In this document: positions 1-64,000 of the stretch, one piece after another | Numbering within the stretch: the stretch's first letter is position 1 | Layout of the letters: every line of letters begins with the position of its first letter | Origin: Psammoneis japonica | Lineage: Eukaryota | Direction: 5' to 3' | Assembly (NCBI GenBank): GCA_008632985.1 | Contig: QPGO01000003.1 | Location: 434,001 to 498,000 of the forward strand | Length of the DNA: 64,000 nucleotides | Translations under genes and position numbers: made by a program | The notes under the pieces: generated by a model | What the model was told of the DNA's origin: nothing | Databases searched by the model: none | What the model saw: the letters and a program-made list of their open reading frames with translations, nothing else

Positions 1-3000
1 TTTCACTGTCAGGCTGCCAAATTAGTGCGAGCTTAATACAAGGTGTGAAGTACTGGCTGAACATACTATCACGGACTTTCTCGCTTTCTGTTGGACGGGA
101 GCTCAGGCCTAAATCACCTTCAACTGGAGCAGTGTCTTTCGGATTCATCAGAGGGAACCAACGAACGTAAAAGGGGGACGACGGCGCAGGTATCTCGTCC
201 TTGCGCTCTTCGTAGTCGTACAAGGACTCGATACAGCAACTGATAGCCGCTCCGAGTGGAAGATGAAGGACGCCAATCTCAGCCTTTGAGTTGATTCGTT
301 CACCAACCACAGAAATGCGAATCGTCCCGCTAGTTTGTAGAGGCTCTATGTGAATTGGTAAATCATTGTCGTCAAACTTGAACTCATCCAGACTCGCAGA
401 TCCGAAATCGTATTCTTCGGGAATCAGCCGACGCCGCAACTTTCGATGCATTCGATCCTCTGGTCGAGGAGTAAGCGGGATGTCTTCATCGAATGCCCAC
501 GTTGGAGTTACTTTGGCATCCGCTGATCGACTTGTGAGGACTTCTGTTCCGTATCGAACTTTCACAGACATGCCCGTGAAATCTTCCGACAGGTTCAATG
601 CGGTTATCGGTCTAATTGTCAGCCAACCCCCCGGGTTGAGTATCGACTTCAAAGATATCTTGCACGCTTTTTCAAAAGAGTTACGAGATTCAATGATATC
701 TTCTGCCCTAGAACGCGCCCTCGACACCATTGAAGCAGGAGCAAAATTAGGAATACTCAACCTGTTGAGGAGCTCGCTGTTTGCAGGAGATGTGTCTCGA
801 TCAGCCGTACTAGTATCGATCCAGTTTACCGCGGCCGGAACAGTTTCTGTACTCGAATTGCTATTACTGTCCGTCGACAGCGACAGCAACGACGAAAGAT
901 CTTCGTCGTTTACTATAGCTTGGGCAGTGATCCAAGACTTAAGATCGCCAAGCCAAAACGTAGCTCGCAGATTTGACCTCGGACGAAAGTCGCTCGATGA
1001 CTTATCAGGCGGGAGGAGTGTTTCGCGAAAGTGGTAGGCTAGATGCCTACGGTGGAAGGAGGAACTTCCCGTGTGGAACAACATTCCTTGCTTCACAAGT
1101 GTATCCACATCAAGAATACGTTGTGCTTCCTCTTCCTCTTCTGTGGTGACTTCCTGACCGTCACTTCCAACGCCAACCAGGATATCTGTCGGTAGTTCCA
1201 ATAAGACATTGCTTGCACCTGACTGTCCGCGTCGTCTTCTGAACATGAACGGACGCAACTCGTTACTTTCCTGGCTAGAACGCATGTCATTGAGACTCGC
1301 AGAACGAACGCGGGTGCCGTCACCAGTAGTAGTCTCCGCATCCGCGCCCAGAAAAGAATCCCACGGACTAATTGCATTCAAGCGACTAAATGAAAGGCTG
1401 CGGATACTACTGACCGCGGCTTCGATGTCCAAGTCTAACGAATCAGACTGGCCTTGAAGCGGCGGTGAAGACCGCCTTTCGTTAAACGCATCAATATCGG
1501 CGACTTCTAGGGACTTTTCACTTCCTGAGGTTGATGCCATTCGATCATCTGATTCTTCACTAGGCGCTTCATCGACCTTTTCCAAAGACGTCTCCATCGG
1601 ATGTTCTTGTTTTCCGTAGCTGAGCCTTCTATTCCGTTTACTCTCCTTCGTCTGGGCGTGCATCCACCACATATATTTTGCATTTGCTACTTTCAATAAC
1701 TGTCGTTCAGGTGTGTGAGCCAATTTATCCCTCGCACTCACGTCATCAACTAAATTGACATCTTTCGATATTTTCAAACTCTGCCGGAGCTTCTTCCACG
1801 TAGCCCGGCGTGCAACATCGTCGTCTTCTTCAATTGCCGACTTCAACTTTGAACCTATCATGTTGGGGATGCGTACAACGCTAAACGGGTCTTGTAGACT
1901 TCTCTTTCTCTTGTCCGCCTCAATGGCATTCTCCAGCTGTCGCTCCATGCCAGCTCTGCTATTTCTTAACTCCGTGAGTCGTCTTTCCGAAAGCAATATA
2001 AAATAGTCCAATAGCCCTGATACAGTGTAAATCCATTGTACACGAACCTTGACCGAGCCGCGTCCTAAGTTTGTAGAGTCGTCGAGTTCACTTCGCCCAT
2101 TCCTTCCGACGAGTGGATACCAGCCAATAAGTTCCTGTTGGTTTCTGAGACTCCGAAGATACACGTTCGTTTGACCAAGATCGGAATGATAACCGACCGA
2201 CCGGAAGTTTCGGAGCCTGACTCGAATTGAATGCCCCCTTGTAACCTTCACAGCGTCAATCGGCACGTCGAAAACGAATGTCTGTTCGACCCATTTAGGA
2301 GACGTTGTCTTTTCAATGTAGTACGTTCGCTGACACGACACGCCTTTTGACAGAAAGCTTCGTTTCTTCGTTCTTTCCTTAAACACGATCTCACAGTAAG
2401 GGTTACAAAGCCCACTGAAATCTGATGGGCTCAAACCCGTAGCCTCCATCACCTCCACAACGACTTGGTGACATTGGGTTGCTGCATTACTATCGGACAA
2501 CTCTGCTATTTGTTTTGCTTGGCCTTCAATCGCATGGGCATCAAAGAATTTGCTATCAAGTTCGGTCGCCATGTTATTGTCTGGTTCCAACTCAAGGTCA
2601 GCCCGGGTGGAATTACCACGAAGAATTGGTAGCATCAGCTTTAGGCGTTGCAGTTCTTCGAGCTTGTTTTCTTCCCGACGCTGCTGTTCTCCGAGAGTAG
2701 CCAAGTGTCTCTCGACCACAGTGTGCTCATCCAAGCCGGCCTCCTCGGATGGTGATCTGTCAGAGATCACAAGTACACGCGTTGCTCCATCAGTGTCAAC
2801 CTGACAATGGAGGTAATCATCACTGAGCACTATATGGCCTTGTCTGCCCTTTTCTCCAGGACAAGGGAGAAAATCAACAAAACCAATTTCTTCAAGCTTG
2901 ACAACTTTCGTGGCACCAAAACCACCGAACTCTTCACTGTCTACGTATGGGAAAGACAAGGGCTGTCTGTTTCGGACCACGCGGCCAGTAGCATTTTCGA

Positions 3001-6000
3001 TGTCGTCAGAAACTTGCACCGAGGAATGCTTCGCATCTCGGCCTTGCCCATTTGCAGACAAAGCCACATCGTTCCTTCCGACTTTGACCACGAGCTTTTT
3101 CTGTCGCATGGGCTCCTCCCATGCATACGAACGAGACTCTCCGGGCTTCAATGACGTCCAGGGATGCCAGTCGCAACCACGCTGTCTGAAATGAATTACA
3201 TGATTTATGGCCCGATTTTCGATGCGAAACGGCGGATTCTCAATGTTTTGGGTGCGGACAAAGATAAACATGGAGTTGTGAAGTGTTCTCAGATCAACGT
3301 GCAAATCCCGAAGAACGTCAGGTAGTGGCGGAGAATCGTCAGGGTCGTTCGAAGGCCTAGTCCCGCTGTGGCGAAAATGGTTTCCGGGGAGATCAGAGTT
3401 GATGTCTGATGAATTAGAGTCCGAGCTGTTCCATCGATTCGTCTCCGATGCTTTTACTCTGAGTCTCCTAAGTCGTTCCTCAACTGTGCGAAATGTCAAG
3501 ACAACTCTCTGAAGGCTTTCTATGTCCGCCGTTTCGGAAAGTGATATGTCCCGTAGAATCCTTGTCGATCGCCGTCGCATCCTACGCGATATCTCGGCTG
3601 AATCTCGCATACTCATCTGTCTGGCGGCCGCATGTGCAATCCTTTCCTTAAGGAGCTTCATGACATCAGCAAATGGCATGCTAGCAACAGGTTCGCCGTC
3701 GACTAGTAAGAGTTCATCGCCAACATGAATGTCTGTGTGATTGAAAGCGTATTTTCCACGTTTAGCGCCTTTCACAATGATTCTTTTTTCTCCGCCCCAG
3801 TCTGTTTCGAACCACACACCGAGCTCCCCATCCCACATATCCGTCCCCTCTTGATTCCCTAATGGTGGAGGGAGAACTACCCGATACTGCGGCGAAGCTC
3901 GCGTTGACACATGTCTTAACAACCGCAAGTCCATGGCTTTTGTAGGCTTCAACGTGTAATCCCCAGTGACATCAGAACTAAAACTTGCGGTCAAATTCCA
4001 TGGATATCCAAGATCAATACGCAGCTGCCTCTCCGATCTAGTGTCGGCGAGATGAAACGGGACAAGATCAGATGGACCGGCTGTCCCAAGATACAACGCA
4101 GACGGGTGGGCCGTTGTTCCAACCGCGAAATCGTCAGAGTCGGACAGATTTGCAGCTAGAGCGACAGGTCTTCCGAAAAGCGACTCATAATGGTTGTTTT
4201 TGTCGAAACGGTCGGCGCTATGTGTGATATACCATTTTCTTGACTTGGTGTCTTTTGCATCCACGTTAACAACCGTGTCTCCGACTGTGGTATGAAGCAG
4301 CGAACTGTCTTGCCATAATCTGATGGGCTGTTCCAAGTGATTCATAAGCACGTATCTTGGGGAGAATCGAACAATCTTGGTATATCCAGACAATACAGAC
4401 GGTGCCACACTTATCGTTACAGAGAGCTCAAGAGCGCGCCCCTCCTTGCATTGCATTCTGCATGTTGAAAGATGATGGCACGTTAGATGGAGACCCATGT
4501 TGACACCGAGCGGCGCGTGACGAATATTTTCACTTACCCGACCACTTCGGTAACGCCCACAGAATCGAGGCTAAAACCAGGAGACCATTTCGAGGTGTAC
4601 CTTGAATCCACTCCTCCAAGCTGTACGCAAAGTTTCTGGTGCCCAATGGATATAACGTCCTCATGAAAGTTGAACATGAAGGCCATGGAAGAAAGACGAT
4701 CTATTGGCAGATCTTTGTCGAGGAGCTTTGCCAACACTGACGGGCTAAGACCACCTTTCCCCGGAGCTGTCGCCAGTGCACCTGGTGTTCCTGCAAACAT
4801 TGTACCCCTGTTCATATTAGGCGGCAAACCCGACTGCGGACTTATGGAACGAAAAGATTGAGTCATTTCATGCTGACTAACATAGTTCCGATTACTGCCA
4901 TCCACAGGTTTTGAGCCATCTTGCGAAGCGCTCACAACGGTTCCAGATGTATAGAAAGATGACTTCTCCTGCTTGTATCGAAGTGAATGCTCCGTCGTAT
5001 TAACAATCCAAAACGGACAAAAGAGAGCAATTCGCCTCTGACCGCCACCACCGCGCACGTTGTCGATTCTCAACGTAAGTCGCTGCCCGACACTGTCGAC
5101 GACTGTGGTCTCAGTGGCGACGTCTTCCGGTGAAAAATACTGGTCTTCGACTCTGTGAACTTTTCCTCTTTTGGTGTCACCAGAAGAAAAACCTAATTAA
5201 AAACAGTGAGGATCAATGAGATTTAGCAACGGGAATTCAACAGTCTCGTTGATTTCATACCTGTGTCTAAACCCAGTGTTCCGGAATCAACCATTCTTCT
5301 TCGCTTCTTCAGTTGGCTTCTCTTAGCCTTAGGCTGATACTGAGGATTTTGAATCATGAATAATTTCCCTTGTCCTCGTTTGTCAGGCGAATCAATTATA
5401 TCTGTAATAGTCTTCCCAACCTGTTTCGTGCCCTTTGTCACTGCTTTTCCGATAGTCTTCAATCGTACACGCTGGTGAGAGCCAAGGCCGAAACCTTCTC
5501 ATGAAAAACGAAAAAAGAGTGCAATGTGGGCTCCGAATCCGCAACACATTGCAACCACTATTCGCCAGCTATCTTACCTCGGTTTGTCACAGATCCATGG
5601 TGCACGAGTGCGCCTTCGCCGACAGGCGTTCGACAGTATCCAAGATTGATCAACAATAGCAGAGGTGCATCAAGCCCGACGGAGTGAACAGGGACGCGCT
5701 CACCAGGTTGTAAATCAGCAAACCAGAGTACAGTGCGTCGAGAAGCGTGCATAAGCTCGAAGCGGCCGCCTTCTGGGAGTAGATTCTCAATTACTAGAGG
5801 GGGGTGTATAATCAGCGAATAAGAAACAGGGCCATGTACAAAGGGATTTGGCGACACCGCCTCGCGCTGCGGCGATTTCCCGTCGTCAGTACGGTCCTTT
5901 CCTATGAGAGCAGGGCCTCGATCTTTCGATATCAGCGGACTTCGTCTTATCTCGACCACATAACAGAATGGAGCGAACGACACACCCTCTTCCCGCTCTG

Positions 6001-9000
6001 ATAAAGGACAAGAAACCTGTATGCCACTACTTATCTTCTCCGACGGAAGATCTTCCCCATTTCCACTAGCAAAAAACATAGCTGACTCATGTACAACCTT
6101 GGCAAACTGAATGGGTCGAGAACAATAGTCGGCGCGTTCTGGGGTGGCGTTATCTTCCTCGAAAGCGTCGAAGAGATGTTCATCACGTTCAGGACGAATC
6201 CATAGACAACCGAGGTGACTGCCACTTCCGGAATTTTGCAGTGCAGCCTCTAATAGAAGCGTTGGGATATGATGCGTCTCACCAGATTGAATTCGTTCGC
6301 GGTAACTCTCAGTTTCGCGATTTACATCGGAAATTGATCCCTTCATTCCATGATCCACATTATCAGAAGGCGTGGCCCCAGTAGAAGCAGATTCTACATG
6401 TGCAACCGGTTGGTGTCTAGGATCTGGGTGGCAAGTCAAGAAAATCGCGTGCGACGTATTGTTCCGAACCTCAAACGGAGTTCTTACTGTAATGAGGCGT
6501 CCTCCGTTTTCAAGCCCGACCTCGGTAAGAAGCTTTAAGGCATTCTCTAGCCTCCAGTCCTGTCTGATTTTCAAACGAACCTTGGCTGATCTGGGAACGA
6601 GGTCATCGAATCTCCTTCCGGATGTATCAACTGAGAGAGCCTGAATCCAAGCGAATCCTGGGATCTGCACATCAATGGTATGCATCATACTTTCATCACT
6701 GCGTTTGTTTCTGGAGCTATTCTGTAGGCCAGGAAATGGCACCTCTGAAACATCCAGGTTTCTCAGCATCGACATAGTAGCTTTGAAATCCAGCCGTGTC
6801 GATTCGAGGTGTTCCAAGTAGGTAAGTGTTGTTCGAGAACTGCTTGCTTTGAGTAAAGTTTCTTGATGAATACGAATTTTCTGGCCAGTCAGATTGAGAA
6901 AGGAGAATGCCACACGTTCGCCGCTCTTCATCGGTTTTGGAACTTCGTGAACAAAGTCAGAGCGTCGACCTCGGGATAATCTGGTCTCCTCAATCGCCAT
7001 TCCTGTGCGTTCATTCCAATTGCTTTTTTTCAGAAACGGGTACACACTCATCAAGTCTTTCTCCTCTTGCGAAGACTCGCCAAAGGCCTGAGATATTGAG
7101 CGCTTCAACGTGTTGATGGTCTCGTCGAGGGTCACGAGCAGCGCACCTGTCACGTTAACATGAAGCGGGCTGTCTGAATTAAGAGATAGACCTTGCCCCC
7201 TGCTGCGTGACTTTTCGTATAAGAGTATGCACTGATACGGTTCCAACAGTGGCTCCCAACTCCGGGTAATACCGAGCTTGAAATAGTCTGCCCAGAAATG
7301 GCAGTCGATGGCGACCTGAAGGTCCTCGGTGGGCGCTTCTCTGACGTTAGATTCTATATTGTAGTGAGACGAGCCAAGCTGTGATGCTGTGCAAGCAATA
7401 GATGATACCGACAACACTGCTACTGGCAGATGCATTCCGAGTACGGGGTCGACAATGTAAAGGCGAAGGCTGCCAATTTGAGAGCAAAAAGAAAAACTTG
7501 ATTCGCCCTGTGCTTGGCTGGCTTCCGGTTTTGATTCGTCGGCTGTACTGTCGTTTTCGTTCGTACCACTTGCGCCCCCTTTTGCTAGGTTTATCAAGAG
7601 TTTGGAAGCAATAGGAAGCAGTTCCCATACAACCATGAATTCACAAGCAACAGGCGATCCTAGTGAACGTGCCGGATGAATGACTGGTGAGCAAATCGTA
7701 GGAGGAGGAAGACACCATGGTTTTACTTCGATCTCAGACGACGTCACGCTACAGCTGGAGCTTGCATAATGGTTCGGGCCAGCCATAAAAGGGATTTGTA
7801 CGTTGAAACTAGTGAAGTTGGTCAGGCTGTCAAAGTCGTAACGCAAAGCGAGCGAGAGCCCATCCACTAATGTCCTCGCCCCGTGACCTGAAACGTCAAT
7901 GCCCAGTTGGCCTCTGCATAATGCTGGTGACTGGAACTCTTCAGCAACACCGAGCGACAAGTTCGTAGTAGCGATTTCTTGAGAAGCGAATGATCCAAGG
8001 GATTTATAATGAAACCACAAACCAGATCTGCATTCAACGCGAACACAGGGAGAATGCGTAGAAACATGGCTGCCAGGGATTGTGAGATGCGGGTGTAGAA
8101 GCCAGAGGCGGAAGTCTGTATTCATGCCTGTTGGCTCGCAGGACTTCTCAGCATTATCATCACTTCCAGAATCGTTGGATTCCCTGGGTTTCCTCTTTGC
8201 TCTCTTCAGTATATCTACTCTTTGCGCTGCTTCGAAGGCGGGGTGTCCAAATGCGGCATCAGAAAAGTAACTGGAGAAAACATCGAGAAGAATCCATATG
8301 GGAGATAGATCGAACATGACTGCATTGGCACCGTCGACTCCGAGATTTATCAGGCTCCAGTTTGGAGTCATGAAAACAGAAAACTGAAACGGCTGCTTCA
8401 ATCCTCTATCAAAAGTGTTGCCTCCGCAATCTAGACCCCATGATAAATCAGCCCACGCGCCTTGAGCGAAAGGAGGCACATCGTGTTTGTCTTCTTCGCG
8501 CTTCACAGCAAATAACTCCGAGAACACGTTGCCTTTTCTGTTGTCGAGTATTTCGAACCCATTCGCACCCGATCCCATGCGCAAGAGCCCGACGCTGTCA
8601 GTTGCAACGTGCACAACCAAATCGCGAGTTCGAAGGCTGAGGGATTTCGACCCGATAGGGATGTCATCCCCTTTTGTGCGTGGCATCATCGAAAACGTCT
8701 TCGGATCATGCGAAAAATAACCAGGTGCATCAAACGAACAAGAGAGTGAAAACTCGCGAAAGAAACAAGCCAGCTCAAATGATACAGCGGTAAGATCTTT
8801 CAAGCATCGCACGTAAAGATCCGTACCATACTCTGGGAAGTCCACAGACGGTTTTTTCTGTCGAGCCGATTCTTCAATTCGTTTGTCAGAGTAAGGGAAC
8901 AGGACTGGGAGTTCCTGCATGTTTGAATACCAGAGAGAAAAGAGCATATACATTTGTGACATACGCGCGTCCAAACCCAGTGGTACTGCGTCGTTGGAAG

Positions 9001-12000
9001 CGATATCAATGCAATCTGCAATCAGAAGTCGCAAATGCGGTGCATAATCCACAAGCACATGAATCGACAGGGGCGTGATGCTGATTTCTTCCCACTTCCT
9101 CTTCATTTTCTCAGCTGCAGCTCTCCTATTCATTCTTGCGTCGCTCAGGTCGAAGTGAATATCGTCCCGCACCTCGTACACGCATTCGTCCTTATCAACT
9201 CTATGTGCTATGCGGTGGAACCTATGGAACCGTACATTATCGAAATCTGCTTCGGCTAAACGGTTGGAAAGGGCCGAAAACATTCTCATCCCTTCGCATA
9301 GCACAGATATTCTGCTAATCCATTTTTTGTCAAAAGACGAACAAATATCCCCCCCCAGTAAACCTTTACTGATACCCCCTTTCGGTGCAGAGGAATCCCT
9401 GATCCGGTCGACACAATCAACACAATCCTGGAACTCCGTATCCAGCGGAATATCACTAACAGAGGAGTTGAAACTATCAGTCGCAACGTCCGGCACGTCG
9501 GTCGAGGTCTCAGCAGATGTAGGTGGGCCCAGTTGATCATTGGGCCACATTTGTTTCTCTCCTGAAAAAGGCGTTGTCTCTGTTGGGAGCGACCAAGTGC
9601 CCTCATGGTAGGTATTGAAAACAGTAATACCATCAACCTGAACGGCAAGAAGTTCACTCCCCATGCTTGACCGAGGTATGACCAACGACGAATCCTCTAC
9701 AACAACCCGGTAGAGAAGCGGTGGAGGCGGATTTCCGTTGTCGTCTACGAGCGGATTTCCCTTTCTCAGCTTGCTCAACAAGAGCCCCAGCCCAAACTCA
9801 GCAGAGAAGAACTGGATCAACTCGTTGATATGCTGACGCACGACAAGCACTCTGCAGCTCGAAAGCGTTAAATCCAGCACAGTAGATTGCGTCCACGTAT
9901 TGCTTCGTTGTTTAATCTCCAACAAAAGGCTAACACCTTTGTGATCTGCAAGAGGTGTAATGATACTGGGGTATGTTTGACCCTCGGGGGTCAAATTTAG
10001 CATTGAAAAAGACCGCGCTGAAAGACTAACGTCGATCTGTGAGTGGTCGTTTCGAATAGAAACATCCTCCAGTATGAAGGTGGTGAATGGAACAAGCTCG
10101 TCGGATGCCATCAACAAGGTAAATGATGTAGATTTGCACACAACTGACGGCGCAATTTGAGGGCCGTCATAGTGCGGATCAGTCGTCGAGTCTGTAGTAG
10201 ATGCCTTTTCCGTCTGTCGAGATAATGCTTGCGCTATGTTGCGCATTGACTCGAGCACGCCACTGGTTACAGACTGGGAGAAAAACACCTCGCAGTCACC
10301 AATGATGATGTCATCAAGTAGCTCCTGAGATCTTTCAGTGTCATTCGCATTCTCCTCATGTGCTAGAGCTCGTATTGACATTCCACCGCATCCAAATTCC
10401 TGTCCTTTATCGATTTGGAACCTGCTGAAAATCATGCCACTGTTTTCAGACAAGAAAGTTTCTACGTCAGAGAGTTTTTCTGTCGCGGAAACGGCCTCCT
10501 CTCGAGAAACGTCGTCAGCCCCTGGCTGCGACTGTTTGAGCGTAAGAGGTTTTCGTTTCCCTATAGTCACAACATGAATCCCCGCTCCGTCACGCACGGC
10601 GAGAACGGAAACGTTGCAAGCTACATGAAAGTCGTAAAATAGATTCACCATCGAAATGGTGCCCCCCTGTTCTAGATCAACAACAAAGATCTCTCTGTAC
10701 TGCTGACCGTTCACGTGTCTTTCTTCTATCAATGACAGAAAATATTGCACTGTCTTTTCAACAGCGTTACTAATGGTGGTCTCGACAATATCAAGGGTCT
10801 CCTCCGAGTCGTCGTCGAAAACCTCGTCGTCTTCATAACCTGCGGAAGCAGGTAGATGCTCCATTTTTGATGCATTCGTGTGGGAACCCATGGCTTCTTC
10901 GCTGGATGAAAGCTCCATCAAAACTTGTGCATGGGATCTTTTCATGATTTCTATATCCGCGAGAAAGTTTGCGACGGCTCTTGCAGCACACTGCTCAGCT
11001 TCGTCCGTTGTCAATCCGAGCACTGAAAGACGATCCGTACAAATATTCGTTGCAAACTCCAACGGCTCTTCTGCTGGATATTCAAGGTCAAAACAAGAAA
11101 GGAAAGACAGATAGTCCGAGATGGCCTCTTCCAAGATTATTTCCTTCTTTTTCAACGACAAGGAGACGAAGTCAGTGTCCCACTTGTCCGTAACCAAAGA
11201 CACTCGTATTCTCCCGAATCTTGCATCCACAGACTGCAAAACGTGACCAGATAAAACTGCTACTCTAGGCGTCAACTGCACTGGGCGTTTCGCTGACGCA
11301 CCACCAGAAACTCCTACAAGAGCCTGTACGCATGCGGAGATCACTTCGAGCCTAGCCTTTGATATGAGGCAGAGAAGCGGTGATACGTGCACAACAACTT
11401 GGTGATCTGGAGAGTTACCGTCAATCTCAAAATTGGACGCTCGCGAGAACAGCAACTCTGCGTCCAACGGCATCTCTAGAAGGCTAGAAGTACCAACCAA
11501 GGACATCTGAGCTTCTGGTTTGGATGCTACGGTACAGTCGATTCCACTAAAAGCTATTACCTGTTGTGATGGAGAACGTGTGAAAAATAGTTATGTGTGA
11601 GCGACTTCATAACAACGCAAGAGTTTCAAAATAAGACACATTACCCACAGCGTGCTGTTGAGCGAAGGGACGCCGGCTCTCGAGATTTTTTTCAACATCA
11701 AGCATTCCTAGCTTTCGGCGCGCGCCGTCATCCTCATTACCGTGCGAAGCTGGCGTTGAATAAGACCGTGTCTCTCCCCCCTGTAGTTTGGTCAAATCAT
11801 CGACATAATCACCAAAATATAATTCAAAAAGGCCCACGGATAGTGACACACTGGCCGCGTGAACAGGAGTTGCAGCTGCAGAACCAAACGCATTTTCAGT
11901 CCCCGAATCAAGCGATTCCTTGTCTTCTGCAAGTGCGTCACGAACGAGCGGTATAATAAGCTCGAAACCGTGAATTCGCAATGCAGCATTTGCGCTGACT

Positions 12001-15000
12001 CGCGCCGACGGTCGCCGAACCTGTTTTTCGATATGTTTTGCAAGATAAGATCTTGCAGTCTCGTATGCCGACATTGGAATCACACTGCCAGGATATCTTA
12101 CGTCCGTCGCAAAGAAATCGCCGAGCTTGCTCAACGATGTTCTTTCCAAGGTAGCTGTGATTTTAGAAAGATCGCATTGAATATGCTTGTCTTTTTCGTC
12201 CACATCAAGCAAGTAAGCTACCAAGGCCTTCTCCTGGCGAACGACTGCGCTTTCTGAGTTTGCGCCCTGTCCATCAGAAACTGCTTCCACTGAACGGTTC
12301 TGCTCTACATCATCTGTCTGCAACGATTCTGATCGAACTAGAGTCAGAGACTCAGATCCCAGAATTTCTAATTGAGACACAGACAAAGACGCATTGTGTG
12401 ATCCCACGCTACTGCCATTCAGTAGGAAAATAACGTCTGTCACAACGACATGCAAAATGCTGTTTGGCGCGCCAAAGAGAAGAAAGTCGTTGGAAGACAT
12501 GATGTTTATGTCCAGTGAAAGATCTTCGCTGTTCAACTCTCCCAACCCTTCCGGATCCGTGAAGTCAGACGAGCCCACAGACAACTCTGAAACATCATCG
12601 CTCTGATCTTCCCCGTCGAAAAAGCCAATGGAGCCGTACCGTTTCGACGCTTGCGAAGGTTCAGGAGACGCTCGCAAATCGTGATTGCTATCACATAGCA
12701 TTAGTTCAACACTCTGAAACTTGAGTGAAAAGGAAAACCGAATGATTCGCTTGCTCTCGGCGGTCGATCCCGTCTCAGAACCTCGTGTAACTTTCGAATG
12801 GGCCGACTTAGCTGTCTTAAATGTTTTGACAGTCTTCGCGTCATGATCTCCACGGTGATCTTTCGAGAACGAAACAGCTCGTATTCCTTTCTTGGATATC
12901 GGAATAGGCCTCTCCATTGGCTCCAACGACGGGACATCAGCAGCCGCGTTTCTTTGGCTGCTGCCAAGAGACATAGCATTGCTGTCCATGTCAGGAAAAA
13001 ATCTGTCGTTCGTAGCAAGTGGGAGAAAGTCATGATTATGCGGTTCTGCTTCTTCGTCCTCCACTGCTGATTCTGCGGTTGAGTCTTTGTCGTTGTCCTC
13101 TGCCAACAGTCGACGACTTCGGGCATTCTTTGCTTTCAGGCGAAGTGGTGACAAAAATTCGCCGTTCTGGATTTCATTCTCTTGGTCCAAATCAGCCTCA
13201 TGAGTTGAAGAATATCGAGGTGCATGACCCCCTTCTTCTGAATTAGAATCACTAGAAGCGTCTCGTAAGAAGTCGCCAAGGTTGCCACCGCCATGCATTT
13301 CTAGAATAGAGTCTGGCATGGAATCAAGTCCGCGAACACCCAGAGCTCGAGCAATGGATCGGTACAACAAAATCTGTTCAACTTGTAACTCGTCTTCCAT
13401 TTCTGATAGCTGCTCCTCGCCAGCTTGTATTTCTGACAAGTGTGCCAATCTTGCATGAAAGGCGCGACGCTCCAATCTAATCATTATGTACAAATCCACG
13501 TATTCCTTCCGAAGATAGCGCTGCTTCTTCCAGTCAAAGGCCGTTAGGGATGGCTTAAAGACTGCTCGTAAATGCCTTCGTCGCCGAAGCTGCCATAAAA
13601 CACAGGAAAAGGCGTACTTCCACCATTCTTTTACAACCGCGGATCGTTCCGAATGAGTCTCAGGTTGTAAAAGATGTAGCCGAACTAACTTGTTGCTCGC
13701 GGGAGTTTGCAGAGTGTACGAATCTGTCTTGCTACGTTGAAGTGCTGGAGGCTGCACAGCAGAGGATGGCGTGGTTTGCCCGTCATTGATAGACGGAGGT
13801 GCCAGAGGAGTCTCCACCATTACAGACCGTTTCACTTGAGCTCCACCAGGAACAAGTTCCGAGAGAATAGAGCGGGCCGGTCTACCGTTTCTCATTTTGG
13901 CCTGTGCAGAAGAGAACACGTGGACTAAGCCGTGGTGCCGCTTTGTACAAAGAGTCCGAATATCGCCAAAGAAAATATTGACATCGAAGTGAGGCGTGGC
14001 AATCATAGCATCGTTGGAGTTTGATACAATGGAGGATCTGTGAGTCGATGACCGGGTATCAGCATGAGATACGGCGTCCGCCCAAAGGTTGGACTTCAAA
14101 TCAATTGCGGAGTCGGTCCCTGTGCTAATGAGCGTGGCGCGCCTCGTCGGTCTACCGACTCCCTTGGTGGTTGGCAAAGGAGCAACTTCTGCCTTCGAGT
14201 CAGACGTATCCGATTCTTTCGCCGTCCCAGAGTCCTGAACACTAGCCACCGACGCACTTCCTCGATCTCGCTTCCCTCTGCGAGCTTTGCTCGATGCCGT
14301 TGTTTCCTCCGTTTCGACAGTGTGATGGTCTTCCACCGATAACGACGTCTTTCGTATCAGTTTTGAATTAGAAGACGGGTAGAAAATGGATACAAAAATG
14401 TCAACTTCTGATGGTCGCAGCAGGTAGTCGTCAGCTGTGACAGACGTTGAGAATTTGAATTCCCGTGGCACACGCCTTAGCTTGTTGGTTTCCTCTCGTA
14501 CAAACAACCCCAGACCACGAATCTTGAGTTGCTTGTCCACTTGACGATCACCTGCATCCAATTCAGTCTCATTTTCGACCTTACTCTCTTGGGCGTCTGA
14601 AGAAGAACTCGCATTGGATGCTACCCCAAGCAAGCTGGCCCTCCTCTCTGTCATGTCCTCTACATGAGTTCCAGCCTCCATTGAATGACAAATAACCCCG
14701 ATCTCAACTCCATCCTGCATCATGACAATTCTAACATTGCGTATCGAAGCCTGGAGACCAGCAAAGAATCGCCAGAGAAAGGAGGAGGTAATCGATTTCA
14801 ACCATTTATCCAGTCGCCCAGCCACTGCTTCCTCCGCTGCTTCTTGCAGATCCAAAGCCTCCTCTTGTACATGGCTCGGTTTTTGCTTCATGGCGGGCGA
14901 TACTGGAAGTCCCTGCAGCATAAGTCGTTCCGCTTCTCGCAACTGTTCTTGTTTCACTTCTCTAGCTTCTTCCCCATCCTCTTCCACGCCGTTACCGGTT

Positions 15001-15389
15001 CCTTGCTTATTATTATTGGGCCGCGCAGCAGAGTCGATGATATCATTACAATTTGTTTGCGATTCAAATCCAACCACAAGCACCACATCCGACAATGTGA
15101 CGCGCACATCTCCGGCACCCCATACAAGTCGTTTCCAGGGGATTTGAACTCGAAAATGGCCAATTTCAGATTTCAACAGAGTCAGCAAAAGCGGGGGTCG
15201 CTCATCTACTTTGGTGGGTGTGCTTGTTAAGTCGCGTAGAATCGGATTAATGGACTCGCGCTTCAGACAGACTTCCTTCAGGGACAAATCACCAGACCAT
15301 ATTCCTAGCTGCAACTGCTCTGGATCGAACTCGAGATATTTAGATAAAAGATCCGTAAGCCCCTTGGAGGGGTTCATAAACGAAGACAT
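1..15389 (-). CDS. VPS13: VPS13 family bridge-like lipid transfer protein (chorein-N, VAB/SHR-BD repeats, PDZ-like and two C2 domains); multi-exon, 3' end runs off the left edge
   Basis: N-terminal chorein motif LLSKYLEFDPEQLQLGIWSGDLSLKEV; later WEPLLEP, PLVIENLLP, PFWIVNTT, PPFRIENR and VDTDGATRVLVISD motifs. ORFs 11607-15422, 5558-11506, 5223-5462 and 4534-5073 are joined by GT-AG introns at about 11561-11644, 5497-5577, 5193-5260 and 4458-4537. First in-frame ATG at 15389. Confidence 0.92.
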
Positions 15390-15789
15390 GATGAAGAAGT
15401 CGGTGCCGGAACGGGGATTCACTGATATTTCTTATGAATTGAATGACGGAGTAGTGATCAGCTTTTATCGTTGGAAATGATGCATTCTGTCTCTAGTGTC
15501 TTTGTCACAGACTCTTGGTGCTTAATGATGCACGACAAGTTGGGCTTTGAGGGGGTGGATAAGCCTGAATGAGCCTCGCTGCTGTCACCGCTCCGCTTGT
15601 TTGATCGTAATCGATGTGGATGATCGATGTAGGCCCTAGGCCCTAGAGCTTCCAGCCTCCCGCCTTTTTCTGTTCTGCGCTGGCGATGGATGGAAGCGCA
15701 TGCCAGACGAGAACCCCAAAAATTGGATCATTCAAAACCCTTGTACATGAGTATCTCATTAGGAATAAAAACACTTATTCAGATACGGT

Positions 15790-17640
15790 GCTTGAACGGA
15801 CAAAAGGGATCAAAGGATCGCGATTCGTTCGACGCGAAAGTTGGTCATCCCAAAGCCCGCTCTTGCGTCTCAAGGCGAAATGTGGCAGCACTTGCAAAGC
15901 TGTCATTCTTGCGCAGTCACCACTTGACTTGTTGACAAATGACACTTCTGGCCTTTGCTGCATGTTCATCATTGCTGGATTTTGCAGAGCAAGTCCAAAG
16001 AGGAGGCTCTGCACTGACTCTTTCAGCCCAGCAGGTTGGCAACAGCACTTGACTGGGAGAATCTGCAAAAGGGCCGACAAAGCCCATGGATCAATGGCCC
16101 CATTGACAGATGAATTTCTTGTCTCATTTTTTCTTGCAAGTTCCCACCATTGAAGAAATCCAGTGTTTTGTTGATGACATTTTTTGGTGTGTGTCTCTCA
16201 CATGTTTCGATGTCCACGTCTGCAGTGTGCTGGCCTCACCCACCCAAAACTTTCATGTCTTTGCAAGTTTGGTGAGCCCCAAATTCTGTGCAAGTCTGAA
16301 AGAGTCATGAGGAGATTGCTTTTGCATGGCAATGGTGAGAACACTTGGCATGCCCCCCTTCTTCCAGCTCAACTCTGTGCATGCATGAAAAAAGAATCTT
16401 GTTCTCTCTCTGCATTTGACCTGCTTTCAAACTTTTTGAACACACAAGCCACTGTTGCAAGAGTGTCAATTGCATTGGAGGACCTGCATTTGTCCAACAA
16501 TGGCACACAATGACCCCAAATTGTGGGCATTTGATGTGGGTGGTGTTCTCTTGAGTGAGTGTCTCAGCCACATCATTGCATGGAAACATGTCTGCCACCA
16601 CAAGTTCATGTTGCTCAAAGTCCAGAGCTTTTGCAATGTCTTTTGGTGTCCCCAACAATGGACTCCAGGGACTTGTTGCTGCTGCCAACTTTCTGATGCT
16701 GCAGGTCCAAATTCAATGCTGCTTGGGATTCAGGATGAGAGCCGAGTTGCTCACAGCAGCACAAACCAAGTCTGGGTGCAAGAGGCATGCCCAGCATGCA
16801 TCCAACATGCTTGGGTGGCTCCCCCCAAAAGTTGCCCACTTTGGCTGGTCCAGGAGGATGTCTTGCTTTCTTGTCCAAATTGGTGACATCTGTGAGATGC
16901 CAACAAAATGAAAGAGAAACCAACCAAGCACAGATTGGATGATGGCAAAACCTTGTCATTGTTGGAGCCTCAACCCCTGCTGTGAAATGTTGGAAGAAAG
17001 GGCAACTCTCCTGGGTGGTGGTGTTCCAGCACACATGCCCAAACAGGTGCGGCATTGGATCCTGTCAATTGTGACAAAAAATGCAGCATTCTGTTGCAGT
17101 TGCCAGTTGATTGCTCTTTTTTGTTGTCTGACTCTTCCTTCCTTTCATGGCTGAGCTGATGCTCTTGACCGAGCACCCTGGTTGGTTCTGTTGTGCGAAA
17201 AGACATTTTGTTGATTGCAAAAACACACAACAACATCTCAACCAACCTCACACTTCATTGACAACAAAACCACACTTTGTTGCCACTCATCTTGCACAGA
17301 ACCACCACTGAAAAAACTGATGCCATTGAGTTTGTCTCTGTGACTGGCTGTCAACTTGCCACACCTTGGGCGTTGGTTGTACGTTCATTTTTGTGCGTGA
17401 TCAACTCATTCAATGGTTGACCCCATCTGTCAGGATTGCGCAAACTGTTTTTGAGTTTTTTCACACATGCAATCATTTGCCAACTTTTTAAAATTGACAT
17501 TCGTGCATTGGTGTTGGCACATGCCTCAGGGATCTGATCCCTGTCACCACAGTCGCAATGCGCCAACATGAGACATGGACTTTGGTCGAAAGCAACCCAG
17601 TGCTCAAGTTTGTTAAAAGCTGCGTGTTAGAGTTGCGCTC
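15790..17640. mobile_element. Degenerate, unclassified transposon remnant; TpA- and CpG-depleted
   Basis: No TpA seen between 15786 and 17379; strong TG/CA excess; many short Cys/His-rich, Tyr-free ORFs in all frames; same composition as the recognisable copia elements. Family not identifiable. Confidence 0.6.
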
Positions 17641-18043
17641 TTGTGGACATTGCTGCGCCACCGATTTAATTTCACTTGTGCTTCCCAGCAGGGATCATTC
17701 ACTTCAGGTGCCAGAGTGAAAAAAAAACAGACGCCAGGACAAAGAGTTGGCACAGACGTCATCAAAAACTCGTGAGCAACACTGCTTTTATCACGTGTTT
17801 TAATTTTACTGCTAACTGGATTATGCTAATAGAAGGGCTGGCCGCTGGACCTCTTGAGATAGTTTGAATACCTTGTGTGGCATTCGGAGGAATCCCACCA
17901 ATCGATGATAGCAAGAACCGTGTTGGACATGCCAGCCATGCCGATCCACCGCGGCCATTCAAATTACGATGCGCCCCACCGCAAACCGCATCTCCGCCCA
18001 AACAATGCACTGTTTGAATGGACATTCAATCACAAGTGGCTCT

Positions 18044-19981
18044 TCAATGAAAGCGTTTCCGCTTTTTCTTCTTGTGATGCTTCTTATGTTTCTTGTCTTT
18101 GGACTTCCGTTTCTTTGGTGGAGCGGTTGGAATGACGGAGAGCGTTTCTTGTAGCCAAGGGAAAAACCGGTGCTGGTAGATGAAATGCTGTAGCATTGTA
18201 ATGGTAGACGCCTCTCTATCCTGACACGCATCTCGTACAATTGAGCCATGCAGCAAGGGTATATTGTACTTTTTACATGCAGTGTCAATCGCGGCATGGC
18301 CTTGGGACTCTCTCGACGGTGCAGCGTCCCTTGTTTCTCTGGCATCAATGTCAATAAATACAAGCAGTAAGCCCTCGTCTCGACAAGACACGTTGGAAAG
18401 ATCGAGGTTGTACAAAGTGTCAATCATATCTTGTCTTTCTTCGCATATGACATTCAGAGCAAATATGCTGGAAGCTGCGAATCCTTCTTTCGAACCCTGT
18501 AAAGTTTCATCAATGGCTTGAAACCGGACACTACAAGACTTGATCCTGTCAGATGCAAGTAGCTGGTCTCGCTTTCGACAAAGAGCTGCCAATATTTGAT
18601 GCTCACAAGGTGCCGCCTGGTGGTCTTGCGCCAAAGAGTTGACGAGCTCGTCTTGGCGAAATGTTAGCGATACGCCGTCTGTAAAAATGAAAGACAGGCG
18701 GTTCTCCAGCAGCTGTTGTTGTTTCCCGCTATTCGAAGCCAGTCGGGATCGCCAAAGAGTACATACAGTTATTCGGACCATGCACCACATAGAGCGATTT
18801 CGTTTCGCCAAATCAGCAGATAGCTCAGTGGATGGGAAATGGACTGTGCCAATCACATGCATGCACTGCGGGCCTGTGGCGGTATCGATTTGGCTGCTCT
18901 TTGAGTCATCTAACGAATCACGTTGGTTATACACTAATCCGGTCTTTTCCTCCGAGACAAGATGAAGCATGGGTGACCCTAGTACGCCATTGGCGTGATG
19001 ATATGCCACCACTGTTAGAATCTTGCTGGTAAACTCTGGTATCGGACCCAGTCGGACTCCCACGAGCGGAATCTTGCCTTGAGAACAAACAGTGTTCAGC
19101 GCCTTATATTCGCGCGGGACCATGTCTCTGACAGCTCCAAGAAAGAAACAGAGTTGGACATTGCTGCAATCAGGAGAAGCTCCTTGTTGAAGGTTGAAAC
19201 ATGGCAGTTCTGCGTCACAAGATTCATGAAGATTGACGGCAATCACCTTTTGAACTTGACTTGATAGCGGCTTCAACAATTCGGTGAAGATTGACACTAG
19301 AACGGCTTGATCATTTCCTTCATCGCTACGGGCACCCTTTCGATTACCCGTCTGTGTCTTTGTCCATTCATTCCATACATTCAAAAGCTTCGCCTTGTTG
19401 GTTTTCCTCAACACTACATCTGCGTTGCTGTTCAGTCGGTGCTTTCGCAAGAAATCCACGTTGCACTGCTTATGCATGTGGTCTAAGATATCCCGCTTTC
19501 CTGTGTCCATGTTGATTTTTGAGCTGTTCTTAGTAAGCATTCGTCCAATAGCATTTCGTTGTACTGGCCATCGAGACATTTGACATGACAACCCGAGAGC
19601 AGTAGTCGATTCAGTTGCCTTGATTGATGCCTTTCCAAGCAAAGATCCCATGCCGCTGTTTTCTCGCTTCTTATTTGCATCGGATGCAACTGATTTCCAT
19701 ACGTCCAACACTCGATGTTCCATAGGGCAAAGCATTAAGGAGTCGTTCCCAAGAGACAAACTCATTCGTGTCACAGACCAATCCTCGTCATGGATCAAAA
19801 CCAACTCTTTCGTTTGGAAGGAAGTACTGTCTGGAGCTTGCGGGCCATACAGAAAAGCTGCGACACACCGACACAAAGCATCATTCCTGTTCCACCACTG
19901 ACTCTCATCGCGATTTGGACGATAACACGAGGGGTCACCACCGCGACCCTTGCATAACAAAACAACTCTTACGTAGCACAT
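18044..19981 (-). CDS. SPOUT-fold, TrmY-like (pseudouridine-N1 methyltransferase-like) protein with an apparent second degenerate unit and a Lys-rich C-terminal tail
   Basis: Single long ORF, ATG at 19981. RNDALCRCVAAFLY resembles TrmY GRxDxLCRC; FFLGAVRDM...VRLGPIPEFTSKILTVV resembles the SPOUT knot; KKRKSKDKKHKKHHKKKKRK looks like a nuclear/nucleolar signal. Confidence 0.55.
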   Translation of the reverse strand: MCYVRVVLLCKGRGGDPSCYRPNRDESQWWNRNDALCRCVAAFLYGPQAPDSTSFQTKELVLIHDEDWSVTRMSLSLGNDSLMLCPMEHRVLDVWKSVASDANKKRENSGMGSLLGKASIKATESTTALGLSCQMSRWPVQRNAIGRMLTKNSSKINMDTGKRDILDHMHKQCNVDFLRKHRLNSNADVVLRKTNKAKLLNVWNEWTKTQTGNRKGARSDEGNDQAVLVSIFTELLKPLSSQVQKVIAVNLHESCDAELPCFNLQQGASPDCSNVQLCFFLGAVRDMVPREYKALNTVCSQGKIPLVGVRLGPIPEFTSKILTVVAYHHANGVLGSPMLHLVSEEKTGLVYNQRDSLDDSKSSQIDTATGPQCMHVIGTVHFPSTELSADLAKRNRSMWCMVRITVCTLWRSRLASNSGKQQQLLENRLSFIFTDGVSLTFRQDELVNSLAQDHQAAPCEHQILAALCRKRDQLLASDRIKSCSVRFQAIDETLQGSKEGFAASSIFALNVICEERQDMIDTLYNLDLSNVSCRDEGLLLVFIDIDARETRDAAPSRESQGHAAIDTACKKYNIPLLHGSIVRDACQDREASTITMLQHFIYQHRFFPWLQETLSVIPTAPPKKRKSKDKKHKKHHKKKKRKRFH

Positions 19982-20550
19982 CTTCGCACAAAACAACAGT
20001 ATGCGAGATGATTCAAGATGTTACTGTGTAGAGTTTATGTAGTCGAGAGGCTTGACTACTGACTGGCGGACAGACACAGACACTGTCCTCAATTTATTTA
20101 CATACAGGTATGTCTATGATGTATGTTCAATGTATGTATGGAAAAAAGAGATGCTACGAAAGGTCATTCAAAACCACGGCATAAATCTCTGGATAATAAT
20201 GATCTTGACAATGACTATTTTTACTTAACAAACAAGACTATGCGTATTATGTAAATAAGTGTTTTAGTGTCCATTATAACCGGACAAAGATGGTGCGTCA
20301 CACGCATTGGGTCAGATCTTTAACGGAATGGCGTTCAACAAGAATCATCGAAACGAGTTGACAAAATCATCAGTCATTGTGAAATCTCCCTCTGCTTCTC
20401 ACAAATCTCACGGTAGCACTGGCTGTTTCTCTTCGACGGGTGTTGTAAGTTGTTATTTATCGTTGCTAGTAGCTGTGGGTGTCGTTTATTGCTCATCATC
20501 AGCGCTGGGGTTGTGTTTAGTTTCAGGTTCGAACGGAACAGTCGCTCATC

Positions 20551-23500
20551 ATGAAGGTTTCGTTCGACCTCTCGGTCATTCTGTTGCTTCTCCCCGGCGC
20601 GGTGGCGCAAGACCCCATCGATTTGTTTCCCGTCCAAGATACCTATGTTAGAGGAGGTATATACGCGGATACAAACTTTGGGACGGTCACCAGGAGTTCC
20701 GGAGCCGTAGTCGGTAATCCCGACATGCCCACCAAGGAATCTTCGAATGCAGACCTCATTCGTCGCGGTTACACGCAGTTTAATTTGACATCGCTTCCTT
20801 CTAATATCGCCAGTGCTACGCTGCGGCTCCATGTGAGAGGCAACAATCGCGTGAACCCGCTCCTGAACGTCAGTACAGTCTCTGACAACTCGTGGGACGA
20901 ATTGACCATGACGTACGATACGAGCCCTACCATTGGCCAGCTCATTGCTTCGGTACCGTGCCCACCCAAGGGAGAATGGATGTCTGTAGACTTGACGTCT
21001 GATGTTCAATCCGCTGTCGGTTCTTTGTGGTCACTTGCCTTGACAGGAGGAACCTATGGTGCCTCCGTCGGATTTGCCACCAGAGACGATACCCACGGTC
21101 GCTCCACTTTCTTGGAAGTCACCACTGGCACTGGGCCCGCGATTTCTGCTGCACCGTCGTCCATGCCCTCGAGCGTCCCGTCATCTGTGCCCTCGTCCAT
21201 GCCATCAAGTGTCCCGTCGTTCGTGCCCTCGAGTAAACCATCGTTTTCGTCCGTGACTCTTGTCTCGCTGCCCCTCGATGACACGTTTGTGCGTGATTCC
21301 AGCCCGGACAAAACCGGCTACGGCACGTACTCCAGCCTTACCGTATCTTACGGCACTTCGCATGATAAGCGATACACCTATGTGAAACTGGATATTGATC
21401 TCGCTCAAGGCTCCTCCTTTATTAGCGAAGCCAAGCTGGATTTGTATGTCAAGGATTTGGATTCATCGGGAAGTATGGCTATCAATGTCTACCCATTACT
21501 TACTGAAGCATGGAACGAAGCATCAACCTCCTGGAACACACAACCGGGATACGATGTATCCAATCCTATTCACGAGAATCTTCCCATTGCTGCGGAATCG
21601 TCATGGATGTCAATTAATTTGACCGATTTCGTCAGTACCGCTGCAGCAGCGTTCCAGCCTACGGTCTCCATTGCCATTTTGCCAGTCGAAAATGGCGGAC
21701 CTGCGGGTCTCAAGACCAAATTTTCATCCAAAGAGTCTGGAAGCCAGCCCCAGTTTACGCTCGCCTTTATCCCTTATGAAGGCTCTCTCCCGCCGACGTC
21801 AGCACCGACGACCACTCCTTCGGGAAGCCCGACGAACCCTCCCTCTTCCATGCCATCGAGTGTACCGTCATCCATGCCATCGAGTGTACCGTCCTTCATT
21901 CCCTCGAATAAACCATCGTTTTCGCCTGTGACTCTTGTCTCGCTGCCCCTCGATGACACGTTTGTGCGTGATTCCAGCCCAACCAACACCGGCTACGGCA
22001 CGTACTCCAGCCTTACCGTGTCGTACGGCACTTCGCACGACAAGCGATACACCTACGTGAAACTCGATATTGATCTCGCTCAAGGCTCCTCCTTCGTTAG
22101 CGAAGCCAAGCTGGATTTATATGTCAAGGATTTGGATTCATCGGGAAGTATGAATGTCAATGTTTACCCAGTACTTTCTGAAGCATGGAACGAAGCATCC
22201 ATCTCCTGGAACTCACAGCCGGGGGCTACTCAACAAGGTGGCCCAGGATACGATATATTCAATCCTATTCACGAGAACCTTCCCATTGCTGCAGAATCAT
22301 CATGGATGTCAATTGATTTAACCGATTACGTCAGTACCGCCGCCGCAGCGTTCCAGCCTACGGTCTCCATTGCCATTTTGCCAGTCGAAAATGGCGGAAC
22401 TGCGGGTCTCAAGACCAAGTTTTCTTCCAAAGAGTCTGCAAGCCAGCCCCAGTTTACACTCACCTTTATCCCCTATGGAGGCTCTCTCCCGCCGACGGCA
22501 GCACCGACGACCACTCCTACGAGAAGCCCGACGAACCCTCCACTTTCCTACCCGCAACTTGTGTCGCTCGACGCAAATGATCAGCTGGTGTACGAACCCT
22601 ACGCCAACGAAATCAACGAGCTTCTAGGAAGTGTGGCTAATCCAGCTGTTGTTAACACTGTGCCTGATTTTTCCAACGCTGGATACAAGGGTAGGTTGAT
22701 CTTCTTGATCTTCTGAATCTCGAATTCTCTGTGCATCATACGCCACGGCTCAACTCAGAGACTTTTTTCTTCTCTTTTCACAGGTGGAGGTATGCGGCAC
22801 CGGATACTCAGAATCTGAAGGCTCAGCTTATTAGAACGTATCTAACTGTCTTTGTCTATTTTCTTCACTTTTCAGGGGTTCCGATTCCGTTTGTTGCGGC
22901 TGCTGAGACGGTGAGTGAAGGCTGTTCTTGTACTAATGATTTTAGTGGTAGGCTTGAATTGACAATGGCTCACTCACGTCGATTTTTCTATGTTTATAGG
23001 TGTCCCCTATGTCCGGGGACGCTCGATGGACTATTCAAGCAGCTATCGATGCGGTCTCTAACCTGACGCCAGATGCGAATGGTTTTCGTGGTGCTGTGTT
23101 GATCGAGGCTGGAGATTATGACATCTCCGAGCCAGGTCTTTCAGTTGTCACGAGTGGAGTTGTGATTCGTGGCGAAGGATCGGGAGCAGGAGGAACGAAG
23201 CTGCACTTTACGAGCACCAACAGAGACTCTTTCCTTGTCAACTTCGGCAAGGTTTCTGGTGGGATTACGCCGTCAGGTGCAGCGTACAGCATCACTGATA
23301 CTTTTGTGCCCGTGGGAGCCAAAACCTTCACGGTTTCTGATGCGTCCAGCTTTTCGGTGGGCGACAGCATCGTCATTGAGTTCCAGCCTAATCAGTTGTG
23401 GATTGACCACCTTTCTAACATGGGGCAACATGGCTGGACGCCTGGTGGCTATGACGTAATCTGGCGGCGCAAGATTGACGACAAGGTTGGCAACCAAATC

Positions 23501-24640
23501 ACGGTGACTGCTCCCTTGGTCCATGCGCTTGAACAAGTTTACGGGTCTGCCCGGATCTGGAAGTATACATTTGCTGATGAGATTACCAATGTCGGGATTG
23601 AAAACATTCGGTTGGAATGTACCTTTGCAAATGATAGCGACGAGAACCACGGAAAATCTGCTGTGTCTATGCGTCGCGTGCGGGATGGATGGGTGCGCCA
23701 AGTGACCGCCAAATATTTTTGGTATGGAGTTGTAACACTGACGACGCGAAGCAGTTACATTACTGTCGAAGATACCGCAATGTTGGAACACAAGGGACAA
23801 ATCCGAGGTGGTCGCAGGTACTCCTTCAACATTGATGACTCTGACTTTTTGTACATGCAACGTTGCTTGGCGTCTGAAGGTCGCCATGATTTTGCCTCCG
23901 GTTCTCGCACAAGCGGACCAAACGTCTTTGTGGATAGCATTGCTGTCAACTCCACAAGTGATTCTGGTCCTCATCACAGGTTCGCCACAGGTCAACTGTA
24001 CGACAACATCAAGGCCGCCGAGCTTCGTGTGCGAAACCGTGGAAATTCAGGCAGTGGACATGGCTGGGCCGGAGTGCAGGTCATGTTCTATAACACTGAG
24101 AGCACTTACATATGCGATGCTCCGAACGGAGGAATGAATTGGGTCATTGGAAATGTTGGATCCAAGGATGACGATATCGTCCCAGAGCCAGACGGCATTA
24201 TTCAATCTCCGGGTGTGCATGTGACTCCTCGTTCTCTCTACTATGCCCAACTCAAACAACGCCTGCAAGCCAATGCACTTCATTCAGTTGTTATTCCAAC
24301 CCAGAAGAGTGGTCCGATTTGGGATGAATTGGAAACTTGGTTTGGCGAGGGCCTCTTTGGAGATGCTGTAGTGCCGTGGTTTGATGAGGAATCCGGCCCT
24401 ATTGCTCAAGCCTCTCCCGTGAGTATTGGTGGATACATTCGCAACTTGAACTTGCTTGGCAAGTCCTCCATCAGTTACTCATGGACAATGACTTCTGGTG
24501 CTGGTGCGGTAACCTTTGGAGATGTGACCGCCTTGGAGACCACTGTGCAGTTTGACACTGTTGGCTCCTACACATTGCAGCTTCAGGTGTCTGGCGGAAC
24601 TATTGTTGAAACTGGAACTTTGGATATCACAGTGGTGTAA
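20551..24640 (+). CDS. Secreted modular carbohydrate-active protein: signal peptide, three CBM96/DNRLRE-like modules, Ser/Pro linkers, pectate-lyase-like beta-helix domain, PKD-like C-terminus
   Basis: Exons 20551-22690, 22784-22789, 22876-22910 and 23000-24640 splice in frame to give PDFSNAGYKGGGVPIP...GDARWTIQAAIDAV...NGFRGAVLI. Later motifs GGRRYSF, GRHDF, GPNVF, DSGPHHRFATGQLYDN and GSGHGWAG match a bacterial lyase-like family. The N-terminal modules carry DTYVR/DTFVR...ATLRL...WDE/WNE motifs. Confidence 0.8.
21155..22540 (+). repeat. Intragenic tandem duplication of about 680-bp CBM-like module plus PSSMPSSV linker repeats
   Basis: About 21160-21840 is near-identical to about 21845-22540 (TLVSLPLDDTFVRDSSP...PPTSAPTTTP occurs twice). 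Confidence 0.92.
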
Positions 24641-24679
24641 TTTAGGATCTATTCCTCCAGCAGCAGAACTATCTCAAAA

Positions 24680-26850
24680 GTAAGAAAGAATTTTCTCTCA
24701 ACGCGTGTCCAGCAGAAAACACCAGCAGCAGGCAAGTTCTAGAGAAGCTGACATGCCGAGTTGGCCACGTGGCAAGCGTCGAATGAGGTCTTCCATCGCA
24801 CTGGCGGATGATGACCTCCGTGCTTTCAATTTGTTTGTGGCAACTCCCTGTTGATGCATTGATGCCAGCTGCTATGCTGTTGAGGTTGTTCAAGCACACA
24901 CGTTGCCGCAAATTGCAAGACAATCGTGTGATTCATATGTCTGAAGGGCGGCTGTTGCTTCGGGCATGAATTTCGAGCTTCTTTGCACATGCAGAGCCCG
25001 CAGAAAAAAATGTGCCAGCTGCCAGCCATCAAGAATGTCTGGTTTACACAGACAGTGCAGCAGCACAGCACCACAGGGGGCATTTGATGAACCGCTGGGA
25101 GGACTCAGACAATCAAAATGAGACATTTAATGCCACAGCATGCTGTGGTTCTGGGTGGGTGCTTGATGCAGACAACTGATGTTCTCAAGAGGGGCAAGAG
25201 TGCTGCTTTTCAAGAGACACTCACGTGAAAGACAACAGCGGTGGATGCAGCTGTTGCAATTTCATGGCTTGCCAACTGATCTGTGCCAGTCTCACCACCA
25301 ATTCCCAAACTCACTGCATGGATTGCAAATGCTGCTCCAGTGCCATTGCTCTGACTGATGTCCTGGTGCAGAAGCTAAAAAGTGAGCATGAGACCCATCT
25401 TCATGGTGAATTTACAATGCAAATTCATGACGTCACCAACAGACATTGGTTGTGTCCTTTTTGCTGTGACATTGTCTGTCTGTTCTCCAAAAACTGCATC
25501 GCACCCTGATGTTCCAACACACCCCATTGCATGAGCCGTCAATTGGCTGGCCTTGTGTGCACTCACAAAAAGAGGATGACAGTTGGAGACCATGCCATTT
25601 GTCGTCATTGCCATTGAGCGAAGGATGATCTGCTTTTTCTCATGTTGTGCAAAGCTTGCTCCCTCATGTTTCTTGTTGGCCTTGCATGCACCCAATGCCT
25701 GCAGCACCTCTTTGGCTGAATTGGGACAATGGTCACCTCCCAATGCAAACTGCTGGCGCAGGTCCTTTAAGATGCATCAACGCTCCTTTTGGGGTGCACC
25801 TTCCATGAGGAGCAGCACTTTGGCAACTTGCTCCTCTCTTTCTTCTGGGTGTCCTCAGCATCCGTGCTTGCCCATCTTCTTTTTTGGGGCAGACGACTCT
25901 GCCGCAGGACCCTCCCACCATCTCAACAACACTTGTGAGCTGACTGCAACAAAATCTTGATCTGTCTCTTCTTTGTCCTGATGAATGAGCACCACTGCTT
26001 CCAAGCCTTGACAGCCTGAACATGCAAGCAGATTCTCAACTTCAGAACTCCCAAAAAACAGCACCCTCACACCCCACTCCTTTGTGACCCTCACAAACTC
26101 CATCACTCCCTCTCAACCACATGTGACAGACAGCCTTGATTGACACTGCCCCTTCAAGTGGCACGCCTTTCCTCTCTTGTCCTCTTGATCCTTCAAACAG
26201 AGCAATGAACTCTTTTCCAGTCTGCGGTGACTCCTCTTGTCAGTTCAGCAAGCTCAAAAAGTGCCGCGATCACTCACACCAACCAAGTCTTGAGCTCCTC
26301 TTGACTTTCCAGCCAATCCCTTTTTGAATTCTGAGTTGGAATTTCATGGCTTGCTGGCCAATCTGTGCCAGTCTCACTGATCCAAGAGAACTCATTGCAT
26401 GGACTGCAAACACTGCTCTCTGAGACAGCGCCATTGGCTGCCCAGTGTGTTGTCATTCGGGCGCAAAATCCAAAAAGTGAGCACGCACATGAGACCCATC
26501 TTCATGGTTGATTTGTGAACCTTAATTCATGATGTCACCAACAGTTGTCAGCGTCCTTTTCCTGTGACATTTTTGTCTGTTGTCTGTCCTCTGAAAACCA
26601 CATTGCACCCCCACCATGTCCCAACACACAGCCAGCACCTCTCTTGAGAGAAGCTGTGAGGCAACACGACAGTGCTGCACAGAGGTAAAAACAGAAGATG
26701 CAACAGGTGACAGTGAGACACTCCTCTCCAGAGATCAAGTTGTGAGGAGATTCCTCTTTTTCAACAAATGTGACAATCACTCGGATTGCCATCGCCACGA
26801 GAGAACCAAACGGAATGTTGTGACACTCCCCAAGACGGTTGGGGGACATC
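24680..26850. mobile_element. Degenerate, unclassified transposon remnant; TpA/CpG-depleted, with an internal diverged repeat
   Basis: Composition switches abruptly after the stop codon at 24640; few TpA; 25261-25520 and 26343-26630 are diverged copies of each other. Confidence 0.6.
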
Positions 26851-27144
26851 CGTGAATCAGACTCGTGACTGATGATCGATGATTCGATTTATTTATTCGT
26901 CATTCACAAGGTCGTCTGTCATCCATCCGGCTCTCATGTTCTCGAGAAATATAAAACGACTTGGCAATGGACACGAAAACCTGAGACGGTGCGGCTGCCG
27001 AGAGTGCAACGCAAACAAGCTCTGCGAGTAGACTATATAACCTCTTCAGTGAGCCACAGCATTGGCCATAACGACGGATCTGCGATACACAACACAAAAC
27101 TTGGCAAGCAACTGCGGTGTGTGTGCGGCTAAAAAGATACACCC

Positions 27145-30100
27145 ATGGACGAAGCGCAGCAACGGACCATATTGAGGAGTATTGCCGTATCCTCTGGTAG
27201 GATCGGCGGCTTTGTATCTCAACAAGACCGACAAGAGGCGTTTCGTATTTTAGAAGAGTTCAAGAAGTATGATGGAAGAATTCCGATTTGTATATCATGG
27301 CTCCATCAAGACCAACATGTTGTCGTTGTTGGCAACGACGGTGTGCGGGTTGATGTCACGGTTTCTACCAAGCTTTTTGTGTTGAGTGTGTTGCAGTCGT
27401 TTTGCTTGTCTGGGTATGCCAAATTGAATCCTCAAGATCGATTGTCGTTTCGGAATGCAGTTGTCACGTCAGCGAGACAATTGGCACCTTTTTCTTTGAC
27501 GGATGAGACACGGATTCTCGGCAACAAAATCGCATCTCTGTTGGCGGATCTTATGGTGAGAGATTTTCCTCAAAGATGGACGACCTTTTTCCAGGATCTT
27601 TATGTTCCCATCAATCCTAATGATAGCAACAGTGGTGGACTGTGGTGTGGGGATATCTCCACGGCGGCGGCAGTCATGGGTGTCAAGATGGGATTAGAAT
27701 GCATGAGACTTGTCACGGAGGACTGTACGGATAGCGATTTCAACTCGAAGATATCGACATCGAGACGAAACGATGTCTTGATTGGCTTAAATGAAGTATC
27801 TTCTCTTTTCCTTCCTCTCCTGTACTCACTCTTGGAGCAATACCCGACCTTGGTGAATTCAAAAGCTACGCTACACAACATGAGGGCGTTTCTAGCCAGC
27901 AACGGACGATCTTTATCACAGATGACAACGGAAGAGGCATCATCCTATCAAGCTGAACTGACAAAGTTTACTCAGACTGGGCGTCTTATTGCCGATTGCC
28001 TTGTTACATTGGAACGATTCTGTCGCTCGATGCCCATAGAGTGGATGTTGGGGAAAAACGGTGTTGATGGGACAGAGAATGATTTTGTGGCTGCCTTCTT
28101 ACATTTATTGCGAGAATCGTCGTCGTCTATTCAGATCCATGCAGTTGCCTGTTTGGAACAGCTTGCAACACGTAAATTGGATGCTCATGTATGGTGGTTT
28201 CGATTCGTTGCTACTTTGCCACAAGCTGTTGGTGAAGCGAATCAAGCAGCACAAATCGAACAAGAGTGGCTTCAAACAGAAAATGCGGTCAACGGGGCTC
28301 CCGCTACAAACCAAGCGGATCCTTTAACAGGTCAACTGGAATTCCATCGTGCATTGTCGAGAATGTTGGCTCTAATGATCTCGGCACACGTCGCGCATAT
28401 TACAATCGACAAACAAAGTATGAGTGGTCGCGGCGCTAAATTCCAAGCACTCTCTACCTTCATTCGACTCTTGGTAGATATGCTTCACCACCCCTCCGGA
28501 CGGATATGCAGTGAGCAAATCAACACATGGATTGCACTTTTACGTGATCCACAAATCGTCAAAACGAACATACTGACACCAGTCTTTCCAGAGATCCTTA
28601 CCTGTTACATGGACAAAGTGGTTCGATTTCGGTGGGAGAGTGTAGAGGAACAGACACATCCGCATGCCAGTTTGATGGAGGCCAGTTGGGATGACCAGGT
28701 ATGAATTTTGGGATTTTTGCATGATTCCACTCGCAAAATCGTAACCATTTCCCTACTTGTGTTTTGCAGGATGAATACGATGCTTGGTTGGGCGATCTAC
28801 GTTCCAAGAGCAGCCAGCTGTTCAAGTTTCTAAGCCACAGTGAACCAAAGATTGCAGCGTCTGTCCTTAATGATAGAGTACAGGCTCTATTCAATGCACA
28901 CGGCACGGGTGAGCCACTAAACTATCTTGATCCGAGCAACAACCAACTCACTCCAAAAAGTGAAGCTTGTCTTCAGTTTGAAGGAATATACCAACCTCTC
29001 GAAAATATACTGCACGGTATTCCTGAGTGGGCTTTACAACAAAATGGTGAAGCGGGGTCTGAGAGAGCAAGCGTAAGTCGAATCTGTCGTGAAGAATGTT
29101 TGAGAGTGTTGCGATCGCGTCTCATCGTTGAAGGCGCTCCAAAAACAATAGATCCAGGCTGCGGTACGGTCGTCCCTCTCTCAAATGGCAAACTGCATTG
29201 TAGCTTGGAACCCTGCTTATCTGTGGCTCAAATTTCGAAGAGCGAGTCTTTTAGAGGCCCTAAGGCATTACTGGAAACATGATCCTTCCACGCTCTTGTC
29301 AGGTGTGGATGCCTTGTTAGGTTACCTTAGCGCACCTGACGACTGGAAACAACCCGCGAGCAATAATCCAAATGATAGTAAGCAAATGAGTGGAGAAGTT
29401 ATTGGACTGAGAAAGAAAAGCGGAACTTCGTTGGTGGCGATCGCGAAGGTCGTCCCGCATCATCTTGTGCCTTGGTTATCACAACTTAGTGGAGCGACCA
29501 AGAATTTACTGTCATCACCAAACCTTCTCCAACCAAACCGCATGCACCTCTACGAGTTTCTGTCATGCGTTGCTACGGCCGTAACTGACCCGATTGCTCG
29601 CTCAAACTTCATCGCCGACGTCATGTCAGATGCATTGAACACCCTTGATTCCCCTGAAGTGGTTGACGGTATATCTTCCGTTGAACGCTTTTTGACAACA
29701 TTGGGGATTATGCAGGCTTCCAAATTTCCTTCAAGTGTCACTGACCCAGCCAATGTCAAGTCAGTCACAGCACAGTTTGTTCGATTGTTCTCGTCGATTA
29801 ACCAGTTGTTGTCCGTTGGAAAGCGCTGTCACGAGGCTTCACGGAAGGGGGGCAACGGCGGGATCCCACTTTTAGGATCGCCACTGGCTTTTGGAAGCTC
29901 GGTATCAGGCAAACAGAATTTCCCCGACGAAGGCCCTGTTAGCCTCAAAGACATCGCGGTAAACGACCCGTTTGTCCCACTGTGGCCCAGAATTCTTCCT
30001 AGGCTCCTGCAGGTTTTGGATGTGACGTTTAACGTGTGGCATCCAGAGGATCAAGCCGTCCTATTGTCTGATCCCATCCAACGCTACGCTTACGCGATTT

Positions 30101-31965
30101 CCGATGACGAAGCATACTTGTCAAAGCAGCACGATAATAAATCGGGTGGCGTCTTTGGCGCAGGAGGGACTGCGGGAAGCGTTGTGGCCGGATATGACCG
30201 AAGGGATACGAATCTTGCTCCTAAATGGAGTGGTTGGTTCAATGAATTGCGCAATACGTGCCTACAAATGCTAGGGTTGGTTGCAGGGCAAAGGGCACTT
30301 TTTGCTCCAGAACTGGCAGGCATCTTTCCTCGATTGGTGCAAGTTATTGCTAACACTGCTCACCTCCAGGCGATGGAACACAGACACTTGACGCAATTCA
30401 TGAAACAGTTTGTCGAAATATTACTTCTGAGTTGTCCGTCAACAATGTACGCTACTCATCTTGCCCCAATTCTCAGCCCGGTATTCGAGCATATGCAGTA
30501 TCGACTGCAGAGTTCTTGGGCTCCTCTGATAGCCCCAAACTCAAATGCGGAGCCACCGAAGGCGTTGGTGTCGGCTGAATGCGGCACGGCGGCTGCGTTA
30601 GCATCACGGGGAGGAGAGGAATGGTTCGCATCTTACTACGCTCGTGCCGGTCTTTTCGTTGGTGACCTAGACCCCGTTACTGGGGAAGCAGTGTTGGAAA
30701 AGCACCGAGTCGATCTCAGTCGAGTCTTTAGTGACGTCCTGCAGTCAGCCCTTGCGCTGAAAGGCGATTGGTGCGTTTGTCGGACGATCTTGTAAACTCT
30801 CTACTTTGTGGTGTCTACTCAAATTATTTGCATTTTATCATTTCTTCCATAGGGCTCTTGTACTCGCCAACCAAGCGAAGGAAGAACAGGCCTCGAAAAG
30901 AAATGACCCCTCGATGCTTAGCACGGGTCCTCGGAGTCGCCTTGGTACTGGGCAGAAAGTGAACGCGGATGGAACGCCAAGGGCGGAGAATCAGGAGGCG
31001 ATTGATGCCCGAAAGCGTCTTAGAATTTCTGCAATGTCTCATTTTTTATTCTTGGAGCATGAGGGACTAGCAGGTAGCCTCACGGTGACGATCATTCAGG
31101 TACGAACTATTAGAGTGTTGTTGTCTCTTTGGAATGAAGCTTTGCTTACACGCTTGTTTGGCTACAACAGTGCCTAGGATATCCCGATGCGTATACTTGT
31201 CGCCGGTGCACAAAGATTGGGCATCGAATCATTGAGACTGTGGCATGGTCTCCACGATATGCGCAGCTACTTGGCCACGAGATGTTCTTGGCCACAGTGA
31301 AGAATATAGTGACGGAACCAAAATGGATGGTCGGAATCGAGTGGGATATGATTAATTTGCTTCGTGACATTTACTGCCGCTTGGTGCTTGGGCAGACACT
31401 ACAGCCTGGAGGACAAGGCCCAGGTCTACAGCAGCCTCGCGATCCCCGTAACCCATCTCAGTTCGAACAAGCAAAGACGGCGGAATCGCCGCTGCAAGGT
31501 GGTGGAATACTTGTCACCCCGAGTGACTTTCCGCACCAAATTCTGGCGAATCTCCCCGGGGTTGGAGTTGAGGCAGTGAAAATACTTGACAAGGACATGG
31601 CGTCAAAACGGGCGGCAAAGGACCAGGTGAGACCTGTATGGATTCCATTCATCGTCGTACACACCGCCACGTACTGAAGCATACTTATACGTTTGAGTTT
31701 TTGTATACAGAAAGACTTTCTTCGCGATTTGCTTCGAGTTGCGGCCGAGAATTCAAAACTCCATGAAACGAGCGAATCGGGCGGAGCCGCCGGTAGCATC
31801 TTTGATCGCGCAGTTGCTGCGGAGTCCCTTCTCAACCAGAAGGTGTCCAAGGCAGCGGTACCTGATATCCCTGAGAAGCTTGTGACTGTAAGCATGATTC
31901 GAAAAAAAGAAAAAGGCAATGATGATGAGGACGGACCTCAAGGACTTGCGGCGTTTCAATTTTGA
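27145..31965 (+). CDS. XPO5: Exportin-5 / HASTY-like karyopherin-beta
   Basis: Exons about 27145-28698, 28770-29072, 29152-30770, 30853-31099, 31171-31626 and 31711-31965 with GT-AG introns. Importin-beta/Xpo1 motifs RQEAFRILEEFK, LMVRDFPQRW, RRNDVLIGLNE and YPDAYTCRRC. Confidence 0.78.
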
Positions 31966-32038
31966 TTTGCGACAATACCGGTAATAGAAAATAGAAGGGA
32001 CTGCTAATATCAGCATACTGGTTGCTGTTTGAACCTAT

Positions 32039-33127
32039 TTATTTGATGTCTGACCATGGCGTCGTAGGGTCATTCAGGATCGACTCCAAACCCTCGCGAA
32101 AGGTCGGATACTTCAGCCCACCACCATCATCCAGTAGCTCTGTATGCATGCGTCGGTTCGAAACTCGTTTCTGATCTGCGCCTCGTCTCCTCGAGCGTTC
32201 CGTCCGTGTAGAATCGTTTTTGTTGGTATTACTAGTAATGGAGACGCCATGACTGCGCAGTAGGTGTGAAGCGTGTTGCATCACCTTCGATCGAGTTGCT
32301 GGTTCATCGTCGCTGAGGTTGAAAACTCGGTGATCCAGAGTACGCGAGGAATCATCACAATGTTTCATCATTGCTGATACAATGGCACGGGCAATGTCAA
32401 CCTCATGAATTCGATTCGTCATGCCGCCTTCCTTTAAAGGTGTCGCGTTTTCTGGATTGTATCCCTTCTTGTACACGGTGTGCAAAGCTGATCGTTGAGG
32501 ACCATAAATTCCAGCACACCGAAAAATAAACAAGGTCCATCCATTAGCTGCAGCTCGTCGTCGCCACGCGTCTTCTGCGTCCCGATATATCGCAGCCTGC
32601 GTATTCTCTCGGCACTGCAAGGAAGATTCCTCGGTTACCCACGCCCCATCATGATTGCCATACACACCCGTTGTAGACACGAATCCCACCCAGGCATTTC
32701 GTCCTAGAAGTACCTCCATATCTGAATAGACAGCCTCTAGGCACAAATCGTTGAGCTGCGGTGGAATAGTGATTAACACGTGAGTGCAGAGAGGCAGAAT
32801 TTGACGAATGTTGTCTCGTGAGAATACTATCTTTTGAAGATCTCCCGCATTATCTTCTTGTGGAGCACTACGGACAGTTCCAAACACTTGTTCAAAGTCT
32901 CTTCTTTGGATGTCCTTGTCTTGTTTTGAATGCAATAACGCTTGACGAGCCACGGCTTGACCTACAGGTCCGAGACCCAACACCAACAATAAGCGACGTG
33001 GCGGGGCACGCGAGGAGAGTGCCGACGAGACACTACAGCAGCACACCAACAATAACAGGAAGAAAGGTGTGACAACAAAACAGACAATGGATGTATGATT
33101 CTTCCAAGCCATGTTTTTCATAAGCAT
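32039..33127 (-). CDS. NAD-dependent epimerase/dehydratase (atypical SDR, YeeZ-like) with N-terminal targeting peptide
   Basis: GLGPVG Rossmann motif; STTGVYGNHDGAWVTEES, FRCAGIYGP, TNRIHEVDIA, KRVSNRRM, LKYPTFREGL. Confidence 0.88.
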   Translation of the reverse strand: MLMKNMAWKNHTSIVCFVVTPFFLLLLVCCCSVSSALSSRAPPRRLLLVLGLGPVGQAVARQALLHSKQDKDIQRRDFEQVFGTVRSAPQEDNAGDLQKIVFSRDNIRQILPLCTHVLITIPPQLNDLCLEAVYSDMEVLLGRNAWVGFVSTTGVYGNHDGAWVTEESSLQCRENTQAAIYRDAEDAWRRRAAANGWTLFIFRCAGIYGPQRSALHTVYKKGYNPENATPLKEGGMTNRIHEVDIARAIVSAMMKHCDDSSRTLDHRVFNLSDDEPATRSKVMQHASHLLRSHGVSITSNTNKNDSTRTERSRRRGADQKRVSNRRMHTELLDDGGGLKYPTFREGLESILNDPTTPWSDIK

Positions 33128-33425
33128 GTGTTGGTGCCATTAAGTTCTCACGCCATTAACATTTTTCAGAGGTCTGCAACTTGGGAGTGGAGTCGTGAAC
33201 CGCGATCACAGCAGCCGTTTGGTTAGATTTTTTTAAATCAAAATATCAAAGATTCTGAATTCCTCATTCCTCATTACTCCCAATGGTCCGTTGTGCGAAC
33301 AGTACAAAATCGGTGTAGAAATCCACGTAAAAAATCAACTGCGACTGTAGTACCGGCCCCGAGCATGAAAATGACGGCAACAGCAGCGGCGACGACAAGG
33401 CAAACACAACAATAGAGGAGACACC

Positions 33426-36400
33426 ATGAGCCCTCCAACGGCACAGCGGAGTTATGGAGTGACACGAGGGCCTCTCTGGAGACAAACTGCAACGTTCTCT
33501 GACACTTCTACAGTGCGTATAATATGATGGGATGATTTTTTCACGGTATTCTAGTTGTCGTGTGCTGCAGTGTCTCATATGCTTTCTGTTTTTTTTCCAT
33601 TCTACCTATTTTATGTATATTCAACAGGACCGTCGTAGCTTTGAATTCTCTGTTTTAATTGGAAACACATTGACGAGTTACTCTGATTCTTTGGCGTATG
33701 AGAGAGGCGATCATCCGACTGTGAGTAGTATTCGCACACTGTGGTTCGTGCTTGCTATTATGTAGAGGCATGCGTTGTTCTCATTGTGTTTTTCAACTTC
33801 TTTCCTAAATATTCAGTCATTTCTTCGGATTGTTGGAGCGAGTGCATGGAATCCACAGAGTTCCAAGGACTTATCCGCAGAAACGACCTTTCGGGTACGT
33901 TCAGGTTCACAATAAGCCATTGCTCCTCTTTGTTGTACTTTTTTATGTGTCTCACACGTCTCATTACGTTCCTGTTTCTTTTTCGACTCTATAGTTGGTG
34001 ACGTTTCAGGGGACTCAAATTTACTGCACCGCCCCGTCTTGTCAGGATCGAGACTTGTGGCTTGCAGCACTTCATGCGGGTCTCGAGGCGAGCTACTCGT
34101 GCGCCGATGAGGAGAGCAACAAGCCTCTGCTGAAATCTCCGTCTCCAGAAAAGAAGGAAAGCAATAAGAGATCCTTGTTTCGATCGGAAAAGGAAGTGTT
34201 TTGTCAGAGCTGTGGCAAAAAGGATGGAGAAGAAAAGTCACTTGTGCAGACAAGCTCTTGTCCATTGTTTCAATATGGGATGGAATCGCGATGCGATTTG
34301 TGTCTCGAGTGTTTGAATGGTCAGGGTTTGTGTTTTCACGTTCAAACGCTCTGTGACTTGTATGCCAGTGAGATTCATGAACGATCGACATTGGCAACCG
34401 CTCGAGATATTGCGCTAAAGGTTGTTTGGGAGGCTAGTCCTGAAGGGGAGAAACAACCGAGAGACAGTCATAGCGGCACGTCTAGTAGCGAAGATACAAA
34501 CGCAGCAAACAGTGCAGACCAGTCGTCGTGGACGCAGGTTGGATCGGACGGGAGTGCAACAGAAGACACGGAGAACCGCAACATGGCGGGCTCTTGGATG
34601 GGAGTCGATCCACCATCTCACACGTCGGAACAGCGATGGATTGACATCCCCCCCACCGAGGCGTCGACCTCGGCCTTGATGGATTTGATGAAATCCGTAA
34701 AGTTTGTTTCGTATCGGAAAATGTGTCCCACCTTGGATAAGACGTGTCGTTCCATGGAGGCTGGAGAGATTGGGTGCGCGGCGGAATTCTTTGAAGCACT
34801 CGATGAAGCTTCCGGATTCTCAAAGGGTGACGACATGGGTGCGCTCAAAATGGAGGCATTGAGTGTAGCCGGTGATATGGGAACCGCTATGAAACTCATT
34901 CATGACAATGCTCTACCGGAAGAGCCGGGAGAGCACCCCACAGAAATGCTCAGCTGTCTATTGGAATTCCTATTGGACCTTTGTGACAACGGCGAACTGG
35001 CCTCCATGGCGTTCTTTTGGCCCCAGTTGCAACGCATCCACTTGAGAATGCTCCCACCGACAAACGCCAATGAATTGGCCCGGGTGGAGTTGCTTGAAGA
35101 TTTTCTCTTGACCATTAGCACGAGGTACTCTATACATCTGGCAATTGAACTTGCTTGGGGATATGTGGGCGATCTAGAGGACAGTCTGAACAATGCCAAC
35201 GCGTCGCCCGAGTGTAGACGGCGGCGGTTTGCAGTGACGAGGTTCCTATGTGAGCTCGAGTCACTTGTCTTTGATTTCGATAAAGGATGGGGTGGTGGAA
35301 GTGTAAGCTTGAGAGGAATGCTTTTTCCCAGTGAGCATCAGAGCATCTTGGTGCGAGAGGGTATGGAATGCTTGCAAGAACATCGCAAATCGAGATCACC
35401 AAGCCCTTGCCTCTCACGTTCTGCGAGAATGGATAAGCTGAAGAAGGATTCTCTAAAGTTTTCGAAACCTCCCGAAGAAGCAGCGCAAGAGGCATTGCGT
35501 ATCACGAGCAATGCTGACTACTTTAGCTCTCACATTTCGTTTACCCGGAGGCTTGGTGAAATTGCGGAGAAGCTGCGTTTCATGGATCAGAGCGTGCGGG
35601 CCTCTGCTCTAGAGCGAGAATTAGATCTCTTGAATTCTTCTGGTAGTATGGGTGGAGATCCTTTGAATCGAGTTCTCGACAAGGGGTTGATGCGTGTCGT
35701 ACGTGTTCCCCGTGGGGAGGGGCATGTGTTTCGTAGTAAGGAGCGTACTCCTGTTTTGCTGCTCATGGAAGTTGTAACGGAGGGCGTTGAGGATATGGAG
35801 GAATTTGAAGAAGAAACCATTGAGCCTAAAATGCTTTACCCCAATGTGGAAGAGAAAGAAGAGAGGCGCGCAGCTGATTACATTGAGCAGGGCAAAAGGG
35901 ACGCAGGAGAGAAAGGAGTTATCGACCCAGCCGAGGCCAAGACAGAAGCGGCTGAGGAGGAAGAGACAGAGGGCAAAGAAGAAGAACCTGACGCGTCTGA
36001 GGCCGAGGAGAAGCCGAGCGAGGAGGAAGCGATGGAGCATGGAGATGAAGATCCTGACGCTTTGATTCCTGTCAGCGACGACGATGTGAAAGGAGAAGAC
36101 GAAGCAAATAAGGGTGGTCCATCTTCTCCGATTTCTCAGACAAATCCAGAAGAAGGAACTCCATCTGATGGTTCAAAAGAAGTGGATGGCAAAGATGACT
36201 TCGAAGGCAAAGCAATCGAACCGTCAGATGCGGACGAGGGTAACAGTCGATCTACTGCTTCACACGGTTCGGCGGATGACGACGAAAAGTCGGTGGAAGC
36301 AGGCTCCGAGCAAGGTGATTCAAACAAAGACTGTGAAAGTGTCGAGCCAGACTCTCCGGATGATGGTAAAGGGGGAGGGCTTCAAATCACGGCCGAAGGA

Positions 36401-39140
36401 AGCAAGCCGTTGACTCCTAGGAAACAAAGGCGTAAGTGGTCGGGACCAATCGGGTCGTATTTGCTCCATGGATTCTCACCTTAAGTGCATTATTGTGTCT
36501 ATACTATTCCGATCTCTTCTGATACCGTAGATGCCCTTGGAGCGCTTAAACGATTTGAGAGCCCAGTCGCTCCTCTCCCCGAAAGCTCTTCTCCCACGAG
36601 CGAGAAGTCCGATACGGAGGATCTTATTTCTAACACGGATCATGAGCTTGATTTGCCCGGCCTGGACGAAGACGAAGACAAGGTAAAACCAGCTTCGACG
36701 ACCGACTCTAAAACAAGAATTCAAGGTGATAAACAGGGCAAAGGCTCGGTGGATGCATCAGGAGACGACGAAGAGAGTTTGGAAGCATTACCCAACCTGC
36801 CTGATAATCGAGCGTCTCCCACGAGGAAAGGCACGCCGACTCGTAGGATGTCGGCTTTTGGCTCAATTAGTTCTCTCGGCGACATGAACGATGCGACCTC
36901 CGCTGCCAATGACGATATTCGTCGTGAGGTACTTGCAACGATTATGGTCAAGGGTACGGGCGGCAAACACGTCATTGCACGGGGTGCAGCGGAAGAAGCG
37001 CGGAGGAGTCTACAAGCCCTCGACAGAAAACGCGCGGTAAATCTCATCCTCGATAGTGAAGGATTCAAAATTGATTCTGGCGATAGCGAGACAGAGAGTG
37101 AGACGGCTAGAATGGAATCCGCGAGAACGCAGATGGCATTGTCTCTTGGAGTCGATAGCTCCGACATTGAGATTTCGCAGCAACTTGGGATGGTGCCTCC
37201 CAGCGAAGAAGATGAGGCAATGGAATCGCTCCGCCTTCTCTTGATTCAGAACCGTGTCGCTCAAGGCACTTTAAGTGCAGAGAAGGCTGCGCTGACTTTG
37301 GCGCCTGTTCGAGGCGCCTCACTGAATCAAATCAACCCGAAGTTAGAAGGCAACTTCATGGTAGACGACAGTGACGCCCCACAGATAGACGCCGGTGATG
37401 TTGATCCTCGTTTGGCTGGCTGCGGAGCGCTACCTCCTGCGGTACTCTCTGCACTTGTTTTATATAAGGGTGGTAGGTGATGTTTAGTGTTTCGATGTTT
37501 CTTGATCGACGCGCACCCTAATCGCTTCTTTGATTTGTTGAACGCAGAGATGTGCAGCCACGCAGAGCTTCTAGAAATTGTCAAGAAGGATATCCAGCAC
37601 TCCGTGAACACAACGAACACTACCAAGTTAATCGAGGATTCCGCGTTCTGGGGTAAGTCTAAGGCACGCACACTGGATTGTTCTACATTCTCCTCCTTGT
37701 TTTCATAACTTTTTGCACTGCCACGGTATAGGTCGGTTTGCTTTTGGTGAACGTTGGGCGGAGAAAAAGGCGCGTCTAGCTGCATCTAGTCCGAAGGGCG
37801 TGATGAAAGGTTGGGATCTCTTGGGCATAATCGTTAAGAGTAATGATGACTTGAGACAGGAGGTAAGAATGGTGGAGCCGCTGGTTGCATTTCTGTCCCT
37901 TATATCGACCTTTGCGCTCAACTCATTAATTGTACTCTTGTTCTTTTGTAAGGCATTTGTTATGCAATTAATTGACTTATGCCAAGAGGCGTTCGATCTC
38001 GCAGGTTTGGATGAGCTATGGCTTCACCCCTACCGCATCATTAGCTCCGGAAGAACGACCGGTGAGTTCCATTTTGACCGTGAGACGATGCTCTTTGCTC
38101 GACAACAGCTCTTGCTTACCTTTCTCACACTCATCTTGCATAGGCATTATCGAGATGGTTCGAAATGCAATGTCATTTGACGCCCTGAAGAAGCGCCCGG
38201 GCTATCAGGGAAGGCTACGTGGGCATTTGAAGAAAATGTGTGAATTTGCAAAGTCTCCTTCGGAATCCTTTCATTCGATGCAGCACAATTTTGTGCGCTC
38301 TCTGGCCTCGTACAGTGTTTTGTCGCACCTCTTTATGTTTAAGGATCGTCACAACGGAAACATGCTACTCGATACCGCTGGCCATGTAATTCGTAAGTGC
38401 GCACTGTTGCGGTTTGCTTTTTGGCACTCTACGTGCAATATCTCATGCTTCGCAATTACTGTATTGCAGATATTGATTTCGGTTTTGTCTTTGGAGTAGC
38501 ACCAGGCGGTAAGTCCTCAAAGGATGACTCAAATTGATACAGTGATCTGTCATCCATGAAGCATGTGATAGCTCACAGATCTTCATGTTTTTCCGTTGCA
38601 GGCTCGTTCAGTCTAGAGTTGTCGACACCTTTCAAGCTGACCGAGGATATGGTGGACGTGATGGGTGGACTTGGTTCGCCCTACTTTTCCGAATTTGTCA
38701 CCCTTTTTTGTTGTGGATTTCTGGCGCTACAGGCCTATGCCGATACATTCCTGACGATTGTGGATATTACGTGTCGTGGCTCGTCCTTCAAATGCTTTGA
38801 AGGGAGGGACCCCGAAGAGATTGTGGAAAGTGTAAGTTATAAAGTGCTGCATGTATTTTTGAGAAATGCCCCTGCCTCATCTTTACGTTTTGCTGCTCAA
38901 TCGGAACAGCTGAGAGATCGTTTCAAATTAGATCTGAATCGACAGGAAACGGTGACTCATTGTCTGGATATAATTTACCAAGCGGTGTCTAGGTAGGTTT
39001 GTTGGTGCGCTGTGGCTTTGGCCATTGACGTGTTGAGTTCACAATACTTATTTTTACCTTGCTTTCGTCGTGTCTTAAACAGTTACGGCACAAAACAGTA
39101 CGACTACTTTCAGTACCTGTCACAAGGAATTGCAACGTAG
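33426..39140 (+). CDS. Phosphatidylinositol 4-kinase III beta (Pik1-like) with an N-terminal PH domain and a long acidic insert
   Basis: In-frame exons 33426-33512, 33628-33720, 33817-33894 and 33995 onward. Motifs FFWPQL, VFRSKERTPVLLLMEV, FGERWAEKKARL, IVKSNDDLRQE, KDRHNGNMLLD, HIDFGF, PFKLT, and a final TKQYDYFQYLSQGIAT with stop at 39140. Confidence 0.88.
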
Positions 39141-39264
39141 TTGCTTATTGGTCTCGCGTCTGCCTTGATGATCCCGTGTCAGGAGATTGGTCAAAATGCA
39201 TTAGATAATAAATTTGTTTTATGGCGTTACTTGCTTCTTACTATGTCTAAAGGAACATTCTCGT

Positions 39265-40455
39265 TCATTGGACAGCAGTCGATAGCTTTGCTAGACAGAG
39301 AGTGACTTCGTTCTTGTTGTTGAAAAAGTGTTTGGAACGAATGGCAAAGCCATACCTGTCGGCATCATTTTCGGCTGCTCGTAGTGCTTCCCAATCCACG
39401 TTGCCTTGAAACTTCATGGTGACAATCAATCGGTTTGCCCATGCTGGTTCAGAACCACACCATTTCTTGAGTAACTCCCGTACTCGTTCCGGGTATGCAA
39501 TAACGTCCGACACCATCCATTCCACAGGAAGCTCGTTTGGTTGAAATGCAAAGGCGTCACCTTTGACAAAATGCACCATTGGATCCTTCATGAGTGATGT
39601 TTCCAGTTCACTCCGATCGACGGCTGTCACAGAGCATCCATAACGAAGACGAATCGCCTTGGTCCATCCTCCAGGACACGCTCCAAGATCTACAATATGA
39701 TCCGTAGCACGGGGTTCCACCTCGATGCAAGCAAACGCTTCCAACAACTTTCGATAGGCAGACGATGGCATTTTTTGGGAAATGTCCACGTTTGCTGCAA
39801 GACCGGCAGGATGTGACCAACACGGCCAAGTCCCGCCGACTGCAAGCTTTGTGCATTGGTCAAGTGAAACAATCATTTTCTCGGGTTCCAACAAGAGTAT
39901 CTGTAGCAACCATGGATTTGTTGGCATCCGAGAGGACAACACCTCCTTGTTATTGTTGCTTGGTCTCGCACATGCAAATCGTTTCCTAAGCGTCGATTGT
40001 ATTTTTTCCTTGACAAGTTGTGCTCTTTTAGCCATTTTTGGTTTTGGATTTCCCTTGAGCATGTCTGGAACAAGACACTGTATTTGTAAGGATCCTCGGG
40101 GACTTGATAACAGTTCTTCAAGCGTGGTTGGATTATTGTCGTCACTTGGTCCCAATAACAATCCCAATGCATCCTGTGCGTTTCGTGCCAATTCATTGAC
40201 AGACACACCCGAAACCGTTATAGCATTTGGAATCACTTGCAAGGCATAGGTCGGATCCAAATGGCAATCCAACAGACCTGATGGTTGCTTTACTACTGGA
40301 ACACCAACCAACCCCGGTCGCAACACGTTGGCACCTATAATTCCTGATAGAGCCAATTCCTGCGTCAAGGTGTTTTCGTACGTGTGGCGACACGTAAAAT
40401 ACCACCACGGTGATCGTGATGCAAGGAGTTTGACTGAGGACAGTAACAGCATCAT
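39265..40455 (-). CDS. RlmM/FtsJ-family rRNA 2'-O-ribose methyltransferase, probably organelle-targeted
   Basis: PSSAYRKLLEAF, VDLGACPGGWT, VTAVDR, GDAFAFQP, WMVSDVIAYP, TMKF and NKNEVT give the K-D-K-E tetrad; intronless. Confidence 0.82.
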   Translation of the reverse strand: MMLLLSSVKLLASRSPWWYFTCRHTYENTLTQELALSGIIGANVLRPGLVGVPVVKQPSGLLDCHLDPTYALQVIPNAITVSGVSVNELARNAQDALGLLLGPSDDNNPTTLEELLSSPRGSLQIQCLVPDMLKGNPKPKMAKRAQLVKEKIQSTLRKRFACARPSNNNKEVLSSRMPTNPWLLQILLLEPEKMIVSLDQCTKLAVGGTWPCWSHPAGLAANVDISQKMPSSAYRKLLEAFACIEVEPRATDHIVDLGACPGGWTKAIRLRYGCSVTAVDRSELETSLMKDPMVHFVKGDAFAFQPNELPVEWMVSDVIAYPERVRELLKKWCGSEPAWANRLIVTMKFQGNVDWEALRAAENDADRYGFAIRSKHFFNNKNEVTLCLAKLSTAVQ

Positions 40456-40600
40456 AGAGTCTAGTCCAGCATTATGTGAGATTGTTGATGAGTGTCAAGT
40501 TGAAAAGTGATGGGTGATGCATCATGGTTTGCTTATTGGGGCAATACTCCTCGTGTTGATGGAGGGAATCCTGTTTCAAAATAAAATGCTGTATCCATTC

Positions 40601-40658
40601 TGATGACGTGTCATCAAATCATGAGTGGATCTGAAATTTTGGATTCCATCACTGACGT
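40601..40658. promoter_or_regulatory. Two TGACGT(G) bZIP/aureochrome-type motifs in a divergent promoter
   Basis: TGATGACGTGTCATCA (inverted repeat, 40601-40616) and TGACGT at 40653-40658, within the 294-bp gap between the divergent RlmM-like and GST genes. Confidence 0.3.
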
Positions 40659-40749
40659 GTTGGCGGCAGAAAACAGACAACAGAAAATCAACCATGATGA
40701 TCCGATGAAGAAGTGGCCGGTCTGATTCATTCAAAACGCACCGCAGACA

Positions 40750-42690
40750 ATGAGAAGCTATTCCTCGTCTCTCTTTAAGAAATTGTATCCAAGAGTTGGA
40801 CTCTGTTTGTTTCTTGGAAGCACGTCGTATCTATTTCTTGCCAGCAACCACTGTTCTCCTATTGTCACAACGGCATTGAGCATTCCACAACAACAGCGAT
40901 TGTCGTCTCGACACGGAGGTACTACTACAACATTGCCACAACGGCATTCTTCTATTCTGCATTCCTCCAAAAAAGGCGCTGATCCGCTCTCGTCCTTGTG
41001 GGACAACATGGCTGGGGCCATTTTGAAACGATCCAATATTTCTGCGGATCCAGAACGGGACGAGGCACTACAATCCTTGGGTACACCATGGAAGGATATC
41101 CAATCGACTCTGCACAAATTGCAAACACCCAAAGAACGCGAGTTTCGTACCAATCTAGAAAAGGGATACGGTGTTGGATCTCCCCTACACAAGGTTCGGC
41201 TCTATGATGAATCCAACAAGGAACAAGATGTACGTGTGACGCTCTATCGTGATTCGGCTTCGTGGTAAGAAAGAAAAAAAGTTACATGTATATTGCTACT
41301 TTTGCTATGTTGTATAAATCCTGTTCAAACCATCATGACATTTATCGTACACAGGTGCCCCTATTGTCAAAAAGTGTGGACCATGTTGGAAGAAAAGAAA
41401 ATTCCGTATCGAGTGGAAAAAATCAACATGCGTTGCTACGGAGACAAACCGCGATCCTTTTTACAAGTCCAACCAAATGGCAATATTCCCGTGGCCGTCA
41501 TTGATGGCAAAGTCTATGGTCAATCCAATGACATTATGTACGCGTTGGAAGAATTGTTTCCAGACAACCGTAGTTTGAGTGTGCAAGATGGAGCAAGAGG
41601 AAACGAAATGCTGCGATTGGAACGACAACTCTTTTCCACGTGGCTCATGTGGTTAACGGGTGGACGTGGAAAGCAAGACTTTATCGATACATTGACACAA
41701 GTTGAGGCGGCCTTGAACCAAAGCAGTGGACCCTTTTTTATGGGCAAGGACGTTACCATTGTGGACTTGATGTTTGTTCCATTCTTGGAACGCATGTGTG
41801 CTTCTCTGCTATACTTTAAGGGTTTCGTCATTCGTGTGGCTCCCGGCATTAAGGGTGACTATCCTGCTGTCAATCAATGGTTTGATGCCATGGAAACGTT
41901 GGAATCGTACCAATTGACAAAATCCGACTACTATACCCATTCTTGGGATTTGCCACCACAATTAGGTGGTTGCGTCTCTGAAGACGGTTCAATGCCATTT
42001 CAACGTGCAATTGATGGAGAACGTCGCCTCACTCAAGACGAACGCCGTCTCTTGGGAACAACGGGTGTTGGGGAAGACAAACCCAGTTGGGCATTGCCCT
42101 TGGAACCGCACAATGGAGGCGTGGAACCCGACTGGGAATGGGCCGCCACGGGAGACGCGGCACGACGCGAGGCTGTCGAACGGTTGTCAGCCAATCATGA
42201 AGCGATCGTCAAGTTTGCCGCACGTGGTGCGGGTCGGAAGGGTATACCTCCCGCCATGGCGGAACTCTCCGATCCAAACGCAGTACCGAATGAAGCTGTC
42301 ATTGTTGGAGTTGACTCTATATTGCAAACGATATGCATGGCAATGCTCGAGGGTGTTGACAAACATCATGATACAATGCGTCAAATTGCTAACATTGCTG
42401 TATCAAGTGGCGATAAAGAGTATGCAGATGGTCTTGTAGCAAGTCTGTTGTATCTTCGTGATCGAGTTGGAGTTCCACGCGACATGAAGTTACCGGCTGG
42501 TGCGTAGAAAGAAGGGATTTCTGGTCTTATGTGTTGCTGCTGCTGCTACCATCAATGGTATTTTGTGTTCTTCTTCTCATCACAGTCGTTGTCCGTACTC
42601 TTCTCTCAATCTCCATGTACAGCTCGGGAGCTTCGCGCACATTTGTATTGGGCTGTTGAAACGATTCTTCAATTCCAGGATGCAGAATAG
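40750..42690 (+). CDS. Glutathione S-transferase family protein (Cys-GST, CPYC motif), probably plastid-targeted
   Basis: Exons 40750-41264, 41355-42499 and 42623-42690 splice to TLYRDSASWCPYCQKVW...KINMRCYGDKP...SDYYTHSWDLPPQLGGC...LRDRVGVPRDMKLPAARELRAHL. Confidence 0.88.
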
Positions 42691-43504
42691 CATCGTGTTT
42701 ATTCTTGAATGGGTTGCTCCATCCTTTTATATATGAAGCATAGGATTTCTTACTGTTTTGCATTCCTAATACAGTAGAGAGCGACGTCTCTTCGCTTCCA
42801 ATTCCTTTTCAATGACATCTCTGCCAATGTCTAATGTTGTACCGCACAACTGAAAGATCGTGAAGTAAGATCGCGAACATGATGAGTATGATGGCTGATA
42901 CTTGCAATGTCCCGCCGTCCATAATATGAGACATCGATAGTAGCGTCACAAATCAACTGACGGTACAACTGCTGAAGGCTACTAGTTTTCCTTGACGAAG
43001 TTATGCATGGTAGAGTAAGAACTGACATATCCAAAGAGCATTACAAAGAATAAGGAATGCTATAAAAATAAAAATGTGCATCGGGGTCTTCAACAACAAG
43101 ACGACCACCCGCCGACCATGAAAGACCCCCCATGAGTTCGTATTGTACATGAGCTTCTGCCGCACTTCATTGTGTACTAGAAGTGTGGGTTAGCCGGGGG
43201 TGTTAGCACTTACAAATTAGGTTTGGTTTTCCTGTGTTGTACGCTGTCAATCGATGAGAGTATCAAAGCATGAAATATGAAGAATATGCGCATCATAACT
43301 CATTGTTTGAGGCTTGGTTGTTTGCTCTTACAGAAATTTCCTCAAATAATGTGCAAGCTTGAGAGTCAACCAAAAGTAGATAGAAGGATCCATACAGTGT
43401 CATGTATCATGGATGGTTGGAAACCGAATGTAGATATGGAAAGATGGATGTTTGGAGACCAAATGCAAATGTGCCAGGCATTTATGTTTCCTTCGCATCT
43501 CTGG

Positions 43505-45106
43505 CTATGGCTTTCCTCTCAAGAGATGGCGTCCCGTCCAGTCGTCGTCATCGTAGCCGCCTAGCCCATCGTCGTCGTAGCCATCGTCGTTGTATCTACT
43601 AACATCGTCATCGTAGCCGGTGGTGCCACACCAGTCATCATGGCAGTCGTCATCGTCGTCATAGTGATCGTCATCGGTGGTGCCACACCAATCATCATGG
43701 CAGTCGTCATCGTCGTCATAGTGATCGTCATCGGTGGTGCCACACCAATCATCATGGCAGTCGTCATCGTCGTCATAGTAATCGTCATCAGTGGTGCCAC
43801 ACCAATCACCATGGCAGTCGTCATCGTCGTCATAGTAATCGTCATCAGTGGTGCCACACCAATCACCATGGCAATCGTCGTCGTCGTCGTCGTCGGTGTA
43901 ATCATCGTCGTCTCTTCCATAGATGCAGAGCAATTTTGTACACTTTCCACCATAGAAATGGCCGCTGTCAAGAGCATTGCACTCAACTTCTGTGACATCA
44001 TCGCGACAAGCATCGAAATTTCCATTATCAACGTGGCAACAGGCTCCTGTGACTGGTGAGGGCTCGCAAGGGTGAGACAGACACGTCGTGAGGTGACCTT
44101 GATAGGTACCTCTGTTTTGATATTCGCATTCGTAGTAGGAAAGACGATCAAGACATCCTCTACCAGAAATGCAACACGCGCCCGTTACATCACCGGTGCA
44201 GGTAGAAAAAGTGCACTCTCCGCCGACGAAATTCCCGAAATTGAAAACCACTTCGCACTCCTCTCGGGTTACATCATCGCGACAAGAAAAACCCTCAATG
44301 CCATGGCAGCAGGCTCCCGTGGAAATGCACTGGTTAGGGTGGCATGGTACGTTATTGCCAAGGTATTCGCGATCTCCGTATTTGCGGTCTTTGCGGCTAC
44401 ACTGGGCTTTCGTGAGAACCTTGCAATTTCCACTGCGTTTATTGCAACATGCACCCTTTGGGCAAGTTCCCTGGGCGGTACAAGGCACCCTGAAACCCAA
44501 GAAATCTCCTTTGCACTCCCACCTTGGAGTCATTTGGCATTCATCTTTCTCTGCATCACAACATGCTCCAAAAACCTGCAATCATTTGAAGACACAGTTG
44601 TGTGAGTTGAATGGATGGGCATTTACTGGCTCTGGCGTCGTGTGTCATGCATGAGATGGTCCAGATTTCGCTTACCGGTGTCAGAAGCTTCCGAAAGAGT
44701 GACTCTGATTCAGCTTTGATGATGTCCTGCGGGAGCTCCGGCTTTTTTTGTGAGTAGTCGCAACAACGGAACGTCAAAGACAACAATATCAGAATGGCAA
44801 GTCGAGTGGGAGTGAAGTAAAGCATTTAAGCAGGCACCTACGACGAGTGCTTACTTTTGACAAGGCACCATTGGTTTCTTCCAACTCAGATCCTGGATCT
44901 GAGACATCGACGTGAGAAGTGACACCTAATTCGGCAAAAGTATAGTCAAGTGGGTGAGTTCGTGCTCAACGCAATGATTCACGTCTCTTTCCGCGCACGC
45001 CATCATCCCCGGATTCCATTGTCCATTGCTTCCATTACACACCTGTTGCCCTGCATGCGGTGAGCGTGAGAACGAGAATAGCTTCTTCTTTTAGTATGAT
45101 TTTCAT
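43505..45106 (-). CDS. Secreted Cys-rich GACC-repeat protein A with an Asp-rich C-terminal repeat
   Basis: Exons 45106-45043, 44925-44855, 44741-44676 and 44575-43505 splice in frame: signal peptide MKIILKEEAILVLTLTACRATG, RKL motif, five GACC modules, DDDDDCHDDWCGTT repeats, terminal RHL. Confidence 0.8.
43600..43900 (-). repeat. 57-bp coding tandem repeat (19 aa, TDDDYYDDDDDCHDDWCGT), about 5 copies
   Basis: tggtgccacacca recurs at 43621, 43678, 43735, 43792 and 43849. Confidence 0.93.
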
Positions 45107-45855
45107 CCTTTTCGTTCAGTGCCTTATTGTCAATTTTCGCTTCTCTGTGAACGTCGCATCCCAAATCGCTCGTTGACTTCTACTAGCTAGTAGGTAGAGC
45201 GAGACTGTGACTGTGGATTTTCGGTGTGTGATCTGAATCACGTCTCTGTTAAATGCAGGCACTATTCAAGTTGAGTTTTGTTTAACATTCAGAAGAATGC
45301 TCCTTATTAAGGATTTTTAGTATTGAGAATATGGAGAAAAAGTTTTTCCTATCAATGTCTTTAGGAAAATTCATTTCCAGTCCCAAACATCCAAATCTGT
45401 TAAATGGTCTGTTAAATGTTATAACCAGTTAAATAAAGTCGTCGAAGCAGTTGTCTTGACACGTCAACAGTGTCAGCAATCGTTCCAAACTGTTAAATAA
45501 AGTCGTCGAAGCAGTTGTCTTGAAGTGTCAGTAATCGCTTAAACGAGAGAAGAAAATCGTTAAATATAACTTATAAATGTTAGCATGAGATCAATCCGCG
45601 TTTTCTCGAGTCCCACATGGGCACTGTCCTCATCCCAACGCACCTCCCAAGCTGGGAGTGCTTCCAACGTGCCGGCACAGCACGGTAGACACAGGCGCAC
45701 TCTCTGCGGTGGAACCCCATGTGAAAACGTGGCACGCAAAATGGCTCTCTGCCCTTTGGCCAATGACTCATCCGTGACCTCCGACTGAAGAACCAACAGT
45801 GACCGTTGCTTGCAACAACATCATCATGTCAGCACTCTGCCTCACTTCTCGAAGC

Positions 45856-46016
45856 CTCACTTCTCAAAGAGAGCAACAAAAACAACAGCCAGACAATGGT
45901 TGGCAGAACAAGCCTTCTCCTGTCCAAGCCAGATGTCAGCAGCTGGAGAGTGAGAGAGAGGGAGCAATTGAAGCTGTCTGATGCTGTTGTTTTTGTTGCT
46001 CTTTTTGAGAAGTGAG
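45856..46016. repeat. Inverted repeat with about 40-bp arms, MITE-like
   Basis: ctcacttctcaaagagagcaacaaaaacaacagccagaca (45856-45895) is the near reverse complement of 45975-46016. Confidence 0.75.
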
Positions 46017-47644
46017 AGCACCAACGGTGTTGTTGCAAATGGTCCCTCTTGGTTCACTCAGAAGCTGCCAACATGAGCAGTTGTTGGCTGGAGGGCAGCG
46101 AGCTCTTTTGTTTTCCATGTGCCTGTGTCACGCATTGTGAGGACAGCAGCCATGTCATTGCTTTTCTGACATGTTTTTCGCAGAGCACCAGAATGTCGAC
46201 AATTGGGGCTGGAAGGCATTTGTGGGCACAGCAATTCTCATCCTCCTGTTTAAGCTGGACAGCAGCGGCTGTCCAGTGTTGTCTTCCAGTTGTGGACAGA
46301 TGCAGCTTTTGTCTTCAGCAACTGGCTCCTTTTGTGACATGCTCTGGGCTGGAATGAGGTGATGCCAAAACAACTGCAGAGCTCATTGGAGCAACCACAT
46401 CTCCTTTGCACATGGTGCAATGGCAGTGTTGCCCCCATCATTTCTCATGACCTTGTCTCACTCCCAGTGCTTGCAGATGACCTCCACCAGGTCTGCACAT
46501 TGACTCATGACCATGGCGTCAGGTCCGCGATGTCCTTGAAACCCATCACTCCCATGCAACAATGCATCAGTGTCTTCTGGCAATGAAGACATGCCTCCCA
46601 CTTCTTGTTACAGCCAAAGGAAACAGCTTGAGCAAGTCAGTCCAGTCAAAAAAGGACAAAGACCACAATTTCTGGTTCCCTTGTCCCGCTGGGTTTGTCT
46701 CAGGTTGTTGGGGTTCCCTTGTTGTGTTTGAGCAGCCAAATGTGGCTGGAGTGTAAATTGGGACAAGCCAACTTGATGTCCACCTTGTCAACTTGAGGGG
46801 GGACTGAAGAATTTACCATGTGAAATTGGCTTGCAGGAATTTGCATGTTGAACAAGGAATTTGGCAATGAGGCCATTTGATGTCAGCTCATTGGATGAGC
46901 TCACTTCTTAAAAACAGCAGCACGGTGTCACAAGCTTTCTTTCAGTTTTTCCTTGGTGCACGCCATGCCACAGGGTGTTCAATTGTGCAATTGATTCTCT
47001 GTCATCACCCACCCCAATCTCCACACAACCTCAGAGTCTTTCACATGGATGCAATCAACAAGCAAGCCAATGTTTTTCTTGACTTGGCACATCAAAACCG
47101 CAGCAATGTTTTCCTTCACCTTGATGGTGTTCAACCTTCCTGATGGCACAGCAGCCAACATCAACATGTGCTGGTGCTTGTCTCTGACACATCTTCACAC
47201 TTGCAATTGATTCCAGCTGTGAAATTTTTCACAAAACCAATCAACAACAGGTGCTGTTGTAGAACAGGGTTCCTGTTTTGGCATTGTTGAACCCGTCGAC
47301 ACCATTTTTGTGATGAAGAAGGTGGAAGAGAGGGCTGGTTTTCTTGGTTTCATGATCTTCCATGGTCAAAAGGCTCAAATCCATAAGACCTTGTGGGCAT
47401 GTCTGGGGATTGACTTAACTTGGAGAAGCCCAGCGCACCAAGTTTTGCCAAGACTCTCCTGTGGGTGATGTGCCTTGAGTGACTCAACAAAACTCTTGAC
47501 GCAAAAGGACACCTTCAACTGGCTGGAAAAATCATTTGATTGAGGGGCACTGCCCCAATGGAAGAATCTGCCAGTCCCCAGCATTTCTTGGCAGCTGCTT
47601 CAACCAATGTGCCCATTGTGATTGCACTGCTTTTGAACTTGTGT

Positions 47645-47875
47645 TTCTGCAACAAATGCACTCCAGAGAGGGGGGCAATGTCAGTTGCACAAAAGCAATG
47701 CGGGTGAACAGAGGCAAGATGCTTGAAAGTGCCAAACAGCAAGCTGCACTTCTGCTTGCATGACAAATGCACTTCAGAGATTGGGGCAATGTCAGTTGCC
47801 ATGAAAGCAATGCAGATGAACAGAGGCAGCACCTTTGAGGCAGTTCCAGATGCTTGAAAGTGCAAACAGCAAGTG
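47645..47875. repeat. Diverged tandem duplication of about 115 bp
   Basis: acaaatgcact.cagaga..ggggcaatgtcagttgc...tgaacagaggca...gatgcttgaaagtgc occurs twice. Confidence 0.75.
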
Positions 47876-50707
47876 TCAAAGTGCAAACAAACCAAAACAA
47901 GTTCAAGACAGTGGCAACTGCAAAGCAACCAAAAAAGAAGCATGAGAAGCGACCAGAAAAAAGCAAGTGCGGTGTCTTGCATGAGCCACAACACACACTC
48001 AATCGGCTTGCTGAGTTCCAAATGAGAGAATGCAAAGAGATGGTGTTGTTTGCAATGGCGCAGCAACTGTGCAAAGCTGCAATTGCATTGTGACAACAAT
48101 GCTGTGACTTTCAAATGAAAGGAACAAATGGTTTCACACAACTGCAAGGGCAAACAGGGGGTTGCAGAGCAGTGACAGTGGTGTGCTGTGTTGTGGCTGG
48201 TGATGTGTGTTGGGTTTTTTGACGTGGATGGCATGTGCTCATAGAAGTTAGTGATGTTCTGCACATTGCCAGAACAACGTTGTAAATGCCAACTGATGCT
48301 GTTCTTCCTGTGACAAAATGTGCACCTCAGTTGTTGGAGATGTGCGTTGTTGTCACAAATGCATTGCAACATCAAAATGATCAATGTTTGCCAAAAACCA
48401 AAAAGTGTGAGCTCTGTCGGGTAGAGCCAAAAGTGCCTGGCACTGACAACTGCATGGAAAATCTCACGTGATGAAAAGCTCATTGCCTGGGGCTGGAAAA
48501 CAGTCAAGCAATTGCATTTTAGAGAGAGTCTGTCTTGTGTCCATTGGTGTCATGGAGTTGTTCTTCATGTCATCTGTTTTCCAGGGTTGTTTTGTCCACT
48601 GAAGGTGAGCCCAGCTGAGTTTAATTGCAGTTGCTTGCTTGGCACACACCTGAGGACATTGTGTCTTGCTTGAGCTCCTGCATTGAAAGCACTGAGTCCT
48701 TGGTTGACTCATGTGGGATCAAGTGCTGGGACACAAGTTTGTGATCAGAGTCCCCGCTTGACAGCTCATTTGCAAAAAATGCTTTCCAGCTGTTGGCAAG
48801 TGACATTCTCTGCAGCAGCCCATTGATTTGAAAGACCAACATGACTCCAAGGCTGCAATGCACAGTGCAGATCATCACAGCATCATCAACAATGCCCAAC
48901 ATTGTTGAGAGAATGACAGTTGACTTTGGCGCACAAAATTGAATTCACCTGAATGACAAAAAGGCCTGGCTCTTTCCATCCACTTGTCCAACAATTTTGC
49001 GCACAGGTGCACAAGCTGCTCTGACTCTCCAAAGAGTGCTGCATGCTGTGAAATTAAAAACTGTTGCCAAGTTTCTTTGTCAAAGCTTCATTTGGAGTGG
49101 AGGCAGTGAACTGTTGCCTTCTTTTTGGATTGGTGCTTGTTGGCTGGCTCTTCTTTCCTGCTCCACTGTGTGGCACAGGCTGTGCTGGCAAACATGGCAG
49201 GTCTGCCAGCTGGCACAGCCCATCTGCCTGCATCTGTTTTGGCTGCAGCTCCACTGGTGATGGCCACTCCCCTGTTCCTGCCATTGTTGCTCTGGCCATT
49301 CCTTCTTCAGATGATGGCAAGATTTGTGCACAAGCAAGCCAGGGTGGGTCCCTGAAATGCACGCCACCAGCCACAAAGGCAGCGGACCTGGAGACACTCC
49401 AGGACATGACACACTGACTCTCAAAAAGCAGTCAAAATGATCATTGAAGACAGAGAAAGAAAACAAAGAAGAGTCTGTGGTGGATGTCCCTGACTGTGCT
49501 TGCAAAACAAAGAAGAAGGCAGAAATGGTGAAGAGGAGTCAAGTGATTGAGCCTGTGGGGTGGACAAAAATTGGGGTTGAACAATCTGAATGTGCACAAA
49601 ACAACTGCAGCTTGCTTTTGCACTTGTCTGGGATGCAAGCTGGGATGAAGTTGGTTCTCTGGAGAGTGTCTTTTGCTGTGTGGCAGGCTCATTCATGCTG
49701 TTGTTGTGTGCAGTGGTTGGAAGCGGTCTGTGCCAGACACTGCAGAGAGATGATGGCCATTTGAAATTTGCAGAGAGCACTTGCCACTCACAGAATGATT
49801 GTTCCAAGTGACAATTGTTCACGAACCTTGGACATGCAGTGGTGGGTTTGGGTCACCTGGTTTGACAGCCATGATGTGACCAACATGTCTTTCCAAATCA
49901 TCTGCCACAGTCTCCAACTCTTCTCACTTTCCAAGCCTTGGACTGCATGTCCATGGTGTGGATTTGCACCACAAATCAAAAGTGCCATTTCATCAGCATC
50001 AATCAATGGAAGCATTGGGGCCTCAGCAAAGCTGCCCAGATGCGGAAGGCAAAAAAAGCAGCGCCACTTCAAAATGTTGGTTTCGGTGAGTGCCTGGCTC
50101 ACAACAGCAGAGCATCTCTTCCTCATGTGCTCAAGGTCTTTCAAAGCCACACTGATGTCACTCTCTGAAAACACACATCCATCATTGGAGTTCACTGTGA
50201 GGTGAACAATGCACACATTCGCCCATGCTTCTGGGTGGCCCAGTTTGAAAAGTGCCAAAATTGGTCGGCAGTGACTGCTCAGTTTTCTCATGCCTTTGCT
50301 GTTGCCAGTCATTCAGAGCAGTGCAATCTGCTCCTCATTCCATTGCTCAATGCTTTGAATCACATGTGCTGGGACAGGCAAGTCATTGTTGCAGTGTTCC
50401 ACCAGCATTTGCAGCTGGCTCAGCAGGTGTCCTCGAGATCTGCTGCTGCTGGGATGAGGGTGTTGGTTCGTGTCCCTGGGAACCTGCTCTGCACGTTGGA
50501 CTCTATGTTGACACCTCCATTCTGCAATGGCATCTTCACGAAAGTTCACTGTGCAGTGGGTTGCGCGACATGAGCGGTGGGACGCATCACACGACCGCCA
50601 TTGTGACCGTCAGAGATGTGTTACTAGAATTGACGCGGTGGAATGACGCGCTGCAGCGCCAGCGAGTTTGTATCATACGGGAGACACGTACCCTACAATT
50701 GTACTCC

Positions 50708-53700
50708 TAAAAAATAATGTGCATCGGGTCTTCAAACACATTACTCTCTAACAACTAACAGCTCTAATACGACAAGACGACCACGACCGCCAACTATGTG
50801 GTGAGAATATCAAAGCATGAAATATCAAGAATATGCTTGGTTGTTTGCTCTTACAGGATTTCCTCGGATAATGTGCAAGCTTGAGAGTCAACCAAATATA
50901 CGGTGTGTAGAAGGATCCATGCAGTGTCATGTATCATGGATGGTTGGAAACCGAATGCAGATAGAAATGATGGATGGTTGGATACCAAATGCAAATATAC
51001 CAGGCGTTTATGCTTCCTTCGCATCTCTCCTTACGGCTCTGCTCTCAAGTGACGCTGAGGTCCACACGGGTTTGGGTCACAACGGAGGCCGTTTCCTAGA
51101 AAGTTGCGCCCCAACTCGTGACACCTTGCTGGTGTATGCATTTCGCAACTTCTATCCGCATTGCAACAAGCCCAAAACGGATGGAAGATACAGGGCAAGT
51201 CATCGCAGTCTCCACCGTAGAAATGCCCGCCATCAAGAGCATTGCACTCTTCCTTGGTGACATCATCGCGACAAGCATCGTGATGTCCAAAATCACCAAT
51301 ATGGCAACAGGCTCCTGTGTATGGTGAGGGCTCGCAAGGGTGAGCCAGAGTATCACATGTCGTGAGGTGACCTTGAAAGGTACCTCCGATGAGATCTTCG
51401 CATTCATGGTGGGAAAGATCATCAACACATCCACTGCCAGAAATGCAACAGGCGCCAATTGGGGAACTACCGGTACAGGTTGTAGACTTGCACTCTCCGC
51501 CGATGAATTTAACAAAGAACACTTCGCACTCATCTCGCGTGACATCGTCGCGGCAAATGGCACCCTCAACGCCATAGCAGCAGGCTCCTGTGGAAATACA
51601 CTGGTTGGGGTGGCATGGTACGTTATCGCCAAGGTACTTGCGGTCTTCGTTGTTGCACTGGGCTTTCGTGAGAACCTTACAATGTCCACCGTGTTTATAG
51701 CAACAGGCACCAGTGCTGGGTGGAGCAACAGTTGCCAACCTAAGATCTCCTGTGCCCAAATCATATGAATAGTATGAAATGACGGCAGCACCATTTTCAT
51801 TTATTTGAAACGAAAGATCTTTCTCGTCTCCAACGACTCCAGTGCTGTCAACCGTAACAGTGTCGATAGCATTACAGGTAGGGTTTCCGCAGAAGGCCAC
51901 CTTGAGCTCATTTGTGGCCGAGTCGTGGTACACAATTACGGGATGTCCCAAAGGGTTATAACGGAGTACCTGTTGACGTGACCTCGTGCTGGCAATTACA
52001 GTTATGGTAACAGTACCGGTGCAACGACTGTTGCTGCACACGCTCAACTTGAGCTCGTCGCCCTCAAAGTGTGTCATGGCGGGGTTGCCGCTTGGGGTGA
52101 GTTGGAATGAGCAAAACCCTAAATGGTTATCATGATGGCTGTTGACGAGCACGGTTTTGGTGACAGTACCCGTGCAATAAGGATTGTCACAAAAGGCCAG
52201 CATTTTTTTTGTTTGAGAAGCCTCTGCAACGGTGTACGCAATAATGACATGGCCGAAAGCATCAAACTGGAGTGCTTCGTCTTCACACGGACTCGATAAA
52301 CCACTTTCAATCAGAATTTCTGTATTTCCGCTTGCTGAGGAGCATGTCTTGCTAGTGCTGCATACGGAAAGAAGGACGTCAAGTACTTGTGATGAATGAT
52401 GTACGATAGCGGGCTTGTCGGTAGCTGTGAGCTGAAGGGAATTAGTCCTCCCAACCCGTCCAGGACCACTGTCAACCACCACCACTCTGACAGAACCTGT
52501 GCAGTCTGAAGTCTCACAAACGGCCAGCTTTAAATCTGCATTGGACCTGTCATGGAATGCAATGACGGGATTGCCGATGCTATCCAGTTTGAGAGATGTA
52601 TACTCCCCGACCAAGCCAGTATTGGATAGCGTCCGCGTGGTGACAGTGTGGTGAGGAAAGCAACTAGGAGTGGTACACGATGCAAATTTTAGTGCCGTGT
52701 TGGTCTCATCCCAGTAAGCAATGGTGGGATTGCCCCCTCTGTCTAGGACAAGTGAATTGAAGCGTCCGACGTTTCCATCTCTGTCGATGACGTTGATGAT
52801 GCGCTCAGGACAAGTGTGACCCATCGTTGCGCACGTCGTAGAGTGACCCAGATATTTACCTCCTTCGTCAAACTCGCAAGCAAAGTGCGTTTCCCCATCA
52901 TGACATCCACGGCCTGGAATGCAGCACGCGCCAATGGGTCGCCAACACTGATTGAAGTCGCAAGGTACATCATCTCCAAGGTACACGCGGTCCTCATGAT
53001 GACACTGGGCTTTCGTGACAACCTTACAGTCTGCAGTGTACTGGTGGCAACAAGCCCCAGTACTCGGAGGATGGGAACAGCTGTTTGGATTGCATCTCGT
53101 GAACGGTCCAAGGAATATGTCACCCGCTGTTTCATCACAATCTGGTTCCAATGCAACGTGGCAACTTCCATCCTCGTGACAACATCCTCCAGTTTCGAAT
53201 TGAGGTGGACATTTGACAGACGCGCACGGCACATTGTCTCCAAGGTAGTGACCAGTCGGGGATGTACACTGGTCTTTGGTATTCAACCTACAAATTCCAT
53301 CAAATCGATCGCAGCATCCTCCAGTGATTGGGCAAGTTCCCTGGGCGGTGCAAGGCACACTGAAACCCAAGAAATCTCCTTTGCACTCCCACCTAGGAGT
53401 CATTTGGCATTCATCTTTCTCTGCATCACAACATGCTCCAAGAGCCTGCAATAATTTGAAGAAATAGTCGTGTAAGTTAAATGAATGGGCATTTGCTAGC
53501 ACTGGCATCGTGTACTGTGCATGAGATGGCTCAGATTTTGCTTACCGGTGTCAGAAGCTTCCGAGAGACAGACTCTGATTTAGCTTTGATGATGTCCTGT
53601 GGGAGCTCCGGCTTTTTGCGAGTGATCGCAGGAACGTCAAAGACAAAAATGTCGAAATTGCAAATCGAGTGAAGCAAACATTCAAGCAGTGAGCCATGAA

Positions 53701-54545
53701 GATGCAACTGCGGCAAGGCACGATGAGTGCTTACTTCTGACAAGGCACCATTGGTTTCTTCCAACTCAGATCCTGGATCTGAGACATCGGTGTGAGAAGT
53801 GACACCTAATTCGGCAAAAGTATAGTCAAATGGGTGAGTTCGTGCAAATGAAGTCGTGCTGTGATGGGTGAGAGGTCATCGCAATGGCACTTCGCATCTC
53901 TTTCCGCAACACGCCCATCCCCGGATTCCATTGTCCGCCATTGCATCCATTACACACCTGTTGCCCTGCATGCGGTGAGCACGAGACCGAGAATAGCTGC
54001 TTCTCTTAGTATGATTTTCATCCTTTCGTTCAGTACCTTGTGTCAAGTTTTGCTTCTTGTGAACGTCGCATCCTGAATCCCGATATCGCTCCAAAAATCG
54101 CTCCGTGACTAACTGTGACTGTTCATTTCGGTGTGTGATCTGAATCACGTCGTCTAAACGTGAGGTACCATTCAAGTTGAGCTTTGTTTAACATTCAGAA
54201 GAAAGCTCTTTATTGGAGGATTGTAGTATAGTGCCGGTATTTAAATGGAGAAACAAGTTTTTTCCTATCAATGTCTTTTGTTAAATAATGCGCAGTACTT
54301 TCAATATAAAAAACGGAGAATTCATTATTGTAGTCCCAAATCCAAATTTGTTAAATAATCTGATAAATGTTCCAATCTGTTAAATAAAGTCGTCGAAGCA
54401 GTTGTCTTGACACGTCAACAGTGTCAGCAAAATAACTTAAAAAATGAGAGATGAAAATCGTTAAAAGTAAAACTCATAAATGTTTGATGAGATCAATCCG
54501 CGTTTTCTGAGTCCCGCGGCAAATGGCACATCCCTCAGCTGGGAG
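50708..54545. repeat. Segmental duplication copy B, paralogous to 43064-45658
   Basis: Same flanks, exons and introns as copy A, with extra internal coding modules. Confidence 0.9.
51031..54021 (-). CDS. Secreted Cys-rich GACC-repeat protein B with a central bacterial-type beta-propeller-like repeat domain
   Basis: Exons 54021-53958, 53805-53735, 53611-53546 and 53445-51031 splice in frame: signal peptide MKIILREAAILGLVLTACRATG, RKL, about 10 G(A/G)CC modules, and about 6 repeats of the type VG.Y.SL.LD..GNP.IAY.D..N..LK.A.C. Confidence 0.82.
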
Positions 54546-54676
54546 CCGAATGCACGACGAACCGAAACAAGGCGAGACGCTCACTGGCAAGCAACAGCAG
54601 CAAAAATTCAAGACCTTGTTTTGCTGTTAATTGATGGCTTCTTAATGGCAGCAGAGTGAGGTTGAGTTGAGTTCCC

Positions 54677-54972
54677 GGCATTGCAAGAGAGACTCGGGCG
54701 TGTTGAAAAAAAGACGTTTGGCTCCTCCTGACATGGCCTGAAGAATGGCTCTCTGTGTGGAAGATCTCACTGTCATCAGATGCTTGTCTTTGACTTTCAT
54801 TTCACTTTTTGGAGTGAATCATTTGGTTTTTCATTTGGCATCAGCAGGCATGTGTCATTGTGCAAGTTTGCGGTTTGCGCCCGAGCCAGTGCAGGCTGCC
54901 AAGGCAAGTGTGGCGAGCATCGCAGAAGGCCCTGCAGAGCCCCCTTTTGATGACATTGACCTGTTGATTCAA
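54677..54972 (+). repeat. 5' LTR (left boundary approximate)
   Basis: Aligns with 59152-59468 (ggcattgcaaga...ctgacatgg.ctgaagaatg.ctctctgtgtgga.gatctcac...catttggcatcagcagg...tgacattgac). Confidence 0.75.
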
Positions 54973-56532
54973 TGCTCACTCCAAAGAGTCCTTTCTGCTG
55001 TGTTTGCATGGAAGAGACCAAGGTGTGGCAAAGGCAACAAGGGTTGCAGGTTTTCAGCTGGAAAAAGAACGCGTGCACTGGCAAGAAGCCACTCGAGGAT
55101 GCCAAGGAAAGAACAACCTGATGTGTGCAAAAGGAGCATGATGGCCAGGGCACACACTTGGCAAGGTCTCTGCAAGACATGCATCAAGTGTGAGGGTTTT
55201 GACTCCAAGAAGCCCACCTTGTTGGCAACATCAGAAAAAGGTGGCACCTGCTGCCTCAACAGCTCTGATGGAGCTGCAGGAAAAAGAACACAAAGACAAG
55301 CAGCTGGGGTGCGAGCATGAAGTGGAGCATCATGAGCACTGTGACAAGGTGAGGAAGTTCACAAAAACAAGGCTGCCACATTTGCCAGGATCTTGGGTGG
55401 CTGCTGCACCAAGCAAATGAAACAGAGAGTCCAAGCTGATCTCCCAGTTCTTTCTCCAGCATCAGGGGTGACCCAACCAAGCTGTTGCTGAAACTGATCC
55501 ATCCACTCACCCACACTCAATGAAAGGTTGACACCCACTCCACACACTTCCTTGCACGGACATTGTGTGGGAGAGCACCGCCAAAAACAGCTGTCATCAG
55601 TCTGTCCACTGATCTGCACGTGAATGTCAACTTTTCAGGAAATCAATTGAATGCTGTCTGGTCAATGGTGTTTTGATTCACACATCAGTGAAGGCCAGTG
55701 CCATTGATCAGATGGCATTTCAACTCAGCCCTCAAAAAGCCGTTGGCTCCAACCACTCTCTTGCATGACATTGTGCACATTTCTGCATGATTTTGTGTTT
55801 TTCCTTGTGCAAAATGTTGATTGTGACTGATGCAACACTTTTGAATGACTCCCAGCAGAAGCTGCATGGCATGGGCTGCAACTGGTCAATGAGAAACCAG
55901 AAATGAGCATGAGCCAAGCCAACATGGACACCAAGAGTGATGAGATCATCCTCCACAATGGCCATGCCCTTGGCATGATGGTGGCAACCCAGAGACCAGT
56001 GCACATTGTGTGACCAGCCAAGATCAAGATTGGTCCACCCATGGATGTGCCAGATGAAGACTGCACCATGCCCAGATGGGGTGACATGAAGCTTGGAATG
56101 GAGAGTGCAATGGCAAGTGGCAAGTGCCCTCAGTGTGAGTGGCAGGCAAGTCATGGCTGCCAGACAGAAAGACTGGCAAACAAGTCACGGTGTTCAGAGG
56201 AAACAAACTCAAGCTGTGTGCCTCTTTGCACCAAGCCAGAGATTCTTCAACCATGCAAAAGAGCTCTAAGACAGCAACTGAGTGTGCAGTCAGGCTGTGC
56301 TGCCAGGCTGGTGCACCCAGTGTGAGGGATTTAAAGCAACTCTTGTGTTCAAACCAGGTGAAGAACTTGTCTGTTGCACCTGAAGATGTGGACAGAATGG
56401 CGGACATTTGGGGTTCACTGATGGATGTGTTGAAGGGCAAGACCAACTGTGCACATCATTCTCACAAGGTGGAGTGACACCACAGCCACCCCACCTGAGA
56501 CATGCAATGTGCCGATTCTGTTCATTCGTTCA

Positions 56533-56563
<31 letters not shown>

Positions 56564-57752
56564 TGTGGTCCTCTCTGTGTTGACATCATGCAAGTGTGTG
56601 GAGCAAAGATGCTGCACATGACAGATGAGACAATCAAGCACCAAGTGAGTGTGAGGCTGAAGTCCAAGAAGCACATCAATGCACCTGACTCACAATGCTG
56701 CATTGTTCAAGATTGAATTTGTTGAATGCAACCCCAAGTTCAAGGCCATGCTGACAGAATTGGCTGGTGGTGTGAACCCAGAGCTGTTGCCCATGAATGC
56801 CAGCAATCATGTTCCTGCAGCAGAGTGGAGCATTGAGACTGTTAAAGAGCAAACTCAGGCCACCACACACCACCCACCATGCAAGATGATGCCCAAGTTC
56901 ATGTGCAAGCATGCTGTGATTAAAAACACTTTTGTGTTGAATGTGTGCTCACACACAAGGAGAGGATCTCCAATGCCTGCAATCCGCACACTGTTGTGCA
57001 ACAAAGGAAACCTCAACTGTGGCAAGCAATTCAAGTTTGACTTCAGGAAGTTTGTCCTGTCTCATGTTGAGAACCACTCCACAAACACAATGGGCACACC
57101 ACATGGGATTGAAAGCATGCGTCTGTGGACATGCTTCAAATCACCCAAGGACAGTTGCTGCGCTGTGAACCTGAACATGGGGAAGCTTCTGAACTCCCAC
57201 AAGTCTGCTGCAGTGCCCCTGACTGACATGCACATCCAAGTGGTCAAGAAGAGGGCCAGTGCCCAAGGCATCTAGAAAGATTTTGAATTCATGGGGAAAT
57301 GCAGAGACAACCTGCATGATTCTGATTGGACCGCAGGAGTGGATGATGACAAAAGTGATGAAAAAGATGAAAACGAACACAAAGAAAATGGAGATGATGC
57401 CATGAATGTTGTCACAGATGACGAGTCAGAAGATGAAGACTGTGAAGATGAAGTGGGCTCAAATGAAGAGTGCAAAGAAGCAAGCAACATCCCAGCCAAT
57501 GGAACACATGATCTTGGCCAACACCATCATGAGAGCTGTGCAATGACCACAATTCTGTGGACTGGGTTGTTCATGGAATGCCAGAGGGGCATCTCATCAA
57601 CAAGAACATCCTGTGCCAGGACAACAAGAGCACCATGCCCTCAGAGACCAACAGGTGCAGGAGTGCTGGCAAGTGCTCCAGAGCACTCAATGTTTGGCAT
57701 TTCTCAGTTGCTGACCAAGTTGAGAAGGGCAGCCTGAGAGTGCAGCACCACC

Positions 57753-58020
57753 TTCATCGTGGGACCCCCCACAAATGCAGAGGGGAGCTCTCCTGCAGAG
57801 GTCTGCACAAAATTTTGCATGTGGTGCTGAAACATGCAGCCTGCATGCACAAAACAGGCTCTGTTTCTGTGCATGACAAAAATTCAAAAAATTCCCAGTT
57901 TGTGAGACAAATCTGGTGCAAAACCTGCACAAACAGTTCCCATGCATTCACACAGAACTCTGCACATTTCTGGGTTGCTGGGTTGCGGGTCCCTCTGCAT
58001 TTGTGGGGTCCCATGTTGAA
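57753..58020. mobile_element. MITE-like element inserted in the copia RNase H region
   Basis: Terminal inverted repeats ttcatcgtgggaccccccacaaatgcagaggg and ccctctgcatttgtggggtcccatgttgaa; the insert interrupts the RNase H motif between VQH and NNVLGDFMTK. Confidence 0.8.
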
Positions 58021-59128
58021 CCTGGCCAACAATGTGCTTGGAGACTTCATGACCAAGCTGCTGGTGCAGGGCAAGAAGTTTTGAAAGTTTGAACAAGCCG
58101 CTGTTGTGGGCTGCTGGGTTCAAGCATGACAGGAGTGTGCCCCACTGTCTGCAATGTCAGATGACAACTTCAACACATGTGGGTGAAGATCCCTGCAATC
58201 TGGAAGATGAGTTGAACCTGGGAGTTCAGCCAATCACAATTTGTGGCATCAGAAGTGCCACAATCCCAGAGCAGTTGTCAGCCATGAATGACGTCCCCAC
58301 AACAAGGGTGGGCTTTGCAGTGAGGCCAAGGAATCATCTGATGTGACTGCACAGTGGTGGCCATGGGACCATTGGGGCAAGACCATGCTGCTGAAGGAAT
58401 GAATCTTGAGTCTGTCATGGAAGTGGCAGGGAATGGTGCCAACATGCCATGCCCATTGAGCGCAGAGGTGTTTGCCCGTTGAGTGCAGAGATGTTGAGGA
58501 AACAGCTTCAGAGCATGCATTTCGGCAGTCATGCAATGGCTCAATGGCAGAAAGAGTCAGGTGGTGTGGTCAACCCACACATCTGCTGTGGTGTTTTGGG
58601 TTTGCACCAGATGGTGCTTGATGTTGAGGTCAGAAGAGAGAGCAGTGAATTTGGGTGCTGGCGCCATGAGGTTCAGCCTGTCTCACTGGAACAGCGCGCA
58701 CTTTCTTGGATGAAAAGGTGCTGGCTTGTGCTGGGTGTGCACGAGTGTGCCAAGCAACATGTGTCCGCTGCTGCAACAACGTTTTCCCTGCACAACAATG
58801 AAGGTGCATCACTCAGCACTGGACTGCAAGGTGAGGAAACTCACCTGGCCAAGGAATGCTGGCAAGTTGCTGGGTGCTGCACCAGGACACAAGGCAAGTT
58901 GTGCAATCGCGGCATCCAAGAACACAACGACGCTGGCCATCTGTCAATGACAGGCACATCACCAGGTCTGGGGGGCTGAGCTGGAGTTGACCCTGGACAG
59001 ACAAGACATTGGTTGGTTGAGGGCCAATCATCCCAAAGATGAAAGAAGCCATTGCAGGCTGCCAGAGGGGAGTGCTTGCCAGTGCTGTCATTCCTGACTT
59101 TTGAAAACATTGATGTGAGTTGCAGGAG

Positions 59129-59468
59129 TGTGCGGGAGCATCCAGATCTGGGGCATTGCAAGAAGAGACGTGGGTGTCTTGAAGAAAAGACATTTGGCTC
59201 CTGACATGGTCTGAAGAATGACTCTCTGTGTGGAGGATCTCACCATCATCTTGTTTGCTTTTGGGCTTTCATCTCACTCTTTGGAATGAATCATTTGGTT
59301 TGTCATTTGGCATCAGCAGGTTCACCCTGCTGTTTTGCAAGTTTGTGGTTTGCCAAGATGCCTGTGCAACCCACAACCAACACAGACTGCCAAGGCAAGC
59401 ATGACAAGCATCACAGGAAGCTCAACAGGACTTCCTTTTGGTCGTGACATTGACTTGCTGGTTCAACA
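59129..59468 (+). repeat. 3' LTR
   Basis: Follows the caggagtg PPT-like motif, ends in ...ttcaaCA, and is a direct repeat of 54677-54972. Confidence 0.75.
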
Positions 59469-59571
59469 GCTCCGCAGCATGCCAACACAGTGCAGTGCTG
59501 CATGTGGCATGTGACAGGATTTAAACAAGATTGACCAACTCGATTAAATCCGACCCATCAACCTGAAAAAT

Positions 59572-59635
59572 TGCGATGCCCAGGAATCGAACCTAGGTCC
59601 TCTAATGACCGGTTACCGACTAAACCATTTACCGC
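59572..59635 (-). pseudogene. tRNA-like Pol III element (tRNA-Gly-like ends, shortened anticodon arm)
   Basis: Minus strand reads GCGGTAAATGGTTTAGTCGGTAACCGGTCATTAGAGGACCTAGGTTCGATTCCTGGGCATCGCA then ATTTTT. It has an A box (TGGTTTAGTCGG), a B box (GGTTCGATTCC), a T stem and a partial acceptor stem, but is only 64 nt. Confidence 0.65.
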
Positions 59636-60174
59636 GTTCTTCAAACTGACAGGCTTTTTGCACATGGTCACACATGTTTCAGCCAGAGAGTGACACACAC
59701 CTTTAATTCTTCTTGGAATTCTGTCACTCCCCATGTGTCACGAAGCTGTCTGACGTTCCTTTCTTTGGACAATGACACTTCTCACAGCTCCCCTTCTACC
59801 TGGGCCACATGTTTCTGCACGTGTCATGACCTCCCCGGCGAGCTGACAATTGGGCGGCCATTCCGGCCTCTGCACCCCCAACAAGAGCACCATGTGCATC
59901 GTCGGTCTGTCTCACCGCAGCCTCTCCTCAGTTTTAGAGTCACCTTGAAGGAGCACACACACCTGGGTTCAAATCATCAACGGTCGTCGCGCGCGATGTG
60001 GTTTGCTTTCAAGCCACAAGGCTCACAAGAATGATGACAGCAGCCCGATTGCACCGACTTGCACGTCTTTCGGCTCCTGCAACGGTCTCTGAGCGGAGAC
60101 TCATCTGCCACTTAGACAGCAGCAAGGAGTCATTGTTTGAATTCTTGCCATTTGCCTTCATTTTCTGTCAGATT

Positions 60175-60307
60175 GACGTTTCCATTGGCCACCGGTGAGG
60201 CTGGGACCGCGGGTGCAGGCAGCACCAGCCTGAAGGATGTCAATGTCGCTGTCAATGTCGTAGAACACATCGTCGGACGGTTCCTCGGAGCAGACGTCGT
60301 GTGCGCA
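60175..60307 (-). repeat. 133-bp duplicate of gag segment 63529-63661 fused in frame to the truncated RT
   Basis: CAHDVCS.EPSDDVF.DIDSDIDILQA.AACTRGPSLTG.QWKR occurs twice in the ORF, 3354 bp apart. Confidence 0.93.
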
Positions 60308-63300
60308 TTCGGCGCGGCAGGGGAAGAAGCCTTCAGCTCGCAGGCAGTCGGTGAAGTGCTCGTGCCAGCGGAGACCGGAGCTGCGCAGTCCATGCAGGGC
60401 CTTGTGGATGACAAGGATGTGTCCTTCGAGTTTGCCAAATTCGGGTCCGGCTGCAATGTAAAGCTTCTCCTTGGTGGTGGCTTCAAGGTGGGCATTGCCA
60501 ATGTTGGTGGCCCATGTCTCCAACTCGTTGAGTTCGGCCAGGAAAATCATCAGCCGAAGGCCACGGAGGGAGACTGCTCCGGAGTGGACACTGTCGACAG
60601 GTGCGTCCGTGAGGTGCCCGTCGGCTGCGAGTCGTGCCTTGTGGCAACCGTCGTGTTTCACGTCGCACACTGGGTGCACTCGGATCTTCTTGTGTCCCGC
60701 AGGAGGAGTGGAAGACTCGAAGGGCCCGCAGTCATGGAAGACTTTGCATTCGTCGAGTTGGCCCATCTCGAGATTAGTTGCGTCTCCCCATTTGCGGTTG
60801 CCATTGCGTTCGTCCAGTGACATGGCGTGTTTGTAGTTCCGGGGAACTTCGCATCCACACTTGCAGCGAGGTGCAGTGCGGAAGGAGTGAAGCTTGGCTT
60901 GGCTGGCCATGCGAAATGGCTTCTTTTGGCGCCTCGCGATGGTGCGGAACCGCTTCCAGCCATCCGTGTCGAGGAGTCTGTTCTCTCGTGCATAGATGGC
61001 GCAGGTGACGGGGTTGTCCTTGGCGATGATGGCAAGAGGCTCGGACGTGATCTCCCCACTTTCCCATTCAAGCATGATGTTGTAGCTTGAGCCTTTCCAG
61101 GTTGGGTCGTGAGGCTTCAGAGGTCCTTCGTGTGACACGATGCATCGAAATTTCCAAATGGCAGTGTCTTCGTCTTCTTGCTCAATGTGATTCATGATGT
61201 CATTGTGGGCAAGGACTTCCTCGCATTCGTCGTTGTTGACAGAGCAGACAAACTCAGTGAGCTCGGGATTGCCGTTCACTTTCCATTCGTGGTCTTCAAC
61301 GGCCTTGACGATGCGAGCTCTGTGGTGTTGTCCGTCCTCTTGTGGCTGCATGAGGAAGGTGCGTCCAATGATGTCTTGCAGATCAAAAACTGGCATCTTG
61401 GGTGTCCTGATCTCCCCATCAGGAGAATCGACGGGGTTGTCGTCATGGCGAGATTTGATGATGGGTTCAGGTGGCTCCCCATCAGGAGGATCAAGACGCA
61501 GGTTTCGAATGGCAGGATCGGTGGCAGCGGAGCGGACGTTGGACCGGCAGAGGATCTTCTGAGTCTCGTCAGAGAGAATCTTGAAGGTCATCTGGTGGCC
61601 GACGTGCTCAGCAATGCCAACGAAGCGTCCACGCAACTCACGGGATTCGGACGGCCAATCGGAGTCATCGAGGTGGAAGCACACGGGTTCCCACCAGTGA
61701 AAGCGAAGCAATGGGCTGATGTCCGGGGTGGAGCCAGTGAGAGTCTCGAGGGGCGTGCGCCAGTGGAGACATGGGGATGCTGCATGGTTGAGTGTGAAGC
61801 ACACATGCATGAGCGCCAGCAGCCATGTGTGGGCGGGTGAACCAAAACGATCCATGACAGTGTTCGCCATGCGCTTCACGGTCTGGTGTCGACGCTCGGC
61901 AAAGTTTTGGTGTTGCTGGTGAGGCTCACTTTGCCAGCTGGAGATGAAGAGGGTGCGTAGGATCCCGAGCACTTTGTTGCTGATCTCAACTTGAGCACGG
62001 TCGCTGATGAGTTTGGATGGGGCACCACGCTCACGGATCTGATCCTCGAGTGTGTTGACAAACTCTTTGTCCGTCTTGGTGCCGCAGACGTCAGTGACGG
62101 TAGACTCGGTGCCAACAAACAGTTGGGCGCTGGTGCAACCAGAGTCGATGGCCGGGGTGTCGGCACAAACGGTGTCAGTGGCGACAGGCTTGTTGCGGCG
62201 GTGCACATTAAGGGCGGGGTTGGGGGATTTGCAGGCCTTCCTAAGGTGTGTGCCGGCGGGCATGCGGGCGTGCTGCGTGGTGCAGTCAAAAGTACGATGG
62301 ACCGCATCGGCAGGTGGGAAGCCAAAGTGAGGCCGAAGAGACTCGAAGGGGGGGTCCTTGGGCTGTACAGTGCGCTCCGGGGGCGGAACGTCGTCGCCCT
62401 TGGGGTCAATCGCGTGTAGATGACACTCACAGAACACGTCGTCGTTCGGAATGAGGTGATCATCGAGGGCGGACGCATGATCGGCAGACAAGGAAGCGGA
62501 CATGATGGTCTCGTTGACAACGACACGATGACGGCAGTTGCCGCACTCGTCAAATGGGTTGGCAGTGGGATCGTCCTGCAGGTCAGAGATCGCGTCGTGC
62601 CACTGGTCGTCATCAGTGACAGAGTGATCGAGGACGGAAGGGTCCCATGTGTCATCACCAGTGAGGATGACATGGGGCAGGGTGTCCCATTCGGCGTCAG
62701 TGTAAGGTCGCATGGCAACATGAGGCAGGCCGGCCTTGATGTCAATGGGGATGACACAGCCATCAGGAGTGGCAATGCGTTGCAAGCCGTTGGGCACCTT
62801 GACAGAGCGATCGTTGACATCCTGTTTGTGCCATTTGAGCTGGCCGCAGGAATGGATGGTCTTGCCCTTGCCCGTGCACGCGCATTGATGGAGGATGGCG
62901 ATGACGGGACCACGCTGGGTCTCAATGACGGCACCAGCGGTGACAATGGGGATGTCCACCAATTGATGGTCGTCAATGCCCTGGACGTCGACTTGGCGAG
63001 AGGTGCGTGCAATGACGCGAACGTCGTCGCCAGCAATGCCGCCGTTGGCACCACGATCGACTAGAGCACCAGTGCGTGTGGAGCGATGAGCAGAGGCAGA
63101 GCAAATGACATTGTGGTTGTTGACGCGACGGCAAGTGCGGCCGTCAAGTTCCATGTCATCGGCAGAAGCTGGCGGGGCAGAGTGAGCGGCGGATGGCCCT
63201 GGTCGACCAGCATTGGGGGCTTGGTTGGGAGACAACAGACGTTGCAGATCACCGGGTGGCAGTGGCTTGCACTTGGTGAGGTGCGCCAGGATGGGATCAT

Positions 63301-64000
63301 CTGAAGTGGCACCCACATTTGGAGCGGGGTCACCAGAGTCAGCAGGAGTCGTGTTGGACAAGTTGACATCACCGTCACTCCCAAGGTGTTGATCGTGAAG
63401 GTTGGCTGCAACAGACTCATGGCAGTTGCTGGCTCGCGGGTTGTGGGGAGGCAGACGAGAATGCTCAAGGATGATCGCCTTGGAGGAATGGGGCAACGAA
63501 TCCCAGATCCGTTGGTGGTCGGGAGGGAGACGTTTCCATTGGTCACCGGTGAGGCTGGGACCGCGGGTGCAGGCAGCATTGGCCTGAAGGATGTCAATGT
63601 CGCTGTCAATGTCGCAGAACACATCGTCGGATGGTTCCTTGGAGCAGACGTCGTGTGCGCACATGGCGCGTCGGGGAGCTCGAGGTGTCGTCTTGGGTTG
63701 AAACGTGCTGTCGCATTGAGCTGCCGCGGAGAGGAGCAAGCCACAGCATTGATCGCATGTGAGGCTCTTGCCACTCTGCGTACGATGCTGATCAGCTTGG
63801 TTCTTGACAGCACGGAGTTCCTCAACAGGGTGTGCGGCATTCTCGAGCATGACGCGCTTCTGTCCTTCAGAGAAGTGGTCACTGGCCGGGATGAGTGCCT
63901 CGTGCTTGCGCAACTGATCTTGCCAATGAAGGATGAACCCGTGGGTCGGACCTTTCCAAGTGCCATCACCAAGACGTGCGGTGGTGGGGTGCGTTGGCAA
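60175..64000 (-). mobile_element. CoDi-type Ty1/copia gag-pol (gag, protease, integrase, chromo-like module, truncated RT); hypermutated; 5' part runs off the right edge
   Basis: ALVDRGANGG (protease), VATDTV...KLISDRAQVE...QNFAERR (integrase DDE), KGSSYNIMLEWESGEITSEPL, and KKIRVH..DVKHDG.HKARL...KAL.GLRSSG (RT). RT is cut off after EGFFPCRAE. Confidence 0.95.

Follow-up and report, generated by a model that had tools for sequence, protein, structure and literature searches.

The tract at positions 15786-17379 of the window, i.e., the whole 64,000-base stretch of Psammoneis japonica contig QPGO01000003.1 that was analysed, contains no TA dinucleotide and carries, on the minus strand, the C-terminal two thirds of a gene for a Peptidase_S28 serine carboxypeptidase in decayed form. 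Two transition processes have converged on this tract, namely CpG decay and the conversion of TpA to TpG or CpA. We consider it probable that the tract is the remnant of a native diatom S28 gene, hit by CpG decay and regional TpA hypermutation after silencing or disabling.

The TA count was 0 across 15785-17380, within a gap of 1596 bases bounded by TAs at 15784 and 17380. Given the bases of the tract (A 391, C 392, G 367, T 444), 108.9 TAs were expected, or 59.8 when the host TA observed/expected ratio was applied (normal host DNA is itself TA-poor, at 0.55 of expectation), and the corresponding Poisson probabilities of finding zero TA were 5e-48 and 1e-26. The minimum among mononucleotide shuffles of the tract (n=1000) was 82 TAs, and when 64 kb was simulated 300 times with a first-order Markov model trained on host DNA, the longest TA-free stretch had a mean length of 220 and a maximum of 353 bases. 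The tract contained 192 TG (1.88x expectation) and 166 CA (1.73x), an inequality that was not significant (binomial p=0.19), together with only 20 CG (observed/expected 0.22; 93 expected at host frequency). Twelve of these 20 CpGs fell within 15786-15912, and the other 1467 bases held eight. Relative to a reference of 37,856 bases of host DNA, mostly coding, the loss of TA and CG (132.1) was balanced by the gain of TG and CA (128.8), a gain that is not separable into former TA and former CG. This equality indicates two converging transition processes, and the TG/CA excess is large because CpG decay and TpA loss feed the same two dinucleotides. The tract also had lower GA/TC and higher AA/TT than the reference, shifts that we would ascribe to the make-up of the mostly coding host DNA. 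Several claims of the sequence-only reading were thus borne out, including the absence of TA (0 against 60-109 expected) and the scarcity of CpG in the core with survival at the left edge. Its interpretation of the tract as the saturated end state of a TpA-removing process agrees with the balance of losses and gains and with the replacement of Tyr by His or Cys in both the peptidase relic and a neighbouring copia ORF.

Peptidase family S28 includes lysosomal Pro-X carboxypeptidase, dipeptidyl peptidase 7 and thymus-specific serine protease. Searches of Pfam with plain ORF translations of the tract returned nothing credible, and one of the six read-through frames (X at TGA) matched PF05577 Peptidase_S28 at E=1e-9 (38.2 bits vs a cut-off of 25). 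A phmmer search against 1.84 billion proteins gave 33 matches at E<=1e-3 (best 2.1e-10), and 17 of the 18 library matches tested for family belonged to S28. A local profile built from 32 of the phmmer matches (698 positions) scored 70 bits (E=5e-23), with profile positions of about 188-524 matched, and the tblastn matches spanned 16916 to 15905. The profile alignment paired GGSY with GGSH, kYP with LHP, GFYQT with GAHQT and LIyk with VICQ, and the serine, QTCTE and DPW blocks occurred in the right order. The best named relatives were from Attheya and Triparma, and the closest lineages were diatoms and bolidophytes. A word-indexed protein search with the read-through frame retained none of 5526 candidates at E<=0.001, and phmmer found no match at E<=1 among PDB sequences for any of three minus-strand frames. 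Features of the relic and its surroundings are listed in Table 1.

Table 1. Features of the TA-free tract, the peptidase relic and the adjoining DNA (positions in the window)
Feature	Position	Strand	Basis
TA-free tract	15786..17379	none	dinucleotide counts
Left edge, TA absent, 12 CpGs left	15786..15912	none	CG positions
Recognisable Peptidase_S28 relic	15887..16916	minus	three reading frames, in-frame TGA codons
Catalytic-serine block, KWATFGGSHPSML..ACLLHPDLVCAAVSNSA vs kwvtFGGSYpGmL..aRlkyPdLihaaVssSa	16740..16856	minus	profile alignment, 36.6 bits
Block LFQTCTEFGAHQTC vs WlwqTCtEfGFYQTc	16191..16325	minus	profile alignment, 31.1 bits; tblastn
Block SVNGAIDPWA vs svnGdvDPWs	16063..16128	minus	5.1 bits, weak alone but colinear; tblastn
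C-terminal block, ..ARSVICQQVK.. vs aRelIykqvk	15887..16000	minus	6.5 bits, colinear; tblastn
Expected place of the peptidase N-terminal third	16917..17490	minus	extent inferred from profile length
Right shoulder, partly erased	17380..17790	none	6 TAs vs 15 expected
Intergenic DNA with normal TA, upstream of the VPS13-like gene	15432..15785	none	16 TAs vs 13 expected
Host ORF, VPS13-like protein (N-terminal part)	11607..15431	minus	VPS13_N, E=4e-12; normal dinucleotides
Host ORF, 658 aa	18044..20020	minus	normal dinucleotide content

In the catalytic-serine block, the Ser was kept (FGGSH), with Tyr replaced by His twice and Arg by Cys once. The block containing the QTCTE motif had one Tyr changed to His and two in-frame TGA codons. 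The DPW block lay in another frame, placing a frameshift between 16191 and 16128, and the C-terminal block, in which Tyr had become Cys, lay in the third frame, indicating a second frameshift. At the expected place of the N-terminal third, local alignment against the profile consensus scored 28-36, within the range of shuffles (max 41-44); this third was not recognisable by profile search and gave one weak tblastn match (E=0.21). The match of the tract to the gene body is therefore approximate. Near 17040, a possible EHRYYG remnant, LEHHHPG, was noticed by eye only. The catalytic His of S28 was not located in the relic, and an intact ORF of family length was absent, the longest stop-free stretch overlapping the tract being 168 codons. 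The relic thus shares three motif blocks in order with the family, but its three reading frames, in-frame TGAs and lost N-terminal third identify it as a pseudogene and not a working member. In the profile alignment, the conserved Tyr residues had changed to His three times and to Cys once. A stricter tblastn tally, for which only five conserved Tyr columns qualified, gave two His, two Phe and one Ile; the direction of change in the tract itself is read from a few conserved Tyr positions.

The left boundary of the tract was abrupt, with six TAs within 15744-15784, and the normal TA content of the adjoining intergenic DNA makes it a sharp one. The left edge lay 3' of the recognisable peptidase homology, which ends near 15887-15905, and ~350 bases upstream of where the VPS13-like ORF ends. 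In the right shoulder, depletion was partial, CpG was recovering (14 vs 24 expected), and three of the six surviving TAs were in TTAA. Thus, of the sharp edges described in the sequence-only reading, the left one stands and the right one gives way to a partly depleted shoulder over 17380-17790. The same reading had correctly attributed normal TA to the flanking genes, as the dinucleotide content of both flanking ORFs attests, and the CG positions agree with its remark that TpA loss reaches past the CpG-decayed core at the left edge. The genes flanking the tract are also diatom-like, and an exportin-like ORF elsewhere in the window (27133-28704) had its best matches in diatoms at 45-54% identity. 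A heterozygous bubble was observed at 15712-15836, and a small repeat with two to three times the read depth was located at 17831-18047, immediately to the right of the shoulder.

When public reads were re-assembled independently, run X1 yielded a 2240-base contig over 15807-18045 with 0 substitutions and one 1-base indel; a further run (X2) was without cover over most of the tract, and nothing aligned from a third (X3). Run X1 may be the source sample of the window itself, and all read evidence comes from one sample. Because contigs from public reads agree with the window, an assembly artefact was ruled out. The X1 depth was 63.6 on the tract and 57-61 on the flanks. No extra copy at >=80% identity was found in the X1 contig set (141 Mb), a threshold that older copies below 80% would escape, and there was no second copy within the 64-kb window. 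In the only sample available, the tract occurs as a single copy.

Five TA-poor tracts, this one included, lie in the window, and LTR pairs or a copia ORF are present in three of the remaining four. TA loss and CpG decay share nearly the same domain in four of the five. The copia ORF at 60158-64000 shows the TpA process alone: the element contained 17 TAs vs 146 expected (~88% of TpA lost), while keeping its CpG (278 vs 227 expected) and a 1280-codon open frame, and TA loss is therefore separable from CpG decay. When this ORF was compared with 120 homologues over 561 conserved columns, only five of 29 conserved Tyr residues were kept; 13 had changed to Cys (TGY) and eight to His (CAY), whereas 478 of 532 other conserved residues (90%) were retained. 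Its Tyr content was 0.47%, against a homologue median of 3.9%, and none of the 120 best homologues, from public data biased towards well-kept sequences, was depleted in Tyr (lowest 2.86%). The occurrence of both Cys and His outcomes, together with the near-equality of TG and CA in the tract, indicates that both strands were affected. Between the LTR pairs of two neighbouring elements, CA vs TG was the commonest double mismatch (4/12 and 5/18), indicating that the changes came after integration. Among surviving TAs, 15 of 49 were in TTAA, compared with 3.6% of 1414 host TAs (p=1e-10), and the base before T, strand-symmetrised, was T in 47, G in 24, C in 23 and A in four cases. The process thus has a preference set by the base preceding T, with ATA erased best and TTA worst, so that TTAA survives.

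The explanation that we favour builds on the composition, gene identity and brokenness of the tract, the direction of change at Tyr codons, the involvement of both strands and the single-copy status in one sample. An S28-family gene of the "thymus-specific serine protease" type, situated on the minus strand with a working host gene on each side, would have been silenced or disabled. It would then have undergone ordinary CpG to TpG/CpA decay, as expected from cytosine methylation, and a regional hypermutation changing the A of TpA to G on either strand until no TpA was left; the latter process would be fast and separable from CpG decay. The most likely mechanism would be an enzyme that deaminates adenine in the DNA of a silenced chromatin domain, the proposal already made for Bigelowiella natans; we infer such an enzyme, its chromatin targeting and the reason for hitting an S28 gene. 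The sharp left edge counts against this explanation, as a junction between sequences would account for it better than the spread of a chromatin mark. The targeting rule may also differ from that in B. natans, the target here being a native-type single-copy relic and there viral or foreign sequences. More tentatively, and leaning slightly against so broad a scheme, we suggest that diatoms could possess a fast regional editing of A to G at TpA on both strands of silenced DNA, which would be kin to the B. natans process and probably old in SAR, would reach beyond foreign or repeated DNA to single-copy native relics, would be independent of cytosine methylation and would have a third-base preference.

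Several other origins of the tract were weighed against a native gene remnant. The sequence-only reading had treated the tract as an element for which a transposase might be sought, and in a wider form of this idea the tract would represent a decayed transposable element or some mobile or foreign insert, with the peptidase captured or virus-borne and TpA erasure serving as a defence against foreign DNA. The LTR pairs or copia ORF in three of the other four TA-poor tracts, a left edge as sharp as an insertion junction, the repeat at 17831-18047 and the targeting of viral and transposon-like sequences in B. natans would all suit such an origin. However, no terminal repeats frame the tract (best direct pair, 27 bases at 70%; best inverted pair, 23 bases at 74%), and the six read-through frames gave only Peptidase_S28 in Pfam (E<=5), with no transposase, reverse transcriptase or integrase. 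Moreover, no other copy occurs in the window or, at >=80% identity, in the X1 contigs, the depth equals that of the flanks, and the relatives of the peptidase are from the same lineages as those of the host exportin (Attheya, other diatoms and Triparma). An element is thus replaced by a peptidase relic, and we regard a foreign insert as unlikely. At the other extreme, the tract might be a live gene or regulatory region in which selection or codon bias keeps TA away; that a single-copy conserved gene with unusual codon bias might overturn the sequence-only reading had been foreseen there. The tract is indeed gene-derived and single-copy, and normal host DNA is TA-poor as well, but the peptidase frame has in-frame TGAs and needs three frames, with two frameshifts, so that codon bias offers no explanation for a tract broken in this way. 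The longest stop-free stretch is short of a family-length frame at 168 codons, the Tyr of the catalytic site and other conserved residues have been replaced, the neighbouring intergenic DNA has normal TA, and the TA-free state covers the non-homologous ends of the tract too. A working gene is hardly credible.

Two further alternatives accept a peptidase relic and place the loss of TpA in another process. In one, an ADAR/ADAT-like enzyme would have hyper-edited the peptidase mRNA at UpA (A to I) before it was retro-copied. RNA adenosine deaminases favour U before the edited A, as stated in the Discussion of the B. natans preprint, and the size of the tract is about that of one transcript. Sense editing gives only Tyr to Cys, however, whereas in the tract His has taken the place of Tyr in three clear cases and Cys in one, and the copia ORF has both outcomes; TG and CA are not significantly unequal, and the LTR pairs, which should match exactly when an element inserts, differ by CA/TG and thus changed after integration. 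In addition, in B. natans it was integrated single-copy DNA that acquired the mutations as the lines grew clonally. Loss at the RNA level is therefore highly improbable. In the other alternative, TpA loss would be a by-product of error-prone repair, in which T:G mismatches arising from methyl-cytosine deamination are patched by a polymerase-eta-like enzyme. Errors of polymerase eta are A to G at WA motifs. Although TA loss is nearly co-extensive with CpG decay in four of the five tracts, as would suit this coupling, AA was not depleted in the tract (134 observed vs 114 expected), and the signature is restricted to TA and does not extend to WA. The copia element has lost most of its TA with CpG intact, and the left edge is TA-free while 12 CpGs survive. 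We consider such repair very unlikely.

The process most similar to that in the diatom has been described in B. natans, in which 230 of 231 mutations in mutation-accumulation lines were A-to-G or T-to-C changes within two integrated viral regions, every one on TpA, and the genome of which contains 124 TpA-poor, CpA+TpG-rich clusters (preprint 10.64898/2026.01.13.699255). Many host-like domains were reported there among the depleted sequences (10.64898/2026.01.13.699255), and foreign origin may thus not be defining for TpA-hypermutated regions. The B. natans regions (Mettrop et al., bioRxiv) and the diatom tract have in common a regional change of TpA to TpG or CpA on both strands, long-term TpA depletion with CpA+TpG gain, and transposon-type domains among the depleted sequences. 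In the tract itself, both the regional depletion with CpA+TpG gain and A to G or T to C on either strand were present; foreign origin was not, the relic being of host type, single-copy and related to diatom and bolidophyte sequences, whereas LTR or copia marks are present in neighbouring tracts. The two cases differ in lineage (a diatom, i.e., a stramenopile, vs a chlorarachniophyte, i.e., a rhizarian), in target (a native-type single-copy gene relic vs an integrated virus) and in extent (zero TpA vs 3.3% TpA left in the NCLDV region of B. natans). Strong CpG decay is superimposed in the diatom tract, unlike in B. natans, and the diatom process is known from its sequence signature alone. A literature search found TpA to TpG/CpA hypermutation only in the B. 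natans preprint (10.64898/2026.01.13.699255), and none for diatoms.

The tract also resembles the products of repeat-induced point mutation, or RIP, in ascomycete fungi, in that regional, saturating transitions in a dinucleotide context ruin genes and elements. RIP changes C to T mainly at CpA, creates TpA and needs duplicated sequence. In contrast, the tract loses TpA, its GC content rises and it is single-copy (in one sample); fungal-type RIP was rejected, given the wrong direction, the absence of TpA and the enrichment of CA. CpG decay through deamination of 5-methylcytosine covers the CpG deficit (20 vs 93) and part of the TG/CA excess, but it cannot remove TpA, and the TA and CG deficits have different edges and are uncoupled in the copia element. 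Animal APOBEC (cDNA) and ADAR (dsRNA) enzymes similarly hypermutate selfish sequences with context preference, and ADAR-type enzymes prefer U before the edited A, according to the B. natans preprint. These enzymes act on replication intermediates or RNA and on one strand, whereas the diatom process affected resident DNA, both strands, after integration, and a non-mobile relic.

An adenine-editing mutator directed at TpA in DNA, serving genome defence or linked to silencing, is so far known from one preprint on one chlorarachniophyte, and finding its signature saturated in a diatom would make it a candidate for a widespread eukaryotic system. In the diatom, retrotransposons and a native dead gene are affected, the process is separable from CpG decay and a three-base preference can be read. 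This preference (ATA best, TTA worst), if true, would supply a biochemical fingerprint by which the enzyme could be sought. Some diatom species are genetically tractable. Since erasure of TA replaces Tyr by His or Cys and removes stop codons instead of creating them, TA-erased tracts hide genes and elements from similarity searches and yield long spurious open frames, for which the annotation of such genomes should allow. In the TA-poor tracts 24900-26701, 45600-50701 and 54500-60201, 18 read-through frames gave no Pfam family at E<=0.01. The balance of lost TA+CG and gained TG+CA was close in three other CpG-decayed tracts as well, at 109/102, 394/407 and 412/445.

The window held 1794 TA dinucleotides, 0.43 of expectation, and the sequence-only reading had singled out 15786–17379 as lacking TA altogether. 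Counting bore this out: no TA was present, where base composition predicts 108.9 and the host ratio of 0.55 predicts 59.8 (Poisson p ~1e-26 on the lower expectation), and the tract is not A/T-poor (391 A and 444 T in 1594 bases). This TA-free gap, 1596 bases between flanking TAs at 15784 and 17380, was the third longest in the window. Both null models agreed, as 1000 shuffles of the tract never contained fewer than 82 TAs and in 300 sequences of 64 kb simulated with a first-order Markov model no TA-free gap exceeded 353 bases. CpG was likewise scarce, as that reading had noted (20 sites, 0.22 of expectation), and survived at the left edge, with 12 of the 20 sites in the first 127 bases (15786–15912); TG and CA reached 1.88 and 1.73 times expectation. 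The sharp edges it described were found on the left, where the preceding 41 bases carry six TAs, and not on the right, where a depleted shoulder with only 6 TAs extends to ~17790. Public-read contigs matched the window over 15807–18045 with no substitutions and one 1-base indel, the sequencing run being possibly the window's own source.

Plain ORF translations of the tract gave no family match. When all six frames were read through with TGA, the sole stop possible in TA-free sequence, rendered as X, Pfam Peptidase_S28 was recovered in one frame of the minus strand (E = 1e-9; 38.2 bits, cut-off 25). Word-indexed protein and PDB sequence searches with the tract frames returned no match. An exhaustive phmmer search of 1.84 billion representatives recovered 33 proteins at E ≤ 1e-3 (best 2.1e-10); among the 18 checked, 17 were full-length S28 peptidases and one was a spurious low-complexity match. 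A local profile made from 32 phmmer matches aligned with the minus strand at 70 bits (E = 5e-23) in four colinear blocks, which were spread over three frames, the second block containing two TGAs. Homology to individual proteins in tblastn ran from 16916 down to 15905, and the first third of the peptidase gene, expected to reach ~17490, was not recognisable. Given this extent and the expected N-terminal reach, the tract and its right shoulder correspond to about one gene length. The tract is a pseudogene derived from a serine carboxypeptidase gene of the S28 family.

Features of the TA-free tract and of other TA-poor regions in the window
Feature	Position	Strand	Description
Serine block		minus	profile FGGSYpGmL..aRlkyPdL, tract FGGSHPSML..ACLLHPDL
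QTCTE block		minus	profile TCtEfGFYQTc, tract TCTEFGAHQTC
DPW block		minus	colinear in local profile alignment
C-terminal block		minus	profile RelIykqv, tract RSVICQQV
Copia element	60158–64000	minus	1280-codon open frame, RVT_2 domain; GC 0.55–0.59
Direct repeats of TA/CpG-erased element 54643–59522	54677–54972 with 59152–59466		75% identity
Direct repeats of TA/CpG-erased element 25128–26629	25253–25522 with 26335–26629		71% identity
TA-poor tract	45686–50504		16 TAs in 4.8 kb; largest after that at 54.6–59.5 kb

The initial interpretation as an element at the saturated end of TpA erasure thus stood for the process and failed for the object. A mobile element is ruled against by the lack of terminal repeats framing the tract, the lack of a second copy in the window and a single-copy contig depth (63.6, against 57–61 on the flanks, in one public sample). 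No extra contigs were found on the tract in one public sample at an 80% identity threshold, which an intact paralogue below 80% would escape. The peptidase relic had its best named relatives in Attheya, a diatom, and Triparma, a bolidophyte. The host exportin-like ORF at 27133–28704 also matched diatoms best (Attheya, 54%, then Thalassiosira, Cylindrotheca, Amphora, Epithemia and Nitzschia, among others), in addition to one match labelled Alexandrium and one distant Triparma match. These matches identify the organism as a diatom rather than Bigelowiella, and the relic looks like one of the diatom's own genes.

Host frequencies predicted 59.5 TA and 92.6 CG in the tract, and the combined deficit of 132.1 compared with a TG plus CA surplus of 128.8. 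Losses and gains also balanced in three other tracts poor in TA and CpG (109/102, 394/407 and 412/445). TG (192) and CA (166) did not differ significantly in the tract (p = 0.19). The direction of change was read from protein conservation: in the profile alignment, conserved Tyr had become His three times and Cys once, and among 116 consensus columns counted under stricter criteria only five were Tyr, two now reading His, two Phe and one Ile.

The clearest case of the process was the copia element, in which 17 TAs remained of 146 expected (~88% erased) and CpG was not depleted (278 against 227 expected), so the process does not need CpG decay. Comparison with 120 homologues (51%–63% identity; 561 conserved columns) showed that, of 29 conserved Tyr, five were kept, 13 had become Cys (TGY) and eight His (CAY), whereas 478 of 532 other conserved residues were retained. 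Tyr made up 0.47% of the copia protein, whereas the homologues had a median of 3.9% and none fell below 2.86%. The Cys and His outcomes correspond to TpA changing to TpG and CpA, indicating that both strands are hit, and the loss of most Tyr with other residues kept indicates a process fast relative to other change. The frame has stayed open because the TpA process makes no stop codons. A 148-base segment (60175–60322) recurs at 63529–63676 with 92% identity, implying that two copies, or one rearranged copy, abut there.

The two elements bounded by direct repeats are probably old LTR elements, with no Pfam domain in any frame. CA versus TG was the commonest double mismatch between their repeats (4 of 12 in the 54677/59152 pair, 5 of 18 in the 25253/26335 pair), which fits change after integration. 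Neither terminal repeats nor, on reading all six frames through, a Pfam match could be found in the 4.8-kb TA-poor tract. In a segmental duplication with normal TA (43255–45614 and 50802–54515; ~2.3–3.7 kb, ~78% identity), each copy is followed immediately on its right by a TA-erased tract; a unit of host-like segment plus erased element may therefore have duplicated whole.

Across the five depleted tracts, 15 of the 49 surviving TAs lay in TTAA, compared with 3.6% of 1414 host TAs (p = 1e-10). The base preceding T, counted on both strands (98 counts), was T in 47, G in 24, C in 23 and A in 4, whereas the host was nearly even. The mutator seems to act most readily on ATA and least on TTA, with TTAA protected on both strands, which suggests a preference spanning three bases.

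CpG decay by itself cannot account for the tract. Sense-strand RNA editing is ruled out by the His outcomes and the LTR differences, and a WA-type polymerase signature by AA not being depleted; relative to fungal RIP, the change runs in the opposite direction. Full-text literature searches found a single process converting TpA to TpG/CpA, that of a 2026 preprint on Bigelowiella natans (10.64898/2026.01.13.699255). Its mutation-accumulation lines gained 231 mutations in two viral regions integrated in the genome; 230 of these were A→G or T→C, all on TpA, at rates ~1000× background. The genome holds 124 clusters poor in TpA and rich in CpA+TpG, and the authors put forward, as an untested proposal, an ADAT2-like deaminase that acts on DNA. 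No third-base preference was noticed in its abstract, Results and Discussion. The signature is the same as that of the tract, which differs in lying in a diatom, in being saturated with superimposed CpG decay, and in its target, a native single-copy gene relic. The tract is a new instance of this very recently described kind of hypermutation, and both its lineage and its type of target are new.

The sharp left edge could reflect a chromatin boundary at the upstream region of the VPS13-like gene or a later sequence junction. At this edge (15712–15836), the assembly splits into two alleles, each a contig at roughly half depth (32.6 and 29.6), that differ by two substitutions and small indels. 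In one sample, the 2.2 kb of the tract formed one variant-free contig between flanks with several heterozygous sites. Beyond the shoulder, a short repeat (17831–18047) had two to three times the surrounding depth in public contigs. Its copy in the window retains TAs, and 8 of 11 substitution rows against other copies were TA/TG (17870, 17910), CG/TG or CG/CA (17874, 17885, 17897, 17904) or CA/TG (17982–17983). Further along, the ORF at 20521–22716 encodes three CBM96 carbohydrate-binding modules and contains an internal tandem duplication (21154–22541; ~700 bases, 87% identity).

What the first reader, a model, noticed from the sequence alone, without database searches (positions are those of the whole stretch)
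60158..64000. Candidate 'reverse-RIP' genome defence: systematic TpA -> TpG/CpA hypermutation of a copia retrotransposon
Seen: the 1280-aa gag-pol ORF is open but has only 6 Tyr. Against recalled CoDi/copia consensus, conserved positions differ in ways a single change in a TA dinucleotide explains. GYKKIRVHLVYD reads GHKKIRVHPVCD (codons cac, cca, tgc from tac, cta, tac). RLVADG reads RLAADG (gca from gta). SVYSGVV reads SVHSGAV, GNAYLEA reads GNAHLEA, KALYGL reads KALHGL, YKYGYEVP reads CKCGCEVP and HQYAY reads HQCAC. Both A->G and T->C occur on the coding strand, so adenines on both strands are affected; sense-RNA editing alone cannot explain that. Established: fungal RIP runs the other way (CpA->TpA) and creates stops. 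Inference: a TE-targeted A:T->G:C mutator that inactivates elements by missense, for example a TadA/ADAR-like DNA adenine deaminase with 5'-T preference, or polymerase-eta-type WA->WG synthesis coupled to repair of methylated chromatin. I know no described pathway for this in diatoms but cannot search the literature.
Basis: partly seen in the sequence, partly recalled or inferred. Interest (0 to 1): 0.93.

Follow-up and report, generated by a model that had tools for sequence, protein, structure and literature searches.

The report
TpA-erasing hypermutation of transposon copies
A copia-type retrotransposon copy and four older repeat relics in this probable diatom have had nearly every TA dinucleotide turned into TG or CA, a transposon-restricted mutation pattern that runs opposite to fungal RIP and that my literature searches did not find described.

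Summary
The 1280-aa ORF has 6 Tyr. At 30 columns where at least 80% of 60 homologs have Tyr it keeps 3; 13 are Cys and 8 are His. Of 48 single-step changes at conserved columns, 27 are TA>TG/CA, 9 are CpG transitions, 4 are other transitions and 8 are transversions. About 80% of TA sites are hit, against about 6% of CpG sites and 0.6% of other sites.

TA observed/expected (o/e) is 0.09. It is 0.49-1.02 in 80 related elements from metagenomes and 0.56 in the rest of the window. Both strands are hit, in strand-coordinated patches (p about 0.002).

Four older repeat blocks have TA o/e 0-0.06 and also CpG o/e 0.16-0.29. Their TG+CA surplus equals the missing TA+CG. Contigs built from reads reproduce these blocks at full single-copy depth, so this is not an assembly artefact.

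Best reading: a host-driven, transposon-restricted A:T>G:C hypermutation specific to TpA. The enzyme, the timing (integrated DNA or reverse-transcription intermediates) and a defence role are untested. Eight literature searches found no description.

The parts
60158..64000 (-). Open but dead gag-pol ORF (1280 aa) of a copia-type retrotransposon copy. It runs off the window at its 5' side. TA o/e is 0.09, CG o/e 0.89 and GC 0.58.
   Evidence: tblastn of homolog P0001 residues 252-1462 onto 64000-60308 gives 57.5% identity.
60314..60703 (-). Truncated RVT_2 (copia-type reverse transcriptase) domain. Profile positions 10-147 of 244 are present, and homology breaks at 60308.
   Evidence: Pfam PF07727, E 6.3e-09, aa 1100-1229. 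Other copies read on past 60308, shown by a loose end table 7.
60175..60322 (-). 148-bp second copy of the gag segment 63529-63676, joined to the broken RT. The two copies are 92% identical and their differences include one TA/CA and three CG/TG sites.
   Evidence: A joint 60305>63664 is seen in 3 contigs of run X1 (table 5).
59700..60157 (.). TA-poor, CpG-rich stretch continuous with the element: 3 TA in about 450 bp. It is part of the high-copy repeat.
   Evidence: Summed depth rises from 4,327 to 178,620 across it (table 2).
54677..59466 (.). Old LTR-type element relic with no recognisable ORF. TA is 5 observed against 299 expected, CG 46 against 295, and TG and CA are 1.8-2.0 times expectation. 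Its direct terminal repeats are 54677-54972 and 59152-59466, 75-80% identical.
   Evidence: X1 contigs match at single-copy depth.
45700..50500 (.). Old repeat relic. TA is 15 observed against 325 expected, CG 49 against 276, and TG and CA are both 1.83 times expectation.
   Evidence: X1 contigs of 901, 1310 and 1842 nt match with 1, 2 and 0 differences (table 8).
25000..26890 (.). Old repeat relic with a 71% identical direct repeat pair (25253-25522 and 26335-26629). TA is 7 observed against 123 expected, CG 32 against 111.
15790..17370 (.). Old repeat relic. TA is 0 observed against 109 expected, CG 18 against 89.

Best explanation
A host process in this genome converts T:A pairs at TpA steps into C:G pairs (TA>TG or TA>CA), specifically inside transposable-element DNA and almost to saturation. 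In the copia-type copy it replaced conserved Tyr (TAY) by Cys or His, GTA-Val by GCA-Ala and CTA-Leu by CCA-Pro. It removed TAA and TAG stops from all six frames, so the ORF stays open while the protein is dead.

Shown:
- The changes are specific to TpA.
- They affect both strands.
- They come in strand-coordinated patches.
- They are restricted to repeats with sharp borders.
- They are much faster than CpG decay in the young copy.
- In old relics TA and CG together were converted into TG and CA with mass balance.

Inferred:
- The process is enzymatic.
- It is most likely deamination of adenine (A>I, read as G) with a strict 5'-T preference on single-stranded or flipped-out DNA of either strand.
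- Ordinary decay of methylated CpG then adds CG>TG/CA.

Unresolved: whether the enzyme acts on integrated repeats (RIP-like) or on the RNA and minus-strand cDNA during reverse transcription (APOBEC3-like, giving copies that are dead on arrival).
For: Specificity at conserved columns (aa 1231 or lower). Of 57 differing columns, 48 need one base change: 15 TA>TG, 12 TA>CA, 7 CG>CA, 2 CG>TG, 4 other A>G, 8 transversions, and 0 other T>C, C>T or G>A. Detectable transition opportunities still unchanged are 10 TA bases, 133 CG bases and 685 others. That gives about 80%, 6% and 0.6% hit.

Not a family trait. All 80 related loci have TA o/e 0.49-1.02 and GC 0.40-0.53, and 240 homologs have at least 2.0% Tyr.

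Restricted to repeats. All 33 of 128 bins with TA o/e below 0.2 lie in five blocks. Block borders fall within about 50 bp of the LTR ends of the 54677-59466 element. The blocks have raised read-contig depth.

Conversion, not mere absence. Missing TA+CG against surplus TG+CA is 129/122, 138/127, 386/384, 403/416 and 127/137 in the five blocks. There are no microsatellites in the blocks.

Strand coordination. The 33 polarised sites form 9 runs where 17.4 are expected; permutation p = 0.0019.

Other copies. At 7 displayed places other copies carry TA (18-73% of depth) where the window has TG or CA. At conserved Tyr 33 the window has His (CAC) while all other-copy depth has the Cys state.

Real at read level. 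Eight X1 contigs of 0.9-1.8 kb match the old blocks and their flanks with 0-2 differences, at depth 58-72, the same as unique DNA.
Against: - No enzyme, modification or gene repertoire could be examined, because no genome is held for this window.
- The read data come from one sample and one study. They may be the data the assembly was made from, so they are not independent.
- Only 40 of 390 variant places were displayed, so shares among copies are a partial view.
- Some variants are shared by about 70% of the family depth (62381, 62384, 62393). The window copy differs from the abundant variant by only about 3-6% (table 8). Part of the TA loss may therefore be inherited from an already mutated ancestor that kept amplifying, which a pure kill-on-sight mechanism does not predict.
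- TG/CA order in the old blocks shows no strand clustering (z from -0.23 to 0.99).
- A two-copy 78% identical duplication (43.3-45.6 kb and 50.8-54.5 kb) is not saturated. Its pyrimidine transitions before A (0.113) are only 2-3 times those before C or T.
- Ancestral states are inferred from proteins only 46-58% identical.
Confidence: 0.55

Rival explanations
1. By-product of a symmetric base modification at TpA in silenced repeats, not a dedicated mutator. One form would be N6-methyladenine at TpA that decays to hypoxanthine. Another would be thymine oxidised by a TET/JBP-type dioxygenase to 5hmU/5fU, which mispairs with G. Either would parallel 5mCpG decay and would explain why both palindromic YpR steps end up as TG/CA.
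For: TA and CG are both self-complementary steps, and both are erased in the same blocks with mass balance. In dinoflagellates a TET/JBP homolog makes 5hmU that is enriched on transposable elements and helps silence them (PMC11572971, passages read). That 5-formyluracil mispairs with G is recalled, not checked here.
Against: TA loss (about 80%) far outruns CpG loss (about 6%) in the young copy, which is fast for passive decay. Strand-coordinated patches fit a processive enzyme better. No modification data are available. No TpA-specific eukaryotic modification is known to me (recalled).
Confidence: 0.2
2. Lineage effect. A non-autonomous or already dead subfamily kept amplifying, by trans-mobilisation or by segmental or tandem duplication. 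It accumulated a reverse-transcriptase or replication error bias at TpA over many cycles, free of selection on its proteins.
For: The family is very abundant: summed depth is 60,000-178,000 against about 60 for unique DNA. Some variants are shared by about 70% of the depth, and at Tyr 33 all other copies share the Cys state. About ten depth-equivalents of a rearrangement joint (60305>63664) exist.
Against: Four unrelated old repeat blocks show the same TA loss. No polymerase with strict TpA specificity is known to me (recalled). TG and CA derivatives both occur at the same ancestral site (62251/62252, and Tyr 33).
Confidence: 0.08
3. Context-biased error-prone repair in methylated heterochromatin. 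This could be a Y-family polymerase, or a T:G-mismatch glycosylase or endonuclease that 'corrects' T to C, as very-short-patch repair depletes CTAG in E. coli.
For: CpG decay, and hence probable methylation, accompanies the signature. The VSP analogy is recalled, not checked here.
Against: WA-type polymerase signatures should also hit AA. Only 2 AA>AG changes were seen, and 4 non-TA A>G among about 200 opportunities. T:G repair in a CpG context would make CG from TG rather than CA from TA.
Confidence: 0.07
4. Sequencing or assembly artefact. A modified base at TpA in repeats is misread, or polishing errors are responsible.
For: The only runs that hold the sequence come from one sample and may be the assembly's own data.
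Against: Contigs built from reads reproduce the interleaved TG/CA mosaic of the old blocks with 0-2 differences per 0.9-1.8 kb, at full rather than halved single-copy depth. LTR pairs differ by indels and by 14-21 transversions as well, as real old DNA does.
Confidence: 0.03
5. Selection against TA or UA in the element, for example to avoid a UA-cutting RNase or to stabilise the RNA.
For: TA is mildly under-represented everywhere: o/e 0.56 in the rest of the window.
Against: 23 of the 26 conserved-Tyr columns inside the homologous region (aa 1231 or lower) were lost, 21 of them to Cys or His. That destroys function, so it cannot be selected in an autonomous element. Non-coding relics reach TA o/e 0-0.06.
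Confidence: 0.02

Closest known systems
Fungal repeat-induced point mutation (RIP; RID/DIM-2 dependent, Neurospora and other ascomycetes)
   Same: It targets repeats or transposons, causes transitions only, is specific to a dinucleotide, approaches saturation, has sharp borders at the repeat, and inactivates elements permanently. Strand-coordinated runs are seen here; that RIP also shows them is recalled. Diatoms carry DNMT4 enzymes related to RID, of unknown function (PMC9998398, passages).
   Different: The direction is opposite. RIP turns CpA into TpA (C:G>T:A), which raises TpA and AT content and creates stops. Here TpA is destroyed (T:A>C:G), GC rises and stops vanish. The chemistry cannot be cytosine deamination. 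Dependence on duplication and on a sexual stage was not tested.
APOBEC3-type editing of retroviruses and retrotransposons (fossil G>A hypermutated copies)
   Same: A context-specific nucleic-acid deaminase could explain dense, regionally clustered transitions that are confined to the element and fixed in genomic copies that arrive dead.
   Different: APOBEC3 deaminates cytosine on minus-strand cDNA only, giving G>A on the plus strand. Here the change is at A:T pairs and on both strands (15 TA>TG, 12 TA>CA).
ADAR hyper-editing, and TadA/ADAT2 or fungal TAD2/TAD3 A-to-I editing
   Same: A>I>G chemistry. TadA-type enzymes act on A preceded by U (recalled), which matches the 5'-T requirement seen here.
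   Different: These enzymes act on RNA. ADAR tolerates 5'-A as well as 5'-U (recalled), whereas AA is spared here. RNA editing cannot give the T>C half on the coding strand. No natural eukaryotic DNA adenine deaminase is known to me.
Decay of methylated CpG (5mC>T)
   Same: This is present here too. At 17 of 33 displayed variant places the window copy has TG or CA where 85-100% of other-copy depth has CG. Old blocks have CpG o/e 0.16-0.29.
   Different: It cannot remove TpA. In the young copy it lags far behind TA loss (about 6% against 80%).
5hmU marking of transposable elements in dinoflagellates (TET/JBP homologs)
   Same: A thymine modification aimed at transposable elements in another SAR lineage (PMC11572971, passages).
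   Different: It was described as a silencing mark. The passages I read report no T>C mutational footprint and no TpA erasure.

Membership tests
Ty1/copia-type LTR retrotransposon (diatom CoDi-like lineage) | Copia-type reverse transcriptase (Pfam RVT_2) | tested here: met
   PF07727, E 6.3e-09, aa 1100-1229, truncated at profile position 147 of 244. Intact homologs P0001 and P0005 score E 1e-29 and 4e-31.
Ty1/copia-type LTR retrotransposon (diatom CoDi-like lineage) | Full-length gag-pol homology to known members, with diatom relatives | tested here: met
   789 homologs, the best 58% identical over 96% of the query, typically 1850-1900 aa. One shorter hit is named from Cylindrotheca closterium and two are MMETSP transcripts. 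The label 'CoDi' itself is recalled and comes from no call.
Ty1/copia-type LTR retrotransposon (diatom CoDi-like lineage) | Flanking long terminal repeats and a complete pol (RNase H end) | tested here: not met
   The copy runs off the window at its 5' side and is broken in the RT at 60308, where a 148-bp gag fragment is joined. It is a rearranged fragment, not a whole element.
Fungal RIP | C:G>T:A transitions, preferentially CpA>TpA, raising the TpA/ApT index | tested here: not met
   The direction is the reverse. TA o/e is 0.00-0.10 and TG/CA are in surplus. 27 TA>TG/CA changes were found and no non-CpG C>T or G>A at conserved columns.
Fungal RIP | Acts on duplicated DNA in situ, before meiosis, and depends on RID | not testable with these tools
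   No genome is held, and the window holds no young LTR pair. The old LTR pair is saturated.
APOBEC3-type cDNA editing | G>A on the plus strand only, in GG/GA context | tested here: not met
   No non-CpG G>A at conserved columns. The changes are at A:T pairs and on both strands.
ADAR-type dsRNA hyper-editing fixed by reverse transcription | A>G on the sense strand only, with 5' neighbour U or A tolerated | tested here: not met
   12 of 27 TA changes are T>C on the sense strand. Only 2 A>G changes have a 5'-A. The ADAR neighbour preference is recalled.
DNA adenine deaminase with 5'-T preference (hypothetical, TadA-like) | A deaminase-fold gene, and inosine in repeat DNA or in reverse-transcription intermediates | not testable with these tools
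   No genome, no modification data and no RNA run were available.

The most novel reading that the evidence does not exclude
This organism has a dedicated genome-defence mutator that is the chemical mirror image of RIP. An enzyme acting on DNA, or on reverse-transcription intermediates, erases TpA steps in transposable elements through adenine deamination with a 5'-T rule, or through an equivalent attack on the thymine of TpA. It kills elements by missense while leaving their ORFs open. Together with decay of methylated CpG it drives both palindromic YpR steps to TG/CA.
Probability: 0.35. Interest if true: 0.92.

Novelty: new variant of a known kind. Interest (0 to 1): 0.8.

Why it matters
Every known transposon-directed hypermutation system (RIP, APOBEC3) deaminates cytosine and drives sequences towards A:T. 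A natural process that drives transposon DNA from A:T to G:C at one dinucleotide would be a new class of mutator.

- It could point to a natural DNA adenine deaminase, or to a new TpA-directed DNA modification. Such an enzyme would interest base-editing work.
- It would change how repeats are found and dated in such genomes. Hypermutated elements keep long open frames in all six frames, look GC-rich, and their LTR divergence overstates their age.
- It gives a simple genome-wide marker (TA o/e below 0.2 with a TG/CA surplus) for mapping silenced DNA in this organism and its relatives.

Tried and rejected
- **Whole genome.** Not held, so no family-wide alignment, no gene repertoire and no genome-wide TA map.
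- **Earlier findings of this scan.** Nothing turned up.
- **RNA.** No RNA holder was listed among the sequencing runs, so expression could not be examined.
- **Other copies in the protein collection.** The near-length and the shorter-length searches gave nothing closer than 58% and 64% identity. Copies from the same genome could not be fetched that way.
- **Other TA-poor blocks and this family.** tblastn with 10 homologs hit only the element itself.
- **Coding capacity of the old blocks.** 34 ORFs of at least 110 aa gave no Pfam match better than E 0.016. A repeat search found no terminal inverted repeats that would class them as DNA transposons. Whether non-retro elements are affected stays open.
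- **Strand clustering in old blocks.** A runs test on all TG/CA gave none.
- **Timing from the old LTR pair.** There were 5 TG/CA discordant against 47 concordant sites. The ancestral TA and CG counts are unknown, so the test is inconclusive.
- **Host identity.** An Atlas look-up of the GST-like gene gave mixed photosynthetic taxa, Bacillariophyta among them. This is not decisive.
- **Microsatellites.** Rejected as a cause of the TG/CA excess.
- **Literature.** Eight full-text searches found no report of TpA-directed hypermutation of transposable elements. In PMC2806351 a term search for transition, RIP, dinucleotide, mutation, degenerate and hypermut returned 3 irrelevant passages. Supplements were not opened.
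Full report
**What is at the coordinates.** The minus strand of 60158-64000 carries an open frame of 1280 codons that runs off the window. Pfam finds only a truncated copia-type reverse transcriptase: RVT_2, E 6.3e-09, aa 1100-1229. A search of the large protein collection gave 789 homologs. The best is 58% identical over 96% of the query, and most are 1850-1900 aa long. tblastn places homolog P0001 residues 252-1462 on 64000-60308. The copy therefore lacks its 5' part, which lies outside the window, and is broken in the RT at 60308. There it is joined to a 148-bp second copy of its own gag segment: 60175-60322 against 63529-63676, 92% identical. One shorter homolog is named from the diatom Cylindrotheca closterium and two are MMETSP transcripts. 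The host genes in the window are long and intron-poor: VPS13, exportin-5, a CBM96 protein, an FtsJ methyltransferase and a GST. A diatom host is likely but was not established, and the runs are coded.

**Check of the observation.** In a MAFFT alignment with the 60 best homologs, the query compares with them as follows:
- Tyr 0.47% against 3.80% (range 2.59-4.37)
- Cys 3.52% against 1.04%
- His 5.62% against 3.55%
- Pro 7.34% against 4.70%
- Ala 8.36% against 6.53%

Of 502 columns conserved in at least 80% of the homologs, 30 are Tyr. The query keeps Tyr in 3 and has Cys in 13, His in 8, Phe in 3, Asp in 2 and Gly in 1. Four of these lie in the non-homologous tail. It keeps 424 of the other 472 columns. 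None of the 240 homologs fetched has less than 2.0% Tyr.

**Substitution spectrum.** I restricted the analysis to aa 1231 or lower. There, 57 conserved columns differ and 48 can be explained by one base change:
- 15 TA>TG
- 12 TA>CA
- 7 CG>CA
- 2 CG>TG
- 4 A>G in other contexts
- 8 transversions
- no other T>C, C>T or G>A

The detectable (non-synonymous) transition opportunities that remain unchanged are 10 bases in TA, 133 in CG and 685 elsewhere. So about 80% of TA sites were hit, against about 6% of CpG sites and 0.6% of the rest. A>G and T>C on the coding strand are balanced (15:12). AA is spared.

**Composition and extent.** The ORF has 16 TA where 169 are expected (o/e 0.09), CG o/e 0.89 and GC 0.58. 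The 46.6 kb of the window outside the blocks has TA 0.56, CG 0.97 and TG and CA both 1.19. All 80 related elements fetched from metagenomes have TA o/e 0.49-1.02 and GC 0.40-0.53. The state is therefore not a trait of the lineage.

In 500-bp bins, 33 of 128 have TA o/e below 0.2, all in five blocks, and the lowest of the other 95 bins is 0.28. The four other blocks are 15790-17370, 25000-26890, 45700-50500 and 54677-59466. They have TA o/e 0.00-0.06 and also CG o/e 0.16-0.29, with TG and CA at 1.6-2.0. They are unrelated to the copia family, have no recognisable coding capacity and contain no microsatellites. One of them is bounded by direct repeats that are 75-80% identical (54677-54972 and 59152-59466), so it is an old LTR-type element. 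TA resumes within about 50 bp of those ends.

Against the window's background, the missing TA+CG and the surplus TG+CA balance in every block: 129/122, 138/127, 386/384, 403/416 and 127/137. This is what direct conversion of TA and CG into TG and CA predicts.

**Is it real?** One sample (four coded runs, one study) holds the sequence, and it may be the assembly's own data. Its contigs, built from the reads, were laid on 44001-64000. Unique DNA has depth 58-65. Eight contigs of 0.9-1.8 kb cover the old blocks and their flanks with 0-2 differences at depth 58-72. A misread modified base would give strand-pure CA-only and TG-only read families at half depth. It would not give the interleaved mosaic at full depth. 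The old LTR pairs also differ by indels and by 14-21 transversions. I therefore reject an artefact for the old blocks. For the high-copy element itself the check is weaker, because its reads cannot be told apart from those of its relatives.

**What the other copies say.** The element's family is very abundant. Summed depth is 60,000-178,000 and 7,991 contigs were laid. The differences from the window are mostly transitions: 310 of 382 places in X1. Only 40 of 390 variant places were displayed, and 33 of them lie in the element. They fall into these groups:
- At 17 places the window has TG or CA where 85-100% of the depth has CG. This is private CpG decay, so this copy is probably methylated.
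- At 7 places the window has TG or CA where 18-73% of the depth has TA.
- At 62251/62252 at least 22% of the depth must be TA, and a TG form (the window's own) and forms with C at the first base (CA or CG, 40% of depth) occur as well.
- At conserved Tyr 33 the window has His (CAC) while all other depth has the Cys state.
- At 3 places the window keeps CG where 70-72% of the depth has TG or CA.
- At 3 places the change is of another kind.

So TA-bearing copies exist, and the same ancestral TA has gone both ways. Some variants, however, are shared by large fractions of the family. The window differs from the abundant variant by only about 3-6% (table 8). Part of the TA loss is therefore probably shared by descent. 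This is the main open point against a simple model in which every copy is killed independently.

**Mechanistic clues.**
- Both strands are hit, so editing of the sense RNA alone is excluded.
- The polarity is patchy. Ordered along the ORF, the 27 protein-inferred sites plus 6 read-inferred sites read CAx4, TGx8, CA, TGx2, CAx2, TGx4, CA, TGx4, CAx7. That is 9 runs where 17.4 are expected, permutation p = 0.0019 (p = 0.0028 with the 27 sites alone). Such strand coordination fits an enzyme working along one exposed strand, or different single-stranded intermediates. It is not seen in the saturated old blocks.
- The 16 surviving TAs are not random. None has a 5' A (26% in relatives), 11 have a 3' C (34% in relatives) and 1 has a 3' T (30% in relatives). 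TA in A/T-rich surroundings therefore goes first.
- TA loss precedes CpG loss. The young copy is TA-poor but CpG-rich. The old ones have lost both, and TA loss is the more complete in every block.
- A two-copy duplication of 78% identity (43.3-45.6 kb and 50.8-54.5 kb) is not saturated. It shows only a 2-3-fold excess of pyrimidine transitions before A. The strong effect is therefore specific to the transposon blocks.

**Interpretation.** The best-supported reading is a host-driven, transposon-restricted hypermutation that changes T:A to C:G at TpA. Chemically the simplest route is deamination of adenine to inosine with a strict 5'-T rule on either DNA strand. TadA-type enzymes have that neighbour rule on RNA (recalled). 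An attack on the thymine of TpA would leave the same footprint and cannot be separated by sequence. A TET/JBP-type oxidation is one example. Dinoflagellates use 5hmU on transposable elements (PMC11572971, passages).

Timing is unresolved. Action on integrated repeats would make this a mirror image of RIP. Diatoms carry RID-related DNMT4 enzymes of unknown function (PMC9998398, passages). Action on genomic RNA plus minus-strand cDNA would make it an adenine analogue of APOBEC3 restriction. The second option fits the regional polarity and the coexistence of TA-bearing and TA-less copies. The old LTR pair cannot decide between them. CpG decay by methylation then completes the TG/CA end state.

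**Comparison and novelty.** The pattern fails the defining tests of RIP (direction), of APOBEC3 (base and strand) and of ADAR hyper-editing (strand and neighbour rule). It works like these systems in being a context-specific, element-restricted hypermutation. Eight full-text searches and a term search in the founding paper on diatom copia elements (PMC2806351) found no description of it. Supplements were not read. I rate it a new variant of a known kind, transposon-directed hypermutation, with new chemistry and direction.

**Limits.** The evidence rests on one 64-kb window. Ancestral states are inferred from proteins 46-58% identical. The read data come from a single sample and were only partly displayed. 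No gene repertoire, modification data or expression data were available.

Noticed in passing
43255-45614 and 50802-54515: A duplication of about 2.2 kb, 78% identical in BLAST segments, that includes unannotated ORFs (358 aa and 836 aa, no Pfam match). Each copy is followed directly by a TA/CG-depleted repeat block. The duplicates themselves are only mildly TG/CA-enriched.
   Followed up: partly
15785-15912 and 45687-45850: At the left edge of two old blocks, a stretch of 130-165 bp is already free of TA but still dense in CpG (12 and 8 CG). TA loss reaches further than CpG loss there. This could be an unmethylated element end.
   Followed up: no
60305/63664 joint and 60174, 60308 loose ends: Contigs built from reads show about ten depth-equivalents of a joint that links the broken RT to the gag segment. 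Many copies read on past 60308 into the rest of the RT. The rearranged form in the window is itself repeated, possibly in tandem.
   Followed up: partly
62101-62417: A patch of about 320 bp inside the element keeps 6 of its 16 surviving TAs (TA o/e 0.31 in that bin). It lies in a stretch where the polarity of the changes is mixed.
   Followed up: no
5558-15431 (-): A VPS13-like gene is read as two adjacent long ORFs (2010 and 1274 aa) separated by 16 bases. This could be a short intron, a frameshift or a stop; it was not examined.
   Followed up: no
43618-43888: A tandem repeat of a 57-bp unit, 4.8 copies, 97% matches, rich in ATCGTC-type triplets, inside the first copy of the duplication.
   Followed up: no
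L025, L061, L005, L048, L024 (metagenome loci): Among the 80 related elements, those with the strongest CpG depletion (o/e 0.18-0.24) also have the lowest TA (0.49-0.52) and high TG/CA (1.4-1.6). A weak form of the same coupling may exist in other hosts.
   Followed up: no
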